IMG/VR virus record: IMGVR_UViG_3300043410_001892 | Coordinates: 248,001 to 312,000 of that record | Length of the DNA: 64,000 bases | Reading direction: 5' to 3' (one strand) | Part shown: one piece after another, positions 1-64,000 of the stretch | How positions within the stretch are numbered: position 1 is the stretch's first letter | Layout: every line of letters starts with the position of its first letter | Notes under the pieces: generated by a model | The model's input: the letters and a program-made list of their open reading frames with translations, nothing else | The model's database searches: none | What the model was told of the DNA's origin: nothing | Position numbers and translations under genes: made by a program

Positions 1-212
1 ATAAAATTCTACTTCGTAAAGATCTCTCGCGTGACCTAAGTATGTACACCCAAGAGGTTTTGAAATTGCTCGTCTTTGATCAGTGTATTTTACAGTATTA
101 AATGTTAATCCTCCAACTACTGCTAACCCAACCATTACAACTGTTACTAATGCGGATTGAAATATCAGTCCGCCTAATACTCCTAAGAAAATTATTAGTA
201 TCATTGTTAAAA

Positions 213-1241
213 TCATTCTGTAACTCCTTTAGAATTGTGATAATTATATAGTTCAAATGAAGCAAGGTTTTTGCCTTTGCTTTCTGCCATTATGTCAAAG
301 TTATCTAAAAAGCTCAATGCCCAGTCATTGACTGCAACATTCCAGTAAAAGTTAGAATGAGCTCGAAGTTTTTGTTTATTTAATCCAGATTCAAGCAATA
401 GTTGAAGTTCTGGCAAAGTTTGTTTGTTATGGGTTGGTAGCACATCTTCCCTACTAATAGAATAATGCATAGTGGGGCGACGACCACGCCAGCTATCAAT
501 AACCCTTTGTACGCGCTCATCGTCCGGCTGTATGTATTCGCCTGTTTTAATAAAGTGATGGTGTATATCCAAAACCACAGGTACTCTACTAGCAAGGGTA
601 AGGCAGTCATCAAGTCCAAAAGAAATCTCCTCATTTTCTACAGTAATACAATTTTTAGCAACATCGCTTAATCTTTCGTAAGCGTCTAAGAAACCTTGTG
701 GACCACGTTTACCTGCAATATGCACATTGATTTTCATATCCTGAAATTCCTTGCCATATCCCATCCAACGTGCCATGTCTGCATGATATTCAAATTCTTC
801 AATACTGCGTTCAACTACGTCATCTCGATCAGATGCTAGTACACAAAACTGACCTGGGTGGAAACTAAGTTTAATATCATTCGTTTTTGCAATTTCGCCA
901 ACACGAGCAAACTCACGCGCAATATAAGCAATCACATCAGGTTTTTTGTAAAAGTAAGAATAGTTTTCGTGTGTGTAAACAGGAAGTATATCGCTACTAA
1001 TACGTAACATACGTAATGGTTGTGGAAGTGTAGAAACTTTGAGTACTAATTTACGAGTAGCTTCAATATTTTGTTTTATTAGTTCCCACAGTTTTTTCTC
1101 AGCATTAGCTGGGAGTTGTCTGCCAAGCCAAGCAACTGTAGTAGTGCCTGTGTTATATTTTTTACAATCGTCAGTTGATTTAATTCCGTCAACTTGATGC
1201 GGAAAATCAATAAACTTGCAAGCAAAGCCTATTCTGTACAT
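213..1241 (-). CDS. uvsE: UV damage endonuclease (UvsE/UvdE family)
   Basis: RIGFACK start, LRMLRISSDILP, SFHPGQF, ITVENEE, VLDIHHH motifs. Confidence 0.93.
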   Translation of the reverse strand: MYRIGFACKFIDFPHQVDGIKSTDDCKKYNTGTTTVAWLGRQLPANAEKKLWELIKQNIEATRKLVLKVSTLPQPLRMLRISSDILPVYTHENYSYFYKKPDVIAYIAREFARVGEIAKTNDIKLSFHPGQFCVLASDRDDVVERSIEEFEYHADMARWMGYGKEFQDMKINVHIAGKRGPQGFLDAYERLSDVAKNCITVENEEISFGLDDCLTLASRVPVVLDIHHHFIKTGEYIQPDDERVQRVIDSWRGRRPTMHYSISREDVLPTHNKQTLPELQLLLESGLNKQKLRAHSNFYWNVAVNDWALSFLDNFDIMAESKGKNLASFELYNYHNSKGVTE

Positions 1242-1294
1242 GAATACCTCGTGTTAGTAGTGAATAAAAAAGGGGTCATAAGACCCCTTATTGT

Positions 1295-1543
1295 TTAAGC
1301 AACGTTGTGTACTGGTTCACTAAATTTTAATGCAAACCATGCAAACTTTTCATCGGAATTAAATTGAACGTATTGTTCGTTGTCACCGTCAAATACAATG
1401 TGTGCATCGTATTCTGCTAATGCTTCTTGTGCAATACGTCTAACGCCGTCTTTGTCGTTGTCAAGAATATGTTGACGAACTGTTGCCATGTACCAGTTGT
1501 CGTGAAGTTTTGTATCAAATTCTAATTTATGCATAGTAAACAC
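1295..1543 (-). CDS. small hypothetical protein, F-x7-F-x-L-K-W/F C-terminal family
   Basis: 82 aa ORF between terminators; C-terminus FNSDEKFAWFALKF resembles the ORFs at 26096-27190. Confidence 0.6.
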   Translation of the reverse strand: MFTMHKLEFDTKLHDNWYMATVRQHILDNDKDGVRRIAQEALAEYDAHIVFDGDNEQYVQFNSDEKFAWFALKFSEPVHNVA

Positions 1544-1616
1544 CTCATGTAAGTAATTAAAAAAAATATATTATACAATAATAATAAAACAATTGCAAGT
1601 ACTAAGACATTCAAAA

Positions 1617-1640
1617 AGAAAGGAGCCTAAGCTCCTTTCT
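1617..1640 (-). terminator. intrinsic terminator downstream of pmoC
   Basis: AGAAAGGAGC/GCTCCTTTCT hairpin followed by a T-run on the minus strand. Confidence 0.7.
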
Positions 1641-1658
1641 GTATGTACAACTTAGATA

Positions 1659-2411
1659 CTACGCTAAGTTGGATTTAAGTAATTTTGAAATAGCTTGTAC
1701 TTCAATATTTACCACACCTAATACACCTAAAGCAGCCCATCCAAAGAATACAAACCCGTAGTGTAATGGTGCTACGAATAGTTCTTCCATGAACCAGAAA
1801 GTGTGTCCCCATTCGTTTAATCCAACGTTTGGAAGAATCATAAATGGCCCGATTACAGATACCATGTATTGTAATGGTAAGCCTTTTTGGTAGGTAGGCA
1901 AGCGTGTTTTAGCATATAAGAATGCTGCGACACCTGTGATGATGTAGATAGGATAACTTAGATAAAACTCAATAACATGACTTGGTGTAAAATCAGTATC
2001 ACGGACAATCGTTTGATGCCATGTACCATCTTGTTCTGTAAAGTATGAAGCACCGTAATAAATTGCAATACCATACATTACTAACCAAACCCAGTGTGTA
2101 AAATGTCGACGCAGTTCCTCGCGAGGTGTAATTGACATTACGTTGCGATCACGTGATTTCCAAAGATAACCCCATAATACAGAAGCGGTTAGGATTTCAA
2201 GAACCATTTCAATGTATAGGAAGTTCATCCAATATGTTTCAAACTCTGGTGCAAATGAGTCTAAACCAGCAGACCATCCATAAACACCTTCATACCAACG
2301 GACCCACCCGTAAAATACAACGTACAACGCTGCACCTGCGAGCATGTTTGTTTTGTTTAAAAGTGAAGCTTCTTTAGCTTCAGCTTTTACTGTTTCAATT
2401 GTAGCTGACAT
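1659..2411 (-). CDS. pmoC: particulate methane monooxygenase subunit C
   Basis: GWSAGLDSFAPEFETYWMN, EQDGTWHQT, DFTPSHVIEFYLSYP, GLNEWGHTFWFMEELFVAPLHYGFV; ATG at 2411 preceded by GGAGA RBS. Confidence 0.98.
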   Translation of the reverse strand: MSATIETVKAEAKEASLLNKTNMLAGAALYVVFYGWVRWYEGVYGWSAGLDSFAPEFETYWMNFLYIEMVLEILTASVLWGYLWKSRDRNVMSITPREELRRHFTHWVWLVMYGIAIYYGASYFTEQDGTWHQTIVRDTDFTPSHVIEFYLSYPIYIITGVAAFLYAKTRLPTYQKGLPLQYMVSVIGPFMILPNVGLNEWGHTFWFMEELFVAPLHYGFVFFGWAALGVLGVVNIEVQAISKLLKSNLA

Positions 2412-2579
2412 GTTGTTTCTCCTAAGCAAGGGAAAATAAAAACGAAGTGCAACACCCGTTACACTTCAACTCGAGTTAAAACTATTTATAATAAACTGAG
2501 TATTTTACTCTGTAAATATTATAAATTGTGTTACATTATACAGTAAAAAAATAATAAGTCAACAATTAATTTTACCAAT

Positions 2580-2753
2580 CTATCTTGGTGGGAAATCTTG
2601 CGGTGGAAGTGGATGTCCTTCATGTTTGTGATGTCTGGTATAATGATGTTCTAAATTACCAGGTCTAATATAATCACGGTGGACAGGCTTTGAATCGCAG
2701 CCTGTCATTAAAAATACTGCAAATAGCAAACTAACGACTAGTAACAATTTCAT
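2580..2753 (-). CDS. small His-rich lipoprotein
   Basis: MKLLLVVSLLFAVFLMTGC lipobox; start at 2753 overlaps the clpP end. Confidence 0.5.
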   Translation of the reverse strand: MKLLLVVSLLFAVFLMTGCDSKPVHRDYIRPGNLEHHYTRHHKHEGHPLPPQDFPPR

Positions 2754-3312
2754 CGACAAGCCCATACATAACACTCTCTTCAGCACTCATAAAACAATCA
2801 CGACTCATGTCTTGTTTAAGTTTTTCAAACGATTGTCCAGTGTTTTTTACATACACTTCAGTTAAATAAGTATTCAACTTTAATGTTTCTTCAAGTGCAA
2901 TTTGCATGTCAATTGCAGTACCGCGTGTACCTGAACTAACTTGATGAATCATGTGTCTTGCGCTTGGAAGAATTTTACGTTTACCTTTAGCACCTGAACT
3001 AGCAAGTAAACTGCCCATACTACATGCTTGACCCATAACAATAGTAGAAACATCTGGTTTGATAAAGTTCATTGTATCGTAAATTGCAAGTCCTGCAGTA
3101 ACTGAACCACCTGGGCTATTGATAAAGAAGTGGATATCTTCGGTACCTTGACTTTCTAAGAACAGTAACTGGGCAACAATAATACTTGAAGATTGTTCGT
3201 TAACATCTGTATCTAACATAATAATCCTATCTTTGAGCAATCGCGAATAAATGTCATAACTGCGTTCGCCTTTTGCTTCTTGTTCTACGACCATTGGGAT
3301 TAAACTTGGCAT
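2731..3312 (-). CDS. clpP: ATP-dependent Clp protease proteolytic subunit
   Basis: YDIYSRLLKDRII, INSPGGSV, GQACSMG (Ser), MIHQ (His). Confidence 0.97.
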   Translation of the reverse strand: MPSLIPMVVEQEAKGERSYDIYSRLLKDRIIMLDTDVNEQSSSIIVAQLLFLESQGTEDIHFFINSPGGSVTAGLAIYDTMNFIKPDVSTIVMGQACSMGSLLASSGAKGKRKILPSARHMIHQVSSGTRGTAIDMQIALEETLKLNTYLTEVYVKNTGQSFEKLKQDMSRDCFMSAEESVMYGLVDEIVTSR

Positions 3313-3549
3313 TGTATCTCCTTGTGTTAAGTAATAAAAGTATATTGTAAAGTAAAACTATTAAGAAGTCAAACTATTATTCATCCGGTGTTACTGGATT
3401 CTTAAGTTGTTCAATTTCAGTTTCTAACTCTGCAATTTTGGAATGAAGTTGATCAATGTGATCTGCAATGGCGTTGAAGAAGTTTGCATTATTAGTTGAA
3501 ACTTGTCTAATCATTTCAGTTATTGAAGTAGTGTTTTCCATAAAAGCTC

Positions 3550-4335
3550 CTAAATTGTAATATATTTTAATTTGAAATCATGATGCATACTTTCAAAAGG
3601 GTAACCTCTCGCGTTATTTAATAGCATGCAATCATTAACTATTGGTTCTTTTGGGTCGTGTTGATGGCCAAAGAATGCATAGTCAAAATTAGTTAGTAAA
3701 TAATCTAAATCAGAACTAAACAATCCGTTCATAACAGTTTCATGTTTGTAATGATCAGCAGTAGTTTGAAATGAGGGAGAATGATGTGTAATTAAAATGT
3801 TTTTATCATAACCACTTTTATCAATATTTTCAACCCATTTTACAAAATGTTTATGCTTTTGTAAAATATCACTAACAGTTACTCGGATCTTATTGTTATT
3901 TGTGTAAATAGCTCGATAATCATTGATAATACGAGGTGATGATAGCAAAGTTAACGGATCCTCGTTATTATAATCAGTCCAAAGAGTTCCGCCAACAAAC
4001 AGCATATTATCAATAACTAAATAATCGCCATCAAGAATGTGAAAATTGTCATATGATAGCAGTTCGTTTAGAGTAACTAACGCTTGATCAATATCCGAAC
4101 CATAATATTCATGATTTCCCATAACCATAAGAACATGCTTAAAGTTAGAAGTAACATAATCAAAGAAAGACAATACATCACGATAATGACTGTCTTTATG
4201 TAATAATGAACTTCTTTGAAGTTTTTCAACATTTAGAATATCTCCAGCTAAAATAAGTACATCTGCAGGTTCAACATTGTTTAATTTTAAGGTTTTAAAC
4301 TCAAAATGTAAATCCGATGCATAAGCAATTTTCAC
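3550..4335 (-). CDS. calcineurin-like metallophosphoesterase
   Basis: SDLHFE, AGD, GNHEYY, THH, FGHQH motifs. Confidence 0.9.
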   Translation of the reverse strand: MKIAYASDLHFEFKTLKLNNVEPADVLILAGDILNVEKLQRSSLLHKDSHYRDVLSFFDYVTSNFKHVLMVMGNHEYYGSDIDQALVTLNELLSYDNFHILDGDYLVIDNMLFVGGTLWTDYNNEDPLTLLSSPRIINDYRAIYTNNNKIRVTVSDILQKHKHFVKWVENIDKSGYDKNILITHHSPSFQTTADHYKHETVMNGLFSSDLDYLLTNFDYAFFGHQHDPKEPIVNDCMLLNNARGYPFESMHHDFKLKYITI

Positions 4336-4344
4336 TGTAGTCTC

Positions 4345-4563
4345 CTATAATCTATAAATAACTCTACCTTTATTAAGATCGTATGGACTGACTTCAATCT
4401 TAACTTTATCGCCTGCGATAACTCTAATTTTATGCCTTTTAAGTTTACCACTTGTGTAGCATACTAGTTCGTGATTTGATTGATCAATCACAATCCTAAA
4501 CATATTCCCTGGTAATACTTCATTTACTTTACCTGTAAGTTCTATTAGATCTTCTTTACTCAT
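4345..4563 (-). CDS. infA: translation initiation factor IF-1
   Basis: MSKEDLIELTGKVNEVLPGNMFR ... GDKVKIEVSPYDLNKGRVIYR. Confidence 0.96.
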   Translation of the reverse strand: MSKEDLIELTGKVNEVLPGNMFRIVIDQSNHELVCYTSGKLKRHKIRVIAGDKVKIEVSPYDLNKGRVIYRL

Positions 4564-4605
4564 ATTTCTCCATAATTATTTAGATGATTTTCATCTGTTG
4601 GGTTA

Positions 4606-4971
4606 TTAGTGAAAGCTTCCTTGGAAACAATGGCGTAATTCATGCCCTAATGTCCAATAAGTTGTGTTTAGTGGTGTTAAAATGTAACAAGTATTGTTAC
4701 GAAATGCATCTACGTCCCAAAATGAACAACCTTCAATTGGGTAGTTGTACCCATTGTATCCTCGTTTTTTACTTTCAATATTGCATTCTGCTTGAATGTC
4801 TTCAACTTGTTTCCAGGTCACCCGTGTTTTATCAGTAAAGTTTGATTTTCCATCAAATTTATCATAGGGTGATTCACTAGCATAGATGTTAGCAATTGAT
4901 AATACAAATGGAATTATAAATAAGCGTTTCATACTAGCTCCTGTAATAAGTGTTAAACTACAATTATACAA
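4606..4971 (-). CDS. secreted hypothetical protein with a HELRH (zincin-like) motif
   Basis: signal peptide from MKRLFII; LGHELRHCF near the C-terminus. Confidence 0.55.
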   Translation of the reverse strand: MYNCSLTLITGASMKRLFIIPFVLSIANIYASESPYDKFDGKSNFTDKTRVTWKQVEDIQAECNIESKKRGYNGYNYPIEGCSFWDVDAFRNNTCYILTPLNTTYWTLGHELRHCFQGSFH

Positions 4972-4987
4972 TACTTAACGATATACG

Positions 4988-5518
4988 TCAAGCAGTATTT
5001 AGTTCTTTTAATCTTGTAATCATGTCATGCAATAAAACCGGTCTAAAATCATGGTGTTCAACGCAAACATTGAGATATCTAGTATCTGGAACATCACCAT
5101 TCATAACAATATTAGTATGTAAGTGTCCATGTAGTTGTCCAGCCCATCTATTCATCTCACAAGGGTGGATTGGAATATGGCTCATTATTACATTTTGTTG
5201 AACACAATAACCTCTAATGTCTCTAAAGTACGGTGTGTATTCATTAAGTCTAAAGATATCGTGATTACCTTTAATAAGAATCATATCTTTACAGTGTAAT
5301 CGTTCAAGAGTTTTTAAAGCTCTACGATTGATTGCAACATCACCTAAGATATAAAGTTTGTCAGTAGGTTTAACAGTTTCGTTAAATCTTTTTACAAGTT
5401 CTTCATCCATTTCCTCATATGAATCCCATGGTCGTACTGGTGTACCATCTGGTCTTACAAAATTACAGATTCCAACATGTCCAAAGTGCGGATCGGACGT
5501 TACCCAAACATCTTGCAT
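4988..5518 (-). CDS. phage metallophosphoesterase
   Basis: SDPHFGH, LGD, KGNHD, SHIP, HGHLH motifs. Confidence 0.9.
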   Translation of the reverse strand: MQDVWVTSDPHFGHVGICNFVRPDGTPVRPWDSYEEMDEELVKRFNETVKPTDKLYILGDVAINRRALKTLERLHCKDMILIKGNHDIFRLNEYTPYFRDIRGYCVQQNVIMSHIPIHPCEMNRWAGQLHGHLHTNIVMNGDVPDTRYLNVCVEHHDFRPVLLHDMITRLKELNTA

Positions 5519-5527
5519 TAAGCCTCC

Positions 5528-5989
5528 TTATGCATGCCAAATTTCGCTAAAGCCTTCTTCAATAGTTGGCATTTCAAATATATTAGTCATTGAAGCAATA
5601 ACTGCATCAGAAATACTTTTACCTGGACGATTTGCTAATCGTCTTGCAAGTTCATCTGCTTCTGGTGTATTAAACACTACTGCAATCTTTTTATAACATG
5701 GAAAGATTTTTAACTTACTAGCTCGAGATTTAACAGTTAAGTTAGTTTGATCCCATATAGCATCAGATTCGGCTACATTTGCCGTAATTGCTTGTTTATT
5801 GAGCAAGTGTCCTGCGGTTTTGATGTATTCGTCAAAAACTTCGTTATATGTTTTGTTGACAGACGTTGCATAGTCTTCAATAAATTTATCTGAGCTTAAA
5901 TAAACACAACTTTTAGCCCAAGATTGATTATTAACCCATGTTGACTTACCTGATCCTGGTATTCCTACTAACATGTAGAGAGTATTCAT
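5528..5989 (-). CDS. P-loop kinase (AAA_33, polynucleotide kinase-like)
   Basis: MLVGIPGSGKSTW Walker A, WDQTNL; likely start MNTLY. Confidence 0.85.
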   Translation of the reverse strand: MNTLYMLVGIPGSGKSTWVNNQSWAKSCVYLSSDKFIEDYATSVNKTYNEVFDEYIKTAGHLLNKQAITANVAESDAIWDQTNLTVKSRASKLKIFPCYKKIAVVFNTPEADELARRLANRPGKSISDAVIASMTNIFEMPTIEEGFSEIWHA

Positions 5990-5999
5990 TTTATTTTCC

Positions 6000-6425
6000 T
6001 TATTGTTTAATAAGATGCCATGTTTCTGCTGAAAGATGGTTATCTCTTGGATTTTTGCCATGAATGAATCTAATATCCGATCCACTATTTCCTACTACAA
6101 AGTAAATTGGATCACTTAGGTTGCCTAATAATCCAGTACATGTAGTTTTATCAAAGTTAAATGGTGTGATTCCAGGAGTTTCTGAGTTAGCTGGACCAGC
6201 TGTACCAGTACCTGCATACCATTCTTTTTCTACAATCATATTTGTACCTGTTATAGTAATAGAAACTAAATGATACTCAACATAAGTGATTACAGAAACT
6301 TTATTAATGAAGCTCTGTTCGGTATATTCACCATTTCCGACATATTTACCTGATAATGATTGGGGACAAACTGCGTTAGCATTGAATGCAGATAACAGTA
6401 AAGATGCAGCAAGTAACTTTTTCAT
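6000..6425 (-). CDS. secreted hypothetical protein
   Basis: signal peptide MKKLLAASLLLSAFNANA. Confidence 0.6.
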   Translation of the reverse strand: MKKLLAASLLLSAFNANAVCPQSLSGKYVGNGEYTEQSFINKVSVITYVEYHLVSITITGTNMIVEKEWYAGTGTAGPANSETPGITPFNFDKTTCTGLLGNLSDPIYFVVGNSGSDIRFIHGKNPRDNHLSAETWHLIKQ

Positions 6426-6478
6426 GTATGCTCCTGTGTAATTAATAAATATAGTTTATTATACAGCGTAACACATAA

Positions 6479-6805
6479 TTGTCAATGAATATTTACATGA
6501 AACCTAGAGATTTTACAATCATACTTAAAAGAATACAGCAATCTGCTAAACGTCGCGGAATTGAATTTGATTTAACTACTACAGACTTAGATGATATTGG
6601 AATTCCAATTACCTGTCCTATATTAGGAATACCTTTAAAATGGCATAACGGAAAAGCTGAAGATGATTCCTATTCGATTGATAGAATAGATTCAGAGAAA
6701 GGATATGTAAAAGATAATATACAATTTATGTCTTTTAAAGCAAATCGCGCCAAAAATAACTTAACTAGCGCAGAATTAAAATTACTTAGTACATATTATA
6801 AGTAA
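6479..6805 (+). CDS. HNH-type (homing) endonuclease
   Basis: CPILG ... SIDRIDSEKGYVKDNIQFMSFKANRAK; oriented opposite to its neighbours. Confidence 0.8.
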   Translation: MSMNIYMKPRDFTIILKRIQQSAKRRGIEFDLTTTDLDDIGIPITCPILGIPLKWHNGKAEDDSYSIDRIDSEKGYVKDNIQFMSFKANRAKNNLTSAELKLLSTYYK

Positions 6806-6806
6806 T

Positions 6807-6834
6807 AAAAAAACGCGCTATAAAGCGCGTTTTT
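6807..6834. terminator. bidirectional intrinsic terminator
   Basis: AAAAAACGCGC-TATAAA-GCGCGTTTTT between convergent genes. Confidence 0.7.
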
Positions 6835-6869
6835 GTGTGGATTTCAACTATAGTTTAGTGTGTTACTAA

Positions 6870-7742
6870 CTACGCTAATTTAAGATCCGCAGTTTCTAAA
6901 ACTGAAACACCTGTAAGTTGGATTGAAAAATCAGCTGTTGTGTCACCGCTTGTGTCACCGTACAAAATGCTAGTGTCAGAATCAAACCAAACTTTATTTG
7001 CAGTTGCAGTATTAGCAATACCAGTAAACCCTAATGTAGATAAATCAATCTTATCACCTTGTGAGTGGTTAAAGTCTGTAATAACATCGCGAGTTGTATC
7101 AGTTACCCCTGAAGTAATAGCATTAAGGAAAGTAAATGTATCAGACCCTAATCCTCCAGTTAATTTATCTAAATTAACGGTGCTTGTTAAGAGATCGTTA
7201 GCTGCTGAAGTCTGTTTGCTAACGGTAACGATTCCAGCTACTTTAGATTCTGATTCAGCATAACCTGCTTTATCTGTATATGAAACAGTTAAAGATATAG
7301 TATTATACGGAGTGTTATCTTCTGGTTTGATTTTGTAAGATAACTTAGTTCCTAAAATATCACCATTTGAATTAGTCCATTTATAACTTAATGTACCTAA
7401 TCCATCTGCATCTTTTAAACTGGTTACTGCAGTAAGAGTGTTACCAACAGTTGTTAAGCCGTTAACAGACACTGATCCAGTATGTACACGATTAAAAATG
7501 TGAGTTGATGATGATGAAGTTGGAGTTCCGTCTTCGTGGACATATAAACCTGTTACTGTAATATCATTTTTAAGATCAGCTGCAGTTAAAATGTAAGATG
7601 GATTAGTAGAAATAACAGTATTACCACTTTTCCATTCATATGTAAGATTATGTACACCATTTGTATCTGCAAGTGTTCCTTGAGATACGGTTACGGTGCT
7701 ACCTGCAGTGAGTTTACCAGTGATTTTTAAAGTTCCAGCCAT
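6870..7742 (-). CDS. RTX/serralysin C-terminal (type I secretion target) domain protein with Ig-like repeats
   Basis: LTGGLGSDTFTF, RDVITDFNHSQGDKIDLS, LYGDTSGDTTADFSIQLTG. Confidence 0.8.
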   Translation of the reverse strand: MAGTLKITGKLTAGSTVTVSQGTLADTNGVHNLTYEWKSGNTVISTNPSYILTAADLKNDITVTGLYVHEDGTPTSSSSTHIFNRVHTGSVSVNGLTTVGNTLTAVTSLKDADGLGTLSYKWTNSNGDILGTKLSYKIKPEDNTPYNTISLTVSYTDKAGYAESESKVAGIVTVSKQTSAANDLLTSTVNLDKLTGGLGSDTFTFLNAITSGVTDTTRDVITDFNHSQGDKIDLSTLGFTGIANTATANKVWFDSDTSILYGDTSGDTTADFSIQLTGVSVLETADLKLA

Positions 7743-7895
7743 AATTTTCCTTATTGTTATTAAAAGTTAAAAAAAGAGTGTAGTTGTTCTTTTGTGTCAG
7801 GTACAACTACTAAACCTCGTGAGAGCAGGCCCATTCCGGTCATTTCGCTTCAGCGGACGCAGATTACTTGTATTAAGTGCCGGATCTGCGAATTC

Positions 7896-9305
7896 TTAGA
7901 ATGCGTAGCGATCATCCATAATCACTTTAAGCATGATACTTTGTGGTGTAAAGTCATCTAAATCCGCAGATAACACACCTTTTACGATACTTGGACTAAA
8001 GCCACTTACTAACGCAGTACCATTTTGATCATACTTAACAGGTACATTGCTATGTGAATTGATGTTCCAAAATACAACTTGAGGAACATTATATCCTGCT
8101 TCTTCATATTTTCTATGAATCATTTGAATTGCAGAATCATCATGTTCAACACACGAATCAAACTGCATATCAGACAGAATTAGTAAGATTCCTGGCATTT
8201 CTTCTTGTGGAACATTGCCTTTAACTGCAACATCTAAAATCTTAGTAAATGCTGCATGTAAGTTAGTGTTCATAGCCCAGTTTGCTTTAGACATCTGTTG
8301 ATATTTCTCAACTACATTACCTTGCAATGTGATCAAATCAGGTTTAGCAGTAAATGTTAAGAAAGTATCTTTAAACTTACCTTGGTTCTTATCAGCTAAG
8401 TAAATGCCTAGTGATACTGCAACATCTAAACACGTAACTGATTTGCTATTACCTGCTGAACAAGTCATAGATCCTGAAACGTCAACTAGTGGTAAAATAT
8501 TTGCATCACCTACATAGTTAGGTAACGCGTCCCATTGTGCAACAATATGTTGTTTTTCAAGCAATGATGGTGTACCCCAGCCATTTAAACCTTTAACGAT
8601 TTCGTATGGATAAATTGCCCCAGCATTTACTTTTACAGTTGGATCATCACCTTTAACTAATTTTGCAATATATTCAGCATACTTTTCGGTATGGCGAGCA
8701 AATGCTTTTTTATAGCGTGATGAAGCAACACTTGGCACATGACTAAAGTTGATATTGTCCCAATCGTTAGCACACATCTGTGTTTCTACTACTTTAGTAA
8801 GTGCTACTAAAGTTTTACGATAACGTTTTGGTGACCAACCTAAGAAATTACGAAATGCTACAGCGTTGTCACCTTTACGAGGACACCATTTAGCTGCTAG
8901 TCCATTTTGATTTTCAAGTTCTCGTTTTAAGATTGAAAATGCGTGATTGCGAACAGCTTCTGTTTTAAATACAAACAGGTCATCAAATCTTCCCAATTCT
9001 GGTACTTTATTTGCTAACGCCATTGCGCTGTCTGGATCTGAGTTTTCTAAATGTAATAATATGTCTCTAAAGAGTTTACGTTCGCCTGCGCCCCCGCGCA
9101 CATCGCGAGCCCACAAAGCAATTCGTAATGCTAGGTTGCGATCTTCAACTGCAGCTGAAACAAAGCTAGGAATAATATCTTTGCCTCTTGAAGCACCAAT
9201 TTTAAAAAATAAATCAACTAATGGATTAGAAGTTGACTTACGTGCTTTCATACCATTTTCTGTTCTTGCTTCTTGATTTGCTACTGCTTCTACAAATGTT
9301 GTCAT
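7896..9305 (-). CDS. DUF2828-family helical repeat + vWA protein (TROVE/Ro60-like architecture)
   Basis: RTENG, RDVRGGAGER, AAKWCPR, VDVSGSM (MIDAS), LILSDMQFD, VVFWN, LVSGFSP. Confidence 0.85.
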   Translation of the reverse strand: MTTFVEAVANQEARTENGMKARKSTSNPLVDLFFKIGASRGKDIIPSFVSAAVEDRNLALRIALWARDVRGGAGERKLFRDILLHLENSDPDSAMALANKVPELGRFDDLFVFKTEAVRNHAFSILKRELENQNGLAAKWCPRKGDNAVAFRNFLGWSPKRYRKTLVALTKVVETQMCANDWDNINFSHVPSVASSRYKKAFARHTEKYAEYIAKLVKGDDPTVKVNAGAIYPYEIVKGLNGWGTPSLLEKQHIVAQWDALPNYVGDANILPLVDVSGSMTCSAGNSKSVTCLDVAVSLGIYLADKNQGKFKDTFLTFTAKPDLITLQGNVVEKYQQMSKANWAMNTNLHAAFTKILDVAVKGNVPQEEMPGILLILSDMQFDSCVEHDDSAIQMIHRKYEEAGYNVPQVVFWNINSHSNVPVKYDQNGTALVSGFSPSIVKGVLSADLDDFTPQSIMLKVIMDDRYAF

Positions 9306-9316
9306 AATATTCTCCT

Positions 9317-9350
9317 CAGTTTATGTTAAATGTTGTGCTGTTAATAAACT
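9317..9350 (-). promoter_or_regulatory. minimal Y-like stem (copy 1) overlapping the SD of the DUF2828 gene
   Basis: AGTTTAT-TA-ACAGCA...ATAAACT-G, where the G starts GAGGAG. Confidence 0.75.
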
Positions 9351-9362
9351 TAACTGTTGCAT

Positions 9363-9390
9363 ATTATACACTAATAATAGTGTATGTCAA
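9363..9390 (-). promoter_or_regulatory. sigma70-type promoter for the DUF2828 gene
   Basis: TTGACA-16 bp-TATAAT with TG extension. Confidence 0.75.
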
Positions 9391-9844
9391 GAAATATTTT
9401 AGAATAAAAAACCGCCTAAGCGGTTTTTAAATTAGTAAATTTTGGAACACCTTTACTTTCAGATACATACGTGTATCCTTCTAGTTCAGTTTCTAAGTCA
9501 GTTTCTAACTCAACTAATGTGCAAGTTTTGACTTGTATATGTATTTGTTGGTTACCTTCATCAGACAAACCATCATTTGATTCTACTAAATAATAAAGCG
9601 TAGTGGCTGGAGTGTCCAGTTGTGCTTTAAAATACTCTTTTATGTTAGTCATTGTCTTCTTCAAAACTAAATTGCCAATCCTCAGGCATGTTATTTCCAA
9701 TGCGATTAGCTTCTTCTACTGTAATTTCTCCCCTGCATAATCTTTGATGTGTAACATTAAAGATTTCTACAAGATTAGTTGGATCAAGTGTAAAAAACTC
9801 ATTATCAGACATGTTGTACCTCTTTAAATTGTAAGTGGAAATTG

Positions 9845-9987
9845 CAGGATAGTTTGGGCTTATTTTGTTTATTATTCTGGTCAAGTAACGCCCCTTGACC
9901 CTATCCTGTACAGGGATTTTGCGTCCTATGTACAAGCTCCATTATGAGCAGCAAATGCTGCGAGCTATGGTTTGCTGAACCTATCCT
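9845..9987 (-). ncRNA. Y-like RNA copy 2 (long, multi-hairpin insert)
   Basis: AGGATAG-GT-TCAGCAAA...CTATCCT-G. Confidence 0.65.
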
Positions 9988-9996
9988 AAAAAATTG

Positions 9997-10272
9997 TTAG
10001 CCTGTGCGTTGAATTAAATGCCAACCAAATTGTGTTTGAACTGGTTTACTGTAGTTACCGACACCTAATGCTTGTACTGCATCTTCAAAAGGTTTAACCA
10101 TTTGACCTACACCAAATTCACCTAAGTTACCACCATTTGCACCACTCGGGCATTTGCTGTTAGCTACCGCTAACGCGCCAAAGTCTGCACCTTCTTCGAC
10201 AATTTGATTGTATAAATCGTTTGCTTGGTCTTCTGTTTCTACTAAAATGTGTTTTGCTTGCATTAATGACAT
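9997..10272 (-). CDS. ppiC: parvulin-type peptidyl-prolyl isomerase
   Basis: AKHILV, SKCPSGANGGNLGEF, MVKPFEDA, PVQTQFGWHLI. Confidence 0.95.
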   Translation of the reverse strand: MSLMQAKHILVETEDQANDLYNQIVEEGADFGALAVANSKCPSGANGGNLGEFGVGQMVKPFEDAVQALGVGNYSKPVQTQFGWHLIQRTG

Positions 10273-10299
10273 ATTGTTCTCTTTAATTATGTTGAAATG

Positions 10300-10809
10300 T
10301 TATTTACCTAGGTCTTTAAATGATGGAACTTGATATTGCCACCAGTTAGGTAACTTTGATACGCCTTTTGGCATAAATCTTGGAGTTCCATCTAATTCAA
10401 ATGGAATTTCAATTGTTGACTTTAGTCCTATTTTTTCATGAGCTTCTTTTGGGATCATAAAAAAGTAATATGAGTTATTTATTCTTTCATAAACTTGAAC
10501 ACATAACGTTCCAGTTTTATTATGTACATTTGAAATTGGAGCAGTATAGCTTCTTTTATTATTACTAAATCTAACAGTTGATAATTTTGCATCATTGCCA
10601 TTATCTAAGTCATATTGATCTTCAGAAACAACAGTATGTCCACCAACTGCTGCAATTGCGTGTTCAAATGCAGTAGACACTTGTAATATTCCTAAACCAA
10701 GTAAATTGTCAATTGTCCATTGATCCATTTTATCATATCCAGGAATAAGGTGTCTAAAATTATCAAAATGTGCTACATCTAAAACTACGTTTTCTAATTT
10801 TGTTGTCAT
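10300..10809 (-). CDS. hypothetical protein (possibly nuclease-like)
   Basis: 169 aa ORF with upstream sigma70-like promoter; no firm motif. Confidence 0.5.
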   Translation of the reverse strand: MTTKLENVVLDVAHFDNFRHLIPGYDKMDQWTIDNLLGLGILQVSTAFEHAIAAVGGHTVVSEDQYDLDNGNDAKLSTVRFSNNKRSYTAPISNVHNKTGTLCVQVYERINNSYYFFMIPKEAHEKIGLKSTIEIPFELDGTPRFMPKGVSKLPNWWQYQVPSFKDLGK

Positions 10810-10893
10810 AATATTTAATGTGTTTTGTTATGTTTAAAAAAAAGTATATTATAATTTCTTTTTATCTTTTGTCAAGCTTTTTTTTAAAATTAT

Positions 10894-10967
10894 TGGAGCG
10901 GGATACGAGACTCGAACTCGTTTGGATAGCTTGGAAGGCTATTGCACAACCTATATGCCAATCCCGC
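10894..10967 (-). tRNA. tRNA-Gly(TCC)
   Basis: cloverleaf, loop CT-TCC-AA, encoded CCA. Confidence 0.93.
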
Positions 10968-10978
10968 AGATGATATAA

Positions 10979-11034
10979 CTGGATGCATTTTTAGTTTCAC
11001 CAATTGAAATATTAAAAATGGCTGTTAGCATCCA
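10979..11034 (-). ncRNA. Y-like RNA copy 3 (short)
   Basis: TGGATGC-TA-ACAGCC...GCATCCA-G. Confidence 0.7.
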
Positions 11035-11059
11035 AAAATTGTTGTATGCGAACACTAAA

Positions 11060-11112
11060 CTGAATGCATTTACTTTCGCCAATGAAATTAAAAGTTATGC
11101 TGTTAGCATTCA
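11060..11112 (-). ncRNA. Y-like RNA copy 4 (short)
   Basis: TGAATGC-TA-ACAGCA...GCATTCA-G. Confidence 0.7.
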
Positions 11113-11138
11113 AAAACTATAGTATTCGCGTACTATGT

Positions 11139-11215
11139 TGGTCGGGGTAACACGATTTGAACATGCGACCTATCCGCCCCAAACGGATCGCTCTACCAAG
11201 CTGAGCTATACCCCG
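11139..11215 (-). tRNA. tRNA-Pro(TGG)
   Basis: cloverleaf, loop TT-TGG-GG, CCA. Confidence 0.95.
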
Positions 11216-11223
11216 GTAATTCT

Positions 11224-11625
11224 TTATAACAATTTTAAATGACCTGTTACTGGGTCAATCTTCTCAGGATAGTCTGGACCTATTGCTAAACATGTTAGAG
11301 TTGGGACTCCATTAAATTCAGTCAATCCTGCATCTTTAATTAGTTTTGTATTTAATCCATGTTCTAATGCTTCTGAGAAAATATTAAGCAATTCTGCTTC
11401 ACTATTTACATAAACACAGACTTTTTTAAATCTACCTCTAAGCCATTCTTCAACTGGCTTGTTTACAGCTAAATTATAATAAGCATCTTTGTCTGCAGTT
11501 GCAGGATACATTTGCCCATAATTTAAAATTGCACCTAGTGAAGCATGGCTAGTTTGAGCAACGATTTTACCTTTACGCATGTTAAGGTCTTTTCGTACTA
11601 CTATTACTTGTTTAGGTTCTGACAT
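11224..11625 (-). CDS. pth2: peptidyl-tRNA hydrolase, Pth2 type
   Basis: KQVIVVRKDLNMRKGKIVAQTSHA, IKDAGLTE, TCLAIGP, VTGHLKLL. Confidence 0.95.
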   Translation of the reverse strand: MSEPKQVIVVRKDLNMRKGKIVAQTSHASLGAILNYGQMYPATADKDAYYNLAVNKPVEEWLRGRFKKVCVYVNSEAELLNIFSEALEHGLNTKLIKDAGLTEFNGVPTLTCLAIGPDYPEKIDPVTGHLKLL

Positions 11626-11628
11626 ATA

Positions 11629-12000
11629 TTATTCACAATTCCATCTACGTCTTGCTTTACAAATTGGTTTATCTGGATTAGATGAACAATCTATATGATG
11701 CATTTTCTTTTGTCCATTTGATCTTGCACAAAAACTTTTACGACGTTTTGAATCTTTACTACCTTTCTTTAATTTACTTGGATCGGTAGTTACTGCTGTT
11801 TTTAATTTTGATCCTGGATTTTCTTTTCGATAAGCACTAACTGCTTTTTTACTCATTCCATCAGTACCATCTTTTTTATTTACTGATTGCCAATCTTCAT
11901 TAGCAGGAACACAGTTAGGAACTGTTTTTTTATTCTTCTTTTTGGTACCAACTTGTTTGTACCCTTTCCAACACGGATCTGTTATTTCAAAAATTTTCAT
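11629..12000 (-). CDS. conserved basic phage protein with MKIFEI N-terminus
   Basis: CWKGYKQVG...VPNCVP, RRKSFCARS; TAAATA upstream. Confidence 0.65.
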   Translation of the reverse strand: MKIFEITDPCWKGYKQVGTKKKNKKTVPNCVPANEDWQSVNKKDGTDGMSKKAVSAYRKENPGSKLKTAVTTDPSKLKKGSKDSKRRKSFCARSNGQKKMHHIDCSSNPDKPICKARRRWNCE

Positions 12001-12043
12001 ATTGTTGCCTCACTTTTATAGTATTTAGTGAAGCAACACTATA

Positions 12044-12313
12044 TTATTTTAACATTGCTTTATCAAACAAGCTGTTTAATTTGGTATTGTAATCATTAAA
12101 CTTGCCATCAAGTAATTTACAATGATTTAAGCATTGTTCTTGTTGTTGTGATAGAATACTTACTTTACCTTCAACTTCTGTAACTTCTTTTACAATTGCA
12201 GTATCGTGAGCTTCAAGTTTTGAAACACGACCTGTTACTGCATCTAAATCACCAGTTGATGCACAACCAGTTACAAGTACAGCTAATGCTGAAATTAAAA
12301 ATAATTGTTTCAT
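12044..12313 (-). CDS. Lpp/OprI-like coiled-coil lipoprotein
   Basis: LVTGCAS lipobox followed by a heptad coiled coil. Confidence 0.6.
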   Translation of the reverse strand: MKQLFLISALAVLVTGCASTGDLDAVTGRVSKLEAHDTAIVKEVTEVEGKVSILSQQQEQCLNHCKLLDGKFNDYNTKLNSLFDKAMLK

Positions 12314-12333
12314 TTCTTTTCCTCTTTGTTATA

Positions 12334-12423
12334 TGGCGGAAGAAGTGAGATTCGAACTCACGGACGGGACTAACCGTCGACAGTTTTCAAGACTGCTGCT
12401 TTAAGCCACTCAGCCACTCTTCC
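12334..12423 (-). tRNA. tRNA-Ser(TGA)
   Basis: loop CT-TGA-AA, long variable arm, CCA. Confidence 0.95.
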
Positions 12424-12432
12424 TGTTTATTT

Positions 12433-12519
12433 TGGCGGAAGGTATAGGGTTCGAACCTATACAACGGTTACCCGTTGACAGATTAGCAATCTGCTCCATT
12501 ACCATTCTGGCAACCTTCC
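12433..12519 (-). tRNA. tRNA-Ser(GCT)
   Basis: loop TT-GCT-AA, long variable arm, CCA. Confidence 0.95.
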
Positions 12520-12527
12520 TAACTATC

Positions 12528-12602
12528 TGGAGCCTCTTCCCAGAATCGAACTGAGATCTAAAGATTACAAGTCAATTGTAATAACCATTATACTAAAGAG
12601 GC
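12528..12602 (-). tRNA. tRNA-Thr(TGT), anticodon stem with two U-U mismatches
   Basis: acceptor GCCTCTT/AAGAGGC, loop CT-TGT-AA, stem ATTGA/TCTTT, CCA. Confidence 0.75.
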
Positions 12603-12722
12603 AATAACTATTATTAAAGCATCTTTTATTTAGTGCTTTAATAATAGCTATCATTTAAAAATGACAACTATTATCTAGGAAGATCCTATGTTAAAAAAAC
12701 CTGGTACTATTTTGTTGTTTAG

Positions 12723-13015
<293 letters not shown>

Positions 13016-13024
13016 ATAAACTTT

Positions 13025-13681
13025 TTATTTTTGTGAAAGTTGCATTGCAACGAGTCTATCTAAACCAATAGCAACTTCAAACACCATACCGTGTTCCCAG
13101 TCTTTTCTTACAGAACAACCTGCAACTTCCAAATCACCCATCATCCAATCTAATGTTTTTTCGGAATAGTGGGGCAGTTCATCAGCTTCTACAATACGGC
13201 CGCCGTAAGCATTAGTTAATGCTTCTAATGCAGTTTCAATATACGGTGCTTTTGTATCATTACCGCAAAACAACTGGAATTCTAATTGGTAAAACTGTAC
13301 TAAACGTAACTTACTAGCTCGCATTGTTTCAGCGTTGACTTCGTCTCTAAACGATAAACCAACTTGCCACAAGCAAAGCGGAAGTTCTTTAACATTAAAG
13401 TTTGGGTGTAAAATGTTAAATGCTTCAAAAGTACCTGCAGTAGTTTCTGGACGCAAATAACCACGTTTTGTCTCAATTAGTTCAAACCCTACATCAATGT
13501 GCGATTGCAACGTTGCAGCAGGAGTTAGAATTGGTGTTTCTACACGCGCCATTCGTACTGCTCTGTTTAGCTTGTTCCATTCACTGTACAACAAATGCGG
13601 AATTTCTCTAATTAGTGTTTCACGTCGGATAATTTCCTGTTCATTCCACATTACAGTCGCATTTGAAAAACATTTTTGCAT
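13025..13681 (-). CDS. glycyl-tRNA synthetase-like class II catalytic core (truncated, alpha2 type)
   Basis: GYLRPETTAG, QVGLSFRDE, PHYS, EVAIGLDRL; no anticodon-binding domain. Confidence 0.85.
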   Translation of the reverse strand: MQKCFSNATVMWNEQEIIRRETLIREIPHLLYSEWNKLNRAVRMARVETPILTPAATLQSHIDVGFELIETKRGYLRPETTAGTFEAFNILHPNFNVKELPLCLWQVGLSFRDEVNAETMRASKLRLVQFYQLEFQLFCGNDTKAPYIETALEALTNAYGGRIVEADELPHYSEKTLDWMMGDLEVAGCSVRKDWEHGMVFEVAIGLDRLVAMQLSQK

Positions 13682-13766
13682 AGTAGCTCCTACTAGTTAA
13701 TTAAAATAAACATTATACACTAAAATATTAAGATGTCAACTATTACTACATCCTAATAAACTTGTT

Positions 13767-13843
13767 TGGCTGGATAGGCAGGGCTCGAACCTGCGACCCG
13801 CTGATTAACAGTCAACTGCTACTACCAACTGAGCTACTATCCA
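13767..13843 (-). tRNA. tRNA-Asn(GTT)
   Basis: loop CT-GTT-AA, CCA. Confidence 0.95.
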
Positions 13844-13878
13844 ATAAATCTTTTAACTACTTATTTATCTTCGTTATT

Positions 13879-13955
13879 TGGTGGGCCACCCGGGACTTGA
13901 ACCCGGAACCTGCCGATTATGAGTCGGATGCTCTAACCAATTGAGCTAAAGGCCC
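13879..13955 (-). tRNA. tRNA(CAT), Ile2-like
   Basis: GGGCC 5' end, loop CT-CAT-AA, CCA. Confidence 0.88.
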
Positions 13956-13965
13956 TTAATAAATA

Positions 13966-14114
13966 TACCTAAGGATGGATTCGAACCATCACCTCCTCGG
14001 ATTTGCAAGGCAATTCTGTTGCGCCTAACCATATCGCGTTTATGGTATCATTGGCATTACAGGTTGTGGACGTGTATCAATAACGTCTGCTCTAACCAAT
14101 TGAGCTACTTAGGT
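13966..14114 (-). ncRNA. tRNA-like RNA with a ~75 nt multi-hairpin insertion, no encoded CCA
   Basis: acceptor ACCTAAG/CTTAGGT, D arm GCTC-AATTGGTTA-GAGC, T arm GATGG-TTCGAAT-CCATC. Confidence 0.7.
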
Positions 14115-14119
14115 GTAAC

Positions 14120-14194
14120 TGGCGTCGCTACGGGGAATTGAACCCCGGTTGCAAGGATGAAAACCTTGTGTCCTAACCACTAGACGATAGCGAC
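14120..14194 (-). tRNA. tRNA-Glu(TTC)
   Basis: loop TT-TTC-AT, CCA. Confidence 0.95.
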
Positions 14195-14203
14195 AAATTA
14201 TAT

Positions 14204-14297
14204 TAAAACACACTACTACACGGAATCGAACCGTATCACTGACTCCGCGCCAGCTAGTGTTCCACACCCACGTTGATCAAACGCTGTAATGTGTTTA
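14204..14297 (-). ncRNA. degenerate Y-like element with a T-arm
   Basis: AAACACA-TT-ACAGC ... TACGG-TTCGATT-CCGTG ... TGTGTTT; lacks the 3' G. Confidence 0.45.
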
Positions 14298-14313
14298 AAT
14301 ATAACAACTTTAA

Positions 14314-14399
14314 CAGAATAGCTTGCTCAACCATTGAGCTTTATCGCTAAGATAGCAATAATGGAATCGAACCATTAAATAATTTGCTGTGACTATTCT
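14314..14399 (-). ncRNA. Y-like RNA copy 5 with a circularly permuted tRNA body
   Basis: AGAATAG-TC-ACAGCA, T arm, closed acceptor ATTGCTA-TCT-TAGCGAT, D arm, CTATTCT-G. Confidence 0.82.
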
Positions 14400-14407
14400 T
14401 TATTAAA

Positions 14408-14464
14408 CAGGATAGAATTTATTTCAGATTAAGAGTCCAATTTAAATTATGCTGTTACTATCCT
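14408..14464 (-). ncRNA. Y-like RNA copy 6 carrying a Lys(CTT)-like anticodon arm
   Basis: AGGATAG-TA-ACAGCA...TTGGA-CTCTTAA-TCTGA...CTATCCT-G. Confidence 0.72.
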
Positions 14465-14468
14465 AAAC

Positions 14469-14542
14469 TGGCAGTCCCTGCAGGTATCGAACCTACGCTA
14501 GCAGAATCAAAATCTGCTGTGCTACCATTACACCAAGGAACA
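14469..14542 (-). tRNA. tRNA-Gln(TTG)
   Basis: loop TT-TTG-AT, CCA. Confidence 0.93.
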
Positions 14543-14549
14543 CTAATAT

Positions 14550-14635
14550 TGGTGGTTGCTGTTAGATTCGAACTAACGAAGCACTAAGGCGACAGATTTA
14601 CAGTCTGCTGGTTTTAACCACTCACCCAAACAACC
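14550..14635 (-). tRNA. tRNA-Tyr(GTA)
   Basis: loop CT-GTA-AA, variable arm, CCA. Confidence 0.95.
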
Positions 14636-14646
14636 ATGTTCTTTAT

Positions 14647-14880
14647 TTATACAAGTTCTTGATCGTTATGTGCAGTTTCGACTAAGTCTAATACACCTAA
14701 CTTTCTCAAACGTTTTTCTAAAACTTTCAATCTATTTCTAATCTTAGATTTGTCACGTGGACGACCTGTTTTTTCAAGTAACTCTTTAACTTGTGCTAAG
14801 TTTAAAGGTTTAAGTCTTGGGCGACCGTTACGTGTTAGTTTAGGATTAGCTGTTCTGTTTGCTTTACTAATTGTAGACAT
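14647..14880 (-). CDS. basic hypothetical protein
   Basis: 77 aa Arg/Lys-rich ORF. Confidence 0.55.
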   Translation of the reverse strand: MSTISKANRTANPKLTRNGRPRLKPLNLAQVKELLEKTGRPRDKSKIRNRLKVLEKRLRKLGVLDLVETAHNDQELV

Positions 14881-15232
14881 GTTTTTCCTTTACTTTATTA
14901 ATCATAGTGGTTAGCTGTTCATTAGTAAAATGATCAGGAACATTTATATGAAAAATGTTTCTGCCATCTTGTTTTTCAACTTGAACAATATCCTTAGTTT
15001 CTTCTACATCAATGTTTTCTACAAGTTCAATTGAAGTTGTATTTGACATTATAACTAAGTTTGCAGGTTCTACATGTTTAGCAAACGTAGTCTTAATATT
15101 TTCCATATATTCCATAGCATGTCTTGCTGGCATATTACCTACATCAACTTTAACTATTAGAATACTGTTTTCAGTTAGTTTTTGCTTATCTAAAATCTGT
15201 ATTGAATTTTCACTTAATTCTATTGTTTGCAT
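14867..15232 (-). CDS. hypothetical protein
   Basis: 121 aa ORF after a sigma70-like promoter. Confidence 0.55.
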   Translation of the reverse strand: MQTIELSENSIQILDKQKLTENSILIVKVDVGNMPARHAMEYMENIKTTFAKHVEPANLVIMSNTTSIELVENIDVEETKDIVQVEKQDGRNIFHINVPDHFTNEQLTTMINKVKEKHVYN

Positions 15233-15578
15233 ATTTGCCTTTGTTATTTAGTATGTGTATATTATACACGTTTAAAACTAGTTGTCAAGTAAATAATTTT
15301 TGTATTCTTGTTTAATTAAATCTTCAATAGCAGCACTTACATCAATACCATTTGGATTATTCATATCTTCTTTTGCTTCTTGAGTGACATTTGTTTCAAA
15401 AAACTTATCACGCCATTCTGCATAATCTAACTTATTTGCCATGTTTCTTAAAATCCTTAACTAAATGTTTAAGAATGTCGTGCTCAAGATTGATATGTGC
15501 AGTAATATTTTTAGTAGGTTCAAATGTCCATTTACCGTTTAACTTACGAGGTTTTTTTGGTAATTTAGTTTTCATTCT

Positions 15579-15761
15579 TTATCCTTTGTTTTTAAATTCT
15601 GCTGCAACATCGTCAATTGTTGCGTGATTGCCATGTGAATTAGAAATAAATTCTTCTTTTGGTTCTTCTTTTTCTTTTTTATTAAATATCTTATCCCAGT
15701 TTTCATCAAACTGTGATTTGCTAATGCCTAATGGGCGCATTCTACTACCTTTGCCTGCCAT
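15579..15761 (-). CDS. small hypothetical protein
   Basis: MAGKGSRMRP start, GGAGA RBS. Confidence 0.55.
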   Translation of the reverse strand: MAGKGSRMRPLGISKSQFDENWDKIFNKKEKEEPKEEFISNSHGNHATIDDVAAEFKNKG

Positions 15762-15783
15762 AAAATCTCCTTAACGTATAGAT

Positions 15784-15984
15784 TTAACCCCATGTTAAAC
15801 CTACAAGCATTGAATGTTTAGGATCTTTAAACTGCATCCTAACCTCTCCTTGAAAACAATGCCATTTGTAATCTTGATTATGTATCCAACCTTTTTCTCT
15901 ACACCATTTTGATATTTCTAATCCTTTAGCAAAATTACCTGGTATTGTTACATATCCATTTTCGTGTGCGTAATCTGTATTCAT
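15784..15984 (-). CDS. small hypothetical protein (F..L.W family)
   Basis: C-terminal FKDPKHSMLVGLTWG. Confidence 0.5.
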   Translation of the reverse strand: MNTDYAHENGYVTIPGNFAKGLEISKWCREKGWIHNQDYKWHCFQGEVRMQFKDPKHSMLVGLTWG

Positions 15985-16006
15985 ATTTTTATTTGTAAGG
16001 TTGTTG

Positions 16007-16070
16007 CAGGATGGGATTGAGCTTTTTTAGATCCAAATTCTAACGCTTAATTGTTTGCAGTTACCATCCT
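16007..16070 (-). ncRNA. Y-like RNA copy 7 (short, 7-nt-loop hairpin)
   Basis: AGGATGG-TA-ACTGCA...TTAGA-ATTTGGA-TCTAA...CCATCCT-G. Confidence 0.7.
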
Positions 16071-16083
16071 AAAACTTGTTTAT

Positions 16084-16210
16084 CAGAATGCATTTTAATT
16101 TTCCAGCGCGTCTACTACTTTCGCCATATGCGTTATTCAACGCATAGTAGGATTTGCACCTACACGTTATAAAACACTGGATTCCATTAAAAGTATGCAG
16201 TTAGCATTCT
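16084..16210 (-). ncRNA. Y-like RNA copy 8 with a permuted Leu-type tRNA body
   Basis: AGAATGC-TA-ACTGCA; TCCAG; T arm GTAGG-TGCAAAT-CCTAC; closed acceptor; D arm TGGCGAAAGTAGTAGACGCG; CTGGA; GCATTCT-G. Confidence 0.82.
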
Positions 16211-16214
16211 ATTT

Positions 16215-16290
16215 TGGTTGCGAAGGGTTGGAATCGAACCAACGTCCTCTGGGTTATGAGCCCAGCTATCTACCACTGATATACCTCGCA
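16215..16290 (-). tRNA. tRNA-fMet(CAT)
   Basis: CTGGG-CTCATAA-CCCAG (three G-C pairs), CCA. Confidence 0.9.
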
Positions 16291-16300
16291 TAATGTAAAA

Positions 16301-16419
16301 CAGGATCCGTTTAATATCGCGCTCTAACCGTTAAGCTAACTGCTATATACATAGCAGTGTAGGATTCGAACCTACATCACGTGCTCCAAATGCAAATTAT
16401 TGTATGCTGTTTAGATCCT
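16301..16419 (-). ncRNA. Y-like RNA copy 9 with a permuted tRNA body
   Basis: AGGATCT-AA-ACAGCA; T arm GTAGG-TTCGAAT-CCTAC; ACTGCTAT-GTAT-ATAGCAGT; D arm; GGATCCT-G. Confidence 0.85.
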
Positions 16420-16433
16420 AAAACTTTTAAAAC

Positions 16434-16671
16434 TTATTAAAAAGAACCCAGTAAAGTTTTGGTTTCATCGAGTTGCTGCGGTCAACGTTTTACAGACGCC
16501 CTTTACTAGTTCCGCCTACATGACTACTATAGTAACTAGAATCGAAGTACTGTAAATACCCGAAACTCTCACTCGTTACCAGTTCGAGTCTATAACTCCC
16601 AAAATGTTATTTTTCCATATAACATTATGACCTTTCGGAACTGTTTTCAGTAGTTAGGTTCTTTTTAATAA
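16434..16671 (-). ncRNA. unknown structured RNA closed by a 15-bp terminal helix
   Basis: TTATTAAAAAGAACC...GGTTCTTTTTAATAA with internal GNRA-capped hairpins; no ORF. Confidence 0.55.
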
Positions 16672-16680
16672 ATTCTTTAA

Positions 16681-16752
16681 CAGGTTCCACAAAGTGGGCA
16701 AATGTACGGAACATCTTTTCCGTAAGTCTGCAATAATTGCTGTAGGAAACCT
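16681..16752 (-). ncRNA. Y-like RNA copy 10 (short)
   Basis: AGGTTTC-CT-ACAGCA...TACGGAA/TTCCGTA hairpin...GGAACCT-G. Confidence 0.72.
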
Positions 16753-16764
16753 AAAACTATTTAA

Positions 16765-16817
16765 CAGAATGTATTTAGTCATATTTCAAAATGAATTAAA
16801 GTTGCTGCAAACATTCT
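16765..16817 (-). ncRNA. Y-like RNA copy 11 (short)
   Basis: AGAATGT-TT-GCAGCA...ACATTCT-G. Confidence 0.68.
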
Positions 16818-16887
16818 ATAAACATATTGTACTACATTTTTACTACTGTGTCAAGCATTTTTTAATTTTTTTACAAGGAGTTTTTAA

Positions 16888-17001
16888 CAGGTTTCACAGT
16901 CTTTAGTCAATTACTCTACCAGCTGAGCTAACTGCTCTTGCGAGCAGTGCAGGATTCGAACCTGCGACACGTTGATTGAAATTGTTTGCTGTAGGAAACC
17001 T
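16888..17001 (-). ncRNA. Y-like RNA copy 12 with a permuted tRNA body (acceptor closed by GCAA tetraloop)
   Basis: AGGTTTC-CT-ACAGCA; GCAGG-TTCGAAT-CCTGC; ACTGCTC-GCAA-GAGCAGT; TAGCTCAGCTGGTAGAGT; GAAACCT-G. Confidence 0.88.
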
Positions 17002-17012
17002 AAAACTTGATC

Positions 17013-17318
17013 CTAATCCTTTAGGATAGCTAATACTTCATCTTCACGCATAATGATGACTTCTTCGTCATGTAATTTGATAGGTGCCCCAGCATTCTTA
17101 CCAAATACAATTCTATCACCAATTTTTACTTTTATTTCTCGAAACTGTCCACCATCCATGTACTTCCCTGTTCCGATTGCTAGTACTGTCCCTAGTACTG
17201 ATTTTTCTGTAGCTACAGGTGCAATTAAAATACCACCCGCACTAACCTTTTCTTCTTCATCTTGTCTTACAACGATCCGATCGTGTAACGGAATAACATT
17301 ATCTTTTGTTACTGCCAT
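17013..17318 (-). CDS. groES: co-chaperonin GroES
   Basis: PLHDRIVVR, SAGGILI, GTVLAIGTG, IIMREDEVLAIL. Confidence 0.96.
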   Translation of the reverse strand: MAVTKDNVIPLHDRIVVRQDEEEKVSAGGILIAPVATEKSVLGTVLAIGTGKYMDGGQFREIKVKIGDRIVFGKNAGAPIKLHDEEVIIMREDEVLAILKD

Positions 17319-17338
17319 GTTGTGTACCTTTGTTGTTA

Positions 17339-17380
17339 AGTATGTGTATATTATACACTAATAAAACAGTTTGTCAAGTA
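17339..17380 (-). promoter_or_regulatory. sigma70-type promoter, 42-bp near-exact duplicate of 26054-26095
   Basis: TTGACA-16 bp-TATAAT; one mismatch versus the second copy. Confidence 0.75.
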
Positions 17381-17448
17381 TTTTTTTACAATTTATATGT
17401 AACTAAATATCCCAATAAAAATATTACTGCTACTGATACAAAAAACAT

Positions 17449-17910
17449 CTAACCTCCTAGGAATATTTCTCTCATTTCGTTTATGTTGCGTGTAGTTAGA
17501 CCAATGGCGCCATCTACATGTACAAAGCGTGATTTTTGATAATCAAGCATATCTGATGTATCATCAAGGATTACATAATTATAATCTTCATTATGTTCTT
17601 GCAACCATTTTTCTATTTCGTAACCACGATCCCAACCTTTTTTTGAAAAATCAGGATCACTTTGTCTAGTCTGTGGAGTTACACCAATAATACGTGTTCT
17701 ACAACAAAATCCTGCACGATACAATATCTCTTTCATTTCTTGCAAGCTATGTAGAATACGCCAAGAAGAACTTATTACGATTTCACAATCAACTTCTTCA
17801 CAAAATACTCTAAGCATTACAAGTTTATTGTTTATTAAATGAATGCCTTCAGCCAGACTGGCGTCGTTGTTAAGGACGCCATCGATATCTAAGAATAGTA
17901 ATCGTTTCAT
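17449..17910 (-). CDS. HAD-domain protein (Swiss Army Knife RNA-repair-like HAD)
   Basis: LFLDIDGVLN, IVISSSWR, RGYEIEKWL, YVILDD. Confidence 0.9.
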   Translation of the reverse strand: MKRLLFLDIDGVLNNDASLAEGIHLINNKLVMLRVFCEEVDCEIVISSSWRILHSLQEMKEILYRAGFCCRTRIIGVTPQTRQSDPDFSKKGWDRGYEIEKWLQEHNEDYNYVILDDTSDMLDYQKSRFVHVDGAIGLTTRNINEMREIFLGG

Positions 17911-18159
17911 TTTTCAAACATTGCCTTAATGCCCGGACCTAATACAAATACACAAAAGAAAGCTAAACCAAAACTTTCATTTAGTGATAAAATGTAACCA
18001 TGGTCTTTGAAGATGAACCATGCTATTAAATAGAATATGATGCCAAGTATCGTGCTCATTTCTTTTTCTCCTTTTCAATCTGCTTAAACGCTTCAACTGT
18101 TTTTGAGATTGCAACTCCAAACAATGTTCCAACTACTAAAGCTATTGGTACTAACGGCA

Positions 18160-18402
18160 TTATTCACCTCTCAATGTTTTAAGTAAACCTACAAATGGAT
18201 CTAAAAATAACACATGTATAGTACATAACATCAATGGTATTGGCCAAAAGAAGAAACAAAATATGATTAAAGATTTATAGTACCATGCGTCTTTAGGAGC
18301 CTCCTTAGAAATTACATGAATTGTAGCTCTAGCAACCATTAAGTAAAATACTACAAGACCAAAAATTCCTACTACTATTCCTGAATCCATTATGCTCTCC
18401 AC
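18160..18402 (-). CDS. small membrane protein
   Basis: two hydrophobic segments. Confidence 0.5.
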   Translation of the reverse strand: MESIMDSGIVVGIFGLVVFYLMVARATIHVISKEAPKDAWYYKSLIIFCFFFWPIPLMLCTIHVLFLDPFVGLLKTLRGE

Positions 18403-18538
18403 ATTAAAAATGCCCAGCCAAGCATTGCTCTTAGCCAGTGTATAGGATTAGCAACTTGTTTAGAACTTTCACATGTGAATGTGAAATACAACATACCTAT
18501 AAATAGGTAAGCTGCTACAGTTAAAATAATCATAATCA

Positions 18539-19639
18539 TTAGATTTCCTCCTGTGTTAAGAACCAGTTACGTGCTACATATTTAACTCGAGACATAACAT
18601 CTTTAATGTCAAGCTCGCTTGCAACTAAAGTATCAGTTTCTTCTTTAACAACATCATCAGAGATCCATTTTAAGAAAACCGGAATGCTTTTAGGTTCGAT
18701 ACTAATATTGTTACATTTCAAATATTCTAAACCTTGATTAAGTCTAGATTCAGTTACAACAGTTTCAGCAAACTCGTTAATAGAATTAACTTTTTCAATA
18801 TCAACACTTGCTAGTGTTTTAACTTTAGATGAACTGTGTTTTTCACCTTTAACTTTAAACATAAAGCGTGAGCTGTTATATCCAGGAGTAACACATTGCC
18901 AAACAATACCTTCACCTACACCTGTTACGCCAAATTGTTTAGCAATTGGACAATTTTGTTCTACTTCAACAGTAAGTTCACCGAGTTTGTTTTGTGCAAG
19001 CTCAGGCTGATTGAAATCAATTTCCATTGTGTATGTTTTAAAATCATACTTAGTAAATAAGTTGTCAGGGAAATCTAACCCGCGGAAGCCAACAATTTCT
19101 TTAGCGTATTCTACTGTTCGTTTAACTTGTTCAGCAGTAAAGTAAATACGAGTTTGTTCGCTTGTTGCTGGATCAACATGTGCGTCCCATGCAACAATAC
19201 CAAAGATGATAAACATTTTAGGTACTTCACTAATACCTACACCTTTTTGTACGCCTTGTCCGCACCATTCACCAAAGATAGAATAATGTGTCAATGTACC
19301 TTCGTGAAAAGTGTTTGAAGCAGCTACTAATAAACTTTCAAATGCAGCGCGGTGTTTTACTGTGTAAGCAGCCCAACCAAAGTTGTCATTTACAACAGTT
19401 AAAATACGTTCGCGTGATTGAGCCCAAAAATCATGTAATTTAGTTGATTCGCAAGTAACACTAGCATTAGTGCCATGTGCCTTAACAGAACCTTCAAACG
19501 TTAAAGTTGGCATAGGTGCAAAGCGATCAATAATTGGATTGCCATCTGCATCTAATCCTTTAAAGCTTGAACGACTTTTAACTTCCTTAACCACTTGTCT
19601 AAATTGATTGATACTTGGCCATGACATGTGTTTTTGCAT
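18539..19639 (-). CDS. RNA ligase, Rnl2-like family
   Basis: SVKAHGTNAS (KxxGxN), FGEWCG, GEGIVW, FKVKGEKH. Confidence 0.85.
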   Translation of the reverse strand: MQKHMSWPSINQFRQVVKEVKSRSSFKGLDADGNPIIDRFAPMPTLTFEGSVKAHGTNASVTCESTKLHDFWAQSRERILTVVNDNFGWAAYTVKHRAAFESLLVAASNTFHEGTLTHYSIFGEWCGQGVQKGVGISEVPKMFIIFGIVAWDAHVDPATSEQTRIYFTAEQVKRTVEYAKEIVGFRGLDFPDNLFTKYDFKTYTMEIDFNQPELAQNKLGELTVEVEQNCPIAKQFGVTGVGEGIVWQCVTPGYNSSRFMFKVKGEKHSSSKVKTLASVDIEKVNSINEFAETVVTESRLNQGLEYLKCNNISIEPKSIPVFLKWISDDVVKEETDTLVASELDIKDVMSRVKYVARNWFLTQEEI

Positions 19640-19697
19640 AGTGTACTCCTGTTGTTTGTTAAATAAAAATATATTATATTATAAGTGTATAGTAATG

Positions 19698-19922
19698 TCA
19701 AACTTTTTTAATAAGTATTTGCGCCGCAAGATCTTTTCTTAAAGTTAGTGAAAATCCACGTAATTTAAGTTCTATAGGGTCTCCAAGTGGAGCAACTCTA
19801 ACTACAGTCACTTCTGTGTTACGAGTTAGCCCCATGGTAAGTAATTGTTTTCTTACAGGTGTATTTTCTAAATAACCTTGAACAATTGCAGATTCATTTA
19901 CTTTTAAGAGATCTAGAGTCAT
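19698..19922 (-). CDS. feoA: ferrous iron transport protein A
   Basis: LLTMGLT, VRVAPLGDPIELKLRGFSLTLRK. Confidence 0.92.
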   Translation of the reverse strand: MTLDLLKVNESAIVQGYLENTPVRKQLLTMGLTRNTEVTVVRVAPLGDPIELKLRGFSLTLRKDLAAQILIKKV

Positions 19923-19923
19923 A

Positions 19924-20544
19924 TTAGTTCACATATTGAATTTCAGTTTGAGTAACATAAACGGTTGCTAATTTATCAAAATATCCGCACCATGGAAAAT
20001 GACTAAACGCAAATTCTTGTCCATCAGAAGTATGCAAAGTTGTAGTTACTGAACCAGTACCGCTACTTTGAATATATTTGTAAGTAGTATTATGTGGTAA
20101 CGTTATGTTAGTGATATTCTTATCGGCTAGTTCTTTTTTAATAGTTCCGTAGCCGTTGATATTATCATAATGTTCAGAATCCCATAAGAATCTTTCAAGT
20201 TCTTCTGCAGCAGCTAAATCATAGAATACACCAATAGTTTCAGTACTCTCGCATTCGGCTCTACCAAATGAATCACCGGTATCCCATTCTACCCATACCA
20301 CATACACTTCATCACCAGGTTTAAGTGGTAATTTAGTAACAACATCTGGATGTGTAGTAGTTATTCTAGCTGATTTAAAGAAATTATAATATTCTTCACG
20401 CCAGTCACCATATTCTTCATCTTCTCGGTATGCATCAACTAGTGTACTTTCGATATACACTTCTAACCCAACTGGTTTATTTTCAAGTTTGTGAATATCG
20501 TAATCGTCTAATGATGGGTCAATATAATCTTCTTCATCTGTCAT
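19924..20544 (-). CDS. hypothetical protein
   Basis: 206 aa acidic ORF within the operon. Confidence 0.55.
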   Translation of the reverse strand: MTDEEDYIDPSLDDYDIHKLENKPVGLEVYIESTLVDAYREDEEYGDWREEYYNFFKSARITTTHPDVVTKLPLKPGDEVYVVWVEWDTGDSFGRAECESTETIGVFYDLAAAEELERFLWDSEHYDNINGYGTIKKELADKNITNITLPHNTTYKYIQSSGTGSVTTTLHTSDGQEFAFSHFPWCGYFDKLATVYVTQTEIQYVN

Positions 20545-20771
20545 TCTTGTTTCTCCTCATATACCCAATTGTAATAGTCTTTTGGATTCCACCATTCTAA
20601 GCCACAATAACAGGTTGGTATGTCTCCCTTTTGCGGTTGGTCGGCTCTGTTGAAAAATGTAAATCCGTCGGTGTAAAAACGTTCACCGCTGTGTAAATCT
20701 CTATTAGCAATAGCAACTAAATGCCCGTTTGGGCAAACGATAAATGTACTGCGAGGGGTTGCAACTGTCAT
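20541..20771 (-). CDS. small Cys-containing hypothetical protein
   Basis: CPNGH and CYCG motifs. Confidence 0.5.
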   Translation of the reverse strand: MTVATPRSTFIVCPNGHLVAIANRDLHSGERFYTDGFTFFNRADQPQKGDIPTCYCGLEWWNPKDYYNWVYEEKQE

Positions 20772-21247
20772 TACTCTAACCTTACTAATACTACATCTCT
20801 ATCAATTGCCCATTCGGTAAGTATGCGCATTACTTTAATTGGATCACCACCTGCTAATCCGCAGCCTATCATAGGAAATCCAAACTTAGTATCTTTAGGA
20901 AAGTGTTTTCCTATCTTGTGTAATACTTCTTCAAATGCTTGATAATCAAATGGAGCTCCATTTGAATGCCCGTAATGATACTGTGTATAAGCATTGACTA
21001 CTTTACAGCATGGAGTTTCTGCAACAGTGAATGTTCCAAGTTTAGCTTTGTCAGCCATGTTAGTAGTACGATCGACTTCTGCTACTTGTGGCCATCGCAT
21101 TGCAAGTTGTTTAGCAATACCTGCGCCCATTGTATTAAAACAATTACAACCATGCACAATAACATCAAATCGTTCTTGTAATGCAAGTTGTATTAAATCT
21201 CCGGTTATTACTCTCATTTTAATCTTCCTATTAGTGTGTACATCCAA
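20771..21247 (-). CDS. macro domain protein (ADP-ribose binding/hydrolase)
   Basis: GDL, HGCNCFNTMGAGIAK, FPMIGCGLAGG. Confidence 0.92.
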   Translation of the reverse strand: MDVHTNRKIKMRVITGDLIQLALQERFDVIVHGCNCFNTMGAGIAKQLAMRWPQVAEVDRTTNMADKAKLGTFTVAETPCCKVVNAYTQYHYGHSNGAPFDYQAFEEVLHKIGKHFPKDTKFGFPMIGCGLAGGDPIKVMRILTEWAIDRDVVLVRLE

Positions 21248-21570
21248 CGTGGAAATACAGGTTCGTTACAAAAAGCATCACAACTTTCTAATCCTGCAGG
21301 TGGATCAGGAAGTTCATATAGTGATTTTAATGGAGGTGGAGGATTAAATCCAGTCATTCCGTTTTGATTGCGATATTGCGGTTTGTGTGGTGGAAGAGGA
21401 GGGGACATCGTCTTAAACGGATGCCCGTCAACAATACGTTTCATAGCATCACGGTGTTCCATCAATGCTATGCGTGTTTCACCGTGATCTATATACATTA
21501 TTTCATATCTCAACTTTTCTAATGTTGAATTGATATAATCGTATGATTCTTGTGTTAAGTTTTGATTCAT
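21214..21570 (-). CDS. hypothetical protein
   Basis: 118 aa Pro-rich ORF within the operon. Confidence 0.5.
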   Translation of the reverse strand: MNQNLTQESYDYINSTLEKLRYEIMYIDHGETRIALMEHRDAMKRIVDGHPFKTMSPPLPPHKPQYRNQNGMTGFNPPPPLKSLYELPDPPAGLESCDAFCNEPVFPRWMYTLIGRLK

Positions 21571-22877
21571 AGTCCACCTAATGCGCGTAATCGAATAGTA
21601 TCTAAACTATCATCAATCAACAGCTTACCATTGTGATAATATGTTTCTAATTGGTATTCTTCAAATCTACCACCTTGTGATTTTTTACCTGGATCAGTAA
21701 CTGGATTTTTAACAGTATCAATCCATTCATCATTGATTTTCATTGCAGAAGTTTTCTGTGCAAATGAATAAGTATCACGATTCACTTTTTGTAATAAACC
21801 ACCACCACTGCCATATACAAGTGTTTCAGCTGCATAGCCAAGTTCTTTAACCATGTGTGCTAATGCTTTCATAGATGCAGTATCAATACCATCACCTTGA
21901 ATTAAACTAACATTGTTAAGCACTTTGTAGCCTTTAGAGTTTACAGTATGTCCAAACCAGTAATCAATAACATTAAGTAATTTTGGTATTACTACTAATG
22001 GATTACCTGAGTCTGGTCGGATAACAACTTTAATACCACTTTGTTTAATAATGTGTACAAAGTGTGAACACAATGCTTCAGTATCGCGATAAATGTCATA
22101 ACCATCAAGTACAATTGAAACTATATCACCTTTTGCCATATCGTGTAGAATAGATGAAATATATTCCATTTGTTTATCATTGCCATAAGAGCATTGAACG
22201 CTGTGTTCAGTAGCAGGAATTGAGTAACCTGGCATTTTACAATTATAATACTTACGGCTAGCAGCAATTGATGCTAAGTTGTCAGTACCTCTAAAGTAAA
22301 TTAAGTGAGCTAATCCACCCATCTCTGCAGTCTCATATGAGCTTACACCGCGAGCGCCAAAGTCATGTAATGCAAATTGTAAGTTTGCTAGGTTATCAGA
22401 AGTTTCATCGTACACTTCTTTAAGTATTGCATAGTTCTCACGATCATTTGAAGCAATAGTACTTGGATACCAAACATCACGTTGCAACCATGATTCAATG
22501 TAAGATGGCAACCAGTACAACTCTGGATCGTTTGATTCAACTGTAAGAATTGGAGTTTGTGATGGAGTAGGTGTGCCTTCTAGCACTGCTTTAATAGTAA
22601 CAGGCAAGTAACCACCGTGTACATCATGAATTCTCTCCCATCCTGCGTAATTAAATGGTAATCCATGTTCAGTAAGAATCTGTTCTGCTTCAATAACATC
22701 TTCCCATTTAATTGGTTTTAGCAGATTCTTTTTAATTGCCATCTGCAAGCCAAATGGTACGATTGTTTTACCTGGCTTTCTTGCTGACAAGTAAGCAAAT
22801 TGAGCAGAAGTACCAGCTGGGTACCATGCATAGTGACTGGCTTTGTAAGAGTCGGCATTAAGAATAATATTAGACAT
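21567..22877 (-). CDS. nadV: nicotinamide phosphoribosyltransferase
   Basis: ADSYKASH, LHDFGARG, PATEHS, IRPDSG, IQGDG, GSGGGLLQKVNRDT. Confidence 0.95.
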   Translation of the reverse strand: MSNIILNADSYKASHYAWYPAGTSAQFAYLSARKPGKTIVPFGLQMAIKKNLLKPIKWEDVIEAEQILTEHGLPFNYAGWERIHDVHGGYLPVTIKAVLEGTPTPSQTPILTVESNDPELYWLPSYIESWLQRDVWYPSTIASNDRENYAILKEVYDETSDNLANLQFALHDFGARGVSSYETAEMGGLAHLIYFRGTDNLASIAASRKYYNCKMPGYSIPATEHSVQCSYGNDKQMEYISSILHDMAKGDIVSIVLDGYDIYRDTEALCSHFVHIIKQSGIKVVIRPDSGNPLVVIPKLLNVIDYWFGHTVNSKGYKVLNNVSLIQGDGIDTASMKALAHMVKELGYAAETLVYGSGGGLLQKVNRDTYSFAQKTSAMKINDEWIDTVKNPVTDPGKKSQGGRFEEYQLETYYHNGKLLIDDSLDTIRLRALGGL

Positions 22878-22887
22878 TGTTACCTCG

Positions 22888-23829
22888 TTATTTCAAATTA
22901 AATTTTATCTTAGCAAATGTATTAGTCATTGAGCTAATAATATCTCTATGATCATGGAACATATCTAAGTCGTTAAGTACAGTAGTTAATGGAAACCATT
23001 GTGCATCAATTGCATCGTCATTGGCTACTGTTTGCATAGGTTCATCAACTACAAACATTTTACAGTATGTAACTCTAAGAATACCACCGCTGTCTCGACG
23101 TACTGAATCAAACAACTGAGTCTTGTATGCTATGCTACTGACAGTAATACCTGTTTCTTCTAGTAGTTCGCGATCAGCGCATTGATCAAATGTTTCATTA
23201 GCATTCTTAAATCCGCCTGGCAATGCCCATTTGTTTTTACCTGGAGCAGTTTTTCTTTTAATTAGTAAAACTTGATTGTCATTAGTTATTACTAATGCAT
23301 CACTACAACAAAATGTAAGTGTTTCTGGAAACGGATAACTTGCAAACATCTGTTTCTCGTTTTTAAAATAGTTGTAGTCTTCTTGTGCTAGTTCAGGTAA
23401 TTGATTATTTTCTGCTAGTTCAGTTCTAATTTGTGTACCTGAAATAGTTGAAACTGGATCAACTTCTATGTATTCAAATCCTTGAAACCAAGACAAGTAT
23501 AAGTTATCTGGTTTAGTATGTCCATATAAGCAAACGTCGTGATCTTCTGAATGCATACGAATAATATAACATGTTTGCGATATCCATTTGTTATCATTAT
23601 ACAAGTAGTCGTTAAGTGGTTCCACAATAACATTAGGAAACTTCTGTTTAACATTGTCATGTCGTTCTGCATAGGACCATGGATTCTTAATAGTATTTGA
23701 TTGATTAGCTGAACCAATTAAAACTAATTGTTTATCAGTATTTTTAATCATAGTCTGTATGATTAGTTCGTGTCCTTCATGCATTGGTTGTAATCTACCA
23801 ATAAAAACACCTAATTTAGGTTTTATCAT
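22888..23829 (-). CDS. bifunctional NMN adenylyltransferase / Nudix ADP-ribose pyrophosphatase (NadM-Nudix)
   Basis: GRLQPMHEGH, ISGTQIR, WALPGGF...RELLEETG. Confidence 0.92.
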   Translation of the reverse strand: MIKPKLGVFIGRLQPMHEGHELIIQTMIKNTDKQLVLIGSANQSNTIKNPWSYAERHDNVKQKFPNVIVEPLNDYLYNDNKWISQTCYIIRMHSEDHDVCLYGHTKPDNLYLSWFQGFEYIEVDPVSTISGTQIRTELAENNQLPELAQEDYNYFKNEKQMFASYPFPETLTFCCSDALVITNDNQVLLIKRKTAPGKNKWALPGGFKNANETFDQCADRELLEETGITVSSIAYKTQLFDSVRRDSGGILRVTYCKMFVVDEPMQTVANDDAIDAQWFPLTTVLNDLDMFHDHRDIISSMTNTFAKIKFNLK

Positions 23830-23842
23830 TTATCAAGTTCCT

Positions 23843-24010
23843 TTATGCAAATAAAGATTCAGGGGAATCAACTTCCCCTGCATTGTCCTCTAAGTAAAAA
23901 TCATATAAGTCATATTCTAACTCGGGAATATGTTCTTTCTTAGGTTGATGTACTCCTCCTTTACCTAATATAGGTGCTGGATTATGACCCCTTACGTAAT
24001 GTGCTTTCAT
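23843..24010 (-). CDS. small hypothetical protein (55 aa, not in ORF track)
   Basis: MKAHYVRGHNPAPILGKGGVHQPKK..., translated by hand. Confidence 0.45.
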   Translation of the reverse strand: MKAHYVRGHNPAPILGKGGVHQPKKEHIPELEYDLYDFYLEDNAGEVDSPESLFA

Positions 24011-24146
24011 TTGTATCTCCAAATAGTTTTTTTCTAAGATCAGATATCTGAAACTTTTTTGATCTGTTTTTGTTTATAAACTTTTGTTCTGGATCATTCT
24101 GATATTGTCTTATACGTGATAAAATATCATTGTGTTTGTATTCCAT
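23982..24146 (-). CDS. small hypothetical protein (54 aa, not in ORF track)
   Basis: MEYKHNDILSRIRQY..., GGAG RBS. Confidence 0.45.
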   Translation of the reverse strand: MEYKHNDILSRIRQYQNDPEQKFINKNRSKKFQISDLRKKLFGDTNESTLRKGS

Positions 24147-24334
24147 ATTGACTCCTTGTGTAATTAATATTTTTGCTTATTATATAGTGTACTTATAATA
24201 AAGTCAACATTAAAGGACTAAAGTCCTAAAACATTCAAAGTTCATATTCGTTGGCACTCATATTCACTTATCTGTTTTATTTTTAATCTCTTTTTTAATA
24301 TTGAATAATAATGATTGCTTTTTAATTTTATGTA

Positions 24335-24720
24335 GATTGTAGAGCCAATATGATACCTAAAATCGGTATCATAAGAGGAAGGACTTTATGTGAGTTGCTT
24401 CGCTTTTTTAGATAGCAGGTGTTTTTATTTTGATCCCGATGTTTGGCTCTACGCTTACCAGTACCTGCCGCGACTTTTAAGAATACCTCGTATCATTGTA
24501 TTCATACATCGTTTAGAATCATTTTGCAACCATATACAATTAAACAAACGCTAGTAACCAGTGGGTTCTCGTTTAGGCATCCAATAAAGGGTAGTGTTTA
24601 AAGGCCTGACTATAGCAGTCAGAACTAGCTACCATCACACATCAGAATGGGTTCACTAACGGTATTACAATTGGCCCGTCAACCTTAAGCTATAATTTCA
24701 ACTAGTATACACTCACTGTT
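24335..24720. ncRNA. putative large pseudoknotted RNA (or origin region) in a 550-bp ORF-free gap
   Basis: crossing helices GTAGAGCCAA/TTGGCTCTAC and GCAGGT/ACCTGC; several hairpins. Confidence 0.45.
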
Positions 24721-24764
24721 TTCAAAAGTCATCTTTGATTTTACCAAAAGATAAATATATTACT

Positions 24765-25373
24765 ATGAAAATACATGAAATTATAAGCGAGGCTCACAAT
24801 CGTGGTGATATGAAGTCGGTGCTAACTGCAAGAGGATATAAATTGTTAGGAACTGGATATTATGCAACTGTTTGGCAAGCACCGAATGGATCAATTTTAA
24901 AAGTGTTTTCTGCAAGTGAAGAACAAGATTATCATAATAAAACTTGGTTAGAACCTAATTATGAACAGTATCCTGACGATCTAAAAGATTTTTTAATGTT
25001 CTATCATTATGTTAAGCAACATCCAAGTCCATATCTTCCAAAATTTGGAAAACTTAAACGTGTAACAGTTGATAATCGTGAATATGTTATTGTAACAACT
25101 GAACCATTATCAGCAACTAGTACTAATCCAAAAACTGAAGATGCGTTTAGGTCTATAATAGTTAATGGCGGAGCTACTACATGGGAAGAGATAATTAAAT
25201 ATAGTCCAAGAGATGCTGACATATTAAATAAGTATGGTCCAAAAACATTTATGCCAGTTGCATTATTAGCCGCACATCTTAGTAGTATAAGTCCAACTTG
25301 GGATTTCTCAGATCATTTATCTAGCAATATAATGTTTCGTGGTGATATTCCAATAATTAATGATCCGTGGTAA
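24765..25373 (+). CDS. protein-kinase-like fold protein with MKIHEIISEA N-terminus
   Basis: LGTGYYATVW Gly loop, ILKVF, D-x4-NIMFRG...INDP; TAAATA just upstream. Confidence 0.7.
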   Translation: MKIHEIISEAHNRGDMKSVLTARGYKLLGTGYYATVWQAPNGSILKVFSASEEQDYHNKTWLEPNYEQYPDDLKDFLMFYHYVKQHPSPYLPKFGKLKRVTVDNREYVIVTTEPLSATSTNPKTEDAFRSIIVNGGATTWEEIIKYSPRDADILNKYGPKTFMPVALLAAHLSSISPTWDFSDHLSSNIMFRGDIPIINDPW

Positions 25374-25383
25374 CGAGTCAATA

Positions 25384-25410
25384 AAAAAAGCTGCCCTAGG
25401 GCAGCTTTTA
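25384..25410. terminator. bidirectional terminator
   Basis: AAAAAAAGCTGCCC-TA-GGGCAGCTTTT. Confidence 0.7.
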
Positions 25411-25412
25411 AT

Positions 25413-25616
25413 TTATCCACCTGCTACGCCTGGAACTCCAGGTTGAGTGTGACACGCCATACCAACAGGAATTGCCCATGACATTGGATAAATCCACCAC
25501 GACCCGTCAAAACCGTTGCAACGGTTGCTAACTAGTACGCCGTATGCATTTACAAATTCAATTGAAAATGCAGATGTTGAAAACGTTAATAATGCTACTA
25601 ATAGAATTTTTTTCAT
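25413..25616 (-). CDS. small secreted hypothetical protein
   Basis: signal peptide MKKILLVALLTFSTSAFS. Confidence 0.55.
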   Translation of the reverse strand: MKKILLVALLTFSTSAFSIEFVNAYGVLVSNRCNGFDGSWWIYPMSWAIPVGMACHTQPGVPGVAGG

Positions 25617-25659
25617 AAATCCTCCTAACGTATGTTATGAAAAAGCACCCCGGAGGGTG

Positions 25660-26010
25660 CTTAGTTGTATTTTGGTTAACAAGGCATACATGCCCCGGAG
25701 GGGTAGGTTATTAAGCTACCATGTCAGCTGCTTCCAAAGAGAAGTCAACTGTCATATACTCGAATTTAGATGCTTTTGCGTCTATAAGTTTTGCGCTGTT
25801 TAGGACAGTCACCTCACCTGTTGCCGTCTCCATTATCTCACCCAATCGAAACCATGACAGCCCCATTATAAAACACACTAGCACTTCCCTTTTAGGGGGC
25901 AGGAAGTTTATGGCTATGGCCCCACTCTAATACCTCTAATGTGTTTTATGGTGGAACTGGGGGGAGTCGAACCCCCGTCTTGAATGCCTTCACTTTGAAG
26001 GAATTACAAC
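25660..26010 (-). ncRNA. ssrA: circularly permuted two-piece tmRNA
   Basis: acceptor piece ending GACGGGGGTTCGACTCCCCCCAGTTCCACCA (25949) precedes coding piece starting GGGGCTGTCATGGTTTCGA (25864); tag ORF 25711-25779. Confidence 0.9.
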
Positions 26011-26095
26011 AATAATAAGAACACTAATAAATCTAATGTTCTTATTATTATTTAGTATGTGTACATTATACACTAATAAAACAGTTTGTCAAGTA

Positions 26096-26335
26096 CTAAT
26101 TACTCCATTTTAACATAAACCAATTTTTGTATTTCTCTTCAGCAAAATAAATTGCATGTACAATTTGGCACCGATATGCATGATAAGGTTCCAGTGCGTC
26201 GTCGATATCCTTTGCTGAAAGGTGTACACAATTATCACCGTGTTGGTATCGAAGATCATTAATAAAATTGCGCCATGTAGTAGGACATTCGTCCCACCAA
26301 TCACCAAGATCTAGTTTATATTCAGTTGGATTCAT
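26096..26335 (-). CDS. small hypothetical protein (F..L.W family)
   Basis: FAEEKYKNWFMLKWS. Confidence 0.6.
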   Translation of the reverse strand: MNPTEYKLDLGDWWDECPTTWRNFINDLRYQHGDNCVHLSAKDIDDALEPYHAYRCQIVHAIYFAEEKYKNWFMLKWSN

Positions 26336-26345
26336 GTTACCTCCG

Positions 26346-26570
26346 TTAAATGCTTAATATGAACCAGGCTAAATCTTTTTCAGATTCAAATATTATGTGG
26401 CCAAAACCTACATTCATGTTAAAATCACCGTTAAACTTATCTTTAACAAATTTCTTTGATTCAGGGAGTGTTACAAGGTTTTCGTGTAAGTAATCCTTGC
26501 CTGCTACTGCAATATATTGCCATTGTTCAAATGTTAGCTTATGTTCTATCAATATATCTCCTTTGCCCAA
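26346..26570 (-). CDS. small hypothetical protein (F..L.W family)
   Basis: FESEKDLAWFILSI. Confidence 0.55.
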   Translation of the reverse strand: MGKGDILIEHKLTFEQWQYIAVAGKDYLHENLVTLPESKKFVKDKFNGDFNMNVGFGHIIFESEKDLAWFILSI

Positions 26571-26773
26571 AGCAAATTAAATACAAAGTAATCATCATTA
26601 TCCATTTCCCAATGACCGGATTGTTCAAAACTTGTTTGCTTGGTTATAACAAATTTTGCTGATTTAAACCCTTGCTGTCTCATAAATTCGTCACACAGCA
26701 GTTCTTTATTTGAAGTCATGTACCATAGTTCAAAAAACTCAGGATAATTATCATATAAATCTTCTATTATCAT
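26549..26773 (-). CDS. small hypothetical protein (F..L.W family)
   Basis: MDNDDYFVFNLLW. Confidence 0.55.
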   Translation of the reverse strand: MIIEDLYDNYPEFFELWYMTSNKELLCDEFMRQQGFKSAKFVITKQTSFEQSGHWEMDNDDYFVFNLLWAKEIY

Positions 26774-26774
26774 T

Positions 26775-26963
26775 TTATCCGCCCCATCTCATAACAAACC
26801 AAAATCGATCTTCTTCATCTCTAAACTGAACAGTATACTCTAACATGAACCATCTGCTATTTATTAGCCCAGCAGATGGTCCAAATGTTTCATTACACCA
26901 TTCTAAGATTTCAGACTTACTCTGACGATGCGGAAGAATCGCTGAATATCTAAGTCCAGACAT
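26775..26963 (-). CDS. small hypothetical protein (F..L.W family)
   Basis: FRDEEDRFWFVMRWGG. Confidence 0.6.
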   Translation of the reverse strand: MSGLRYSAILPHRQSKSEILEWCNETFGPSAGLINSRWFMLEYTVQFRDEEDRFWFVMRWGG

Positions 26964-26965
26964 TG

Positions 26966-27190
26966 TTATGCAGAAAAGTATTTAATTTGGAACAATAAGA
27001 ATGCCTTTTCGTCAAGTACATCGTAATCCATAATGTAATAACCATCTGAATTTTTTATCATTTTAAAACCGTATTTGTCTTCTAACCATTGTGGGAAGTC
27101 CATATCGTTTACTTGATCAGAAGCTAAAAATTCTTCACGTGAATCACGTAAACTATTACGATAAACTTCAGTTGAAACTGTTAGTGCCAT
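26966..27190 (-). CDS. small hypothetical protein (F..L.W family)
   Basis: VLDEKAFLLFQIKYF. Confidence 0.55.
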   Translation of the reverse strand: MALTVSTEVYRNSLRDSREEFLASDQVNDMDFPQWLEDKYGFKMIKNSDGYYIMDYDVLDEKAFLLFQIKYFSA

Positions 27191-27312
27191 TACATATACT
27201 CCTTAGTTGTGTTATTAAATTTTGTATATTATAAGCAATAATAGCATATAAGTCAACGATTAAGATAACCGCAAAATTTAACTAAATACTACTATTATAA
27301 AGGAGTGCAAGG

Positions 27313-27594
27313 ATGCATGAAATATTTAAGCTAATAGGTGATTTAGGTTTCCCAATTGCAGTAGCGTTTGCAGGTGGATACTTTGTTTATTTAACTATTC
27401 AATTATTATTAGGCGGTGTATTAGGAGCTATTAAAGGAATGGCTGGTATTATTACTGCTCTTGATAATCGTGTTAAAACAATGAATCATGACGTTGTGCG
27501 TATAGACACAATCGTATCAAATGCACTTGGACTTAAACCAGATGTAGATCGTATTGCTCGTGCAGACGGTAAAAATGATGCTCGGAGGGACTAA
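27313..27594 (+). CDS. small membrane protein, paralog of 27781
   Basis: IGDLGFPIAVA TM segment followed by LDNRVKTMNHDVVRID. Confidence 0.7.
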   Translation: MHEIFKLIGDLGFPIAVAFAGGYFVYLTIQLLLGGVLGAIKGMAGIITALDNRVKTMNHDVVRIDTIVSNALGLKPDVDRIARADGKNDARRD

Positions 27595-27794
27595 TGCATT
27601 ACATAGATTATGTATGGCAGTTGTTTCCATGGGGTATGATTTTAGATGAAGAAATTAATCTTGATGATTTAAAATGGGAAGATGGGGACTATTTTAGGTT
27701 AGAACGTACTACTGACGGCAGTCGTCCTGTGTTAAGAAAAGTTAAAGTAATTAGAAAGTATAAACCAGGAGAAGAATCAAATGGAAATGAGTGA
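27594..27794 (+). CDS. hypothetical protein
   Basis: translationally coupled (TAATG). Confidence 0.5.
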   Translation: MHYIDYVWQLFPWGMILDEEINLDDLKWEDGDYFRLERTTDGSRPVLRKVKVIRKYKPGEESNGNE

Positions 27795-28170
27795 AATAGT
27801 TGGACTTGTAAACAAGTATGGATTTCCAATTGTTATGGCAGTGGGAATGGGATATATTATACGTTATGTGTGGGAATGGTCTACTAAAGAAGTTAAGCCA
27901 GTTATTAGTGAAGCTAACACTGTATTGATCGCACTTATTGATCGTATTCGTATGTTAGATAATGATTTGATCCGATTAAATCAAAAGGTAAATACAGTAT
28001 TGCATTTACGTGGTAAAATTATTGAAAGTGATCGAGTTATGGAACAAGTTAAAGTTGATCGAGAAGCTTCAAAACAATTTGATAAAGCAGTACGTATGGA
28101 TGACCCTAAACTACCAAAGAAGAAAGGAAAATCTGAAGACGACAGTACTGCAGCAGCTGGAGAAAGTTAA
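27781..28170 (+). CDS. small membrane protein, paralog of 27313
   Basis: VNKYGFPIVMA TM segment followed by LIDRIRMLDNDLIRL. Confidence 0.7.
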   Translation: MEMSEIVGLVNKYGFPIVMAVGMGYIIRYVWEWSTKEVKPVISEANTVLIALIDRIRMLDNDLIRLNQKVNTVLHLRGKIIESDRVMEQVKVDREASKQFDKAVRMDDPKLPKKKGKSEDDSTAAAGES

Positions 28171-28172
28171 GA

Positions 28173-28415
28173 ATGAAAATAAGTGAGTTATTAGAAGGTA
28201 TTGATTTAGATGAAGCGAGAATACCTACTAGTAAAGAATTGAAAAATGCTTTGATGAAGAAAGGTTATACACCGAGTGAAGGTGGAGAACATATGAAGTT
28301 TCATGCACCTGACAAGTCACATCATATATCAATGCCTCGAGGGCCAAAACCGTTAAGTATTGGCCTTGCAAGGTCTGTTATGAAAAAAGCGGGAATTACT
28401 GACGCTGATTTTTAA
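28173..28415 (+). CDS. HicA-like mRNA interferase domain, no HicB neighbour
   Basis: LMKKGY..GGEHMKF..ISMPRG.K.LSIGLARSVMKKAG. Confidence 0.75.
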   Translation: MKISELLEGIDLDEARIPTSKELKNALMKKGYTPSEGGEHMKFHAPDKSHHISMPRGPKPLSIGLARSVMKKAGITDADF

Positions 28416-29105
28416 TTACTTCTGTTGTAAGCTACGATATTCTTCTACAGTAATAAATTCTACTAATTTTTCTATTTTATATTTTGTAGTGTTATTTGCT
28501 TTAGCGCAAGCATGTATTCCATGATATACTTCACCGTTATAGCGACAAGGTTTAGAATGTACTAAAGCGTGTTCAACACCGTATGTTTGCTGTACACCTG
28601 ACTTTCCTTTATTCCACGGTTCTTTACCTTTGTTAAAATGTTCTTGTGTTTCCCATCGCTTACGAAGTCCTTCAGAAGTTTTTGGTTTAGGTATTCCTTT
28701 CTGTTTTCCTTTTGCATTCTCGCTAATTTTTTTCCTAATCTCTAACGTATGCTTTTTACCGTAGTATCCGTTTTTCTCGCCTGTGAGTTTTTCTTTTTTA
28801 CTCATAGCTTCTTGCCATGCAGGACAACTAGACATATCCCCGCCATCGCCTGATTCTTTTTTTAAATTAGCCCATTCTTTGCTTTCTACAATATTCCATA
28901 AATCACTATAATAAATACCTTTTTCTATCAATTCTTCTTTACTGTTAGTTTCTAATAGTATTTCTGTAGTATAGTTGTAACCATGTTTTTTAAGGTGTCT
29001 AATCCACATAGTTCCGCTACCTGGATACCTATGCGGATCTTGTTTTGTAGTTTTTCCTAAATATTTTAAACCCGTTTCGTTGTGTGTTTTAACGTACAAA
29101 TACAT
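28416..29105 (-). CDS. GIY-YIG (Seg-like) homing endonuclease with NUMOD3 repeats
   Basis: YLYVKTHNETGLKYLGKT...YPGSG, NGYYGKKHTLEIRKKIS. Confidence 0.85.
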   Translation of the reverse strand: MYLYVKTHNETGLKYLGKTTKQDPHRYPGSGTMWIRHLKKHGYNYTTEILLETNSKEELIEKGIYYSDLWNIVESKEWANLKKESGDGGDMSSCPAWQEAMSKKEKLTGEKNGYYGKKHTLEIRKKISENAKGKQKGIPKPKTSEGLRKRWETQEHFNKGKEPWNKGKSGVQQTYGVEHALVHSKPCRYNGEVYHGIHACAKANNTTKYKIEKLVEFITVEEYRSLQQK

Positions 29106-29149
29106 TATAGTTCTCCTTTAATGTATTTATTCTCATGTGCAATGAATAG

Positions 29150-31195
29150 TTATTTTTCCGTAGCTATCCATTCTCCATTCCAGTTATCACCTAAATCTTG
29201 TTGTTTCATAAAGTCACAACGTTCAATCCATATTTTGTAGTATTTGTCCATTTGTCCACCAAAGGTGCCTTTCATAGTTTTACACATTGCAGCAGCTTCA
29301 TCAAACTTCTTTTGTTTATATAAGTCGTGCATGAGGTTGTGTAAGTCTTTATCTTTACTATAATCAGCACCTTTGGTGCGTAATGCAGTATAGATTAAGT
29401 CTGCAACTGTTTTACCTTTTGGTTGTAAGTTATCTAACAGTAAGTAAAAGAAATCGTCTTTAGTTCTGTTATATGTTTCAGCACCAATGATACATAGTAC
29501 ACCGTATGCTTTACAACGTGCTTCTAAACGAGCAGCAGTTGAAACCATATCACCTAAGATATCATAGCTGTGTCTATCACTAGAACCCATTTCGCCAATG
29601 AAGCCTATTCCGCTATTACACCCCCAGCCCATAGCTGCGGGTGGTAACCCTTTGGCTTCCATAATCTTAGTATATGTATCGACTGCGTCTAGCATTTCTA
29701 AGCCAACTTTAACAATAGTACGAGCATGATTTCCATCATCAATTGGAGCACCGTGAATATGCATTGATGCATCTCCTACGTACTTAATAACCATACCTTG
29801 ACTATCCATAATAGGTTTACTAATACTATCCATATATCCGTTCATGTATAGACCTAGACCTGCAACATCATCGCCAAAGTGTTCACCAATTGGAGTAAAT
29901 CCGCGCAAATCTGAGAACATAACTGAAACATCTTTACGTACACCTTGTTTAATTAAGTCTGGATTTTCTTGTAGCATTTCAACTACTTTTGGAGAGCAGT
30001 AGCCAGCAAATTGTTTTTTAATAGCTAGTTTTTGAGTTAGTTCATCCACAAACTTAACAGTATAAGCATGAGCATAAACAAGAGTAAATCCAGATACAAC
30101 AAATGTTGCATCCAAAAGAATATTATAAGTGGTGAAAGCATAACTAAAAGCATAAGGTATACCACCAATGAAAGCAATAATAGGAACAAAGCCGTATCTC
30201 CATCTTGTTAAAAATATAGATCCAATTGCAAGTACAATAAAACCTAATAGTTCAGCACCGTCTGCATAATCAGGTCGTACAATATTAGTACCGGATACTA
30301 ATGTGTCTAAAACCGCACCTTGAACTTGATGCGGAAACTGTTCTCCTCTAGCAGTTGCAACTGGGTTATTGAGTCCCCTTGCAGTAAGTCCGACAATGAC
30401 GATCTTTCCGCCAAAGAATTCTGGGAGATCAGTGATTGGAAAACTTTCAGGTTGGTGGGACCAGTCAATCCAAACTCTACTATAGGGGTCTGTTGCAATT
30501 TTTCCAAACTTAGGTATTCTGACAGCTTCGACTCCAATGTCTGAGATTTTAACTTGGAAACTTGGATCTCCACTTGCGACTCTAAGTGTGTCCAGTCCAA
30601 GGCTTGGATAGAGTTTTCCTTTTGATGAAATAACCATTGGCATTCTTCGCACGACGCCATCAAGTTCTGGGAAAGTGTTAACAATACCAGCACCAGCAAT
30701 AACATCATTAAGTTCTTTAGTATTTGCTTGTATGTTTTCATAATTTACAGTAAAAGGTTGATCTTCGTTACCGATTACACTAACGCCTGGACGAAATGCA
30801 ATAGTATCTGATTTTATAGGTTCGTTAGTTCCAGTTTGCGGTAAGATTACAGGAACTGTTGTCATAAGTTTAGCTAAGACTGGGTCTTTTTTAAATCTAT
30901 CAGCATCTGGCATAAAGATGTTGAATACAACTAAGCCAGCACCTCTTGAATACAACTCTTCAATTATTTGAGCATATATATCACGTGAGAATGGGAATTG
31001 ACCATACTTCTCTAATGCAGCATCGTCGATGTTTACTGTAGCAACAGATGATTCTTGTATAGGTTTACTTGTAATAAGTGTATCAAAGTATCTTAATCTC
31101 ATACTTTCTACAAATGATGGATCTGCAATTCTTATAGCTGCAACTAGCATAAGAGTTAAAAGAGCAGTCCATGGGTTTAATAATATTTTCTTCAT
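29150..31195 (-). CDS. CHASE2-domain membrane class III adenylate/guanylate cyclase
   Basis: VNIDDAALEKYGQFPFSR (CHASE2), three TMs, FSDLRGFT, KYVGDA, YDILGDMVSTAARLE. Confidence 0.92.
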   Translation of the reverse strand: MKKILLNPWTALLTLMLVAAIRIADPSFVESMRLRYFDTLITSKPIQESSVATVNIDDAALEKYGQFPFSRDIYAQIIEELYSRGAGLVVFNIFMPDADRFKKDPVLAKLMTTVPVILPQTGTNEPIKSDTIAFRPGVSVIGNEDQPFTVNYENIQANTKELNDVIAGAGIVNTFPELDGVVRRMPMVISSKGKLYPSLGLDTLRVASGDPSFQVKISDIGVEAVRIPKFGKIATDPYSRVWIDWSHQPESFPITDLPEFFGGKIVIVGLTARGLNNPVATARGEQFPHQVQGAVLDTLVSGTNIVRPDYADGAELLGFIVLAIGSIFLTRWRYGFVPIIAFIGGIPYAFSYAFTTYNILLDATFVVSGFTLVYAHAYTVKFVDELTQKLAIKKQFAGYCSPKVVEMLQENPDLIKQGVRKDVSVMFSDLRGFTPIGEHFGDDVAGLGLYMNGYMDSISKPIMDSQGMVIKYVGDASMHIHGAPIDDGNHARTIVKVGLEMLDAVDTYTKIMEAKGLPPAAMGWGCNSGIGFIGEMGSSDRHSYDILGDMVSTAARLEARCKAYGVLCIIGAETYNRTKDDFFYLLLDNLQPKGKTVADLIYTALRTKGADYSKDKDLHNLMHDLYKQKKFDEAAAMCKTMKGTFGGQMDKYYKIWIERCDFMKQQDLGDNWNGEWIATEK

Positions 31196-31818
31196 TATTG
31201 TCCTTGTTGTACTGATATTGGTGCGCATCCGCCTGCAGTAGCGCAGTTAGAGTTTATAGAATAAATTTGTTGAGTAGCACCGCTTTGTCTTAGGTTTAAA
31301 CTAGCAGGCTGTCCAGATAGAATAACTTCAGACATATGAGGTGCTGCTCCTTCTTGTATAATACTAACATTCTTATTACCACCTGAAAGATTAACTGTTG
31401 CATAATGATTACCTTCATCAGTTTGGTGAATGCTAAGTAAGTTATTATCATCAGCTACTGTAGCAAATATACCTTTCCCAAAGCTAGTAGCTGTAGTTGT
31501 AGTTTGTTCAAGATCTATAGTATTAGTGTTACCAGTTGTTGATAAATCAACAAAATTAGTTTGCAAATCGTTAGTTCCAATTTGATTGATTGTTACACTA
31601 TTACTACTACCCACACCTGTATAGTTAGTGTAGTTATTTTTTGTACCAATTTGTTCAACGGTAATTGTATTATCATTACCAGATTGCATAATAGTTGATT
31701 GATTATCAGAAGTTGGTCTTGACACAAACGTCATTACTTTAGCAACATCTGCAGGGTTTGCAGGCGGTAATGCATAACTTACTGAGGTTGCTAATAATAA
31801 AAGAAACATAAATCTCAT
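31195..31818 (-). CDS. secreted curlin-repeat-like protein
   Basis: repeated Q-x-G-x-x-N (MQSGNDN, EQIGTKN, NQIGTND, HQTDEGN). Confidence 0.75.
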   Translation of the reverse strand: MRFMFLLLLATSVSYALPPANPADVAKVMTFVSRPTSDNQSTIMQSGNDNTITVEQIGTKNNYTNYTGVGSSNSVTINQIGTNDLQTNFVDLSTTGNTNTIDLEQTTTTATSFGKGIFATVADDNNLLSIHQTDEGNHYATVNLSGGNKNVSIIQEGAAPHMSEVILSGQPASLNLRQSGATQQIYSINSNCATAGGCAPISVQQGQ

Positions 31819-32897
31819 TTGTGTAATACTCCGTTAGTTTGTGTAATATTTACTGTATTGCCGCCAAACCCTCCTTGACCTATAAGAGCCGATGACAGTG
31901 TGTTATCTTGTGTCACTGATACTGTAGTGTTTGAATTATATCCTTGTGTTTTAACTTCTGAATAATGATTCATAGGTGAAATTCTGTAAGCAATTGCTTT
32001 ACCCTTTTGTTCACCTTCTCCATCCGGATTTTCCCACATTAGGCAAACAGTAGTAATTGGATTACATCCATTATCAAATTTAAAGTTTAATATTGCTCGA
32101 ATATGTGCGTCCATTGTTTCTTGAGTCTTTGATACTTGATTTGCTAACCTACGCGTAGCTTCTTCTTCAACTTCTTCCTGTTCTTTATCCCATTTAGTTT
32201 TAGCTGCTTCTTTAACAGCTTTTGTAAGTTCAGGAGGTTTAAGTAGAATCAACGTATTGTTGATCTTTGATTCAAGTACACTAACAATAGTTGGAGGACT
32301 AGGCATAACAGTACGACTTTGAACATACGTTGCATGGAATGCTTGATCTAATACTACTTTACCTGCTTCATTCTCAACTTCAATTTGTCCTGACTTGCAT
32401 TGATTTTCTTCAAGTTCGTATTCTTTAACTTGCTTGTCATCTTTGCAACTTGGTAACAGTACAATTAAAGATTGACCAGCTTCGTCAACTGTCATGGAAA
32501 AGTCAGTACCTCTAACTGCAATAGTAGCAGTAGGAGTTTGAATACCAACTTGTTGTGGATTAGCTTTAGCTATCTGCCCACTTGCATAACGTACAGTTCC
32601 CATACCAACTTTTAATGCAAGTTTACCTGCATCAGATTGCTTTGGATCGTAAACAAAGTCATCTATAACTAATCGACTATTTTCTGTTACTTTAACTTTT
32701 GTATCGTCTTTGAATATTAAATTGCTAACGCAACTACCAGTAGAATACGCATCCATACTTTCTATTGATGCGCCTTTATCACCAGTAAGTTTTTCTTTAT
32801 TACGTTCAATATTACACGCAGTTCCTTTGGCATCAGATACTGAACCAATACCTGCGTGTACATTTGTAACTAAAAGAAAAAATAGTAAGATCCACAT
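31815..32897 (-). CDS. FecR-domain periplasmic protein
   Basis: FKDDTKVKVTENSRLVIDDFVYDP, IQTPTATIAVRGTDF. Confidence 0.88.
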   Translation of the reverse strand: MWILLFFLLVTNVHAGIGSVSDAKGTACNIERNKEKLTGDKGASIESMDAYSTGSCVSNLIFKDDTKVKVTENSRLVIDDFVYDPKQSDAGKLALKVGMGTVRYASGQIAKANPQQVGIQTPTATIAVRGTDFSMTVDEAGQSLIVLLPSCKDDKQVKEYELEENQCKSGQIEVENEAGKVVLDQAFHATYVQSRTVMPSPPTIVSVLESKINNTLILLKPPELTKAVKEAAKTKWDKEQEEVEEEATRRLANQVSKTQETMDAHIRAILNFKFDNGCNPITTVCLMWENPDGEGEQKGKAIAYRISPMNHYSEVKTQGYNSNTTVSVTQDNTLSSALIGQGGFGGNTVNITQTNGVLHK

Positions 32898-33676
32898 TAT
32901 CTTGCAACAGCTGATTTTTCGCCTACTATACCTAATGTTGCATCATTAGTTGAATGTACAGTAATTGTATTGTTATTACCGGTAGTATTGATATCAATCA
33001 TAGAATCATTAGACCCTTGTTGCTGTGTAACAATTGAGTTAAAGTCACCAGTGATTAGTTGTGTAAGTTGATGTCCAATACCGCCATTATCTTGTTCGTT
33101 TATAAAAGAGTTAAAGTTACCATTTGCGGTAGTAGTATCAATTCCATTCATACTATTTAATCTTGTAGTAATTTGGTTAGACGAACCAGTTATCGCAATT
33201 GTACTATGTATATTATCTTTAGTTAGTGATTGAATAATAAAGTTTGTATCTCCACTAACTGTTTCATTTACTATGTTAGTAGATGACGGAGTTCCTGTAA
33301 CACCAATAGTAAGTAACGTTTGATTTTGCATTCCTGTTATCAGTGATGAGTAAATGTTATTGTTACCATTGATGTTATATTGTGCCCAGTTCCCGTCGCC
33401 TGTTTGATTAAGAGTTACTTGGTTAGTATTTCCTGTAATCGTTGCATAATTCGTTGTGGCTGCAGCACTTGGTACAAACGAAGTAATAATGTTGTTAGCA
33501 CCGTAAGATATAGGAGAAACAAGTGTTGTGCCACCAACATTATTAGTTCCGCCAATCTGATCAATAATAATTGTGTTTGTATTACCAAGTTGTTCAATGT
33601 ATACATTATTAGTTCCTGTTGGTCCAGCTGCAAGTACAGAATTACTGAGTAGGAGTAGAACTAATAACTGTTTCAT
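32897..33676 (-). CDS. secreted curlin-repeat protein
   Basis: signal peptide MKQLLV; NNVYIEQLGNTN, QIGGTNN, QTGDGN, QQQGSND repeats. Confidence 0.78.
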   Translation of the reverse strand: MKQLLVLLLLSNSVLAAGPTGTNNVYIEQLGNTNTIIIDQIGGTNNVGGTTLVSPISYGANNIITSFVPSAAATTNYATITGNTNQVTLNQTGDGNWAQYNINGNNNIYSSLITGMQNQTLLTIGVTGTPSSTNIVNETVSGDTNFIIQSLTKDNIHSTIAITGSSNQITTRLNSMNGIDTTTANGNFNSFINEQDNGGIGHQLTQLITGDFNSIVTQQQGSNDSMIDINTTGNNNTITVHSTNDATLGIVGEKSAVAR

Positions 33677-34499
33677 TGCTGGTCTCCTTAGATTGTTCTT
33701 TAAAAGACCAATGTCCTTTTCTCGCTCCTTCTTTAATAGTTTCAAGCACTGCAGCTTGAATTGCCTTATTAGTTGCCTTATTAATACTTTCATTAATACT
33801 TCCACCTATTTCTGTTTCTAACATCTTTGTGTCAGAAGAGAACATTCTTAATACACCTACTTTATCCATATAACTTAGAACAGTTTTTGTTACTACTACC
33901 GATGTTAAAATTTCACCAGAAGTAACAGAAACTACTCTCAAGCTAACTGTAACTGTATCGCTTTGGTATTGCGTTTCACCCCCAATACCAAAGATCCTAA
34001 CACCAGCACCTCCTGTGACTGTGTTAGAGTCGTACCCAACAATTGCACCTTCTGCAATAATACCAGCAAAAGTCATAGCAGGTAACGGTGTTGCAGCATC
34101 CTTTCCTTGGAACTGCTCGCGGGTTTGACGAATCATTTGCCGCTCTTTAATTAGATTATCTAATCCAACTCTTTCTAGTACTATAAACCATCGATTATTA
34201 CCTACTTCTTTTAATGCTTTAATTAAGTAATTTTCTGCACCTTGGGTAACAGCTGAACTTAAACTAGCAATATTTGGAACTGATTTACGTTGCCCAGTTT
34301 TATCATTAAATCCGTATACTGCAATTGGTATAGGACCAGTAGTAGGCGGTGCAAGTAAGTTTTCTTCTTTTTTCATAAAAGGAGTATCATCAATAATTGG
34401 ATCATCAAATTGTTCACCTGTTATGAATTTTTCAATTGTGCTAGTAGTAGCGCATCCGTAAAGTAATATGGTTGTTATTAGTATGAGTAGTTTTTTCAT
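33642..34499 (-). CDS. csgG: curli secretion channel lipoprotein CsgG
   Basis: LYGC lipobox, VYGFNDKTGQRK, SSAVTQGA, VLERVGLDNLIKERQMIR, EGAIVGYDSN. Confidence 0.92.
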   Translation of the reverse strand: MKKLLILITTILLYGCATTSTIEKFITGEQFDDPIIDDTPFMKKEENLLAPPTTGPIPIAVYGFNDKTGQRKSVPNIASLSSAVTQGAENYLIKALKEVGNNRWFIVLERVGLDNLIKERQMIRQTREQFQGKDAATPLPAMTFAGIIAEGAIVGYDSNTVTGGAGVRIFGIGGETQYQSDTVTVSLRVVSVTSGEILTSVVVTKTVLSYMDKVGVLRMFSSDTKMLETEIGGSINESINKATNKAIQAAVLETIKEGARKGHWSFKEQSKETSNETVISSTPTQ

Positions 34500-34507
34500 G
34501 CTTTACC

Positions 34508-34981
34508 TTAAAAATAGAAAGTGCCCGCAGGTACTTTCATCAATGTTGTTTGATCTGGATTAAGATTATTTGTAATACTAATAACGATCATTCCTTGATC
34601 AGAGCCTTCACCTAAACTCCATGAAACTGTACTCCCTCCAAGATCGGGAATAGTTCCACATGTTATACCAGGTTCGGTACATTTAGTTCCGTCAGCAAAC
34701 ATACTATCAGTAAGTTGTTTTGCTAACTGTGAATATATTCTTGATTCTAAATTTGATAGAAATTTAGCTTGTGGAGTATTAAGTGCAAGAGCGTCTGCTT
34801 TGGCTTGTATTGCATCAGCAAGTGCTTTATGTTTTTCAACATTTTGCTGTTCAAGTTGTTGAATAGTTAGAGTATGATTACTATAACCAATGCCGCTAAA
34901 TGCTGGGCTATTAAAGCTATGTTGGAGTTCAGCAGAATATGCTGTTGTTGATACTAGTAGTAATGCTAATAGTTTTTTCAC
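34508..34981 (-). CDS. csgF: CsgF-like curli assembly protein
   Basis: AELQHSFNSPAFSG N-terminus, LESRIYSQLAKQL; upstream of csgG. Confidence 0.7.
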   Translation of the reverse strand: MKKLLALLLVSTTAYSAELQHSFNSPAFSGIGYSNHTLTIQQLEQQNVEKHKALADAIQAKADALALNTPQAKFLSNLESRIYSQLAKQLTDSMFADGTKCTEPGITCGTIPDLGGSTVSWSLGEGSDQGMIVISITNNLNPDQTTLMKVPAGTFYF

Positions 34982-35170
34982 TTCAGTCCCCTTTAAGTTA
35001 TTATGTATTTACCTAAAAAAAGTAGTAATTTTTAGAACTGTAATATAAGAGATAAATAACTATAACAACTTAGGACCGTCACATTTATGTGCCTAAGGCG
35101 TCAAGGTTGCCCTACCTAGCAGTTTGAGATTCGCTACCTCTTATAACTGTAAACAGGGCTTTTTTTTTGA

Positions 35171-35578
35171 CTAATTATCAGTCTTATGAGCAAAGTTAGT
35201 AAAATAGTCTACTTCTTTGTCACCGTATGTTTTCTTAGCTGGTCTTTTCTTAGTTGGAGCTGGAGTATCAGTATCAGTAGCTTTAGTACGACCGGTACTA
35301 CTAATCTTTTTTAAATCTGCATCTATTTGTTCTCTTCGTCTTTTTGCCTTTGCTTCCGGAGTATTTTGTGCAGCAAGTTCCTTATCTTTCTTTTCTTTTT
35401 CAAATTTTTTAAAAGCAGCAATATCAGCTTCGGCTTTTTGTTTTGCAGCCCATTGTTTCTTTTCTTTAGCAGTTGCATAACGTGGCGGTTGTTTTGGTTT
35501 GTCTTCTTTTTTCTCTTTTGGTTTTGGAGCCATTAGATCAAGTTCTTTTTGAGAAAACATAATTTCGTCTATTTTCAT
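35171..35578 (-). CDS. Lys-rich hypothetical protein with MKIDEI N-terminus
   Basis: 135 aa; TAAATA upstream. Confidence 0.55.
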   Translation of the reverse strand: MKIDEIMFSQKELDLMAPKPKEKKEDKPKQPPRYATAKEKKQWAAKQKAEADIAAFKKFEKEKKDKELAAQNTPEAKAKRRREQIDADLKKISSTGRTKATDTDTPAPTKKRPAKKTYGDKEVDYFTNFAHKTDN

Positions 35579-35624
35579 AATTTAAAAATCCTATGATTAA
35601 AACTATATTTATGCTAAATACTAC

Positions 35625-35975
35625 ATGAGAATATTTGAAATTACTGCACACATGTCAATAGATCCGGATAACTACGGAACTACTATACAAAGTTGGAATA
35701 AGAAGGAACGACATAAAGTTAAAGAAATTCCAATGTCACAACTTATAACATTTGAGCATCCTGATAAGATGAAAGATCCTGCAAGTAAGCAGAATATGAT
35801 GAAGATTGCTAAGGCATATCATATGGGAGAACGTATACCACCTATCATGGTTAAAAAACATGATGATAAGTATATGATATTAGATGGGCATCATAGATAC
35901 TTTGCTGCAAGACTTGCAGGGATAAGATCTATCCCTGCAATCATTATACCTGATGATAAAATTACTATTGATTAA
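35625..35975 (+). CDS. ParB/sulfiredoxin-like domain protein with MRIFEI N-terminus
   Basis: IPPIMV...YMILDGHHRYFAA; TAAATA-CTAC-ATG. Confidence 0.8.
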   Translation: MRIFEITAHMSIDPDNYGTTIQSWNKKERHKVKEIPMSQLITFEHPDKMKDPASKQNMMKIAKAYHMGERIPPIMVKKHDDKYMILDGHHRYFAARLAGIRSIPAIIIPDDKITID

Positions 35976-36846
35976 GTTTTGATTTAACGTATTCAACAAT
36001 TTCAAAACCAACATTAGTATTGCAGAAGTGATCAAATCCATTAAACCCTGGATTAGAATTAGCTTCGCAAACTTTAAAACCGTTTTTATCAAATAAGAGA
36101 TCAACACCTGCTATTTCTAAACCAAGAGCTTGTGTTGTTGCTAATGCAATTGATTCTATTTCTGAAGTAACTGGATATGGTTCGCCTTTCCCACCAATTG
36201 TAATATTAGCACGAAAATCACCAGATGGAGCAGTTCGCTTCATTGCACCGATGACTTTATTACCTACTACAATAACTCTTAGATCAACACCTGGTTGATC
36301 TCCAAGATACTCTTGTACCAGAAGTTTCTTTTGGTTATCAAGATTTTTTAAGAATTCGATTAATTTTCGATACTCGTGCTCACTATGACACAAGTAAACA
36401 CCTTCTCCAAAACTACCAACTAAGACTTTAATTACGCAGGGAAATCCTATATGTGTTGCGATTAAGTCGTTAGTGATGGGAAAGTGTACAAGCATAGTAG
36501 TCGGAACTGCTATATTAGCTTGTGATAAGATTTGACTAGTATGAAATTTATTCTGTACTATGTTTACACTGTCGCTTGAATTTATACATGGAATGCCATG
36601 TAATTCAAAATATCTAACTACGGCCAATTCAACTGAAGTAATGCCTGCACCTAGTCTTACTAATACTAAGCTAGGGAGATCAAAATCTTCACCAAGATAT
36701 TTAATAGGTTGATTTATAACAATATCAAAGTTATTAAATTGCCGCACAGATGCATCGATACCAGCAGCTATAAAATTAGATAATAATTTAGCAGTTTCGT
36801 ATTCGATTAAAGTGTGTTTTGTAAGAATTATAACTGTTTGTTTCAT
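35965..36846 (-). CDS. RimK-family ATP-grasp ligase
   Basis: QNKFHT, VIKVLVGSFGEGV, DLRVIVVG, DFRANITIGG, GVDLL, EANSNPG. Confidence 0.92.
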   Translation of the reverse strand: MKQTVIILTKHTLIEYETAKLLSNFIAAGIDASVRQFNNFDIVINQPIKYLGEDFDLPSLVLVRLGAGITSVELAVVRYFELHGIPCINSSDSVNIVQNKFHTSQILSQANIAVPTTMLVHFPITNDLIATHIGFPCVIKVLVGSFGEGVYLCHSEHEYRKLIEFLKNLDNQKKLLVQEYLGDQPGVDLRVIVVGNKVIGAMKRTAPSGDFRANITIGGKGEPYPVTSEIESIALATTQALGLEIAGVDLLFDKNGFKVCEANSNPGFNGFDHFCNTNVGFEIVEYVKSKLNQ

Positions 36847-36880
36847 AGTGTATTTATCTGTATAAATACACTATTCAACT

Positions 36881-37558
36881 TTACATTTCAGGAAATAGAC
36901 ATTCGTGTACGAATAATTTAACATCTTCGTCACTTAGTCCAAGTGCAGCCATTACTCGAGGGGTGTGCGGTATTTGTTTTTGTTGTATAGCATAAAAGTT
37001 TTGTGCTTGCACCGTGCTTTTAACTGTGTTATTTGTACGCGCAACGTTTGAAACATAGTAGTTGCTTGTTGTTTGTACAATGCTATTTATTTGTGTAATT
37101 TCATCTTGTTTTTGAATATTACTTGCTGCAATTATATGTGGGGAAAATATATCCTTCCCCCACTCAGGAATTTCTCGAACCTTTTCCCAAGTAAGTTTGT
37201 TTACTTCTTGGCTAAAAAAATCTATCATTGGATGATCAACATCACCTGCAGGACTGTAATCATGAAAGAATCCAGTAATCTTATTACGTCCTGCAACAAT
37301 GTCGCAACCAAAGATAGGAGCCGGGTTATGAATGTGAGGAAAAATACAGCAATGCATCATCCATAACCCGTTACCATCTGAAGCATCTACTACATTAAGA
37401 TGCGCTCTACGATATGCATTGCTAGTCCAAACTCTGTTGATCCAGCCATTATAGTTAAATCGTTCTAAGCCAGGTTCTTCAATTTCAGTACCTGACTGAT
37501 TAAACAATTCTTCTAAATGATGCTGGACTTTAATTAGTTGTGTCTTTAGCTCAGTCAT
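36881..37558 (-). CDS. pcyA: ferredoxin-dependent bilin reductase (PcyA/PcyX-like)
   Basis: RRAHLNV, MMHCCIFP...PIFGCDIV, PEWGKDIFS, Q-x-x-IPHTPR. Confidence 0.82.
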   Translation of the reverse strand: MTELKTQLIKVQHHLEELFNQSGTEIEEPGLERFNYNGWINRVWTSNAYRRAHLNVVDASDGNGLWMMHCCIFPHIHNPAPIFGCDIVAGRNKITGFFHDYSPAGDVDHPMIDFFSQEVNKLTWEKVREIPEWGKDIFSPHIIAASNIQKQDEITQINSIVQTTSNYYVSNVARTNNTVKSTVQAQNFYAIQQKQIPHTPRVMAALGLSDEDVKLFVHECLFPEM

Positions 37559-38108
37559 TGACTAATGGAATCGAAATTGAATCGTGTAGTTCATCAAACA
37601 ATCTTGCGGCAAATTCAAAACACACGTTTGCTTCATCTGCCATATCATCGTTTAGCTTTTCTCTAATGGTAGCTTTAAGCTCACTGGCATTTTCAAATTT
37701 GTAATAGTTTCCTTGTCCTGGAACTTTTTGTGCAATCATTTGACCACCATACAAATCTCCCATGTGTCTAACATACAAGTGCGCCATTAGTTTTTCTTTA
37801 TCTTCGCGTATTGTAACTAAATGCTCTTTATATGCAGTAGTCACTGGCAATTCAACAGGTGGAGCATCTCCCTTAGGCCATAGTTCATAAAAATCTTCGT
37901 GTATACGCGGAGCACGTCTAATATTAGGAAGATCGTTTAACAGTCCAGCCATTGTTGCATGTGTTTCTAGCATGTCGTACATTTGAAATTGATTATACAA
38001 ATATGTTGCATATAGAGTTGGATTGATCTCTCCTGCAAAAATCATTTTAACAAATGGCTTTGATTCAACTAGATCGTGTGATGCTTTAGTTAGTTCTTTT
38101 AAACTCAT
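37551..38108 (-). CDS. ho1: heme oxygenase
   Basis: LKELTKASHDLVE, AHLYVRHMGDLYGGQMI. Confidence 0.92.
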   Translation of the reverse strand: MSLKELTKASHDLVESKPFVKMIFAGEINPTLYATYLYNQFQMYDMLETHATMAGLLNDLPNIRRAPRIHEDFYELWPKGDAPPVELPVTTAYKEHLVTIREDKEKLMAHLYVRHMGDLYGGQMIAQKVPGQGNYYKFENASELKATIREKLNDDMADEANVCFEFAARLFDELHDSISIPLVND

Positions 38109-38124
38109 TATTTCTCCAATAAGG

Positions 38125-38427
38125 TTATTCTTCTTCAAGTTTAAGTTGTAATGGGAAACCCGACGCCCTTGCAAGTGCAGTTGCTTCGACTGTTTTTATT
38201 TCTGCAATTTCAAAATTGTAAACACCTGCTACTGCAGAACCAGTTTCATGAATTTGCATAGTAATAATACCTGCAGAATTTGGGTCATGTTTAAAGATCT
38301 CCATTAGCATTGATACAACAAAATCAACCGGAGTAACATCATCGTTAAGAACGATTACTTTCCAACGTTTTGGTTCTGGTACTTGTATCTTTACTTTTTC
38401 GTCTACAGCAATATCTGTACTTGTCAT
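38125..38427 (-). CDS. clpS: Clp protease adaptor ClpS
   Basis: VIVLNDDVTPVDFVV, MQIHETG, FPLQLKLE. Confidence 0.95.
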   Translation of the reverse strand: MTSTDIAVDEKVKIQVPEPKRWKVIVLNDDVTPVDFVVSMLMEIFKHDPNSAGIITMQIHETGSAVAGVYNFEIAEIKTVEATALARASGFPLQLKLEEE

Positions 38428-38435
38428 TTGGACTC

Positions 38436-38855
38436 CTATTTAATTTGAATTTGACGAGTAATCGTCGGGGTAGGTGAAATGTGATTAAGAGTAATTGTTA
38501 GTACTCCGTCCTCAATTGTTGCACTTTGGATTTCAATATTTTCAGCTAAAGAAAAAGATTTTTCAAAATCGCGAAAACCAAGCCCTCTATGCATGTATAT
38601 TTTATTTGCTGAAGGATGCGGTTGGCTTCTTTTTCCAATAATAACAAGCTGATTACCTGTAAGATTTACAGTAATATCTTCTTTTTTAAAACCTGCGATT
38701 GCTATTTCAATAGTGTATTCACTATTATCATAATTGATTATATTGTATGGTGGGTAATTGTTAGCTGCTGAAATACATGCAGCAGTAAATAGAGAATCAA
38801 ACCCTATTAATGATTTATTGTATACTAGTAATGATAATTTGTCATCTGACGACAT
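38436..38855 (-). CDS. small heat-shock protein Hsp20/IbpA
   Basis: YPPYNI, IEIAIAGF, YMHRGLGFRDF, DGVLTI. Confidence 0.92.
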   Translation of the reverse strand: MSSDDKLSLLVYNKSLIGFDSLFTAACISAANNYPPYNIINYDNSEYTIEIAIAGFKKEDITVNLTGNQLVIIGKRSQPHPSANKIYMHRGLGFRDFEKSFSLAENIEIQSATIEDGVLTITLNHISPTPTITRQIQIK

Positions 38856-38966
38856 AAAAAAATCTCCTTATAAAAAGCGAGTACCGTTATAAACCCGTAT
38901 GGCGTTTATTTAAAATATATTATAGCATAGCTGCTGACAAATGTCAACAGCTATGCACAAGTATTG

Positions 38967-40895
38967 TTATTCAGTTTTATCTGAATCAGGATTTGCAGTT
39001 ACCTCAACTACTTCTTCAGTTGGAGTAACTTCTGAAAATTCAGCATCTACACTTTCTGCAGTTGATGAGTTAGCTTCATCTAACTCACGTTTCTTATCAA
39101 ATGCAGGTTGCGCTGCTTCGTATAGTGTTTTAATTGCTTCACCGATAGCTTCAATATCTTCACCGTCACGAGCAGTATTTAATGCAAGGAATGCATCTTC
39201 AATTGCATTGCGTTGTTCATCAGTTAGTTGATCTTTTACTTCATCATAATCTTTTCTAACTAAGTATACCTGTGTTTCAGCTTGATTTCGAGTATCGATT
39301 AGCTCTTTAGCTTTAGCATCTGCTTCTGCATTTTCTTCAGCTTCTCTAACCATACGTTTGATTTCGTCCTCAGTTAAACCTGAATCAGATTTAATAGTAA
39401 TCTTGTTTTCTTTGCCGGTATTCTTATCTTTAGCACTTACATGCATAATACCGTTAGCATCGATATCAAATGTTACTTCAATCTGTGGCATGCCACGTGG
39501 GGCTGCATCAATACCTTCTAAATTAAATTCACCAAGTTGTTTATTGTAACGATACAATTCACGTTCACCTTGTCCTACTCTAATAGTTACAGCAGGTTGG
39601 TTGTCCTCTGCAGTTGAGAATGTTTGGCTTGCTTTAGTTGGGATAGTTGTGTTTTTAGTAATTAGTTTAGTAAATACACCACCCATTGTTTCAATACCTA
39701 AACTTAGTGGAGTAACGTCAAGTAACAATACGTCAGTTTTGTCACCTGCTAATACCGCACCTTGAATAGCTGCACCAGCTGCAACTGCTTCGTCTGGGTT
39801 AACATCTTTACGTGGTGCTTTTCCAAAGAATGCTTCAACAGCTTCTTGTACTTTAGGCATACGTGTTTGTCCACCTACTAAAATTACTTCGTCAATATCT
39901 GACAAATCAACTTTAGCATCTGCAACTGCAATTTTACAAGGTTCAATTGAACGTTGAATTAAATCATCAACTAGACCTTCAAACTTAGCACGAGTTACAG
40001 TTACGTTTAAGTGTTTAGGACCAGTGGCATCTGCAGTAACATATGGTAAGTTGACATTAGTTTGTGCAGTGCTTGATAACTCAATTTTAGCTTTTTCAGC
40101 AGCTTCTTTTAAACGTTGTAATGCCATTGTATCGGATTTAAGATCAACACCAGAATCTTTCTTAAATTCATCGATTAAATGATCCATTAAACGTTGGTCA
40201 AAGTCTTCACCGCCTAAGAATGTATCACCGTTTGTTGATAATACTTCAATTTGTTTATCACCGTCAACATTAGCGATTTCAATAATACTAATATCAAAAG
40301 TACCACCACCTAAGTCAAATACAGCAACTTTGCGGTCTTTCTTATCAGACTTATCAACACCATAACTTAATGCTGCGGCTGTTGGTTCATTAATAATACG
40401 CAATACTTCTAATCCAGCAATACGTCCTGCGTCTTTAGTTGCTTGACGTTGTGAATCGTTAAAGTATGCAGGTACAGTAATAACTGCTTGAGTTACTTCT
40501 TTACCTAAATAGTCTTCTGCAGTTTTTTTCATCTTACGTAAGATTTCTGCAGATACTTGTGGTGGAGCTAATTTTTCACCGTTCGCTTCTACCCATGCAT
40601 CGCCATTGTCAGCTTTAATAATACTGTACGGCATTAAGTCAATATCTTTCTGTACAGCTGACTCGTCGAATTTACGACCAATGAGACGCTTAACAGCATA
40701 TAATGTGTTTTTTGGATTTGTTACTGATTGACGTTTTGCTGCAGCACCAACTAAAATTTCTTCTGGTGTGTATGCGATGATTGAAGGGGTAGTACGTGTA
40801 CCTTCTGCGTTTTCAATTACTTTAGCAATTCCGTTTTCTAAGATTGCTACGCAGCTGTTTGTTGTACCTAAGTCGATTCCGATAATTTTGCTCAT
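38967..40895 (-). CDS. dnaK: chaperone DnaK
   Basis: [37 protein letters not shown]. Confidence 0.98.
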
Positions 40896-41022
40896 TGTAA
40901 TTCTCCTATATATTAAGCGAGTAATGTTGTGGACACCATGTCCGTGTATTAAACCCTATTGGCATTTAATACGTTTTTATTTATCATTTTGAAATAAAAA
41001 TATTTCAAAAATGATTTATTTT

Positions 41023-41250
41023 TCATAATTTTTTAAATACTGGCATTTGATTTGTCATTTCTATAAACTTGTACTTATTTGGGTTAAAACGATTTTTAAT
41101 GTCGTTTTTGGGATTTCTAATATTTACTGGCATTCGCTCAATTGAACGACCGCGATTATCAATAATCATGTACCATAGTAACCCAACACTTGTATCAGCT
41201 GGAAATGAATCCAGCTGAGTTTTAAATAAAGCATGATATTTTAGTTTCAT
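41023..41250 (-). CDS. hypothetical protein
   Basis: 75 aa ORF within the operon. Confidence 0.45.
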   Translation of the reverse strand: MKLKYHALFKTQLDSFPADTSVGLLWYMIIDNRGRSIERMPVNIRNPKNDIKNRFNPNKYKFIEMTNQMPVFKKL

Positions 41251-41807
41251 TTGTATTTCTTAAATGGATTGATACCGTGTTCCATAAGTACTTGTGATAC
41301 ATTCTGTACACCAATCGCTTGTGCTACAGCATCTTCTACAGCATTGTGAGCTGTAACTGGTGGCATATTTGGATCAATACCTAAATCAAAATATGTACGA
41401 ACATCTCGAATAGCCCAGTACTTCCAAGGTGCAGCGCGATTTAATGCATTATAATAAGTGTCGCATACTACAATATCAAATCCAGCACCGTTTGACCAAA
41501 AGCAACTTGCACCCCATGAAAATTTATGTAGTTGAGTAAATGCATCAACTACTGGTATTCTACCTTCTTCAGTAAATGCTTCGTCTTGTGCTTCTTGTGA
41601 TTGTTTAGACCACCATTCAATTGTGCCATCGTCAATATGCATTCCAAGATTGCCTGAATCTTCAAGGCTTACTCTAATGTATAATTTATCTTTTTCTTCA
41701 ATTGGATCATTGCCTAATGGGTCAAATCTAACTGCACCAATTGTTAGAATAGTTGCATTAGTTTGTGTAGATAATGTTTCAAGGTCCAGCATGATATGAT
41801 TTTTCAT
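41247..41807 (-). CDS. DEDDh 3'-5' exo(ribo)nuclease
   Basis: IMLDLETL, WSNGAGFD, RDVRT, HNAVEDA. Confidence 0.9.
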   Translation of the reverse strand: MKNHIMLDLETLSTQTNATILTIGAVRFDPLGNDPIEEKDKLYIRVSLEDSGNLGMHIDDGTIEWWSKQSQEAQDEAFTEEGRIPVVDAFTQLHKFSWGASCFWSNGAGFDIVVCDTYYNALNRAAPWKYWAIRDVRTYFDLGIDPNMPPVTAHNAVEDAVAQAIGVQNVSQVLMEHGINPFKKYK

Positions 41808-41810
41808 TTA

Positions 41811-42518
41811 TTATCCTTTTAGTAGTGTAAGAGTTTCGTCAATATATTCATGATAGTTTGATAGTGTATAAGCCCAACGATCACATAAAAACTCATAAAC
41901 ATTATCATTGTACGGAATACCATACATTGCTATGACGTTATCTGACTCTACAGCTTTTTCTAATGCCGGAGTCCAGTGAGCTATACGCTGTGCAATTTCT
42001 TTTTCAGTGTTGCATGGAAACTTCTCGTACATATCAAGTGTAGGATCATCAAGCAATTCTTGACATTTAGAGTAAAACCAAATAGCAGCATCAATCCATT
42101 TTGGTCCTAATTCTTTAAAACCAGTTTGCCAAATAGTAGAATACTTTTTCTTAAAATTAGGATATGGAGATTTATCTGCAATACTTTGTATTTTAACCCA
42201 ATACATGCTAGGATCGTAATTAGAGCGTTCGCTGTCTAATGCAACATATTTAGCTTTATGATCGTGTCGATTAAAATACCCGTTATACACATCTTCTTCT
42301 GTCAGAAGTTGTAATGCTCGTTCTTTATCAAAGGGTGCATAAGTTACTTCTTCAATCAAGTCTGCATCGTTGTTAATACCATTGCCTAATACATTTAGCA
42401 ATTGATCAAAGACTTTAAATTTTGCATCTTCAAATGATTTACTAACAAATAGACTAGGATATTTAATTACTCGAGATAATACGTAATCATCTGGAGTGTA
42501 AAAATTAGAATGTGTCAT
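41811..42518 (-). CDS. hypothetical protein
   Basis: 235 aa ORF. Confidence 0.55.
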   Translation of the reverse strand: MTHSNFYTPDDYVLSRVIKYPSLFVSKSFEDAKFKVFDQLLNVLGNGINNDADLIEEVTYAPFDKERALQLLTEEDVYNGYFNRHDHKAKYVALDSERSNYDPSMYWVKIQSIADKSPYPNFKKKYSTIWQTGFKELGPKWIDAAIWFYSKCQELLDDPTLDMYEKFPCNTEKEIAQRIAHWTPALEKAVESDNVIAMYGIPYNDNVYEFLCDRWAYTLSNYHEYIDETLTLLKG

Positions 42519-42768
42519 AAGTGTAAGAGCTCCCCCAACCTAATAAAAGTCCAAAAATAATAATATAATTTAAATCATGTCCGTCATACCAATCGGTACT
42601 AAACCGTTGAAACCAGTTTGGTCGAACTCCTATTGTAACATACGAAAAATTCCAACTAGCGTATGCTACGTGATCATGCTTGCGTATTCCTTTATGGAAT
42701 TTTTGATTAAAACTTATTGTAATCGATTTGTCATGTATTAACAATACTTCTGGTTTTTCAAACAACAT
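42505..42768 (-). CDS. hypothetical protein
   Basis: 87 aa ORF overlapping its neighbours. Confidence 0.45.
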   Translation of the reverse strand: MLFEKPEVLLIHDKSITISFNQKFHKGIRKHDHVAYASWNFSYVTIGVRPNWFQRFSTDWYDGHDLNYIIIFGLLLGWGSSYTYDTF

Positions 42769-43090
42769 CTATTGTCCTCACAGGTCGAATGATTGCAGTT
42801 AAATGTGGAAACAGCCAATGTTTAAAACCATCTTGATGTTGTTTAAAGTGTTTTATTTTTACACAACCATTGGTGTGATTTATTTTATTTGATAAGTACC
42901 ATCCAGATAAATCGTAATCTACATACGTATGGATATATACTAATTCAGCATAAGTTGGAACTCGCCAACCTCGTTTACCGTCAACTGTAAGCATAAAGCA
43001 ATATAGCATTGCTTGCTCATATGATAGTTCTGTCTCAGTGTGCTTTGGAGCGATTTCTATATTCATTTTTAACAAGTTCACGTTTAGCAT
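42758..43090 (-). CDS. DUF1566/Lcl-like domain protein
   Basis: SYEQAMLYC...GWRVPTYAEL. Confidence 0.65.
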   Translation of the reverse strand: MLNVNLLKMNIEIAPKHTETELSYEQAMLYCFMLTVDGKRGWRVPTYAELVYIHTYVDYDLSGWYLSNKINHTNGCVKIKHFKQHQDGFKHWLFPHLTAIIRPVRTIDVV

Positions 43091-43382
43091 TAGCCTTAGC
43101 TTTTAGGGCATTTTGTAATCTTTCGTATTTGAGTCGTAACGGAGATTTACATTGTTCCATTAAGTGCATAGGCATTTGGCATTTACCTGTTGTTTGGTAG
43201 AAATCAGGTTTGCCCCATTTACTTTCTGGCAAATCATATTCAATTGGAGCAATTACTGTTGGTAATGGCTGTACTGGATTTGCTGCTGCATATTTTTGAA
43301 GAATAGGAGTAATATCTATATCGTCATCAACATTTGCATGTGCTGAACTTACTAATAATAACGCCAGAAAGTATTTTTTCAT
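43035..43382 (-). CDS. secreted hypothetical protein
   Basis: signal peptide MKKYFLALLLVSSAHA. Confidence 0.55.
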   Translation of the reverse strand: MKKYFLALLLVSSAHANVDDDIDITPILQKYAAANPVQPLPTVIAPIEYDLPESKWGKPDFYQTTGKCQMPMHLMEQCKSPLRLKYERLQNALKAKANAKRELVKNEYRNRSKAH

Positions 43383-43385
43383 ATA

Positions 43386-43760
43386 TCACCAAGTAATCGT
43401 TAGTTTATTTGCTTGAGTAAATTGTTCTGATTTGAATTCAGAGCAAGCTACATGATATCCGTAACTTGCTAACTTCTCAACAAGTGGTTCAAAAAACTTG
43501 TTGTGTTCATAAAACTTTACAAGTGTCTCGTGTGCTTCCCATAAAAAATCAACACCAGATTCACGTTGTGGTCTAGAAAGCTTTGGACTAAAGAAACCAG
43601 GTGGTTGTTTAATCTTTTCATAAAGAACAAGTGTAAATTGATTGGTGTTTGGACTAGTTCTAACTTGATGGATACGTAACAGCTTATCAAGCTCTCTCAT
43701 AAATAACCAAATCTCGTGATCAAGATTGGTGTATTTCTTTAGTTCCCATGAATTAATCAT
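43386..43760 (-). CDS. hypothetical protein
   Basis: ORF within the operon. Confidence 0.5.
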   Translation of the reverse strand: MINSWELKKYTNLDHEIWLFMRELDKLLRIHQVRTSPNTNQFTLVLYEKIKQPPGFFSPKLSRPQRESGVDFLWEAHETLVKFYEHNKFFEPLVEKLASYGYHVACSEFKSEQFTQANKLTITW

Positions 43761-44251
43761 TACTCCTCCCAAACGTTTGGTAATCTGCTTTTGTTACGGA
43801 TTGCAGTATAAATGTTGATATTCTCGTTATCTGCAAAGTGAATTAGTTTGTTGATAATATCAGTACCAACTAAAAAGTCAGCATTATCAATAACAAGTAT
43901 ATTTGATTTACTTTCACTGACATTATCGATGCCTTTATAGAGTTCAAATAAGTATGGAATCATTTCTCCATTGTAAATCTCATGTGTAGCTTTTACTGCT
44001 GCACTCATTGTACTTTCAATAACGTGAATAAGCTCAACATTTGAGTTTGCATCGTTAAACCGATTTTTAATCCCTGTATCTGTTTCTATACTAAGGTACA
44101 CTACGCGGTTACCTCTTAACGATTCATGAGCAGCTGCATTCGCAAGTAACGTAGTAACGCCTACTTCTTTTTTTGAAAAATCATAGATCATAACTTTGTT
44201 GCGTGATTCTACACCGTTGTTCATAGATCTAAATGAGACTTTTTGTATCAT
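43760..44251 (-). CDS. degenerate RecA/DnaB-like P-loop protein
   Basis: VGVTTLL, VVYLSIE, ILVIDNADFL. Confidence 0.5.
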   Translation of the reverse strand: MIQKVSFRSMNNGVESRNKVMIYDFSKKEVGVTTLLANAAAHESLRGNRVVYLSIETDTGIKNRFNDANSNVELIHVIESTMSAAVKATHEIYNGEMIPYLFELYKGIDNVSESKSNILVIDNADFLVGTDIINKLIHFADNENINIYTAIRNKSRLPNVWEE

Positions 44252-44446
44252 ATGGACTCCTAATTAAAAATATATTATACTATAGTTTGCATAAGAAGTC
44301 AAACTTTATGAAATAAAATCTGTAGAGTAAATGCAAATAGCCCAAATGTAATAAGAGATCCACCTACAATTGGATTACCTCCTAATAATAAAAGAACAAT
44401 ACCAATAAATGATATTAAGTTAAGAATGATAGTAACAGTAAAGTCG

Positions 44447-44746
44447 CTAACCATGTTTGCACCTCGAGTGTTTGCGGTTATGAATCCATAACCATATATT
44501 GTGTAAGTAGATACTTGAAACAATTCCAAAAGCACCACCTAATACAAACACTATGCTTTCAAGTGTAGATGCATTAGGTGCTAATTTAAAAAGAACTAAT
44601 TGACAAGTACCAATCATTAAGGATGTAACGAATGCTGCTATCACATGTTTATCACGTACAATTTGTGACTGAAAGCCTAACAGTAGTACAACACTGTAGG
44701 ATGAGAAGAACAACATCAATAAAGTTTCCATAACCCTCCTAATCAA
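44447..44746 (-). CDS. small multi-pass membrane protein
   Basis: three hydrophobic segments. Confidence 0.5.
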   Translation of the reverse strand: MIRRVMETLLMLFFSSYSVVLLLGFQSQIVRDKHVIAAFVTSLMIGTCQLVLFKLAPNASTLESIVFVLGGAFGIVSSIYLHNIWLWIHNRKHSRCKHG

Positions 44747-44768
44747 AACAGACCAAATAGTATTTCAA

Positions 44769-44999
44769 TCATTCGTTAGCTGATTGTTTACGTTTCTTAA
44801 TAACCTTCTTTGCTCTCCAACCAATGTGGAACCAATGACGTGCTATCATAAAATTAGAAGAAGGTTTAAGAGCATCCTCATCTAACTCAATCAACTGATG
44901 TTCGCACAAGCTCTTAAAATACTTCCACTGTTTATCTGTAAGTGGTCCTTGAAGTTGTTTATCTAATTGTTTTTCTAAATCTTTTTTCATTAAATGCAC
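44769..44999 (-). CDS. hypothetical protein
   Basis: 76 aa ORF. Confidence 0.45.
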   Translation of the reverse strand: MHLMKKDLEKQLDKQLQGPLTDKQWKYFKSLCEHQLIELDEDALKPSSNFMIARHWFHIGWRAKKVIKKRKQSANE

Positions 45000-46084
45000 T
45001 CCCGTGAATATTCATGTAAATGGTTGTTTAAAAAGTATTTGGCATACGCAGGTTCTTGACCTTTAAACTTCATCATTAGTAGCCAAAATAGTGGATGTGT
45101 GTTGTATGTTAAAGCAAACTCTTTGAATTGACCAGTTTCGATACCGCAAGTTGCAACTGTAGTATTCACTTCTTCAATAATCTCAGAAAGTGTTTTATTA
45201 ACTCGTGTTTCAATTGCAGATACTTTGTCAAACAAATCTAAATCGCCAACTGATGTACAGTATGATTTAAAATCGTCTACAGTTTCGTCAATAACCATTT
45301 CGGCTATGTTTTTCTCTGTAGTAAATGTTACGCTGCCATGTAATGACAAATACCAAGCAGTTTTTAATTTAATCATTTCACCGTTATTAAACTGCATGAC
45401 CCAACCTTCAATACCGGAAACTGTTGCTGCATCGTGTTTAATCTTATGAATATCAACATCAGAAAATACATCAACGATAGGAATATTCCAATCGTATGCA
45501 TAATCTACAATTTCTTGACGAGTTGCATATTTGCCAGTTTCATTATGTCTAACTGCTAACAATACAAGCTCAGTTTCTTTATACGAAACTACAATACGAT
45601 TACTTGGAGAAGTAATTTCAAATATTGGAGTATAGCCAAGTTTGCATAAGTGTAACGAAAAGTTGTATTGTGGAGTATTAGGACCAAAGGTATCATTAAC
45701 AAGTACTGCTGGATCTGATGTAAATGATCTTTTAGTTTTAAACTTAATAGTTTCATCTTCAAATAAAACAGGACTAATCATAGATCCGTCACGTTTATCC
45801 ATAAATGATGAAATTGTAGACCAATCAACATTTTTTTCTAATGTTGATTCACGTTCACCTAAGTTAAAAAATTTGTGTAACGGACGTGAAACTAATTTGC
45901 CGTTTCTATCAAATGTAATACCGCGGCATTCTCTTGCGTAAGGGTTTTGAAAAACTTTACTATCTAAAATATAGTAAGACGCAATAGTATAACCACCAGG
46001 AACAGTTATAAATTCAATGCCAGGTATTTCACCTACATTAGCTTTAAACTCTTCTAAGTTAGTTATAGTTGGGAAAATGCTCAT
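44990..46084 (-). CDS. RNA ligase, T4 Rnl1-like
   Basis: RECRGITF, KFFNLGE, KRDGSMI, IFEITSPSNRIVV, EGWV, KLKTAWY. Confidence 0.92.
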   Translation of the reverse strand: MSIFPTITNLEEFKANVGEIPGIEFITVPGGYTIASYYILDSKVFQNPYARECRGITFDRNGKLVSRPLHKFFNLGERESTLEKNVDWSTISSFMDKRDGSMISPVLFEDETIKFKTKRSFTSDPAVLVNDTFGPNTPQYNFSLHLCKLGYTPIFEITSPSNRIVVSYKETELVLLAVRHNETGKYATRQEIVDYAYDWNIPIVDVFSDVDIHKIKHDAATVSGIEGWVMQFNNGEMIKLKTAWYLSLHGSVTFTTEKNIAEMVIDETVDDFKSYCTSVGDLDLFDKVSAIETRVNKTLSEIIEEVNTTVATCGIETGQFKEFALTYNTHPLFWLLMMKFKGQEPAYAKYFLNNHLHEYSRECI

Positions 46085-46087
46085 ATA

Positions 46088-46678
46088 TTAGTTTCCTCCG
46101 TCTTCATCGTTGCTGTCGTCATAAAAATCATCGTAGAAATCATCGTGCGTTTTATGGTCATTGACTGGTTTCTTGTTTTTACATAAATCTTGAATAACAT
46201 CTACAAGTGATTCGCCTGCTTCAAATCTTTTAGTGTAATGATCGATACTAATTCGAAACTTACGCGGAGATGGATTGATAAACTCTGCATATTCTGAACA
46301 AGCAGCATGTATTCTTCCTAGTCTGCGGTTTAGCTGGTCTCTATTAGTATTGATCTGTTTAATAACATCTTCAAGTTTTAACGATCTAAGCAGTGGATGC
46401 GATCGATAAACTTCAAATGCAACTTTAGTCTCTCGTTCTGTTTGTTCTTTGTCATCTGATACAATTGCATCAAGAAACACATTGTTGATTATTATAAGCC
46501 CGTACCATCGTCGGGATGGATAAGCATCTTCAATTAAGTAATATGACCCGCAAGGTGGATTAGTGCCATCTTCATAATTAGGAGCGTTATCTCCAATATG
46601 ATATGACCGTAATGCATTGTCAAGTTTTTTGGTTTGCACTTCTACATCTTCTACGTAGAAAGAGTCGAACATTCCCAT
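46088..46678 (-). CDS. hypothetical protein
   Basis: MGMFD start typical of phage hypotheticals. Confidence 0.55.
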   Translation of the reverse strand: MGMFDSFYVEDVEVQTKKLDNALRSYHIGDNAPNYEDGTNPPCGSYYLIEDAYPSRRWYGLIIINNVFLDAIVSDDKEQTERETKVAFEVYRSHPLLRSLKLEDVIKQINTNRDQLNRRLGRIHAACSEYAEFINPSPRKFRISIDHYTKRFEAGESLVDVIQDLCKNKKPVNDHKTHDDFYDDFYDDSNDEDGGN

Positions 46679-46827
46679 TGTATTGTCCTAAAAGTATAAA
46701 GTTAAGATTGTAATAATAATTGGTATAGCTATTGACACAGCTAAAATAATGATGTCGTTTATAAGCATAAATGAACTCCTTATGTTTTGTATATTATATT
46801 ATAATAAAGTATAAAATGCAAGAAATA

Positions 46828-46852
46828 AAAAAGCCGCATAATGCGGCTTTTT
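46828..46852 (-). terminator. intrinsic terminator
   Basis: AAAAAGCCGC-ATAAT-GCGGCTTTT. Confidence 0.7.
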
Positions 46853-46853
46853 A

Positions 46854-47627
46854 TTAAATGCTTGTACTTTCGATGAATTTTAAAGTTTTAATTAAATTTT
46901 GATATTTCTTAGGAGATAAGTAATCTGCCAATGCTATTGAATTGTGTCCTGAAACATATTGAGATAAGTTACTTGTACTACTCATATCTTTAATGTCGTT
47001 TTCTATGTACTTGTTGTTTATCTTAACTATTGTACCAGTAGTTGATTTAATATCTACTAAATTACGACCAATATGCACATCAGTTGGCGCAGCACCTATT
47101 TTTTGAGCAAATTGAATTAATTCTATTGCAGCCTTAGGTTTAATAATATAACCATAAGCACCCCACACAAATTCACCAACGCCGTGCCATGTACCTTTAG
47201 CAGGTGGGTCATAAACATCTATAGGTTGATTTATACTACTATGTACTTTATTTGTGTAATCAGCAATAAACGGATCGTATGGATCTAATTTTAAAACCCC
47301 ATCAAACTTTTCTAATATGTTATCAGGTACATCACGAATAAAAATTCCATCGTGTTCTAGAATAATAATAGGTTCATTTAGTTTTACACATTTAATCCAT
47401 AATTCAAAATGACTTAAAAAGCATCCTTGATGTCCTGGATTATCGATAAGATCTCGTGTTAAGAATCTAGTAATATTATATTCTTTAAACTTACTAGCAG
47501 AGTTATATCCTAATACACCTGGGTGTACTTCAATATCAATATTATGAAAACGAGCAGCCGCAATTGATTCCTCACCAATTGCGCGGCTGTGTTCACATTC
47601 TTGTAAAATGATTACAAATGCTTTCAT
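46854..47627 (-). CDS. glycosyltransferase family 25-like
   Basis: GCFLSHFELW, IIILEHDG, GAYGYIIKPKAA. Confidence 0.85.
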   Translation of the reverse strand: MKAFVIILQECEHSRAIGEESIAAARFHNIDIEVHPGVLGYNSASKFKEYNITRFLTRDLIDNPGHQGCFLSHFELWIKCVKLNEPIIILEHDGIFIRDVPDNILEKFDGVLKLDPYDPFIADYTNKVHSSINQPIDVYDPPAKGTWHGVGEFVWGAYGYIIKPKAAIELIQFAQKIGAAPTDVHIGRNLVDIKSTTGTIVKINNKYIENDIKDMSSTSNLSQYVSGHNSIALADYLSPKKYQNLIKTLKFIESTSI

Positions 47628-47628
47628 A

Positions 47629-50325
47629 TTAAATCTTTGTATAACCCCAAGAAACAGATTGAGATGAACCGCTGGTATTATTGATAACGAATTCAAAAAC
47701 GTTTGAAGGAGTACCACGAGTAGAGCTATCTCTAACTATAGTACCTGCAGTTCCTACAAGTTGAGTAGGTAACGTGGTAAAATCTAACAAAGATCCTGCA
47801 CCACTATACACATACGCAAACTGTTGTCCTAATGCAGGTAGGTTAGCGTTAGTTATTGTCGCAGTAGCATTCCATGAAATAACCCCATTGTTTACTATTC
47901 CTTTAACCCACATAGTGTAAGTACCATTTACTGGAACTTGAAAACTTACAGTATTACTACCGGTAGTCAATGTCCATGACCCTTCATTACGTAAATCAGT
48001 TCTATATGTTAGCTCTTTAGTAGTAGTATCATAGGTTACAAAATTATTATAGTTTACGTTTCTAACTGGGTCTACAAAGAATCCTGATTCAGAACTAGAT
48101 AAATCTACTCCAGACGCATTAAGAATAATACTGTTAGCATGCTGACTAACTGGTCCTGCATGGAAACCAATCGCAATAGCATTAGCTCCTTGACTGGTAT
48201 TACCGGCATACGCACCAATAGCAATAGCATTAGATCCTTGAGTATTATGTCCTGTAAGTACACCAATAGCAATAGCGTAATTACCTTGGTTGAGACCACC
48301 TGCACCAGACCCTAAGCCTACAGCATAATTACCTTGGTTTTGTCTGCCTGCTTGATTACCGATAGCAACAGGGTCATTAGTAATCTGGCTATATTTACCT
48401 GCTTCCCAACCGAATCTAATTGCTGAAGCAAGATTTCCAGTCCATGCAGTAGTTTGTATAGTTGCATCTGGAAAGGTTAAAGTACCGTTTGTTCCAAATG
48501 TAAAATCGTTCTCAGTGTAAGTTGAGAAGTTTGGAGGACTTGCCATTGACAGATATCTTGTACGAATTACTAAATTCTCTTCAGTAGTTGTTTGGATAAT
48601 TTCCGGAACTTGTAGTTTTCCATTACCAAGTACTGATAACGAATTAGTACCAGCAGTTATGCTAACACTCGATAATAATAATTGGTGATCAGCATAAAAA
48701 TCAAGTATAGTAGTTAATGCCGTTAAAATTTGAGTATGCATATTTGCTGAAATAGCAGGGTAAAACAATAACGGAGCAGGTGGGCTTGATGGTATGTCGT
48801 TTTGAATTTCCCATGCTTGATTAACAATATTAATATAGGATTGAGCATTAGTTCCATTTACATTATCCCAACCTGCAAATGGCCAACCTTCAAGTGTTAT
48901 ACTTGGGTTATTATCAATTGCATATACAAATTCATTTATTCTCATGTTTTCCCATGTAGCAATTGCATGAGTGTACTTAATATCTGCATCAGCAATCTCT
49001 GAACCAGTGGTTGGTTCAATAACGCTATTGTTTGGTAAAATCAATGAACCAGTAGTTGAAAGAGTTAATTGATGATAATTTGATTCAAGTGTGATATGTC
49101 CAGGAGCAGTTCCAGATCCAGCTGTAATGCGAATATTACCGCCATTTGTTACTGAATTACCTGCAGATAATGTTATATCCCCACCTGTAGTATGTCCATA
49201 ACCACCATCAATGTTAACATAACCTCCACTGCCGGATACATCGCTATCGCCTGCATAGATTTTAATATCCCCACCATTTACATCTGAATCCCCACCCCAT
49301 ATATAAACATCGCCGCCTTCACCTGAACCAGTTCCGCGTTGGCCTTGCACAATTATGCGTTGCGCAGATGACCCAGATGCAGGAGTTGGGCCTGTGATAA
49401 TAACTTGCTTTGTTGGATCATCAAACTTTAAAACTTGTCCGCTTTGCACTCCACCGTTATGTAAATCTACAGATAATGTTGGGAATGTTGTAGTACCAGT
49501 TGAGTTAAATTCCCATGTATTAGAACTTACATTTATAATTAAACTATCTGCAGCTACTCGTTCTTGCCAGATACTATAGCTAATTGTTACCTCGTGTGCT
49601 ATTGGTGCTGCTGATGGACTGATTGTATCTGGGGGAAGTTGAAGTATTTCGTTATATGTTAGATGACTTACTGGTAATGTGATACCCCATGGATATCCTG
49701 GTAATGAAGAAAACTCATAAAATAGTGCTTCTAATTCAACAAGAGCATTTACGTAAACTGATTCTAATTGTGATAACTCATTACCGGTATCTAAAATAAT
49801 TCTACGAGCAGCTGATAATTCAACATCTCCGGATATTTGCATGTTTAAAGTTGAATCACCGTTAGTGATTGCACCTGGTACAGTTAATGTGCCATTGTTA
49901 TCAAATGCCCAAGTATGTAATGCAGGATTGTATGTATTAATTACAACTGAAGAATAACTTGATAATGCAATTGGACTATCTTCAACACCAATTAATTCAC
50001 TACCGTCAATTTGTAGTTGTGTATCATTTTTTACAGGAAAACTAATAGTGCCATTTGTATTTAATGTTACTGTATAGTTACCATTAATCATTTCGTTAGT
50101 AAACCCTGCAGGACCTTGAGGTCCAGTAGCACCAGTAGCGCCAGTTAAACCAGTAGCACCTGTATCTCCAATAAAGAAGCTTAAATTAGACCATTGAGAG
50201 GTTCCGTTACCTATTTTAATTTTATGTAAAGTGGTATCTAATCCAAGTTCTCCTTGACTTAGAATAGGATTTACTGAATTCCAATTTGCAGTAGTATCCC
50301 TTCTTATTTGTATTTTATTTGCCAT
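47629..50325 (-). CDS. tail fibre / receptor-binding protein (Mtd-like N-terminus, YadA-like head repeats)
   Basis: KIQIRRDTTANW...NPILSQGELG, KIGNG; QGxNAIAIG repeats. Confidence 0.8.
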   Translation of the reverse strand: MANKIQIRRDTTANWNSVNPILSQGELGLDTTLHKIKIGNGTSQWSNLSFFIGDTGATGLTGATGATGPQGPAGFTNEMINGNYTVTLNTNGTISFPVKNDTQLQIDGSELIGVEDSPIALSSYSSVVINTYNPALHTWAFDNNGTLTVPGAITNGDSTLNMQISGDVELSAARRIILDTGNELSQLESVYVNALVELEALFYEFSSLPGYPWGITLPVSHLTYNEILQLPPDTISPSAAPIAHEVTISYSIWQERVAADSLIINVSSNTWEFNSTGTTTFPTLSVDLHNGGVQSGQVLKFDDPTKQVIITGPTPASGSSAQRIIVQGQRGTGSGEGGDVYIWGGDSDVNGGDIKIYAGDSDVSGSGGYVNIDGGYGHTTGGDITLSAGNSVTNGGNIRITAGSGTAPGHITLESNYHQLTLSTTGSLILPNNSVIEPTTGSEIADADIKYTHAIATWENMRINEFVYAIDNNPSITLEGWPFAGWDNVNGTNAQSYINIVNQAWEIQNDIPSSPPAPLLFYPAISANMHTQILTALTTILDFYADHQLLLSSVSITAGTNSLSVLGNGKLQVPEIIQTTTEENLVIRTRYLSMASPPNFSTYTENDFTFGTNGTLTFPDATIQTTAWTGNLASAIRFGWEAGKYSQITNDPVAIGNQAGRQNQGNYAVGLGSGAGGLNQGNYAIAIGVLTGHNTQGSNAIAIGAYAGNTSQGANAIAIGFHAGPVSQHANSIILNASGVDLSSSESGFFVDPVRNVNYNNFVTYDTTTKELTYRTDLRNEGSWTLTTGSNTVSFQVPVNGTYTMWVKGIVNNGVISWNATATITNANLPALGQQFAYVYSGAGSLLDFTTLPTQLVGTAGTIVRDSSTRGTPSNVFEFVINNTSGSSQSVSWGYTKI

Positions 50326-50684
50326 TATGCGGCTCCTCCGTTGATTAGCATATCTGTGAATGTGTCTGTAGTAGCGTCACCGCCAGTAAAAGTTGGATCC
50401 TCAAATATTGTAGACGCGAAACCGCCATCTACAAGTGAACTTGTATTATATAAATTAAGTGCATTATCTGGGTCGTTATAAGTAGCTGTGAGACCAAACA
50501 GAGTCCCATTGGAAATCATAGCTGCTATAGTGTCTTGTATAAGTTCTTGAAGAGTGGTACTTGAACCACCTGTGATTTCGTACAATTCTGCAAAGTTAGC
50601 GTTAACTTTGTTAAAAGCGGCTTGTAAAGTATCGCCGCTTTTATCATTTGGAAATGTACCTGTGTTTATTATTAATCTTGACAT
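50325..50684 (-). CDS. virion structural protein (baseplate-wedge-like N-terminus)
   Basis: INTGTFPNDKSGDTLQAAFNKVNANFAELY. Confidence 0.7.
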   Translation of the reverse strand: MSRLIINTGTFPNDKSGDTLQAAFNKVNANFAELYEITGGSSTTLQELIQDTIAAMISNGTLFGLTATYNDPDNALNLYNTSSLVDGGFASTIFEDPTFTGGDATTDTFTDMLINGGAA

Positions 50685-50741
50685 ATTAGATCCTCGTTCT
50701 AATATTTATCGTAAAACGAGGATCAATACTGATTGATAATA

Positions 50742-53700
50742 TTATGCTTGTGCTTCTGACCAGCACAACCGTGCTGCTACACTAGCGTTAGCACCCAATG
50801 GAGTAACACAAATTGTAAGAATATCTGGACCATCTGGGTAAGTGTTTGATGCAGTTGGTGAAACAAATAGTGTATTACCACCACCAAACATACTGTTACC
50901 AATATCACGTACTTTTGATAAGTCTTGTGAACTAACACCACCAGCTGGAGCAAAGAATGTAAAGATACATTCACCACCTGTAACAGTAGCTGCAGTTGAA
51001 TGCGATGCATATTGTGCTAAACTTGAACCACCTACAGGGTTAAATGTTCCATTTGAAACCCTTGCGTTAATGAATAATTCAACTTTAACACCAGATGTTG
51101 TTACATATACACCCATTGACGCTGGAGCAAGCTGCATACGGTTGATAATTTCTCTAGCTCCTAAAATACCAGTGAAACCACTATCAACACTTGGTGATAA
51201 ACGAACACTGAATACAGGATATCTAACACCAACGTTTGCATAAACTACTGGAGTTTGTAAACCATAGTTAAACAAGAACGATTTATCATCGTCGTATCTA
51301 CCATCCATCATTACAGCAGAACCCCAGTGACTGATTGAGCTTGCAACTTGTGGAGCATAAACTGATACCATAACTGGTGCAGTTGCACTATATGTAAATG
51401 TTTGTGCAGAAGATAAACCACCACCGCCTGTTAAACCGCCAGGACCTGTTAAGTTAACTCTTGCGCGTGTTAAACCAGTAAAGGTAGTAGCTGTTTTACC
51501 TGTATATTGAACAAATTCAGTAACAGCAGAAACAGTTGTTCCTGAAGCTTGAATACAAATATACCCTGCAGGTGGGAAACCTTCAGTTGACAACACATTG
51601 ATAGTTGTTGTTTCAACGTTTGAAACAGTTTGTGTTATTCTTGTGTATGGCCAGTATGTGTTAGCTTCATAACGAGCTGGTAAGTTACCAGAACGCATGT
51701 AAGCTTCAGACATAGCGTTACCATGTGCCAAACGATGAGCATACATAGCTTCACCACGGTGGTTTTTAAAGCCCCAACGAATTGGACCTGCACCGTACCA
51801 TGTATAATCCATTAACCACATTTGCATTTTAGTAATATCTAAGTTGAAACCACTTGATCCTGTTCCGTCACATTTATCAATGTTCCATTGACTTTGTGGA
51901 ATTTTAGTATCGATTGTTTTACTAACAACAACAAGTGTAGGAGTATAAATTGGAGTACCACGATACTCAGGATAAATTGTCATAGATGTTTGTGACTCGA
52001 TACTAACAACTGTATGAGATTGTCCTCTGATAACAACAAAATCACCTGGTATTAATTGTTCTGCCCATTTTGTTCCTGTACCTGTACAACGTTGTTCACC
52101 TGTGAACAATGTAGTGATATAACCTGAGATTTGAGTAGTACTTGATCTACGAACTGCAAATACTGTTTGACCATCATATTGGAAGAAGAAACCATTTTGT
52201 GTATCAAACATACCAATTCTTAAACTTGCACCGTACCATTGATATGGTTGAACTACAATATTCATACCACCAAGACCGCCAGTTGCAGGTGAAGCACTTG
52301 GGGCAACTAATGCAATATAAGTAAATGTTAAATCACTTGCTGGTTGCGCACTAACTGTAAATGTACCATTGTAATCAGCTTGATCACAACCTGAAACTTT
52401 AATTGTTGCACCTTGACCTAAGTTGTGTGGCAATTTAGTTGTTACAGTAACAGTAGTACCTGATGCAGTAATTGTATCAACTTGGAATGGGTTACAGAAG
52501 TTTGTACCAGTGTTAAATGAAATACCTTTACCAGATTGGTATCTGAAATAACGACGTGTTTGGCGAATTAATTGGTTGCCATGATATGGTAAACCAACAC
52601 CAAATTGAACACCGCCGTCAAATGGTCTATGAATACTTGAACCCCATGATCTTGCAAATAAGATAGAACCAGAATGTGAAAGGGTTAATGATGAAACTGA
52701 TGCAGATGTTGTATAACCCGAACCTGCGGCAAAAATACCAACTTGGAGAATACCACCAGTGGTTGTTGTTGCTAATACTTTAACAAACCCGTTAGTTCCA
52801 CCTGGTACAGATAAAATATCATTAACGTTGTATAATGAACCAGCAGTTACTACAGATGCTGAAATTAAAGCACCACTAGTTGCAACTGTTGAAAGAACTA
52901 AACCAGAACCTGGAGGTGTAATTGTAAGTGAACCTGGGGCATTGATTACATCAAATGTAAATGTTACTGCATTTAATACAGTTTTTACAAACCATGAACC
53001 GTTCATGTTTGTATTACCAGTGTTAACTACAAAGATAGCTGAACCAACGGTTAAACCATGTGGCATTGTAGTAATACATTGTACGTTAGTACCGGATGGG
53101 CAATAAAACCCTTTAGTTGTATCAGCAGCACCAGCAGTAATAGTAATACCTGCTCCGGTATAGAATGTACCAACAAACATGTAAGTTTTTGTACTATCAT
53201 ATATGTTTGTAATAACAGGAATACTGCCATCACGAGCCAGGTAAGTAAACGCTGTTGGTGCAGAACCGCTTAATGATGGAGCTGCGGTTGGAATAATCCA
53301 GCCGTTTGCTACCGGGTAAATTGCATCTTGAACAAATATTGGAGTACTTGCAGTAATTGGGAAACCTAATTGCATTGTATAAGTTGTTGTAGCACCTGCA
53401 GTACCTGATACTGTTATTGTATATACGTTAGCAACTGGACCAGTTACACTCGTAACAGTTGAACCAACAGCAATAGAACTACCACCATTGTTTAATACTT
53501 GCATACCAACTATTGGCGCCATGTTTGGACTTGTAATTGTTAAAATGTTGGTATTAACAGTAGCACTAAAAGTACCGGTAACATACATTAAGTTTACAGT
53601 TACAACTCGAGAACCACCACCTGTTGGAATCATACTAACAATACCAACAGGTGCAGTATAATCGTAAAATGCTGATAAACGATTATTCATTAAACCAACT

Positions 53701-54095
53701 GTTTCCCATTTGGTTTGTTGAACACCATATTCAAAGTCAGTATCAATTAATGATTGAGCAGTACTGGTACGTAATTTCCCAATTGGATCTTGCAGTACTT
53801 CTGAAGGTTGAAATGATTCGTTTGTTTCTTCAATTAAAATTGATAATTTATCAGTGCTACTCATTGAAGTAGTATTATAAGTTAATACAATGGTAGTAGC
53901 TTCGTTATTAGCAATAATCGAAGGTGTATATGCCGATGCAGTTAATGAGCTGTCGGCAAAGTTATAGATCACAGTGTTAGTAGTAACGTTTGTGATCAAG
54001 ATTAGCTGTTCTCTACGTAAATAGCGGCCAGTAATTGAAACTGTACGGCTCGCAGGAGTAAAGGTATAAGCTTCTAAAAGAATTCTTTTTGCCAT
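50742..54095 (-). CDS. large tail/virion structural protein
   Basis: 1117 aa Thr/Gly-rich; GWSNIDKCDG-type lectin-like core (WNIDKCDG...QMW..DY.WYGAG). Confidence 0.65.
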   Translation of the reverse strand: MAKRILLEAYTFTPASRTVSITGRYLRREQLILITNVTTNTVIYNFADSSLTASAYTPSIIANNEATTIVLTYNTTSMSSTDKLSILIEETNESFQPSEVLQDPIGKLRTSTAQSLIDTDFEYGVQQTKWETVGLMNNRLSAFYDYTAPVGIVSMIPTGGGSRVVTVNLMYVTGTFSATVNTNILTITSPNMAPIVGMQVLNNGGSSIAVGSTVTSVTGPVANVYTITVSGTAGATTTYTMQLGFPITASTPIFVQDAIYPVANGWIIPTAAPSLSGSAPTAFTYLARDGSIPVITNIYDSTKTYMFVGTFYTGAGITITAGAADTTKGFYCPSGTNVQCITTMPHGLTVGSAIFVVNTGNTNMNGSWFVKTVLNAVTFTFDVINAPGSLTITPPGSGLVLSTVATSGALISASVVTAGSLYNVNDILSVPGGTNGFVKVLATTTTGGILQVGIFAAGSGYTTSASVSSLTLSHSGSILFARSWGSSIHRPFDGGVQFGVGLPYHGNQLIRQTRRYFRYQSGKGISFNTGTNFCNPFQVDTITASGTTVTVTTKLPHNLGQGATIKVSGCDQADYNGTFTVSAQPASDLTFTYIALVAPSASPATGGLGGMNIVVQPYQWYGASLRIGMFDTQNGFFFQYDGQTVFAVRRSSTTQISGYITTLFTGEQRCTGTGTKWAEQLIPGDFVVIRGQSHTVVSIESQTSMTIYPEYRGTPIYTPTLVVVSKTIDTKIPQSQWNIDKCDGTGSSGFNLDITKMQMWLMDYTWYGAGPIRWGFKNHRGEAMYAHRLAHGNAMSEAYMRSGNLPARYEANTYWPYTRITQTVSNVETTTINVLSTEGFPPAGYICIQASGTTVSAVTEFVQYTGKTATTFTGLTRARVNLTGPGGLTGGGGLSSAQTFTYSATAPVMVSVYAPQVASSISHWGSAVMMDGRYDDDKSFLFNYGLQTPVVYANVGVRYPVFSVRLSPSVDSGFTGILGAREIINRMQLAPASMGVYVTTSGVKVELFINARVSNGTFNPVGGSSLAQYASHSTAATVTGGECIFTFFAPAGGVSSQDLSKVRDIGNSMFGGGNTLFVSPTASNTYPDGPDILTICVTPLGANASVAARLCWSEAQA

Positions 54096-54107
54096 TTGTA
54101 TGTCCTA

Positions 54108-54452
54108 TTATTTTGGTTTTGTAGATGTCGTTGTTGTAGTTTTTTCTTCAACTGGAGCAGCTTCTTCAACTGGAGCAGCTTCTTCAACTACAGGATCAGT
54201 TTCTTCAACTGGAGCAGTTTCACTGACTGGAGCACCTGGGACATCGATCAACCATTCAAACCCATTAACATTAACATCGTGTTGAACTGCAAAAATAATT
54301 TTGCCTTGGTAATTTAAAATGTGGCAATCTCCACCAGTTAATCGAGCACTACGATCCATTGCGTCTGCTAACGATAACCCAACTACTTCGTAAAAGTGCG
54401 TGTGGTTAGGAAATGCAGCATTTAATTCGTCAAACATAATTTTTATCCTCAT
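54108..54452 (-). CDS. hypothetical protein with APVEE repeats
   Basis: C-terminal low-complexity repeats. Confidence 0.55.
   Translation of the reverse strand: MRIKIMFDELNAAFPNHTHFYEVVGLSLADAMDRSARLTGGDCHILNYQGKIIFAVQHDVNVNGFEWLIDVPGAPVSETAPVEETDPVVEEAAPVEEAAPVEEKTTTTTSTKPK
54144..54235. repeat. 18-bp tandem coding repeat
   Basis: (TTCTTCAACTGGAGCAGC)n, imperfect. Confidence 0.8.
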
Positions 54453-54473
54453 ATATTTTGTAATAGTATTTAG

Positions 54474-57400
54474 CTAATTCCAGAATTGAATAGTTTCTTT
54501 TTTCTGGGTGCTAACTCCGTCCCCGTTCATGATTGTATGGTAATTTGATGTAATAAACTTGTCAACTCGTCCTCTACTATCTATCATAATACGGGTCATA
54601 TCGTTAAATCTAATTTTAGTTCCGATACCTTTTTCTGCTACTGTTTCAACTTTAGGTGCAAGTACAGTATTTAAGAAACTGTTATCAGCTCTTATAATAT
54701 TATATTTTACTCCAGTGTTAACAGTAAACTTATTGATATCACTTGTTAATTTAACAACTTGTTTTGATAACGTACTCCAAATTGGTGATTCAAATACTGG
54801 AATACTTCTCGATTTAAATATATTTATTCTAGGAGTTCTATTATTGTTAGTAAATGTAGAAACAGATTGATTAACTGTTTTACCCCATACAAAGAACATA
54901 CCTGATGTACTTGGTAAATCATATGGATTCTTAATAATCACCGAATCAGCTGATACAGATTCAATTGAGAATATTCTATCATACCCTGAGTTAGGTTGTA
55001 ATATTCTAATATACCTACTGTCAATTGTCATTGGTATAGGGTTAATATACAATGTAACGTATGCTGCTGACGAATCAATTATTGAAAGTATATCATTGCG
55101 TTCTTCAAATGCATACCACTCTGCAATTGTTGGTAACGTACTTCTTCCATTTATACCGTTTACATAAATTGGCACATTTGACCATGATAGATAAGATGAA
55201 ACAGTAGTTGATTCTACTTCTTTACTAACATAACTTTCAATAGAAGTTAGTTTAGTTGCTGATACTACTTTACTAACTGTAAACTTATTAGGTTCACCTT
55301 TAGCGTTATAAGTAATTGCAGTTGAGTTAACAGTAAACTTGTTTGGCTCACCTCGAATACCTGTTTTAGGTAATGTTACTGAACTCAATGAATTGTTATT
55401 TCTTAACTCTCCAACATTATGGAATAATGCTTTATTAAGTGGTTTAATTCTTGAATAATACAAATTCTCTTTAGGTGATACAGGCGGTGCAATAGTTACT
55501 ACTAAATCCTGTGGATAGATTGACGATACTGCTTTTTCAATATATAAATTATCGGTTACATATAAATCAGTAGGTTGTGGAATTGTTATTGAATTTGTAG
55601 TACCTGCAATTACTGTAACATATATCGAATATGGGTAATTTGTTATTTTAACCAAACTTCCTGTTGGGAATGGTACAAATGTTTGTGCATCAAAATATAA
55701 TGTTTTAACAGTATTAACACCAGTTAAGTAATGTAGTATATCGTTTTCGTTTGCATACCAATTTGCAGTATCTGTAGAAGTCGTAGTAGTATCAACACTT
55801 TGTAAACTTACTCTTATTTTAAAATCACCTGGGATAGTATCTGCAGGGAACACTTCTAATCGATCAGTTTTTGAAACACCAATAGCACCAAGTGATACTG
55901 AATTATAGAAAGATACCCCTCGTAAGTTTGGTTGGTTTTCCGCAGCAAATAAGTTTTCTCTTGGTAATGTTGACTGCCGTATAATACCTTGTGGCATTAA
56001 GACTGATGATGCATAGTCTTTAGAATATACAGGAGACGTTACACTAACAATTCTAATTGGCCCTTTTGGAAAATTAGGAATTGAATTTATTGTAATTGAA
56101 AACAAAGTAGAATCAATTACTTCAACTACTTCGCTAAAACTACCATCTACTTGTTCAATTTTAACAAAATGTCCAGTATAGAAACGCTTATCAACACCTT
56201 CAAATGCAAAGAACAATGTTCTCGTTGTTCCAACATTATCAACTACTTCTGAGATTACATTAGTATATTCAAATATCAACCAATCAATAATACTTGATTT
56301 TGATTCATTGAAAAGATTAACTGAAACATTAGTTGGTACGTTGTAATAGTTGTTTAATGATGCAGGATCTGGTTTAATTCTTAAATCAAATAATGCTTCG
56401 TTTGGTGCTGATAATCTAACACCAATACCTAAATTAACAATACCAGTTGGGAAGTAAATTGGGAACATATTTGGATTAGCAGTAACAGATTCGTTACGAC
56501 CAAACTTCAATGTTGGTAACTGATCAGCAAGTCGTTTGTTATCAGTTGATTTACCATATTTCCCAGATGCCATAGTTGCATAAAACAGATTCTCGCTTGG
56601 AGTACTTGGTTTAGTATTAACTATAACAGTTCTTTGATCAGTTGTTGATATTATAATGTTTGATAATATGTTAGAAAGATCAGGTTTTACTACAAACTTA
56701 GATGTAGAAAAATTAACTTTTGGTGATTCAAGTATTACATTATTAGGTACTGTGAATCGATCAACTTTATTAGTTTTTAAAATAGCTTGATCAGCTGTTA
56801 ATTTCAGTAATTGCGATACTGGGTTTGAAACTGGTGTTTCTGTAGTAGTATAGCTTGCTGATTTAAACTTAGAAATACTGTAGATATTATTATTGTCTGT
56901 ATAACTAACAGTTGCATCAACTGAATCAAAGCCCCATTGCATAAACATGTTAGAAATACTTGGAAAATCAATCGGTTTAACAATTGTAATTGAGTTTGCA
57001 GTATTTGAAATTAATGTTACAGTTTGAGAATATCCAGTGTCTTTTATCAATCGAACTGAAATATTATTGTATATAGTTGGCATAAAGATGTCGGTAAAAT
57101 ACAATGTAATATTTGGCGATGATAAGTTTGTTGTTGTTAATTTATCAAATTCAAATGCATACCATGCTGCAGTATTTGCAGAATTAGAATTTGTACCAAT
57201 TATAGCAACTGGTGTATTCCATTTAATAACAGGTGTAGTTACAATTGATTTAACTTCTCTTGATGCATATGATTTATCGCTTGCAAGTTTAAATAATTGC
57301 TGTCTGATATCACCTTTTGATGTTGAAACACTATTTGTTGTTGTGGCTGCATTATAAGTCTTAGCAGAACGTAATACTGGACTTATTAACCCATAGAACA

Positions 57401-60400
57401 AGTTTTCTCTTGCATTAACCGGCGGACGAGTAGCATCAAATACCAATGATTGTGGGAAGTACGATGGACTTGAACTGTAAATCGATGTTCCTGCATTAGT
57501 TGTAATAAATGCAGATGTTTTTACAAATGATATTGTTGAAAACGTAGTTGCTGTAACTTGTACAGGATATGTTCCACCGTCTATCATTGATATAGTTACC
57601 GTAGAGTTTAATCTGAAAATGTACGATTGCTGTGTAGCAAATGATACCGTAGTTCCAAAGTAAATGTACAATTCAGAATCTGGAATGTTATCATTTAGAA
57701 TGGTTATACTTGTAGCAGTTGACGAAAGTACATTAACAGTTTTGAAATATCCAGTATCATATTTTATTAAAGTAACGGTTGATCCAATAGTTCTTCCAGT
57801 TGTATTTGTAAATGTTAGTGTGATATTTACAGGTGCTGCAAGTGGAGTTATTGTTAAAATATCTGAATCATAAGTATACCAAGTGCTAACATTGTTTAAG
57901 GTTGATTTAGTTCTACCTGAAATTAATATAGCAGTATCTACCGATGTAATAACTGGTGTTAAGTTTTCAATAACTCCTTTAACATTCTCAAATACTTCTA
58001 ATCTTGGTTTAACTTGATACGAGATTGTATCACCTCTAACTACTGTTGATTGGTTAACTTTTGAAGTAGTGAATACAGGTGTTGCATCCGATCTTAAAAC
58101 TGTGCTAATTCTTGTACTACTAATTTTTGGTGTTTCAAACACTACTGTATTAGTGATTGGTGTTTTTAGCTGTTTAAATGTTACAACCTTAAATGAAGTG
58201 TTATCGCTTCTTACAACAATACTTGGTGATGTTTTATTCACTAATGGCACTATACCTGCACTGGCTAATTTTGCAGGTGGGCTTTTAAGAATAAATGGTA
58301 TAACATTTGTATCAAAGTAGCTAACAGTTTCAGTTGTAGTATTTGTACCCATTAACATATACATTCCAGATATAGTTGGGAATGCAATAGGCATTGCAAT
58401 GGTTACTGATGATGTTGTGTATGAAATTAGATCAAATATTCTATCATAGTTTTCAGCCGGTAAAATTATACGAATTTTATCAATTTTAAAATTACGTGTA
58501 TTTGAAAAATACAAGGTCAATGTATTTTCCATAGAATCGTATGTTTTTATTGTATTGTATAAATCGTCACGTAAGTACCAGTTAGCTACAGATGGTGTTG
58601 TGCTTATTCCACTTCTACCAGAAATATAAAATACATCAGATAACCATTTTACAGTTGGTGTTGTAACTACAGTTGAAACTGTTTTAGATGCATAGTTTTG
58701 TACTGATGTAAGTTTAGTAGTTGACGTAGTCTTACCAACCGCTAGTGTAGTTTGATCTTGCGCAAGTGTACGATTATAATCATTAACAAATACCGAAGTT
58801 GGTAATGTTCTTGATAACAATTTATAATACGTATCGTGCGGAGCATGTCCTGTAGCAGAAGAAGTTTGCCATCCAGGATATACAAATGGACTTGCATTAG
58901 TAACTGTTACAATTGAATTTGTAGTATCGTAGAATCTTGATTTAACAAATGTAACCGAATAACTTGTATTGCTCACAACTGGAAATGACAATGCATAGTT
59001 ATACGTGTTTGATGCTACTTTAACATAAGTTCCAAATCCATTACCAATATAGGATGGGAATATAGCAGTTGAGTTAATATAAATGTGTAAGTTTGAAGTA
59101 CTTGTTAAATCATCTGATGTTGCAATAGTAACACTATCGGTTGTTGATGAAATAACAGGAACTACTTTAAAATACCCAGTTGTATAATTTATTAAGGTAA
59201 TAGATGAACCAATGCTATATGTAGTTGGACCAAAATATAAAGTAACAGTTGCACTTGGTGCAAGATTTGTTAATTTGAAAATATTAGATTCAGTTGTATA
59301 CCAAGAAATTACATTAGTTGTATAGGTTGCTGATCTTCCAATAATTGGAATAGTATTTTCAATAGTTTGTGTAACATTAATCGGTTGATCATATGTAAAC
59401 CCAATGTTATCAAATGTTTCTAATCTTGGTTTAGCTTGATATGCAATCGAATCACCTCGCAGCATCGTTTGAAGTAATACTTTTGATACCTGTGGTACTG
59501 ATGTTTCAACAAAACTTTTTACAGCAAACTTCTCAACAATTGGTGTTTGATTAGTATTAGTGTATGTAACTGTTTCAATATTAGTTGATGTACCCCATAT
59601 TGCATACATTCCATTAATGGGTGGGAAATTCCCTGGATTTGTAATTGTTACTGAGTTAACAGTAGATGAAACAATTGTAAAAATTTGACTGTAACTTACT
59701 GTAGGTTGCATAATACGGATCTTATCACCTATCAAAGGATAAGGTGTAGGACCGTAATATAATGTTATAGTGTTACCAAGATCAGTTGTAGTTATAAAGG
59801 TATTTGATTCAAATGCATACCATCTTTGAATAGAAGGATTAGTACTAATGCCTTTAATACCAGTTATTGGAGTATTTGATCCCCAAATAACTGTAGGTGT
59901 TGATACAGTTGATGCCACACCTTTACTTGGATACATTTTATCAACTGATACTACCTTAGCAATTTGTTTTGCTAAATTACCAGATGTAACTGTTGTTTTA
60001 TCGGCAATAACTTTAACTGAAATCGATGTACTGCTAACTTTAATTTTACTTGGTTCTCCAGTTACTACAATTGCTTTTAATTTTACACTGTTAGATGGTA
60101 GTTGTACAGGTGCATCTCTTAATATAGTCAATTGTTTAGTAACATTTGAAACTGCTGGAATCTCAAACGTCTGTATATTTGATGCTTTAAATAACTTAAC
60201 AATGTTGATTGAATCGTTAGCAGTGTAAGATACTGAAGTAGTAGTTACATCTTGTCCCCAAACAAAATACAATCCGGTAATAGCTGGGAAATTTCCAGGA
60301 TCTTGAATTGTAATTGAGTCATATGTAGATGAAACTGGTATAAAGACTTTATCGTAACTAGTTGCAGTATTTCTAATTCTTACTCGATTAGTTTTGTTAC

Positions 60401-63400
60401 GTATATTAGATGGGTTAAAGTATAACGTAATATAATCTGAAACAATAGTAGTTGAAACGAATGTATTTTTTTCAAATGCATATACATTAGCAATAGATGG
60501 ATTTGTGCTAAACCCAGTTCTACCAGTAATATAAATTAGTTCATCATACCATATTGGAGCAGTTGCACTTGTTATAGTTGATAATTCTTTACTTTGATAA
60601 TTTCCAATTTTAACTGAAGTTAGAGCCAATAATTGTTTAGCAACATTGCCTTGTTTAATTTGGTTATTATCATTTGTAAGTTTAACTAGTTGTTTTGCCA
60701 ATGTTCCGCTTACTGGAGCATCTACTAATTGACCTTGAAACTGTTTAACTTGTTTAATCAGTGGTACTGAATTTGGATCAGTATAAGTTACATCAGTTTG
60801 TGTAGTTGAACGACCCCATGTGAAGTACATTCCTGAGATAGGAGGAAATTCGCGTGGTGCTTCGATTGTTACTGAGTTAACAGTGGATGACACTACATTA
60901 AAGATTTGATTGTATCCAGTGTAAAGTTGTACAACACGAATTTTATCACCACCATTATATAAAGTTCTACCTGTGTATAACGTGATGTAATTAGATGCAA
61001 GAGCAGTTGGTAAAATGATGTTTAAATCAAACTCGTACCATGCTGCAACTGATGGATTTGTGCTATGTCCACTAATACCACTAACTGTAATCTGATCTGT
61101 ATACCATATTACGGTTGGGAATGTTATACTTGTTGCACGTTCTGTACTTGCATATTTTCTATCAGATGTAAGTTTGACAATTTGTTTTGCTAAGTTGCCT
61201 GAAGTAACAGTTGTTCTATCAGATGCTACTTTAACTGATAGTGTGGTACTACTTACTTTGATAGCACTTGGTTCAGCTTTAACTATTATTCCTTTTAATT
61301 TTACACTATCGGATGACATCTTAGCAAGTGTATCTCTTAGTGAAATTTTAGAATTTATTAATATTCCATTAGCAGGAGTTACACTTGATGAACCTAATCC
61401 GGCTGAACCTTTGTTTAATGGTCTTAGCATTGAATAGTACAAGTTTTCTCTTGAATTAGTTGGGATAACAGTAGTTACTACTTGAGATTGTAAGTATACC
61501 GAAGCAGTAATTCGTTCTATATACAAGTTATCCATTGGCAATATAGTTGCTGGTTGTAAGAAACTAATTGAATTGACTGTACCTGTAATTACTGTAGCAG
61601 TAATTGACATTAGGTCAGATGATATTTTTACAGTTGTGCCATTAGGATATGGAACTGCTAATTGCGTATCAAAGAATAATGTTTTAATAGTTGCAGGCGC
61701 AGATGTTGTAGTAATAACATTATTTTCAAACGTATACCACTGTAATATGTTGTTAGTTGCTGTTATTAAGTCAGATGTTTGTCTTGTAGCAAGTAATTTA
61801 AAATCACCTGTTATTTTCGTATCTTGGAAAACTTCAAGTCTGTTAGGTTGGCTAACATTTGTAACACCTGCAGCTCTATTACCAATTGAGTAATTAAATC
61901 CACGTAAGTTAGGTAATGTTTCAGTTGCGTACAAGTTTTCTCTTGGTAATGTAGTTTGAATAACAACACCGTATTGCATTAATTGTGAAGCAACTAATGA
62001 TCTACTGTATACTGGGTTTGAAACACTAACAATTGTCATACCGCTAATACTTGATGGAAAACCATCAACTTTTGCAAATGTTATGCTAAATGGTGTAGTT
62101 GATATTAGTTGTACAGTTGCAGAAAATCCACTTGATAACTGTTCAATTTTAACATAGTTGTTTTCATAGAATAGTTTAACTAAACCTTGTGTTGGACTAT
62201 TAAATGTTAATGTCTGTGTTAATCCAGGAGTTGGTGTAGTTGATGCAACTATTTGATTTTCGTAAATATACCAAGATACAATATCATAGACTGCAGATTG
62301 ACCAGTAACTGTTACTGGATTACCTTCAACTACATTATTAAAGTTAGATAACGCATACGATTTAACTGGGTCACTTGGTACAGTAAATTTACTGTTAGCT
62401 GTAGGAGAAGTTGAAATCCCAGTTGGAATACCAAGTGGATTCATTTTTGCATATATTACTACTGGTGTTGCATCACTAGAGTTTCCTGCATTAATATTAG
62501 ATAAAACGCCGTATACTTCTTTATAAGTTTTTGCACTATATTTTTGAGGTACTACTTTTGAATAGAAGAAGTAATCACATGGTCTTGATGCAGCACCATT
62601 TATAAGAATTGAATTTTGATCAATATAGTAATCAGTTGTAGCATATACCCCTATACCAGTATAGTTGATAGGAGGAAGTTGATCAATTTTAAGTTCGGGC
62701 AGTGTTGCAAGTTTATGTTTAAGTTTGGTTACTGTTTCAGTAGACAGTGCAATGTTATTACCTCTAACACCTAATTTAATCTTTGTTAACGCTGATGCAG
62801 GTGTTGCGAATACATGTGTATTTGTAACAGTAAGTTTCATAAGTTTAGAAACTAGTAATTGCGTTGGTTCAGATCTTACAGTTATTAGTTGTTTAGACAT
62901 ACTGCTCAATGATGATAGAGGATTAGGTGCAATTCCATTAACACTTCCGGTTAATTTAATAAAATTACCAATGAGTGGAAGAACTGGTAATGATTTAGCA
63001 AATATAACCTGCTTGCTTAATTGAGAATAACTAATATCTGCCGATACTGTTTTTAATTTTGTAATTGATTTAGACAACCCTGATGACACAGGTGCTTCAA
63101 ATACTTGAGAAGCTCCTGGTTTGTATTTTGTCATAGGTGACATAGAAATTACTGTTTTATCGGCTACTAATTTTGCTAATACTTTTTCTAATACAGCTGA
63201 TCTAAGGTTGTTTCCAGACCCAGTACCTATAATTCGTACTCCAGATCGCAATCCAGGGCTTAAATTAAAGTAGTATAGATTTTCTCGAGGATTAACCGGT
63301 GTAGTTACTAATGAAACATTTTCTTGAGGAAATACGGATTTTGTAAAGTTATCAATGTATGTCCCATCAGTAAGGAATGCGTCAGACGTATCTAATATTA

Positions 63401-64000
63401 CTGAATTGTTAGTACCTAATGCCACTGTGAATAATTTTGAATATCCATTTGTATTGTTTCTAAGTCTAATAGTGCTACCAGTTGGAAATGGTATTACGAT
63501 TTGATTTTCAAAATATACAGTTTTAACTAATACTGCAGATGTGCCATATGTTAAAATATCAGAGTCGAATGCATACCAAATACTTGTATTTGGATTTATA
63601 GTTATAAGATCAACTGATTGGCCAGTTATTGCAAAATTCTTATCACCAGTAAGAGCTTGATGTGTAAATGTTTCTAATTTGCTGTAGCTTGCTAATAAAC
63701 GAGAATCTGCAAAGAATTGAGAAGTAGAAAATTTTACACCTCTAAAGTTTGGCAAATTTTCAGATGCAAATAAGTTCTCACGGGCCTTAGTAAGATTAGA
63801 AGGAACACCTTTACTTAACATTTCTGACTGCACTACAGATTTTGGATATACTTCCATAGTAACATTTACTAATCTCAACGCTCCAGTATTTGTAGTAGGA
63901 AACCCGTCAACTACATCAAAAGTAATGCTTGCAACTGATGCTTCTCTAATTTGTACAATTGCACCAAACCCGGTTGTATCGTATGATATTTTAATTTTTT
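54474..64000 (-). CDS. giant repetitive virion protein (>3170 aa, 5' end outside the window)
   Basis: frame stays open from 63878 to the window edge; repeated RENL(F/Y) and S..WY.FE modules. Confidence 0.75.
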   Translation of the reverse strand, partial: KIKISYDTTGFGAIVQIREASVASITFDVVDGFPTTNTGALRLVNVTMEVYPKSVVQSEMLSKGVPSNLTKARENLFASENLPNFRGVKFSTSQFFADSRLLASYSKLETFTHQALTGDKNFAITGQSVDLITINPNTSIWYAFDSDILTYGTSAVLVKTVYFENQIVIPFPTGSTIRLRNNTNGYSKLFTVALGTNNSVILDTSDAFLTDGTYIDNFTKSVFPQENVSLVTTPVNPRENLYYFNLSPGLRSGVRIIGTGSGNNLRSAVLEKVLAKLVADKTVISMSPMTKYKPGASQVFEAPVSSGLSKSITKLKTVSADISYSQLSKQVIFAKSLPVLPLIGNFIKLTGSVNGIAPNPLSSLSSMSKQLITVRSEPTQLLVSKLMKLTVTNTHVFATPASALTKIKLGVRGNNIALSTETVTKLKHKLATLPELKIDQLPPINYTGIGVYATTDYYIDQNSILINGAASRPCDYFFYSKVVPQKYSAKTYKEVYGVLSNINAGNSSDATPVVIYAKMNPLGIPTGISTSPTANSKFTVPSDPVKSYALSNFNNVVEGNPVTVTGQSAVYDIVSWYIYENQIVASTTPTPGLTQTLTFNSPTQGLVKLFYENNYVKIEQLSSGFSATVQLISTTPFSITFAKVDGFPSSISGMTIVSVSNPVYSRSLVASQLMQYGVVIQTTLPRENLYATETLPNLRGFNYSIGNRAAGVTNVSQPNRLEVFQDTKITGDFKLLATRQTSDLITATNNILQWYTFENNVITTTSAPATIKTLFFDTQLAVPYPNGTTVKISSDLMSITATVITGTVNSISFLQPATILPMDNLYIERITASVYLQSQVVTTVIPTNSRENLYYSMLRPLNKGSAGLGSSSVTPANGILINSKISLRDTLAKMSSDSVKLKGIIVKAEPSAIKVSSTTLSVKVASDRTTVTSGNLAKQIVKLTSDRKYASTERATSITFPTVIWYTDQITVSGISGHSTNPSVAAWYEFDLNIILPTALASNYITLYTGRTLYNGGDKIRVVQLYTGYNQIFNVVSSTVNSVTIEAPREFPPISGMYFTWGRSTTQTDVTYTDPNSVPLIKQVKQFQGQLVDAPVSGTLAKQLVKLTNDNNQIKQGNVAKQLLALTSVKIGNYQSKELSTITSATAPIWYDELIYITGRTGFSTNPSIANVYAFEKNTFVSTTIVSDYITLYFNPSNIRNKTNRVRIRNTATSYDKVFIPVSSTYDSITIQDPGNFPAITGLYFVWGQDVTTTSVSYTANDSINIVKLFKASNIQTFEIPAVSNVTKQLTILRDAPVQLPSNSVKLKAIVVTGEPSKIKVSSTSISVKVIADKTTVTSGNLAKQIAKVVSVDKMYPSKGVASTVSTPTVIWGSNTPITGIKGISTNPSIQRWYAFESNTFITTTDLGNTITLYYGPTPYPLIGDKIRIMQPTVSYSQIFTIVSSTVNSVTITNPGNFPPINGMYAIWGTSTNIETVTYTNTNQTPIVEKFAVKSFVETSVPQVSKVLLQTMLRGDSIAYQAKPRLETFDNIGFTYDQPINVTQTIENTIPIIGRSATYTTNVISWYTTESNIFKLTNLAPSATVTLYFGPTTYSIGSSITLINYTTGYFKVVPVISSTTDSVTIATSDDLTSTSNLHIYINSTAIFPSYIGNGFGTYVKVASNTYNYALSFPVVSNTSYSVTFVKSRFYDTTNSIVTVTNASPFVYPGWQTSSATGHAPHDTYYKLLSRTLPTSVFVNDYNRTLAQDQTTLAVGKTTSTTKLTSVQNYASKTVSTVVTTPTVKWLSDVFYISGRSGISTTPSVANWYLRDDLYNTIKTYDSMENTLTLYFSNTRNFKIDKIRIILPAENYDRIFDLISYTTSSVTIAMPIAFPTISGMYMLMGTNTTTETVSYFDTNVIPFILKSPPAKLASAGIVPLVNKTSPSIVVRSDNTSFKVVTFKQLKTPITNTVVFETPKISSTRISTVLRSDATPVFTTSKVNQSTVVRGDTISYQVKPRLEVFENVKGVIENLTPVITSVDTAILISGRTKSTLNNVSTWYTYDSDILTITPLAAPVNITLTFTNTTGRTIGSTVTLIKYDTGYFKTVNVLSSTATSITILNDNIPDSELYIYFGTTVSFATQQSYIFRLNSTVTISMIDGGTYPVQVTATTFSTISFVKTSAFITTNAGTSIYSSSPSYFPQSLVFDATRPPVNARENLFYGLISPVLRSAKTYNAATTTNSVSTSKGDIRQQLFKLASDKSYASREVKSIVTTPVIKWNTPVAIIGTNSNSANTAAWYAFEFDKLTTTNLSSPNITLYFTDIFMPTIYNNISVRLIKDTGYSQTVTLISNTANSITIVKPIDFPSISNMFMQWGFDSVDATVSYTDNNNIYSISKFKSASYTTTETPVSNPVSQLLKLTADQAILKTNKVDRFTVPNNVILESPKVNFSTSKFVVKPDLSNILSNIIISTTDQRTVIVNTKPSTPSENLFYATMASGKYGKSTDNKRLADQLPTLKFGRNESVTANPNMFPIYFPTGIVNLGIGVRLSAPNEALFDLRIKPDPASLNNYYNVPTNVSVNLFNESKSSIIDWLIFEYTNVISEVVDNVGTTRTLFFAFEGVDKRFYTGHFVKIEQVDGSFSEVVEVIDSTLFSITINSIPNFPKGPIRIVSVTSPVYSKDYASSVLMPQGIIRQSTLPRENLFAAENQPNLRGVSFYNSVSLGAIGVSKTDRLEVFPADTIPGDFKIRVSLQSVDTTTTSTDTANWYANENDILHYLTGVNTVKTLYFDAQTFVPFPTGSLVKITNYPYSIYVTVIAGTTNSITIPQPTDLYVTDNLYIEKAVSSIYPQDLVVTIAPPVSPKENLYYSRIKPLNKALFHNVGELRNNNSLSSVTLPKTGIRGEPNKFTVNSTAITYNAKGEPNKFTVSKVVSATKLTSIESYVSKEVESTTVSSYLSWSNVPIYVNGINGRSTLPTIAEWYAFEERNDILSIIDSSAAYVTLYINPIPMTIDSRYIRILQPNSGYDRIFSIESVSADSVIIKNPYDLPSTSGMFFVWGKTVNQSVSTFTNNNRTPRINIFKSRSIPVFESPIWSTLSKQVVKLTSDINKFTVNTGVKYNIIRADNSFLNTVLAPKVETVAEKGIGTKIRFNDMTRIMIDSRGRVDKFITSNYHTIMNGDGVSTQKKETIQFWN

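What the first reader, a model, noticed from the sequence alone, without database searches (positions are those of the whole stretch)
9303..9390. Minimal copy of the Y-like motif sits on the DUF2828 gene's own ribosome-binding site
Seen: just after the sigma70 promoter, the leader reads AGTTTAT-TA-ACAGCA-CAACATTTAAC-ATAAACT-GAGGAG-AATATT-ATG. The conserved 3' G of the motif is the first G of the Shine-Dalgarno. This is the only copy found in an mRNA leader, and it precedes the candidate binding protein. Inference: translational autorepression titrated by the free RNAs. This independently suggests that DUF2828 binds this motif.
Basis: partly seen in the sequence, partly recalled or inferred. 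Interest (0 to 1): 0.82.

Follow-up and report, generated by a model that had tools for sequence, protein, structure and literature searches.

The report
Y-RNA-like hairpin on Ro-like gene's RBS
A freshwater jumbo phage carries, right against the ribosome-binding site of its Ro60-like (DUF2828) gene, a stripped-down copy of the stem-plus-ACAGCA signature shared by about ten small Y-RNA-like genes nearby. Its placement fits feedback control of the protein by a mimic of its own RNA partner, which has not been tested.

Summary
On the minus strand a perfect TTGACA-16-TATAAT promoter is followed by AGTTTAT-TA-ACAGCA-(11 nt)-ATAAACT-G, and that G is the first base of GAGGAG, 6 nt before the ATG of a 469-aa DUF2828/DUF7788 gene.

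- **Same signature elsewhere in the window:** it closes 10 other RNA modules, all on the same strand at 9.8-17.0 kb. About 0.5 matches are expected by chance.
- **Conservation:** 54 non-redundant leaders of 65-100% identical homologues carry it. The 7-bp stem covaries (98% paired, 5 of 7 pairs doubly changed), and the G lies 12-17 nt from the ATG in 44 of 54.
- **The protein:** its model (pLDDT 93.6) matches only Ro60/TROVE structures over its full length.
- **Wider association:** the same module flanks DUF2828 genes in unrelated phages (Listeria A511, Campylobacter, FelixO1-like, a mycobacteriophage, a cyanophage). No Rfam family matches it.

Best reading (about 0.5): a translational operator that mimics the protein's RNA ligand.

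Caveats: binding and repression are untested. In most relatives the leader copy is a full-size last module of an array. In several clades the modules lie downstream of the gene and the leader has no motif, so SD-abutting control would be clade-specific.

The parts
9405..9428 (-). Terminator-like hairpin (A-run, ACCGC-TTAG-GCGGT, T-run) that closes the upstream unit, so the DUF2828 gene has its own transcription unit
   Evidence: Read directly from the sequence. A similar hairpin plus promoter is kept in the 80%-identical relatives L003-L005. The terminator scan did not list it.
9363..9390 (-). Sigma70-type promoter: TTGACA (9390-9385), 16-nt spacer, TATAAT (9368-9363). The predicted start is about 9355-9358, 5-8 nt before the hairpin.
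   Evidence: 12/12 consensus match. Equivalent consensus promoters lie 7-17 nt before the stem in 13 of 54 unique leaders. The transcription start was not measured.
9344..9350 (-). 5' strand of the 7-bp stem, AGTTTAT
   Evidence: Pairs with 9324-9318. Covariation across 48 leaders: 98.2% of cells paired, 5/7 pairs changed on both sides, 0/500 shuffles reach this. RNAalifold predicts the same helix.
9336..9343 (-). Spacer TA plus the conserved unpaired ACAGCA, the proposed protein-recognition core
   Evidence: ACAGCA is present in 35 of 46 leader contexts, and the C, G and C are near-invariant. The same core is in the window's free modules and in modules next to DUF2828 genes of unrelated phages.
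9325..9335 (-). 11-nt variable insert. It replaces the 30-130-nt effector or tRNA-like insert of the free modules.
   Evidence: It differs at 4/11 and 7/11 positions between L001, L003 and L005, while the stem, TA, ACAGCA and G-SD are identical.
9318..9324 (-). 3' strand of the stem, ATAAACT
   Evidence: The stem alone is worth only -2.0 kcal/mol.
9312..9317 (-). Shine-Dalgarno GAGGAG. Its first G (9317) is the conserved unpaired G that follows the stem in every module.
   Evidence: G follows the stem in 45 of 46 leader contexts (97.8%). The G lies 12-17 nt from the ATG in 44 of 54 unique leaders.
7896..9305 (-). DUF2828/DUF7788 gene, 469 aa: a Ro60-like HEAT-repeat domain plus a vWA domain with an intact MIDAS motif
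   Evidence: Pfam. PHROG 850 'RNA-binding protein', E 4e-142. AF2 pLDDT 93.6 and pTM 0.92. The top 7 Foldseek PDB hits are all Ro60/TROVE, E 8e-9 to 4e-6. D275, S277, S279, T347 and D379 are invariant.
9845..9987 (-). Free module with core TCAGCA (AGGATAG...CTATCCT-G, 120-nt insert)
   Evidence: It appears as a 182-nt closed-cycle contig (152+30) in run X17, and the same joint is seen in X21.
10979..11112 (-). Two tandem short modules (TGAATGC...GCATTCA-G and TGGATGC...GCATCCA-G). They are most like the full-size leader modules of relatives such as L033.
14314..14464 (-). Two modules: AGGATAG...CTATCCT-G, and AGAATAG...CTATTCT-G with a tRNA-like insert
16007..16210 (-). Two modules with core ACTGCA: AGAATGC...GCATTCT-G and AGGATGG...CCATCCT-G
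16301..17001 (-). Three modules (17001-16888, 16752-16681, 16419-16301). The first and third carry a tRNA-like domain.
   Evidence: Sub-threshold Rfam YrlA hits of 36.3 and 25.8 bits against a gathering score of 69.

Best explanation
The leader hairpin is a minimal cis copy of the protein-binding end of the phage's Y-RNA-like modules: a 7-bp stem, two spacer bases, unpaired ACAGCA on the 5' side and an unpaired G on the 3' side.

The Ro60-like DUF2828 protein is inferred to bind this signature on the free modules. When protein exceeds free modules, it would also bind the copy on its own mRNA. That copy's 3' strand occupies -19 to -13, and its conserved G is the first SD base at -12. A roughly 52-kDa ring-shaped protein held there would block 30S binding. 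This is translational autorepression by mimicry of the protein's RNA ligand, relieved when the about 10 free modules soak up the protein.

Shown: the element, its kinship with the free modules, its conservation and covariation, its position against the SD, and the Ro60-like predicted fold. Inferred: binding, repression and titration.
For: 1. The hairpin matches the pattern of 10 other same-strand modules (0.46 expected by chance).
2. In 48 aligned non-redundant leaders of homologues the stem covaries (98.2% paired, 5/7 pairs with double changes, 88 cells, 0/500 shuffles; slid controls 24-45% paired). RNAalifold finds the same helix.
3. Among L001, L003 and L005 (80% protein identity) the stem, TA, ACAGCA and G-SD are identical, while the loop and the 5' flank diverge. 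That is the pattern expected for selection on exactly these parts.
4. The G lies 12-17 nt from the ATG in 44 of 54 unique leaders. Of 314 same-strand copies in the loci, only 6 other unique contexts have an SD plus ATG nearby, and there the SD lies 8-14 nt further away.
5. Thirteen leaders with their own consensus promoter keep only a minimal hairpin (insert 11-26 nt) just after the start. The Erwinia jumbo phage pEa_SNUABM_50 has the same layout: 7-bp stem, 11-nt insert, G-AGGA.
6. The window stem is worth only -2.0 kcal/mol and the leader is no more structured than shuffles (z +1.24). It looks like a protein-dependent site rather than a self-sufficient block.
7. The protein's model matches Ro60/TROVE structures over its full length and keeps the MIDAS residues and many invariant Arg/Lys.
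8. The module accompanies DUF2828 genes on the same strand in unrelated phages and in MAG contigs (73 same-strand copies against 6 opposite).
Against: - There is no binding, reporter or toeprint data, and no RNA coverage of the leader.
- In about 40 of 54 leaders the copy is full-size and follows another module without a promoter, so it may be an ordinary RNA gene packed against the ORF.
- In FelixO1-like, many marine and mycobacterial phages the modules are downstream and the leader lacks the motif. In A511, Campylobacter PC5 and the cyanophage the G is 21-38 nt from the ATG. SD occlusion is therefore not a family-wide feature.
- The circular contig places the 3' end of a free module 0-6 nt after the G. 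Processing at that point is an alternative role for the G next to the SD.
- Whether an 11-nt-loop hairpin is enough for binding is unknown.
Confidence: 0.5

Rival explanations
1. Passive remnant. The leader copy is just the last Y-like RNA gene of the array, reduced in this lineage. It lies against the SD only because phage genomes are compact, and it has no effect on DUF2828 expression.
For: Most relatives have a full-size module there, 8-14 nt after another module and with no promoter. Other clades place the modules downstream, or 20-90 nt upstream of the ATG. Ro60 genes and Y RNA genes are known to be adjacent (PMC4201824; phiLo Yrl1/Yrl2 lie upstream of the Ro60 gene, PMC12135203).
Against: A hairpin with an 11-nt loop and no effector insert is unlikely to serve as a free Y-like RNA. 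Yet its stem, TA, ACAGCA and G are invariant while the loop and flanks diverge. Minimal forms behind their own promoter recur in several subclades. The tight G-to-ATG spacing in 44 of 54 leaders is not expected from packing alone.
Confidence: 0.17
2. Processing or stability element. The stem-ACAGCA-G signature marks where modules are cut out of precursors, or where bound protein shields the RNA. On the DUF2828 mRNA it would set or protect the 5' end (positive feedback or co-translational RNP assembly), or cleavage after the G would separate the hairpin from the SD.
For: The contigs of 182 and 185 nt (152+30 and 155+30, closed cycles at an assumed k of 31) in run X17 show a module RNA whose ends lie within 6 nt of the stem and of the G. 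In most relatives the mRNA must come from a tRNA/module precursor. In promoter-proximal forms the hairpin sits 0-10 nt from the predicted 5' end, a classic position for a stabiliser.
Against: The window stem is only -2.0 kcal/mol, too weak to protect unaided. With its own promoter no processing is needed, yet the motif is kept. A 7-bp stem is too short for RNase III.
Confidence: 0.2
3. The motif is recognised by a factor other than DUF2828, for example the phage RNA ligase, a kinase/phosphatase, host PNPase or a tRNA-processing enzyme. The leader copy would then report to that factor.
For: RNA-repair genes are nearby: an RNA ligase at 18539..19639, an AAA_33/PNK-like gene at 5528..6085 and a metallophosphoesterase at 3550..4335. 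Y RNAs are known to tether other proteins such as PNPase (PMC4201824, PMC12135203).
Against: Across unrelated phages the one constant neighbour of the module is the DUF2828 gene, on the same strand. The part retained in the minimal copy is the terminal stem region, which is where Ro60 binds in Y RNAs.
Confidence: 0.1
4. A DNA-level operator, a transcription terminator or attenuator, or a chance inverted repeat.
For: It is an inverted repeat just downstream of a promoter.
Against: The half-sites covary freely and their spacing ranges from 11 to 47 nt or more, unlike a DNA operator. No U-run follows the stem. The same signature closes RNA modules, at least one of which is recovered as a discrete RNA species. 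Chance expectation is about 2e-5 for this position.
Confidence: 0.02

Closest known systems
E. coli thrS translational operator (ThrRS binds tRNA-anticodon-arm mimics just upstream of the SD, and tRNA-Thr competes); from my own knowledge
   Same: An RNA-binding protein would be controlled by a leader hairpin that imitates its normal RNA ligand. The hairpin sits directly 5' of the SD, would act by steric exclusion of the 30S subunit, and would be relieved by the free ligand RNA.
   Different: The protein family differs (Ro60-like rather than a tRNA synthetase). The mimic is of a Y-like RNA closing stem, not an anticodon arm. It is a single small hairpin, and nothing has been shown experimentally.
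Ribosomal-protein autoregulation by rRNA mimicry (L1, S8, L20, S15; the Nomura model) and phage operators (T4 RegA, gp32 and gp43; MS2 coat protein on the replicase RBS hairpin); from my own knowledge
   Same: Surplus RNA-binding protein would bind a weak hairpin at or next to its own RBS. The hairpin has little intrinsic stability and a conserved unpaired recognition sequence.
   Different: The titrating RNAs here would be a multi-copy family of small phage RNAs rather than rRNA or ssDNA. In most relatives the operator is itself a full-size member of that RNA family.
Ro60/Rsr with Y RNAs (YrlA/YrlB, Yrn1; Thermus phage phiLo Ro60 with Yrl1/Yrl2 upstream of its gene): PMC4201824, PMC12135203
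   Same: The predicted fold is a HEAT-repeat domain plus a vWA domain with MIDAS. The RNA genes lie next to the protein gene on the same strand. The RNAs have a terminal stem with a conserved 5'-side motif and a variable or tRNA-like module, and there are weak YrlA hits to the tRNA-like part.
   Different: The protein is not detected by the TROVE Pfam model or by sequence search of the PDB. The recognition motif is ACAGCA plus a 3' G rather than GNCGAA or GGUCCGA. There are up to 10 or more modules per genome. I found no report of a Y-RNA mimic on a Ro60 mRNA RBS.

Membership tests
Ro60/TROVE protein family (for the downstream gene) | Sequence match to the TROVE domain (Pfam PF05731) or to solved Ro60 chains | tested here: not met
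   Pfam gives only DUF7788 and DUF2828. phmmer against PDB sequences gives no hit at E<=1.
Ro60/TROVE protein family (for the downstream gene) | Fold: alpha-helical HEAT-repeat domain followed by a vWA domain | tested here: met
   The AF2 model has pLDDT 93.6. The top 7 Foldseek PDB hits are Ro60/TROVE chains (9kop, 9l5y, 1yvr, 9nep, 9nfa, 2nvo), with E 8e-9 to 4e-6, 503-555 aligned columns and query TM 0.40-0.62. Ring closure itself was not inspected.
Ro60/TROVE protein family (for the downstream gene) | MIDAS motif (DxSxS...T...D) in the vWA domain | tested here: met
   D275, S277, S279, T347 and D379 are invariant in 80 sequences.
Ro60/TROVE protein family (for the downstream gene) | Binds Y RNA on the outer surface and misfolded RNA ends in the central hole | not testable with these tools
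   There is only indirect support: PHROG 850 is named 'RNA-binding protein', and R76, K139 and R163 are invariant.
Y RNA / YrlA (Rfam RF02553) | Score at or above the Rfam gathering threshold (69 bits) | tested here: not met
   The best window hits are 36.3 and 25.8 bits, covering only the tRNA-like part of two free modules. The leader has no YrlA hit even at E<=10. Mycobacteriophage Lumos gives 39.3 bits.
Y RNA / YrlA (Rfam RF02553) | Conserved Ro-binding motif GNCGAAN0-1G (bacteria) or GGUCCGA (animals) near the 5' end | tested here: not met
   The corresponding position carries (T)A-ACAGCA, with variants TCAGCA, ACTGCA and GCAGCA. The motif definition is from PMC4201824.
Y RNA / YrlA (Rfam RF02553) | Encoded within a few kb of the Ro60 orthologue on the same strand, with a terminal stem formed by the 5' and 3' ends plus a variable or tRNA-like module | tested here: met
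   All 11 window copies are on the gene's strand within 8 kb. Across the loci there are 314 same-strand copies against 4 opposite. The same linkage holds in other clades.
Translational operator by molecular mimicry (thrS / ribosomal-protein type) | The leader element shares the sequence and structure signature of the protein's primary RNA ligand | tested here: met
   The stem, spacer, core and G pattern is identical to that of the free modules. This assumes the free modules are the ligand, which is inferred.
Translational operator by molecular mimicry (thrS / ribosomal-protein type) | The element overlaps or abuts the ribosome-binding site | tested here: met
   G9317 is the first SD base, and the stem's 3' strand lies at -19 to -13. 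The G is 12-17 nt from the ATG in 44 of 54 leaders.
Translational operator by molecular mimicry (thrS / ribosomal-protein type) | The protein binds the element, represses its own translation, and free ligand RNA relieves this | not testable with these tools
   No experimental data exist, and the RNA-like libraries do not cover the leader.

The most novel reading that the evidence does not exclude
DUF2828/DUF7788 proteins and the stem-NN-ACAGCA...stem-G modules form a large, undescribed branch of Ro60-Y RNA ribonucleoproteins. The branch would span many phage families, including model phages (FelixO1-like, Listeria A511, Campylobacter and cluster L mycobacteriophages). In one freshwater clade the protein would have recruited a minimal module on its own RBS as a ligand-mimic translational operator. 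That would be the first autoregulatory circuit proposed for a Ro60-type protein, buffered by a pool of decoy RNAs that may be circularised.
Probability: 0.35. Interest if true: 0.8.

Novelty: new variant of a known kind. Interest (0 to 1): 0.66.

Why it matters
How Ro60-Y RNA particles are kept in balance is poorly understood. I found no report of a Y-RNA mimic on a Ro60 mRNA in the papers searched.

This locus offers a compact, directly testable case: a 34-nt hairpin, one protein and about ten candidate competitor RNAs. It uses the same logic as ribosomal-protein and thrS feedback.

Independently of the regulation claim, the work links a very large family of unknown function to a specific RNA signature that is absent from Rfam. 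The family has more than 6,000 clusters at 50% identity and homologues in 711 deposited phage genomes. That link gives the family a Ro60-like function to test and a way to find its RNAs in cultivable phages.

Tried and rejected
- **Megablast of the region against deposited phages:** no match.
- **Rfam at gathering and permissive thresholds:** run on the window, the leader and five reference-phage loci. Nothing matched the motif. The only hits were weak YrlA matches to tRNA-like inserts.
- **Sequence search of the PDB:** nothing. Fold comparison was needed.
- **RNA evidence for a transcription start:** the two RNA-like runs hold too little of this phage, and depth is 0 across 9294-9490.
- **ACAGCA or TAACAGCAC alone:** not enriched in the window. 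Only the full stem, core and G pattern is informative.
- **Single-sequence folding:** does not recover the stem as the minimum-energy structure. A competing GUUAA/UUAAC hairpin is predicted. The helix rests on covariation, not on energy.
- **Pseudoknot between TAACAG and CTGTTA:** considered and dropped. The 3' T/A simply extends the stem by a covarying seventh pair, and the leader lacks the TTA.
- **Loosened motif scan:** floods with chance hits and was not used for counts.
- **Vibrio nt-1/KVP40 leaders:** they have ACAGCA 4-5 nt before ATGAGGA, but the stem is poorly supported. I treat this as undecided.
- **Literature searches:** DUF2828, phage Ro-like proteins and Ro60 autoregulation gave no relevant prior description.
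- **Covariance model:** not built, because the inserts vary too much in length.
Full report
**1. What is there**

On the minus strand, an A-run/GC-stem/T-run hairpin (about 9428-9405) is followed by a perfect sigma70-type promoter: TTGACA 9390-9385, a 16-nt spacer, TATAAT 9368-9363, 12/12 matches. Twelve bases later the sequence reads AGTTTAT (9350-9344), TA, ACAGCA (9341-9336), CAACATTTAAC, ATAAACT (9324-9318), GAGGAG (9317-9312), AATATT, ATG (9305-9303). The ATG opens a 469-aa ORF (9305..7896) carrying Pfam DUF7788 (E 7e-49) and DUF2828 (E 1e-25).

The window is part of a large freshwater phage. Two IMG/VR contigs of 172 and 372 kb carry a 100% identical copy of the DUF2828 protein, and freshwater and aquatic metagenomes hold the stretch. 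It has 11 tRNA genes, a tmRNA, an RNA ligase, a PNK-like ATPase, a metallophosphoesterase, GroES, ClpP, NAMPT and an AmoC/PmoC gene.

**2. The motif family in the window**

Reading the tRNA region shows a repeated design:
- a 7-bp stem whose second base is G and whose outermost pair is A-U or U-A;
- two spacer bases, mostly TA;
- an unpaired hexamer ACAGCA (variants ACTGCA, TCAGCA, ACAGCC);
- an insert of 30-130 nt;
- the complementary strand, then an unpaired G, usually followed by TTAAA.

In several copies the insert is tRNA-like. Rfam's YrlA model reaches 36.3 and 25.8 bits there, well below its 69-bit gathering score.

A strict pattern search finds 11 distinct copies. All are on the minus strand between 9317 and 17001 and none on the plus strand. 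Markov simulations give 0.46 hits per window on both strands together. The leader copy is the smallest, with an 11-nt insert. It is the only one whose G is part of an SD. Two others precede small ORFs at a distance of about 19-23 nt. Neither ACAGCA alone nor TAACAGCAC is enriched, so only the composite pattern carries information.

**3.

Eighty IMG/VR loci encode homologues of 65-100% identity. Nearly all carry the same composite element immediately upstream of the gene.

In an alignment of 48 non-redundant leaders (A2), the 7 stem pairs are 98.2% paired and 5 of 7 show changes on both sides. Examples are AGAATGT/ACATTCT, TGAATGC/GCATTCA, AGGTTAA/TTAACCT, AGTTTAG/CTAAACT and AGGATAC/GTATCCT. 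The covariation score is 0.652 against 0.181 in shuffles (0/500 reach it). Sliding the partner by 1-3 columns drops pairing to 24-45%. RNAalifold predicts the same helix and nothing else.

The G that follows the stem is present in 45 of 46 leader contexts. It lies 12-17 nt from the ATG in 44 of 54 unique leaders, so the SD starts 0-4 nt after it (GAAAGGA, GTAAAGG, GAGGAG, GGAGA).

Of 314 same-strand copies in these loci (4 on the other strand), only 6 other unique contexts have an SD and ATG nearby, and there the SD is 8-14 nt away. Abutting the SD is therefore specific to the DUF2828 gene.

**4. Two architectures**

About 40 of the 54 leaders are full-size modules. Their insert is about 30-47 nt, with a covarying inner hairpin such as TTTTC...GAAAA or TTCAA...TTGAA. 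They lie 8-14 nt after the ...ATCCTGTTAAA end of another module, with no promoter. In these phages the gene is evidently transcribed with the RNA array.

Thirteen leaders, including the window, have a consensus promoter whose -10 box ends 7-17 nt before the stem. They keep only a short insert of 11-26 nt.

Among the window phage and its two 80%-identical relatives, the stem, TA, ACAGCA and G-SD are identical. The 11-nt loop differs at 4 and 7 positions, and the promoter-to-stem spacer has diverged with indels. Selection is therefore acting on precisely the parts shared with the free modules. This is the strongest argument that the minimal copy works in cis rather than being a decaying RNA gene.

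The window stem is worth only -2.0 kcal/mol. The leader's minimum free energy is -3.1 kcal/mol with a different small hairpin, and it is no more structured than shuffles (z +1.24). Unaided, the stem could neither mask the SD nor protect a 5' end. It looks like a protein-dependent site.

**5. The protein**

Sequence searches do not connect the protein to Ro60. There is no TROVE Pfam hit and no PDB sequence hit. The family is very large: 6,279 representatives at 50% identity have E<=1e-3.

An AlphaFold2 model built on 80 sequences is confident (pLDDT 93.6, pTM 0.92). Its seven best PDB matches are all Ro60/TROVE proteins:
- Thermus phage phiLo Ro60 (9kop, 9l5y);
- Xenopus Ro (1yvr);
- human Ro60 (9nep, 9nfa);
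- Deinococcus Rsr (2nvo).

These have E 8e-9 to 4e-6 and 503-555 aligned columns. Isolated vWA domains follow.

The MIDAS residues (D275, S277, S279, T347, D379) and several Arg/Lys of the helical domain are invariant. PHROG 850 calls the family 'RNA-binding protein', and mycobacteriophage annotators call it 'Ro-like RNA binding protein'. By predicted structure the protein is a divergent Ro60-like protein.

**6. The RNA-protein link beyond this clade**

Homologues occur in 711 deposited phage genomes. The same composite module lies next to the gene, on the same strand, in unrelated groups:
- Upstream: cyanophage BUCT-ZZ01 (three copies, core GCAGCA or ACAGCA), Campylobacter phage PC5 (two) and Listeria phage A511 (three).
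- Downstream: FelixO1-like coliphages (four copies inside the tRNA array), mycobacteriophage Lumos (three; the middle one gives a 39-bit YrlA hit) and a series of marine phages.
- MAG contigs from many phyla: 73 same-strand copies against 6 opposite, mostly upstream, with the last copy ending 19-90 nt before the start.

No Rfam family matches the module. The canonical Ro-binding motifs (GNCGAAN0-1G, GGUCCGA; PMC4201824) are not present.

This co-inheritance across phage families is good indirect evidence that the module is the protein's RNA partner. I found no description of it in the searchable literature. It also shows that the SD-abutting position is not universal:
- FelixO1-like leaders carry a different 8-bp palindrome over the -35 box.
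- Many marine phages and Lumos have no motif in the leader.
- In A511, PC5 and the cyanophage the G is 21-38 nt from the ATG.
- Outside the window clade, tight abutment recurs in L120 (GCAAACT-G-AAAGGAGG).
- It also recurs in the Erwinia jumbo phage pEa_SNUABM_50 (AGAAGTG-ag-TCAACA-11 nt-CATTTCT-GAGGA; the core differs at one base).
- The Vibrio nt-1/KVP40 leader has ACAGCA close to GAGGA, but its stem is unconvincing.

**7. Mechanism**

By analogy with Y RNAs, Ro60 binds the terminal stem and a conserved 5'-side motif (PMC4201824, PMC12135203). The stem/ACAGCA/G signature is therefore the likely docking site of the DUF2828 protein.

In the window the stem's 3' strand occupies -19 to -13 and the G is the first SD base at -12. 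A roughly 52-kDa ring-shaped protein docked there should exclude the 30S subunit.

The most economical reading is translational autorepression by a ligand mimic, with the about ten free modules acting as the preferred ligands that titrate the protein. This is the logic of the thrS operator and of ribosomal-protein feedback. I put it at about 0.5.

Rivals:
- A functionless remnant or merely adjacent RNA gene (0.17).
- A processing or stability element, or positive feedback (0.2).
- Recognition by another factor (0.1).
- A DNA operator or chance repeat (0.02).

The processing idea gains weight from an incidental result. In run X17, a library labelled metatranscriptomic, two contigs of 182 and 185 nt map as closed cycles of 152 and 155 nt. 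Each equals the cycle length plus 30, which is what a cyclic contig looks like if the assembly word length is 31 (my assumption). They cover the module at 9990-9839 and a tRNA-like element at 14116-13962. They are disconnected from flanking DNA, and the first joint is also seen in run X21.

This suggests discrete, circular or head-to-tail RNA species whose 3' end lies 0-6 nt after the conserved G. Cleavage at the equivalent point of the leader would fall at the SD. The leader itself has no coverage in these runs, so its 5' end and any cleavage remain unknown.

**8. Verdict**

It is a new variant of known kinds. It combines a ligand-mimic translational operator with a Ro60/Y-RNA-type system that uses a divergent protein family and a different recognition motif.

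Noticed in passing
window 9839-9990 (-) and 13962-14116 (-): In run X17 two contigs of 182 and 185 nt map as closed cycles of 152 and 155 nt. Each equals the cycle length plus 30, as expected for a cyclic contig at an assumed k of 31. They cover the TCAGCA module and a tRNA-like element, with no link to flanking sequence. The 152-nt joint also appears in run X21. This suggests circular or head-to-tail RNA forms, possibly made by the phage RNA ligase, or else a library artefact.
   Followed up: partly
window 13962-14116 (-): A tRNA-like element with an acceptor-like stem, D arm and T arm and an insert of roughly 80 nt. Neither ARAGORN nor the Rfam tRNA model calls it. It lies between tRNA-Glu and tRNA-Met.
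   Followed up: no
window 12968-13016 (-), inside a ~370-nt non-coding stretch 12650-13020: A near-exact copy of the bacterial 23S rRNA L11-binding/GTPase-associated-centre hairpins (Rfam LSU model positions 1093-1148, 29.8 bits, E 1e-5). rRNA reads pile up on it. It could be an rRNA-fragment mimic in a phage.
   Followed up: partly
window 13025-13681 (-): A 218-aa ORF with a sub-threshold class II aminoacyl-tRNA-synthetase core match (tRNA-synt_2b, 27.2 bits against a 29.3-bit cut-off). It sits inside the tRNA/module cluster, behind its own consensus promoter.
   Followed up: no
window 1659-2429 (-): An AmoC/PmoC homologue (Pfam AmoC, E 2e-121). This suggests a host among methane or ammonia oxidisers. 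UvdE, ClpP, NAMPT and GroES genes are also present.
   Followed up: no
window 25620-26062 (-): A phage-encoded tmRNA (Rfam beta_tmRNA 113.5 bits, permuted-tmRNA model 116.6 bits) with the tag peptide AKASKFEYMTVDFSLEAADMVA.
   Followed up: no
L083 4722-5558; L087 1202-1466; L085 1321-1474; L088 2984-3241; L081 2651-2979: The stem-NN-ACAGCA...stem-G module flanks DUF2828 genes in FelixO1-like coliphages, Listeria phage A511, Campylobacter phage PC5, mycobacteriophage Lumos and a cyanophage. It is unannotated in those records and absent from Rfam. In several FelixO1-like records small hypothetical CDSs are annotated over this region on the opposite strand.
   Followed up: partly
L083 2902-2934 and L158-L169 (FelixO1-like leaders): The DUF2828 leader in these phages lacks the ACAGCA motif. 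It carries a conserved 8-bp palindrome, GACAGACT...AGTCTGTC, that overlaps the -35 box. This may be a different control element for the same gene.
   Followed up: no
window 9341-9356 (-): An alternative small hairpin, GUUAA(9356-9352)/UUAAC(9345-9341), competes with the 7-bp stem in single-sequence folding. It would occupy part of the 5' stem strand and the first base of ACAGCA.
   Followed up: no
window 16430-16680 (-) and 14200-14310 (-): Further non-coding stretches between the modules and tRNAs, with T-arm-like GGTTCGA(A/T)TCC segments. No tool assigned them.
   Followed up: no

What the first reader, a model, noticed from the sequence alone, without database searches (positions are those of the whole stretch)
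14408..16817. Short Y-like copies appear to display isolated anticodon-like stem-loops
Seen: copy 6 carries TTGGA-CTCTTAA-TCTGA, a near-perfect Lys(CUU) anticodon arm. Copy 7 has TTAGA-ATTTGGA-TCTAA (7-nt loop, central TTG), the same ATTTGGA loop recurs in copy 9, and copy 11 has a TT-TGA-AA Ser-like loop. Inference: the common stem is a modular handle carrying either tRNA elbows or anticodon loops. These could bait host anticodon nucleases (PrrC/PARIS/VapC-type), which cleave specific tRNAs.
Basis: inference. Interest (0 to 1): 0.6.

Follow-up and report, generated by a model that had tools for sequence, protein, structure and literature searches.

The report
Phage Y-like RNAs displaying anticodon loops
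A 372-kb freshwater phage scatters small RNAs through its tRNA cluster that share one conserved stem, probably bound by the phage's own Ro60-like protein, and some of them carry a copy of a tRNA anticodon stem-loop (most often lysine's) at the tip, which may be a bait for tRNA-cutting host defences.

Summary
The window lies in a complete 372-kb freshwater phage. All features discussed are on the minus strand.

**Observation: partly confirmed.**
- At least 12 elements at 9.8-17.0 kb share a covarying 7-bp closing stem plus an invariant ACAGCA motif.
- They lie upstream of a gene whose model folds like Ro60 (7896-9305).
- Cargo is modular. The long copies carry a YrlA-like T arm, capped acceptor stem and D arm. 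The short copies carry a single hairpin.
- Copy 6 (14409-14464) carries a real anticodon-arm look-alike, TTGGA-CTCTTAA-TCTGA.

- Of 95 distinct short copies, 36 have 7-nt loops (7.4 expected) and 24 read CU-NNN-AA (0.12 expected).
- These loops match the real tRNA loops of the same phages letter for letter, with Lys most frequent.
- The arm covaries, and one scaffold carries different triplets.

**The other copies are weaker.**
- Copy 7 has the architecture, but its loop ATTTGGA matches no tRNA loop and it has no ortholog.
- Copy 9's loop is the variable arm of a full-length copy.
- Copy 11 has an 8-nt loop and is not anticodon-like.

**Interpretation.** The modular handle is supported. The bait idea is plausible, given neighbouring RNA-repair genes and the lysine bias, but untested. 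I rate this a new variant of Y RNA. The same handle occurs in phage Felix O1.

The parts
7896..9305 (-). Ro60-like protein gene (469 aa; Pfam DUF2828 + DUF7788), the presumed partner of the handle
   Evidence: Pfam hits E 1e-25 and 7e-49. The AF2 model (pLDDT 72.6) matches Ro60/TROVE structures over the full length: 9kop and 9l5y (Thermus phage phiLo Ro60), 1yvr and 2nvo, with E 6e-9 to 2e-6 and TM about 0.5.
9846..9987 (-). Y-like element with a 142-nt non-tRNA cargo (handle AGGATAG/CTATCCT)
   Evidence: Handle search. Orthologs with the same handle and different interiors occur in L003, L004 and L005.
10980..11034 (-). Short Y-like element with a 5-nt loop hairpin (TTTCA-ATTGG-TGAAA); not anticodon-like
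   Evidence: R1 hit of 47 bits.
11061..11112 (-). Short Y-like element; not anticodon-like
   Evidence: R1 hit of 37 bits.
14315..14399 (-). Copy 5: compact full-type element with T arm, capped acceptor stem and D arm
   Evidence: Rfam YrlA hit of 26.9 bits, below threshold.
14409..14464 (-). Copy 6: short element displaying a Lys(CUU)-type anticodon arm on an extension helix
   Evidence: R1 hit of 65.8 bits. The MFE fold shows handle, outer stem and 5-bp/7-nt hairpin. Orthologs show compensatory changes.
14424..14440 (-). The anticodon-arm look-alike TTGGA-CTCTTAA-TCTGA inside copy 6
   Evidence: CTCTTAA is the loop of 11 of 13 tRNA-Lys(CTT) genes in relatives.
16008..16070 (-). Copy 7: short element of the same architecture, tip loop ATTTGGA (arm at 16027-16043)
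   Evidence: R1 hit of 63.5 bits.. The loop matches no tRNA loop. No ortholog in L004 or L005.
16085..16210 (-). Copy 8: long element with a T-arm-like hairpin (GTAGG-TGCAAAT-CCTAC) and further helices
16302..16419 (-). Copy 9: full-type element. Its variable-arm hairpin TGC-ATTTGGA-GCA lies at 16382-16394, followed by T arm, capped acceptor stem and D arm
   Evidence: Rfam YrlA core hit of 25.8 bits.
16682..16752 (-). Copy 10: 71-nt element with a GC-rich hairpin (ACGGAA-AAGATG-TTCCGT); not anticodon-like
   Evidence: R1 hit of 29.4 bits. Ortholog at L004 2354-2428.
16766..16817 (-). Copy 11: short element with an 8-nt-loop hairpin at 16779-16794; not anticodon-like
   Evidence: R1 hit of 41.9 bits.
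16826..16854 (-). Sigma-70-like promoter (TTGACA-17-TACAAT, 11 of 12) ending about 9 nt before copy 11
   Evidence: No minus-strand terminator-like site was found in 13600-17450.
16889..17001 (-). First full-type element: handle with bulge, T arm, GCAA-capped acceptor stem and D arm
   Evidence: Rfam YrlA hit of 36.3 bits, E 3e-6, covering the core only..
18539..19639 (-). RNA ligase gene (context: RNA repair)
   Evidence: Pfam RNA_ligase, E 1.6e-9. Related context: HAD_SAK_2 at 17449-17910 and Pth2 at 11224-11625; AAA_33 kinase at 5528-6085 and Metallophos at 3550-4335.

Best explanation
**What the elements are.** They are small non-coding RNAs of a Y-RNA-like family. They are transcribed with the phage's tRNA genes from strong sigma-70-type promoters.

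**Anatomy.**
- Each RNA closes on itself through a 7-bp stem that begins AGG and ends CCU-G.
- The stem is followed on the 5' side by two unpaired bases and the invariant ACAGCA.
- This 'handle' is most likely the docking site of the phage's Ro60-fold protein (7896-9305), by analogy with Ro60 and Y RNAs.

**Cargo above the handle is exchangeable.**
- Long copies carry a tRNA elbow (T arm, capped acceptor stem, D arm), like bacterial YrlA.
- One class of short copies, including copy 6, is a rod. It carries an extension helix, a small internal loop and a 5-bp stem.
- That stem is capped by a 7-nt loop reading C-U-NNN-A-A, identical to the anticodon loop of a real tRNA. Lys is commonest; Ser, Cys, Thr, Asn, Tyr, Arg and Ile also occur.

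**Proposed action (inferred, not shown).** The tip presents an anticodon arm to proteins that read anticodon loops. The most plausible readers are host anticodon nucleases that cut tRNA-Lys and others. The Ro-like particle would then titrate, tether or report on them, while the neighbouring ligase, kinase, phosphatase, Pth2 and tmRNA genes repair the damage.
For: **Shown here:**
- The handle family is real and strand-specific. My stem search found 377 elements on the gene strand and 47 on the other in 1.07 Mb.
- All 179 hits of covariance model R1 are on the gene strand.
- The stem covaries: 95% of cells paired against 80% in shuffles and 27-44% when partners are slid. Nine pairs show double changes.
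- The anticodon-type helix covaries too. At one pair the types are UA 7, AU 6, CG 5, GU 2 and UG 1.
- Among 95 distinct short copies, 36 have 7-nt loops (7.4 expected), 27 have U33 plus R37 (1.2 expected) and 24 read CU...AA (0.12 expected).
- The loops equal real tRNA loops of the same phage group: CTTTTAA 19/19 Lys, CTCTTAA 11/13, CTGTTAA 31/31 Asn, CTGTAAA 14/14 Tyr, CTTGAAA 29/29 Ser.
- The stems are not those of the cognate tRNAs. One scaffold stem (TTTGA/TCAAA or TTAGA/TCTAA) carries different triplets.
- Lys loops are in excess: 10 of 41, and 24 of 66 loop-bearing copies in the independent sample. Only 32 of 905 tRNA genes are Lys.

**Link to the Ro-like gene:**
- The protein model has a Ro60 fold.
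- In many relatives an element ends about 10 nt before the gene start.
- Of 80 loci found by the handle alone, 30 hold the gene within the fetched stretch. All 38 handles there are on the gene's strand and 37 lie upstream.
- Of 5 further whole records, 3 hold the gene elsewhere.
- The same ACAGCA handle sits beside the homologous gene in Felix O1, Cronobacter phage S13 and Synechococcus phage BUCT-ZZ01.

**Context:**
- RNA ligase, HAD_SAK_2, Pth2, a kinase, a phosphoesterase and a tmRNA gene lie nearby.
- A Ro60-like protein of the Felix O1-like phage Bas63 counters the Ppl defence (PMC11482910).
- The Ro60 of Thermus phage phiLo binds phage Y-like RNAs and host PNPase (PMC12135203).
- PARIS cuts tRNA-Lys (PMC11455837).
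Against: - No expression data exist for the short copies. RNA-labelled runs held contigs only for a neighbouring 255-nt RNA and for tRNA-like pieces.
- Binding of the Ro-like protein to the handle is inferred from location, co-occurrence and analogy only.
- The handle lacks the GNCGAA motif of Rsr-bound YrlA.
- The host is unknown, so no anticodon nuclease could be examined.
- The arms are AU-rich and weak. The whole copy 6 folds at -8.4 kcal/mol.
- From general knowledge, several anticodon nucleases need modified bases that a mini-substrate may not acquire.
- About half of the short copies, copy 11 among them, carry other hairpins with 5-, 8- or 9-nt loops. Anticodon display is therefore one cargo among several.
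- Felix O1's short copies are not anticodon-like.
- One 97%-complete record with a handle match has no Ro-like gene.
Confidence: 0.5

Rival explanations
1. The displayed arm engages tRNA-modifying enzymes or aminoacyl-tRNA synthetase anticodon-binding domains rather than nucleases. The Y-like RNA would titrate or recruit the enzymes that make t6A37 or i6A37, or others that read positions 34-38. This would change host tRNA modification or bring such enzymes to the Ro-like particle.
For: - Nearly all loops have A37-A38 preceded by U36 or A36 (39 of 41), against 56% of tRNA genes (counts).
- From general knowledge, these are the sequence contexts of t6A37 and i6A37.
- YrlA is itself modified by tRNA enzymes (PMC4201824).
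- A class II synthetase-like fragment sits in the cluster at 13025-13681.
Against: - The U36/A36 bias may simply follow from the AT-rich genome (35% GC) and from descent from a Lys-type founder.
- No modification gene is linked to the array.
- Met(CAT), the commonest tRNA gene and also a U36-A37 tRNA, is almost absent among the displays.
Confidence: 0.15
2. The short copies are sensors or sacrificial substrates. A host anticodon nuclease cuts the displayed loop, and the cut RNA, with its 2',3'-cyclic phosphate end, or the freed Ro-like protein, switches on or guides the phage RNA-repair enzymes.
For: - The same anatomy as in the main explanation applies.
- Neighbouring ligase, kinase, phosphoesterase and HAD_SAK_2 genes are present.
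- In Salmonella, damaged tRNA ends activate the rsr-yrlBA-rtcBA repair operon (PMC7790460, abstract).
Against: - No regulator with a ligand-sensing domain was seen next to the array.
- This differs from the main explanation only in what happens after recognition, which sequence cannot tell.
Confidence: 0.12
3. The elements are processing punctuation or regulatory hairpins of the tRNA operons. They might be RNase entry sites, or sites for autoregulation of the Ro-like mRNA. On this view the anticodon-like tips are leftovers of tRNA-derived ancestry with no present role.
For: - The elements sit within 40 nt of tRNA genes on both sides (67 of 108 before, 57 after).
- AU-rich flanks GUUUU and GUUAA recur.
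- In many relatives one element abuts the start of the Ro-like gene.
- About half of the short copies have non-anticodon hairpins.
Against: - Leftovers should decay. Instead the loop frame C-U-NNN-A-A is kept and the arm covaries, while linkers vary in sequence and length across the same alignment.
- The triplet is swapped on an otherwise near-identical scaffold. L047 4002 and L027 2619 differ at 4 of 61 positions, one of which turns UUU into UGU.
- Only 4 of 124 adjacent tRNAs share the triplet, so these are not local partial duplicates.
Confidence: 0.13
4. Pieces of a tRNA in trans. An anticodon-type copy and an elbow-type copy are brought together by a dimer of the Ro-like protein to form a complete tRNA look-alike. 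In phages with the permuted CCA-ended form it might even be a working two-piece adaptor.
For: - The two cargo classes are complementary halves of the L shape.
- In the window and in L004, copy 6 is followed 9 nt later by the elbow-type copy 5.
- phiLo Ro60 forms dimers on a Y-like RNA (PMC12135203).
- S13 and BUCT-ZZ01 have tRNA-likes with an open acceptor stem plus CCA, and the handle hairpin in place of the anticodon arm.
Against: - Adjacency is the exception. Only 4 of 108 anticodon-type copies are followed by an elbow-type copy within 40 nt.
- There is no evidence for aminoacylation.
- The geometry is untested.
Confidence: 0.05
5. The anticodon-like hairpins are chance hairpins in AT-rich spacer DNA.
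For: - In the window alone the evidence is thin. Two of six short copies qualify, and shuffles reach that in 1.6% of trials.
- Copy 7's loop matches no tRNA.
Against: - In relatives there are 24 CU...AA loops against 0.12 expected.
- The arm covaries.
- The loops match tRNA loops letter for letter.
- An independent sample confirms the pattern.
Confidence: 0.03

Closest known systems
YrlA / bacterial Y RNAs bound by Rsr (Ro60), Rfam RF02553 (PMC4201824)
   Same: - Both are small RNAs whose 5' and 3' ends pair into a stem.
- Both are encoded near and on the same strand as a Ro60-type protein gene.
- The long copies carry the same T arm, capped acceptor stem and D arm module. The Rfam model aligns to that core at 36.3 bits.
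   Different: - All hits are far below the gathering score of 69.
- The handle is different: AGG...ACAGCA, with no GNCGAA motif.
- The protein is of the DUF2828/DUF7788 type, and no Pfam TROVE match exists in the genome.
- The short copies that are the subject of this finding have no tRNA elbow at all. They display an anticodon arm, a cargo not mentioned in the passages of the YrlA paper I read.
- There are 12 or more copies per phage rather than one or two.
Deinococcus radiodurans Yrn1
   Same: According to PMC4201824, Yrn1 can be drawn with a potential 'anticodon arm' of 5 bp between tRNA-like arms.
   Different: - That loop has 6 nt and no anticodon-loop signature. It is part of a larger tRNA-like fold.
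- Here the arm is isolated on a rod, has 7 nt, and equals real anticodon loops.
Thermus phage phiLo Ro60 with Yrl1/Yrl2 (PMC12135203; PDB 9kop, 9l5y)
   Same: - It is a phage-encoded Ro60-fold protein with phage-encoded Y-like RNAs upstream of its gene.
- It is the best structural match of the window's protein.
- It is proposed to hijack host PNPase against defences.
   Different: - phiLo has two RNAs with a CGAA bulge and no tRNA-part cargo reported.
- Sequence identity of the proteins is about 16%.
Ro60-like gp130 of Felix O1-like phage Bas63 (PMC11482910)
   Same: - The protein family is probably the same, though Bas63 itself was not compared. Felix O1's ortholog is 39% identical over 97% of the query.
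- In both, the gene abuts a tRNA cluster.
- The authors guessed that some 'tRNAs' might be Y RNAs, and showed that gp130 counters the Ppl defence.
   Different: - The RNAs were not identified there.
- Here the handle is defined and found in Felix O1's tRNA spacers (L204 7719-7785, 7886-7943, 8340-8407, 8427-8551).
- Felix O1's short copies are not anticodon-like.
Phage tRNAs that escape anticodon nucleases (T5 tRNA-Lys versus PARIS; anticodon-loop variants)
   Same: Both are encoded in phage tRNA clusters. Both concern the anticodon arm of tRNA-Lys and others as the battleground (PMC11455837).
   Different: - Those are complete, functional tRNAs with changed arms that avoid cutting.
- These are arm-only displays with canonical loops on a protein-binding handle. 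They have no acceptor end and cannot decode.
Armless mitochondrial tRNAs of nematodes (from general knowledge)
   Same: Both have a similar size (about 45-60 nt) and plan: a 7-bp closing stem, two connectors and an anticodon arm.
   Different: - The closing stem and ACAGCA motif are shared with non-tRNA cargoes.
- No CCA is encoded; the stem is followed by G and U-rich sequence.
- An extension helix makes the RNA a rod rather than an L.
- Charging was not tested.

Membership tests
YrlA (Rfam RF02553) | Scores at or above the family's gathering threshold (69 bits) | tested here: not met
   The best hit is 36.3 bits (16888-16982). Others score 26.9, 25.8 and 19. The short copies 6, 7 and 11 give no hit at all.
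YrlA (Rfam RF02553) | tRNA-like domain: T arm, acceptor-like stem-loop and D arm | tested here: not met
   The feature is met by the long copies (16889-17001, 16302-16419, 14315-14399). It is absent from the short copies that are the subject of the finding.
YrlA (Rfam RF02553) | 5' GNCGAA(N)G motif in the terminal stem, the presumed Rsr contact | tested here: not met
   The handle reads AGGNNNN-NN-ACAGCA. The Rfam alignment leaves the YrlA stem positions unmatched.
Y RNA in the broad sense (partner RNA of a Ro60-type protein) | Terminal stem formed by the 5' and 3' ends, with conserved letters beside an internal loop or bulge | tested here: met
   There is a covarying 7-bp stem with fixed AGG/CCU, a 2-nt bulge and ACAGCA.
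Y RNA in the broad sense (partner RNA of a Ro60-type protein) | Encoded near a Ro60-type gene on the same strand | tested here: met
   - The elements lie 0.5-7.7 kb upstream of the Ro60-fold gene.
- In handle-sampled loci, 38 of 38 handles are on the gene's strand and 37 of 38 lie upstream.
- The pairing recurs in Felix O1, S13 and BUCT-ZZ01.
Y RNA in the broad sense (partner RNA of a Ro60-type protein) | Physically bound by the Ro60-type protein | not testable with these tools
   This needs pull-down or gel shift. No RNA-protein complex prediction was available.
tRNA anticodon stem-loop (structural look-alike, not a gene family) | 5-bp stem, 7-nt loop, U33 and purine 37 | tested here: met
   - Copy 6 and copy 7 both meet it.
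- In relatives, 27 of 95 short copies meet it against 1.2 expected.
- The helix covaries.
tRNA anticodon stem-loop (structural look-alike, not a gene family) | Loop letters equal to those of a real tRNA of the same anticodon | tested here: met
   - Met for copy 6: CTCTTAA equals the loop of 11 of 13 tRNA-Lys(CTT) genes.
- Met for the class as a whole.
- Not met for copy 7: ATTTGGA is on no tRNA.
Functional tRNA gene | Cloverleaf with D and T arms and an acceptor end that can be charged | tested here: not met
   ARAGORN and Rfam tRNA do not call the short copies. They have no D or T arm and no CCA.
RNA decoy or inhibitor of anticodon nucleases (no established family) | Binds, is cut by, or inhibits an anticodon nuclease | not testable with these tools
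   Only indirect support exists: the Lys excess and the RNA-repair neighbourhood. Two full-text searches and one 2026 review turned up no described example.

The most novel reading that the evidence does not exclude
Phages with a DUF2828-type Ro60 protein run an RNA-based counter-defence. A single protein ring is loaded, through one universal handle, with a library of interchangeable tRNA parts. The anticodon-arm members, dominated by Lys, act as specific baits that capture or neutralise host anticodon nucleases. By simply swapping the triplet, the phage can retarget the bait.
Probability: 0.3. Interest if true: 0.85.

Novelty: new variant of a known kind. Interest (0 to 1): 0.7.

Why it matters
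- **A new cargo for Y RNAs.** Y RNAs are known to mimic the tRNA elbow, but what that mimicry is for remains open. Here the same handle carries either the elbow or, separately, the anticodon arm. That points to the tRNA-reading proteins of the host as the targets.
- **A definable protein-RNA pairing across many phages.** The handle (7-bp stem plus ACAGCA) is shared with the Ro60-like proteins found in 711 phage records.
- **Those phages include laboratory models.** Felix O1 and Bas63-type coliphages carry it, as does the cultured cyanophage BUCT-ZZ01, which also has an anticodon-type copy.
- **The biology becomes testable.** A guess already in the literature, that some 'tRNAs' next to gp130 are Y RNAs, can now be checked directly.
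- **A possible new class of counter-defence.** If the baits work, they would be an RNA-based answer to tRNA-cutting immunity (PrrC, RloC, PARIS and others).
- **Annotation consequences.** Over-long 'tRNA-Ser' and 'tRNA-OTHER' annotations in phage genomes would be explained.

Tried and rejected
- **Near-identical DNA search in named phages:** no match.
- **GroES neighbour as a probe:** it returned only the same phage (L001, 100% identical), so it was useless for comparison.
- **Pfam TROVE search of the whole phage:** no hit. The protein is Ro60-like only by fold. A sequence search of PDB also found nothing.
- **RNAalifold on the short-copy alignment:** it predicted only the handle, because the inner stems are AU-rich. 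I therefore specified the structure by hand and tested it by pair counts.
- **Arms copied from the cognate or neighbouring tRNA:** rejected. Stems differ at 2-8 of 10 positions from cognate tRNAs, and only 4 of 124 adjacent tRNAs share the triplet.
- **The display replaces a missing tRNA gene:** not supported. The cognate gene is present in 59 fetched stretches and absent in 44.
- **Anticodon-type and elbow-type copies come in fixed pairs:** rejected. Only 4 of 108 are adjacent.
- **Expression:** the one read-laying run (3,401 letters, within the operators' limit) gave no contigs over copies 6, 7 or 11 in RNA-labelled runs. This says nothing either way for 50-60-nt RNAs.
- **Burroughs and Aravind 2016 (PMC5062991):** the paper is not held. 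What I recall of it is not used as evidence.

Full report
**Setting**

The window is bases 248001-312000 of a complete 372,173-bp virus record with terminal repeats and 35% G+C. It comes from freshwater metagenomes. Everything in the region of interest is on the minus strand.

ARAGORN and Rfam find 11 tRNA genes between 10.9 and 16.3 kb, and a permuted tmRNA gene at 25620-26041. Consensus sigma-70-type promoters lie at 17377-17350, 15288-15261 and 13739-13712 (12 of 12 matches) and at 16854-16826 (11 of 12). No minus-strand terminator-like site occurs in 13.6-17.45 kb. The region therefore reads as a set of long tRNA operons.

**The repeat family**

Reading the minus strand, the spacers hold elements with a fixed plan:
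- They begin (G)UUUU-AGGNNNN-NN-ACAGCA.
- They end with the complement of the seven letters, followed by G and U-rich sequence.

A search for this plan gives 12 elements in the window:

|---|---|---|
| 16889-17001 | 113 | first copy |
| 16766-16817 | 52 | copy 11 |
| 16682-16752 | 71 | copy 10 |
| 16302-16419 | 118 | copy 9 |
| 16085-16210 | 126 | copy 8 |
| 16008-16070 | 63 | copy 7 |
| 14409-14464 | 56 | copy 6 |
| 14315-14399 | 85 | copy 5 |
| 11061-11112 | 52 | - |
| 10980-11034 | 55 | - |
| 9846-9987 | 142 | - |

The twelfth is counted from the handle-like match at 11021-11040 seen, which overlaps the 10980-11034 element; the table lists the eleven delimited by the stem search. Elsewhere in the 372-kb genome the motif does not recur in this form.

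The seven stem pairs differ between copies and always stay complementary: AGGATAG/CTATCCT, AGGATGG/CCATCCT, AGGTTTC/GAAACCT, AGAATGT/ACATTCT and so on. That is the signature of an RNA helix.

**The partner protein**

The ORF at 7896-9305, downstream of the array on the same strand, matches Pfam DUF2828 and DUF7788. It has no sequence match in PDB, and the genome has no Pfam TROVE match.

An AlphaFold2 model built on 23 homologs (pLDDT 72.6) aligns over its whole length with several structures at E 6e-9 to 2e-6 and TM about 0.5:
- the Ro60 of Thermus phage phiLo (9kop, 9l5y)
- Xenopus Ro60 (1yvr)
- Deinococcus Rsr (2nvo)

After these come von Willebrand A domains. The protein is thus a Ro60-fold ring with a vWA domain.

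Its neighbours are RNA-repair and translation-rescue genes:
- RNA ligase (18539-19639)
- HAD_SAK_2 (17449-17910)
- Pth2 (11224-11625)
- a P-loop kinase (5528-6085)
- a calcineurin-type phosphoesterase (3550-4335)

**Long copies**

Rfam's YrlA model hits the long copies below threshold: 36.3, 26.9 and 25.8 bits against a gathering score of 69. The alignment covers only the T arm, the capped acceptor-like stem and the D arm, not the terminal stem. The long copies therefore work like YrlA but carry a different handle. YrlA's GNCGAA motif (PMC4201824) is absent.

**Relatives**

The Ro-like protein retrieved 80 loci from IMG/VR at 65-80% identity. L001 and L002 are the same phage.
- In 1.07 Mb of these loci, my stem-based search finds 377 elements on the gene strand and 47 on the opposite strand.
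- Lengths are bimodal, at 45-65 nt and 85-125 nt.
- Synteny with the closest relatives (L004, L005) identifies orthologs of copies 5, 6, 8, 9, 10 and 11, of the first copy, and of the two short copies between tRNA-Pro and tRNA-Gly.
- Copy 7 and the ORF block 14647-15984 are specific to this phage.

Among 95 distinct short elements of the relatives, I scored the best interior hairpin.

| Feature | Observed | Expected from shuffled interiors |
|---|---|---|
| 7-nt loop | 36 | 7.4 |
| U at loop position 2 and a purine at position 6 | 27 | 1.2 |
| Loop reads CU-NNN-AA | 24 | 0.12 |
| 9-nt loop (a second class) | 31 | 6.8 |

An alignment of 21 anticodon-type copies (A2) shows the architecture:
- the handle
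- unpaired ACAGCAA
- an extension helix of about 3-7 pairs
- a small internal loop
- a 5-bp stem
- the 7-nt loop

Pair counts on this hand-specified structure give:
- 95% of cells paired, against 80% in shuffles and 27-44% when partners are slid
- 9 pairs with changes on both sides
- within the anticodon-type helix, pair types UA 7, AU 6, CG 5, GU 2 and UG 1 at one pair, and GC 13, AU 5, CG 2 and UG 1 at the next

A covariance model built from A2 (R1) finds 179 matches in 1.15 Mb, all on the gene strand. The window's hits are:
- copy 6: 65.8 bits
- copy 7: 63.5 bits
- the 10980-11034 element: 47 bits
- copy 11: 41.9 bits
- the 11061-11112 element: 37 bits
- copy 10: 29.4 bits

**Are the loops really anticodon loops?**

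The 905 tRNA genes that ARAGORN calls in the same loci all lie on the gene strand. They carry exactly these 7-mers:

| Loop | tRNA identity | tRNA genes with this loop |
|---|---|---|
| CTTTTAA | Lys(TTT) | 19 of 19 |
| CTCTTAA | Lys(CTT) | 11 of 13 |
| CTGTTAA | Asn | 31 of 31 |
| CTGTAAA | Tyr | 14 of 14 |
| CTTGAAA | Ser(TGA) | 29 of 29 |
| CTTCTAA | Arg(TCT) | 19 of 23 |
| CTCAAAA | Leu(CAA) | 15 of 19 |

The stems tell a different story:
- They are not those of the cognate tRNAs, differing at 2-8 of 10 positions.
- The same scaffold stem (TTTGA/TCAAA or TTAGA/TCTAA) carries different triplets: TTT, GCT, TCT, GAT and TGT.
- Two 61-nt copies, L047 4002 and L027 2619, differ at four positions, one of which turns UUU into UGU.

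The displayed identities are also skewed:
- Lys is in excess, at 10 of 41 canonical loops against 32 of 905 tRNA genes.
- Position 36 is U or A in 39 of 41 loops, against 56% of tRNA genes.
- Met, the commonest tRNA gene, is nearly absent among the displays.

A second sample was drawn from IMG/VR with the handle alone (at least 120 stretches). It gave 108 short elements, of which 66 had such loops:
- CTTTTAA: 22
- CTTCTAA: 6
- CTTGAAA: 4
- CTGTAAA: 4
- CTCTTAA: 2
- others: 28

Across all loci there are 108 distinct anticodon-type elements:
- They sit within 40 nt of a tRNA gene on the 5' side in 67 cases and on the 3' side in 57.
- Only 4 are followed by an elbow-type copy.
- Only 4 of 124 adjacent tRNAs share the triplet.
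- The cognate tRNA gene is present in 59 fetched stretches and absent in 44.

- **Copy 6** is a typical member of the anticodon class. Its arm is at 14424-14440 and its loop CTCTTAA is the Lys(CUU) loop. Compensatory changes appear in L004 and L005. ARAGORN finds no tRNA-Lys gene in this phage.
- **Copy 7** has the full architecture and a perfect 5-bp stem (16027-16043). Its loop ATTTGGA (U33, G37) is on no tRNA gene of the group, and the copy has no ortholog. It is anticodon-like in shape only.
- **Copy 9** carries the same 7-mer on a 3-bp stem at the variable-arm position of a full-length element (16382-16394). Orthologs read ATTTGAA and ATTCGGC.
- **Copy 11** belongs to another short class. 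Its conserved hairpin TCAT/ATGA has an 8-nt loop (16779-16794). Wider relatives, mostly placed directly before the Ro-like gene, have 8-9-nt loops.

**Link between the handle and the Ro-like gene**

- In many relatives an element ends about 10 nt before the start of the Ro-like gene, for example L057 9927-9990 with the gene at 10001.
- Of 80 loci fetched by the handle pattern alone, 30 contain the gene within the 1-14 kb held.
- In those loci all 38 handles are on the gene's strand and 37 lie upstream.
- Of five larger records without the gene in the fetched stretch, three have it elsewhere. One 97%-complete record lacks it.

The protein family has 711 matching records among named phages. They include Felix O1 (39% identity), mycobacteriophages annotated 'Ro-like', and Campylobacter, Listeria, Staphylococcus and Vibrio phages.

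The ACAGCA handle turns up beside the homologous gene in three named phages:
- **Felix O1.** In the spacers of the tRNA cluster just downstream of the gene I find AGACCNN-NN-ACAGCAA...NNGGTCT-G four times. Three copies are short and not anticodon-like. One is a full elbow-type copy (L204 8427-8551).
- **Cronobacter phage S13 and Synechococcus phage BUCT-ZZ01.** The handle appears in circularly permuted form. An otherwise normal tRNA-like gene, with an open acceptor stem and encoded CCA, has the handle hairpin in place of its anticodon arm. In S13 these genes are annotated as 113-121-nt 'tRNA-Ser' or 'tRNA-OTHER'.
- **BUCT-ZZ01** also has short copies with loops CTTTTAC and TCGTAAA.

**Mechanism**

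Shown here:
- a conserved, strand-specific, covarying RNA family in tRNA operons
- a Ro60-fold gene tied to it by position and co-occurrence
- an anticodon-arm cargo class that equals real anticodon loops

Inferred:
- that the Ro-like protein binds the handle, by analogy with Ro60 and Y RNAs
- that the displayed arm is read by proteins that recognise anticodon loops

I favour host anticodon nucleases as those readers, for five reasons:
- Lys dominates the displays, and tRNA-Lys is the target of PARIS AriB (PMC11455837). From general knowledge it is also the target of PrrC.
- The loops are canonical, as a bait should be.
- The island is otherwise devoted to tRNA supply and RNA repair.
- A Ro60-like protein of a Felix O1-type phage has been shown to counter a defence system (PMC11482910).
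- phiLo Ro60 with its Y-like RNAs recruits host PNPase (PMC12135203).

The rivals differ mainly in who reads the arm or in what follows recognition. They are recruitment of modification enzymes, sensing for repair, operon punctuation with vestigial tips, and two-piece tRNA look-alikes. Sequence alone cannot decide between them.

I put about 0.85 on the structural description, about 0.6 on Ro-like binding of the handle, and about 0.3 on the nuclease-bait function. The figure of 0.5 for the combined statement reflects this mix.

**Novelty**

- Rfam 15 has no family for the handle or the short copies.
- Full-text searches found YrlA, phiLo and Bas63, but no description of anticodon-arm Y RNAs or RNA decoys of anticodon nucleases.
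- A 2026 review of tRNA modifications in viral replication mentions none.
- The library lacks most subscription journals, so a prior description cannot be excluded.

I classify the finding as a new variant of a known kind: Y RNAs that mimic tRNA.

**Limits**

- The host is unknown.
- No expression data cover the short copies.
- Counts of 'distinct' elements include orthologs, so they are not independent events.
- The shuffle controls ignore relatedness.
- Typed motifs in this report are short strings taken from tool outputs.

Noticed in passing
window 16425-16681 (minus strand), inside the finding's span: A conserved, highly structured RNA of about 255 nt lies between copy 10 and copy 9, closed by a long stem (AAAAAGAACC / GGGTTCTTTTT). 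It is conserved in the closest relatives, with 7 pairs showing compensatory changes in 4 sequences. It has no Rfam match. Contigs 100% identical to 16447-16642 and 16514-16664 occur in two metatranscriptome-labelled runs, while flanking DNA is not covered.
   Followed up: partly
L082 about 10870-11140 (Cronobacter phage S13); L083 about 10590-10860 (Synechococcus phage BUCT-ZZ01): These are circularly permuted versions of the long elements. They are tRNA-like genes with a normal open acceptor stem and encoded CCA, in which the anticodon arm is replaced by the handle hairpin (for example GCATTCT-GTAA-AGAATGA-AT-TCTGCAA). In S13 they are annotated as 121- and 113-nt 'tRNA-Ser' and 'tRNA-OTHER'.
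   Followed up: partly
L204 7719-7785, 7886-7943, 8340-8407, 8427-8551 (Salmonella phage Felix O1): The same ACAGCAA handle (AGACCNN...NNGGTCT-G) occurs four times in the unannotated spacers of Felix O1's tRNA cluster, just downstream of its Ro-like gene. One of the four is a full elbow-type copy.
   Followed up: partly
window 13956-14119 (minus strand): A tRNA-like gene missed by ARAGORN. It has an acceptor stem, a D arm, an arm with a 9-nt loop (TATTGATAC), an insert of about 75 nt and a T arm. One contig of run X23 joins 14116 back to 13962 ('goes back 155'), meaning a circular or tandem form of exactly this unit.
   Followed up: no
window 12968-13016 (minus strand): Match to the bacterial large-subunit rRNA model, positions 1093-1148, at 29.8 bits and E 5e-6. 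It lies in a 420-nt non-coding stretch after tRNA-Thr and may be an rRNA-fragment look-alike.
   Followed up: no
window 14195-14290 (minus strand): Another tRNA-like piece with a clear T arm (ACGGTTCGATTCCGT) and a long closing stem. Neither ARAGORN nor Rfam tRNA calls it.
   Followed up: no
window 1659-2429 (minus strand): The phage encodes an AmoC/PmoC-family protein (Pfam AmoC, E 2e-121). This points to an ammonia- or methane-oxidising host.
   Followed up: no
window 21567-23829 and 29150-31228 (minus strand): NAD salvage genes are present (NAPRTase/NAMPT; NUDIX with cytidylyltransferase-like domain), together with a CHASE2-nucleotide cyclase protein.
   Followed up: no
window 25620-26041 (minus strand): A phage-encoded permuted (two-piece type) tmRNA gene with tag peptide AKASKFEYMTVDFSLEAADMVA.
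   Followed up: no
relatives, for example L057 9927-9990, L029 9926-9991, L049 9928-9991: A short Y-like element with an 8-9-nt loop ends about 10 nt before the start codon of the Ro-like gene in many relatives. This suggests processing from, or autoregulation of, that mRNA.
   Followed up: no

What the first reader, a model, noticed from the sequence alone, without database searches (positions are those of the whole stretch)
27313..34981. Phage-borne csgF-csgG-curlin-FecR-curlin-CHASE2 adenylate cyclase module
Seen: contiguous, overlapping genes for an outer-membrane CsgG/F channel, two curlin-repeat proteins, a FecR protein and an inner-membrane class III cyclase with intact-looking motifs. 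Two paralogous small TM proteins are encoded convergently next to it. Established: csgF/csgG are reported in some marine phages. Inference: this is a complete trans-envelope signalling chain that makes cAMP/cGMP in the infected cell, for example sensing superinfection or surface contact, or perturbing cyclic-nucleotide signalling, rather than an amyloid biofilm system.
Basis: partly seen in the sequence, partly recalled or inferred. Interest (0 to 1): 0.62.

Follow-up and report, generated by a model that had tools for sequence, protein, structure and literature searches.

The report
Phage curli-FecR-cyclase module, already described
A 372-kb freshwater jumbo phage carries a real, tightly conserved gene block for a curli-type outer-membrane channel, two fibre-repeat proteins, a periplasmic FecR-like protein and a membrane adenylate cyclase. 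The same block is already published for marine SAR11 and OM43 phages, so this is a new carrier, and its function is still unproven.

Summary
Six abutting minus-strand genes encode CsgF, CsgG, a curlin-repeat protein, a FecR-domain protein, a second curlin-repeat protein and a CHASE2 class III cyclase. Two paralogous small hydrophobic proteins lie convergently downstream.

The block is strongly co-conserved. In 30 CsgG-seeded viral loci with full flanks I found CsgF, curlinA and FecR in 30, curlinB in 29 and the cyclase in 27.

It is not new. The same gene order is annotated in cultured phages Melnitz and HTVC008M and was analysed by Wittmers et al. 2022.

New here:
- The carrier is a freshwater Rak2/PA5oct-like jumbo phage clade.
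- The two small proteins (phrog_18771) belong to the module. They show no histidine-kinase domain and were not found in the bacteria searched.
- One Caulobacteraceae chromosome carries the six-gene operon.
- The cyclase keeps both metal Asp, the Lys and the Arg. It has Asp/Ser where relatives have Thr/Asn, a change that arose at least twice.

A trans-envelope signalling reading is plausible. FecR–CHASE2 gene pairs are common in bacteria, and Sinorhizobium NsrA–CyaK is a precedent. "Rather than amyloid" is not supported, because the curlin repeats are conserved. The complex prediction gave no answer.

The parts
34508..34981 (-). CsgF homologue (157 aa) with a signal peptide; first gene of the operon
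   Evidence: Pfam CsgF E 7.3e-7, 29.8 bits, above the cut-off of 25.8. phrog_35372 E 8e-31. Present in 30 of 30 CsgG-seeded full-flank viral loci.
33642..34499 (-). CsgG outer-membrane lipoprotein channel (285 aa), lipobox LLYGC
   Evidence: Pfam CsgG E 1.8e-48. E. coli CsgG structures E 1.2e-50 over the full length. G15 and C16 are invariant in relatives. The E. coli constriction residues Tyr/Asn/Phe align to Val/Ser/Leu (my reading of the alignment).
32897..33676 (-). curlinA: curlin-repeat protein (259 aa from MKQLL) with a signal peptide
   Evidence: Curlin_rpt 21.5 bits in the genome scan, above the cut-off of 20.7. N23, Y26, Q29, Q40 and G42 are invariant across phage and bacterial relatives. 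AlphaFold2 model is all strand-turn-strand, pTM 0.80. There is no significant PDB match; the weak hits are beta-helix proteins.
31815..32897 (-). Periplasmic FecR-domain protein (360 aa): signal peptide, N-terminal FecR/CCSSD-like domain, long helix 235-272, C-terminal beta domain ending in a curlin-like strand
   Evidence: Pfam FecR E 1.2e-8. AlphaFold2 pLDDT 88.9. The N-domain matches the PupR C-terminal cell-surface signalling domain 6ovk, E 2.4e-4. The C-terminal GG-x-T-I-T-I-x-Q motif, with Q353 present in at least 90% of relatives, is kept from the Caulobacteraceae operon to the phages.
31195..31818 (-). curlinB: second curlin-repeat protein (207 aa) with a signal peptide; relatives range from 188 to 844 aa
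   Evidence: Pfam Curlin_rpt E 1.6e-7, 31.6 bits. Genome scan 25.4 bits. Length range.
29150..31228 (-). CHASE2 + class III nucleotidyl cyclase (692 aa; 681 aa if it starts at 31195)
   Evidence: Pfam CHASE2 E 1.4e-33 and Guanylate_cyc E 1.3e-12. Bacterial adenylate cyclase structures up to E 4.6e-19. D440, K482, D486, R567 and K604 are conserved; D556/S563 stand in place of Thr/Asn. Hydrophobic segments at 14-32, 322-340 and 347-365.
27781..28170 (+). Small protein 'TM2' (129 aa), phrog_18771: hydrophobic N-terminus plus a predicted helical tail; part of the module
   Evidence: phrog_18771 E 7e-29. Paralogue of TM1. Sits next to the module in Melnitz, HTVC008M and the jumbo-phage clade. Only weak holin-like leads. 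The hydrophobicity scan found no segment above threshold.
27313..27594 (+). Small membrane protein 'TM1' (93 aa), phrog_18771; the most conserved gene of the block (80-95% identity across the clade)
   Evidence: phrog_18771 E 7e-28. Hydrophobic stretch 7-47. 41 of 42 TM1-seeded full-flank viral loci have the cyclase within 10 kb. No HisKA or HATPase match at E <= 1.
27594..27794 (+). 66-aa ORF between TM1 and TM2. Conserved in part of the jumbo-phage clade only, so its membership of the module is uncertain
   Evidence: Found in 29 of 42 TM1-seeded loci. Absent from Melnitz and HTVC008M. No Pfam or PHROG match.

Best explanation
This is a copy of the known phage 'curli (type VIII secretion) + FecR + adenylate cyclase' module, here on a freshwater jumbo myovirus.

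Most likely working:
1. The six minus-strand genes are made as one operon.
2. CsgF, CsgG, both curlins and the FecR-like protein are exported by Sec.
3. CsgG/CsgF build an outer-membrane channel with no CsgE gate.
4. The curlins are its substrates and form beta-solenoid fibres on the infected cell.
5. The periplasmic FecR-like protein is a two-domain connector. Its N-domain works with the CHASE2 domain of the inner-membrane cyclase. Its C-domain ends in a curlin-like strand and faces the channel or the curlin subunits.
6. The state of the channel or fibre, or something entering through it, sets cAMP synthesis in the cytoplasm.
7. cAMP acts on host receptors, because the phage encodes no cNMP-binding domain.

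The two phrog_18771 proteins are phage-specific additions of unknown role.

Shown: gene content, order, co-conservation, domain identities and residue conservation. Inferred: export, fibre formation, FecR-CHASE2 contact, the direction of signalling and the product.
For: - Domains.
- The same order is annotated in Melnitz and HTVC008M and described in PMC9599517.
- Co-conservation from three seeds. Cyclase-seeded: 134 viral contigs encode a cyclase relative, and wherever the flank suffices FecR, CsgG and CsgF are present too. TM1-seeded: 41 of 42 loci have the cyclase. CsgG-seeded, 30 loci: CsgF 30, curlinA 30, FecR 30, curlinB 29, cyclase 27.
- A bacterial chromosomal operon, CsgF-CsgG-curlin-curlin-FecR-cyclase, sits in a Caulobacteraceae MAG flanked by metabolic genes.
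- FecR-domain genes lie next to CHASE2 cyclases or kinases in bacteria without curli genes (PMC5192318; SMc02177 next to cyaD1, PMC5498481).
- CyaD1 lacking its CHASE2 domain makes cAMP constitutively (PMC5498481).
- Outer-membrane NsrA signals to CHASE2 cyclases (PMC13001267, PMC7529298).
- Catalytic residues are conserved in about 150 sequences.
- The phage has no CsgE, no CsgC and no cNMP-binding domain.
- Marine versions are transcribed (PMC9599517).
Against: - No experiment exists for any phage copy.
- Buchholz et al. saw no clumping of Melnitz-infected OM43 (PMC9004378).
- The complex prediction of CHASE2 with the FecR N-domain scored 0.00, which counts as no answer.
- The transition-state Asn is Ser in this clade, which in mammalian cyclase lowers turnover (my recollection, not checked here).
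- The E. coli constriction residues of CsgG are replaced.
- In S. meliloti the FecR-domain gene smc02177 was not needed for plant-signal perception (PMC5498481).
- Per PMC9599517, some marine podoviruses lack the cyclase, so cAMP cannot be the sole point of the block.
- The host and its cAMP receptors are unknown.
Confidence: 0.5

Rival explanations
1. Pure trans-envelope sensor. The channel, the curlins and FecR serve only as an antenna for the CHASE2 cyclase. No functional amyloid is made. The purpose is cAMP signalling in the infected cell, for example sensing lysate, virions or contact.
For: - CHASE2 is an extracytoplasmic input domain with a cytoplasmic output.
- FecR-CHASE2 pairing occurs without curli genes in bacteria.
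- The NsrA-CyaK precedent responds to a protein released from lysed cells (PMC7529298).
- No CsgE gate is present.
- The cyclase is present in 27 of 30 and 41 of 42 sampled loci of this clade.
- No clumping was seen with Melnitz (PMC9004378).
Against: - Two secreted curlin-repeat proteins are kept in every lineage with the amyloid repeat pattern intact.
- curlinB expands to 844 aa in relatives, as fibre or adhesin subunits do.
- Some marine phages keep the channel, curlin and FecR without the cyclase (PMC9599517).
- No phage-encoded cAMP receptor was found.
Confidence: 0.2
2. Lysis-timing device. CsgG/CsgF act as a gated outer-membrane pore or secretin-like element. The two small hydrophobic proteins act as holin/antiholin-like partners. 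The cyclase would tune the timing (extends Buchholz et al. 2022).
For: - Weak holin-like leads for TM1/TM2: Pfam YvrJ E 0.004, holin phrog_4898 E 0.0011, Atlas YvrJ 0.85 and Holin_BhlA 0.83.
- They are always linked to the module and were not found in bacteria.
- Proposal in PMC9004378.
Against: - All the holin leads are below significance.
- TM1 is 80-95% conserved, which is unusual for holins (my general knowledge).
- The bacterial operon works without these proteins.
- This reading does not explain the curlins or FecR.
- An outer-membrane pore does not depolarise the inner membrane.
Confidence: 0.1
3. Uptake pore. The ungated CsgG channel imports nutrients or cofactors for phage replication, with FecR by analogy to iron-citrate signalling (one option in PMC9599517).
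For: - No CsgE was found.
- The constriction residues are smaller than in E. coli.
Against: - The FecR-like protein lacks the anti-sigma and transmembrane part, and no TonB-dependent transducer or ECF sigma factor was seen among the genes examined around it.
- This reading does not explain the curlins or the cyclase.
Confidence: 0.05

Closest known systems
Pelagiphage T8SS-FecR-adenylate cyclase module (Wittmers et al. 2022, PMC9599517), annotated in Methylophilales phage Melnitz MZ577097 and Pelagibacter phage HTVC008M KC465899
   Same: - Same genes in the same order: CsgF, CsgG, curlin, FecR, curlin, cyclase.
- The same two small upstream genes occur.
- The cyclase is 45% identical to Melnitz and 34% to HTVC008M.
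- All module-linked cyclases form one clade (SH-aLRT 100).
   Different: - The carrier is a 372-kb freshwater phage. Its capsid protein is nearest to Sinorhizobium phage Phosso, Vibrio phage 2.275.O and PA5oct, not to the 140-150-kb marine Kyanoviridae or the podoviruses.
- The two small genes are moved to a convergent position downstream of the cyclase.
- A homing endonuclease and a HicA-like ORF are inserted.
- The small genes were called histidine kinases in the paper. I equate them by position only, and I find no kinase domain.
Escherichia coli / Salmonella curli system (csgBAC-csgDEFG)
   Same: CsgG (E 1e-50 to solved structures), CsgF, and secreted curlin-repeat subunits.
   Different: - No CsgE and no CsgC.
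- No CsgD was seen among the genes examined.
- The constriction residues differ.
- A FecR-domain protein and a CHASE2 cyclase lie inside the operon.
Sinorhizobium meliloti NsrA - CyaD1/CyaD2/CyaK - Clr cascade
   Same: - An inner-membrane CHASE2 class III cyclase receives a signal through an outer-membrane protein.
- A FecR-domain gene (smc02177) lies beside cyaD1 (PMC5498481, PMC13001267).
   Different: - The outer-membrane partner there is the NsrA beta-barrel, not CsgG/CsgF.
- There are no curlins.
- The cAMP receptor Clr is known there, whereas the phage encodes none.
- Cyclase identity to alphaproteobacterial CHASE2 cyclases is only 24-29%.
Burkholderia 'BiofilmReg' operon: LysM-FecR protein + CHASE2 histidine kinase (PMC5192318)
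   Same: A periplasmic FecR-domain protein is encoded directly beside a CHASE2 sensor.
   Different: The output is a histidine kinase with a response regulator. The FecR protein carries a LysM domain. There are no curli genes.
FecR/PupR anti-sigma regulators of cell-surface signalling
   Same: The fold of the periplasmic domain (6ovk E 2.4e-4).
   Different: There is no cytoplasmic anti-sigma domain or membrane anchor. A cleavable signal peptide, a helical spacer and a C-terminal beta domain are present instead.

Membership tests
Published phage T8SS-FecR-AC module | CsgF, CsgG, curlin, FecR, (curlin), cyclase in that order on a phage genome | tested here: met
   for the window. for Melnitz and HTVC008M. 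PMC9599517 for the description.
Published phage T8SS-FecR-AC module | One or two small genes (called 'HK' in the paper) linked to csgF | tested here: met
   TM1/TM2 homologues lie directly upstream of csgF in Melnitz and HTVC008M. In the window they are convergent downstream of the cyclase. Equating them with the paper's 'HK' rests on position only.
Curli / type VIII secretion system | CsgG lipoprotein channel | tested here: met
   Pfam E 1.8e-48; PDB E 1.2e-50; invariant Cys16.
Curli / type VIII secretion system | CsgF | tested here: met
   Pfam 29.8 bits, above the cut-off of 25.8.
Curli / type VIII secretion system | Secreted curlin-repeat subunit(s) | tested here: met
   Curlin_rpt above the cut-off in both genes. 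Signal peptides read from the sequence. Repeat pattern conserved.
Curli / type VIII secretion system | CsgE periplasmic gate/adaptor | tested here: not met
   No PF10627 match in the 372-kb genome; the E. coli control matched.
Curli / type VIII secretion system | CsgC-type chaperone | tested here: not met
   No PF10610 match. CsgH was not tested.
Curli / type VIII secretion system | Extracellular amyloid fibres are formed | not testable with these tools
   There is only a predicted strand-turn-strand model.
Class III nucleotidyl cyclase (active) | Two metal-binding Asp | tested here: met
   D440 is invariant in every alignment made. D486 is invariant among the nine phage copies aligned and present in at least 90% of the 61 sequences aligned.
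Class III nucleotidyl cyclase (active) | Base-specifying Lys plus Asp/Thr (ATP type) | tested here: met
   K482 and D556. Relatives have Thr or Ser at position 556.
Class III nucleotidyl cyclase (active) | Transition-state Asn and Arg | tested here: not met
   R567 is present, but the Asn is Ser563 in 82 unique sequences of this type, while 31 phage/bacterial relatives keep Asn. The Asp/Ser state arose at least twice on the tree. Activity is therefore uncertain, not excluded.
CHASE2 sensor proteins | Periplasmic CHASE2 domain between an N-terminal TM and further TMs | tested here: met
   Pfam E 1.4e-33, residues 25-334. Hydrophobic segments at 14-32, 322-340 and 347-365.
FecR-type anti-sigma factor | Periplasmic FecR domain | tested here: met
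   Pfam E 1.2e-8; PupR fold match.
FecR-type anti-sigma factor | N-terminal cytoplasmic anti-sigma domain and membrane anchor | tested here: not met
   The protein starts with a signal peptide and the FecR domain begins near residue 18. It is a FecR-domain periplasmic protein, not an anti-sigma factor.
Histidine kinase (for TM1/TM2) | HisKA/DHp and HATPase_c domains | tested here: not met
   The proteins are 93 and 129 aa. No such Pfam hit at E <= 1 in 14 members. They fall in phrog_18771, of unknown function.

The most novel reading that the evidence does not exclude
The module is a phage-installed outside-in sensor. An ungated CsgG/CsgF channel with surface curlin fibres, a periplasm-spanning FecR-like connector and the CHASE2 cyclase would report an extracellular cue as cAMP. 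Candidate cues are proteins from lysed neighbours (as uL2 is for NsrA-CyaK), other virions, or cell contact. The phage-specific phrog_18771 pair would couple this to the timing of lysis. The twice-evolved Thr/Asn to Asp/Ser active site would mark a changed catalytic property.
Probability: 0.12. Interest if true: 0.8.

Novelty: new member of a known kind. Interest (0 to 1): 0.4.

Why it matters
The block is abundant. More than 590 IMG/VR stretches encode a CsgG relative, and more than 130 encode the cyclase. PMC9599517 reports it at all 65 ocean virome stations sampled.

It now spans three unrelated phage lineages and both marine and freshwater habitats, yet nobody knows what it does.

It would give infected cells a secretion channel, surface fibres and a second-messenger enzyme that the known hosts lack. 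It is also a natural case of a CHASE2 sensor with an obvious candidate input, and CHASE2 ligands are still largely unknown.

The points added here narrow the experiments:
- a bacterial operon counterpart exists;
- the small proteins are not kinases;
- the cyclase active site has a derived variant;
- the FecR-like protein has a two-domain build.

Tried and rejected
- **Complex prediction.** Complex prediction of CHASE2 (residues 34-326) with the FecR N-domain (16-232), using my own alignments, scored 0.00. The verdict was 'no answer', which is neither for nor against binding.
- **Near-identical DNA.** A megablast search in cultured phages found no match.
- **curlinA fold.** Foldseek against the PDB gave no significant hit, only weak beta-helix proteins.
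- **CsgF in the PDB.** The sequence search found nothing useful.
- **Phage-encoded cAMP receptor.** No PF00027 match.
- **Expression.** No RNA runs hold the stretch.
- **Promoters and terminators.** The scan found no more sites than in shuffled sequence.
- **Histidine-kinase reading of TM1/TM2.** Rejected.
- **Holin reading.** Kept only as a weak lead.
- **High-identity 'bacterial' hits.** Most are phage contigs binned into MAGs of unrelated phyla. Only L092 has bacterial flanks.
- **Garnerone et al. 2018 (NsrA).** Not held in the library.
- **The large representative protein search.** Not used.


Full report
**1. What is there**

The window is bases 248001-312000 of a 372,173-bp IMG/VR virus record with direct terminal repeats. 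It is a phage:
- it has a T4-type Gp23 capsid gene (E 9e-96);
- it has 11 tRNAs and a permuted tmRNA;
- it has RNA ligases, NAD-salvage genes, tail-fibre and virion proteins.

The capsid protein is nearest to Sinorhizobium phage Phosso (77%), Vibrio phage 2.275.O, Pseudomonas PA5oct and Yersinia fHe-Yen9. That places the phage in the Rak2/PA5oct-like jumbo group. Near-identical DNA occurs in freshwater and aquatic metagenomes.

**2. The genes**

On the minus strand lie:
- CsgF, 34508-34981;
- CsgG, 33642-34499;
- curlinA, 32897-33676;
- a FecR-domain protein, 31815-32897;
- curlinB, 31195-31818;
- a CHASE2 class III cyclase, 29150-31228, which probably starts at 31195.

Neighbouring genes abut or overlap, apart from an 8-nt gap between csgF and csgG, which suggests one operon.

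CsgF, curlinA, the FecR-like protein and curlinB start with signal peptides. CsgG has a lipobox (sequence). CsgG matches solved E. coli CsgG at E 1e-50.

The genome has no CsgE, no CsgC and no further curlin genes.

Convergent on the plus strand are two paralogous small proteins, 27313-27594 and 27781-28170. Both belong to phrog_18771. A HicA-like ORF and a homing endonuclease lie in between. They occur only in the closest relatives.

**3. It is a conserved block**

Three independent seeds give the same picture.
- *Cyclase seed.* 134 IMG/VR contigs encode a cyclase relative, many of them 200-370 kb. The 80 best are 52-100% identical. Wherever the flank suffices, FecR, CsgG and CsgF are present too.
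- *TM1 seed.* 41 of 42 loci with full flanks have the cyclase within 10 kb.
- *CsgG seed.* Of 30 full-flank loci, CsgF, curlinA and FecR are in 30, curlinB in 29, the cyclase in 27, TM2 in 25 and TM1 in 22. Most of the shortfalls fit long curlinB genes pushing neighbours out of the 10-kb flank.

Two arrangements recur: the colinear order TM1-TM2-CsgF...cyclase, and the window's convergent order.

**4. It is already known**

The cultured phages Melnitz (host OM43) and HTVC008M (host SAR11) carry the same six genes in the same order, and they are annotated as such. Homologues of TM1 and TM2 lie directly upstream of csgF in both.

Wittmers et al. 2022 (PMC9599517) described the module in marine myo- and podoviruses. 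They included FecR, the cyclase and one or two upstream 'histidine kinases'. They showed transcription in metatranscriptomes and proposed an alphaproteobacterial origin with transfer between virus families.

Buchholz et al. 2022 (PMC9004378) proposed a lysis-timing pore and saw no clumping of infected cells.

**5. What this analysis adds**

(a) *A third viral lineage and a freshwater habitat*.

(b) *The small proteins.* They show no kinase domain at E <= 1. They have only weak YvrJ/BhlA-holin-like leads. They were not found in the one bacterial genome that carries the operon, and only one weak hit appeared in 401 alphaproteobacterial genomes. TM1 is the most conserved gene of the block.

(c) *A bacterial counterpart.* An 82-kb Caulobacteraceae MAG contig carries CsgF-CsgG-curlin-curlin-FecR-cyclase. 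Methylmalonyl-CoA mutase, acyl-CoA dehydrogenase, TauD and other metabolic genes flank it. The block has slightly lower G+C than its flanks. So FecR and the cyclase can sit inside a bacterial curli operon.
   - The operon is rare: only that genome had a full-length module-type FecR among the 401 sampled.
   - Its cyclase nests among phage copies (SH-aLRT 100), so the direction of transfer is open.
   - Other high-identity 'bacterial' hits are phage contigs binned into MAGs.

(d) *FecR-CHASE2 pairs without curli genes.* In other Alphaproteobacteria a FecR-domain gene lies beside the CHASE2 cyclase with no CsgG. In some loci a TPR/SlipAM outer-membrane barrel gene lies upstream. This matches the Burkholderia FecR + CHASE2-kinase operon (PMC5192318) and S. 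meliloti smc02177-cyaD1 (PMC5498481).

(e) *The cyclase active site.* D440, K482, D486, R567 and K604 are conserved. The window's clade and Melnitz have Asp556/Ser563. Other phage copies and the bacterial operon have the class IIIb-type Thr/Asn. HTVC008M and free alphaproteobacterial cyclases have Ser/Asn. On an IQ-TREE tree built without these two columns, the Asp/Ser state needs at least two origins. That argues for a selected variant rather than decay. The Lys/Asp pair points to ATP.

(f) *The FecR-like protein.* It folds with high confidence (pLDDT 88.9) into three parts:
   - an N-domain like the PupR cell-surface signalling domain;
   - a 38-residue helix;
   - a small C-terminal beta domain. 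Its last strand resembles a curlin half-repeat and is conserved from the bacterial operon to the phages.

(g) *curlinA.* It keeps invariant Asn/Tyr/Gln/Gly repeat positions across all lineages. It is predicted as regular strand-turn-strand beta structure.

**6. Mechanism**

The best reading is an integrated system. A curli-type channel and its fibre subunits are coupled, through the periplasmic FecR-like connector, to a CHASE2 cyclase. The cyclase turns an envelope or surface state into cAMP.

The direction, periplasm to cytoplasm, follows from the domain order of the cyclase. Two findings in S. meliloti support it:
- removing CHASE2 makes CyaD1 constitutive (PMC5498481);
- CHASE2 cyclases respond to a signal passed through the outer-membrane protein NsrA (PMC13001267, PMC7529298).

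The contact between FecR and CHASE2, fibre formation and the product are all inferred. The one complex prediction gave no answer.

Its exclusion of an amyloid role is not supported.

**7. Verdict**

This is a real and well-conserved feature, and a new member of a published kind. The function remains open and is worth experiments, but the finding itself is not a discovery.

Noticed in passing
window 25638-26062 (-): Permuted (two-piece) tmRNA. Rfam beta_tmRNA 113.5 bits and tmRNA_permuted 116.6 bits, and ARAGORN gives a tag peptide. Melnitz also carries a phage ssrA near its curli genes (PMC9004378). The betaproteobacterial type may hint at the host.
   Followed up: partly
window 10894-16290 (-): Cluster of 11 tRNA genes: Gly, Pro, Ser x2, Thr, Asn, Met x2, Glu, Gln, Tyr.
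   Followed up: no
window 28173-28415 (+): HicA-like toxin ORF (Pfam E 6.5e-8) with no obvious HicB partner, abutting TM2. It is present only in the closest relatives of this phage.
   Followed up: no
window 28416-29105 (-); L005 8380-9003: Homing endonuclease (NUMOD3, phrog_314) wedged downstream of the cyclase. In relatives L005 and L009 a 38%-identical copy sits inside the module, between curlinB and the cyclase. So the block tolerates mobile insertions.
   Followed up: partly
window 35965-37558 (-): RimK-type ATP-grasp ligase followed by a ferredoxin-dependent bilin reductase, directly upstream of the module. The bilin reductase is also near the module in many relatives (54-62% identity).
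   Followed up: no
window 21567-23829 (-): NAD salvage pair: nicotinamide phosphoribosyltransferase and an NMN adenylyltransferase/Nudix fusion.
   Followed up: no
window 54474-63878 (-): A single 3134-aa ORF next to virion structural genes. Not examined.
   Followed up: no
L016-L074 (curlinB and CsgG relatives): curlinB relatives vary from 188 to 844 aa, and the window's 207 aa is among the shortest. Many CsgG relatives in the clade are 390-440 aa, compared with 285 aa here.
   Followed up: no
L100 5687-12178; L110 6151-12253: Neomegalonema and Hyphococcus loci have three genes in a row: a TPR + SlipAM outer-membrane barrel gene, an 800-970-aa FecR-domain gene and a CHASE2 cyclase. This is a possible general 'outer-membrane translocon + FecR protein + CHASE2' design.
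   Followed up: partly
L084-L090, L122: Phage contigs carrying the module, with TM1/TM2 and other phage genes, are deposited inside MAGs labelled Chitinophagaceae, Luteolibacter, Rhodobacteraceae, Bacteroidetes, Legionellales and Pirellulales. This is probably mis-binning and could mislead host or origin inference.
   Followed up: partly
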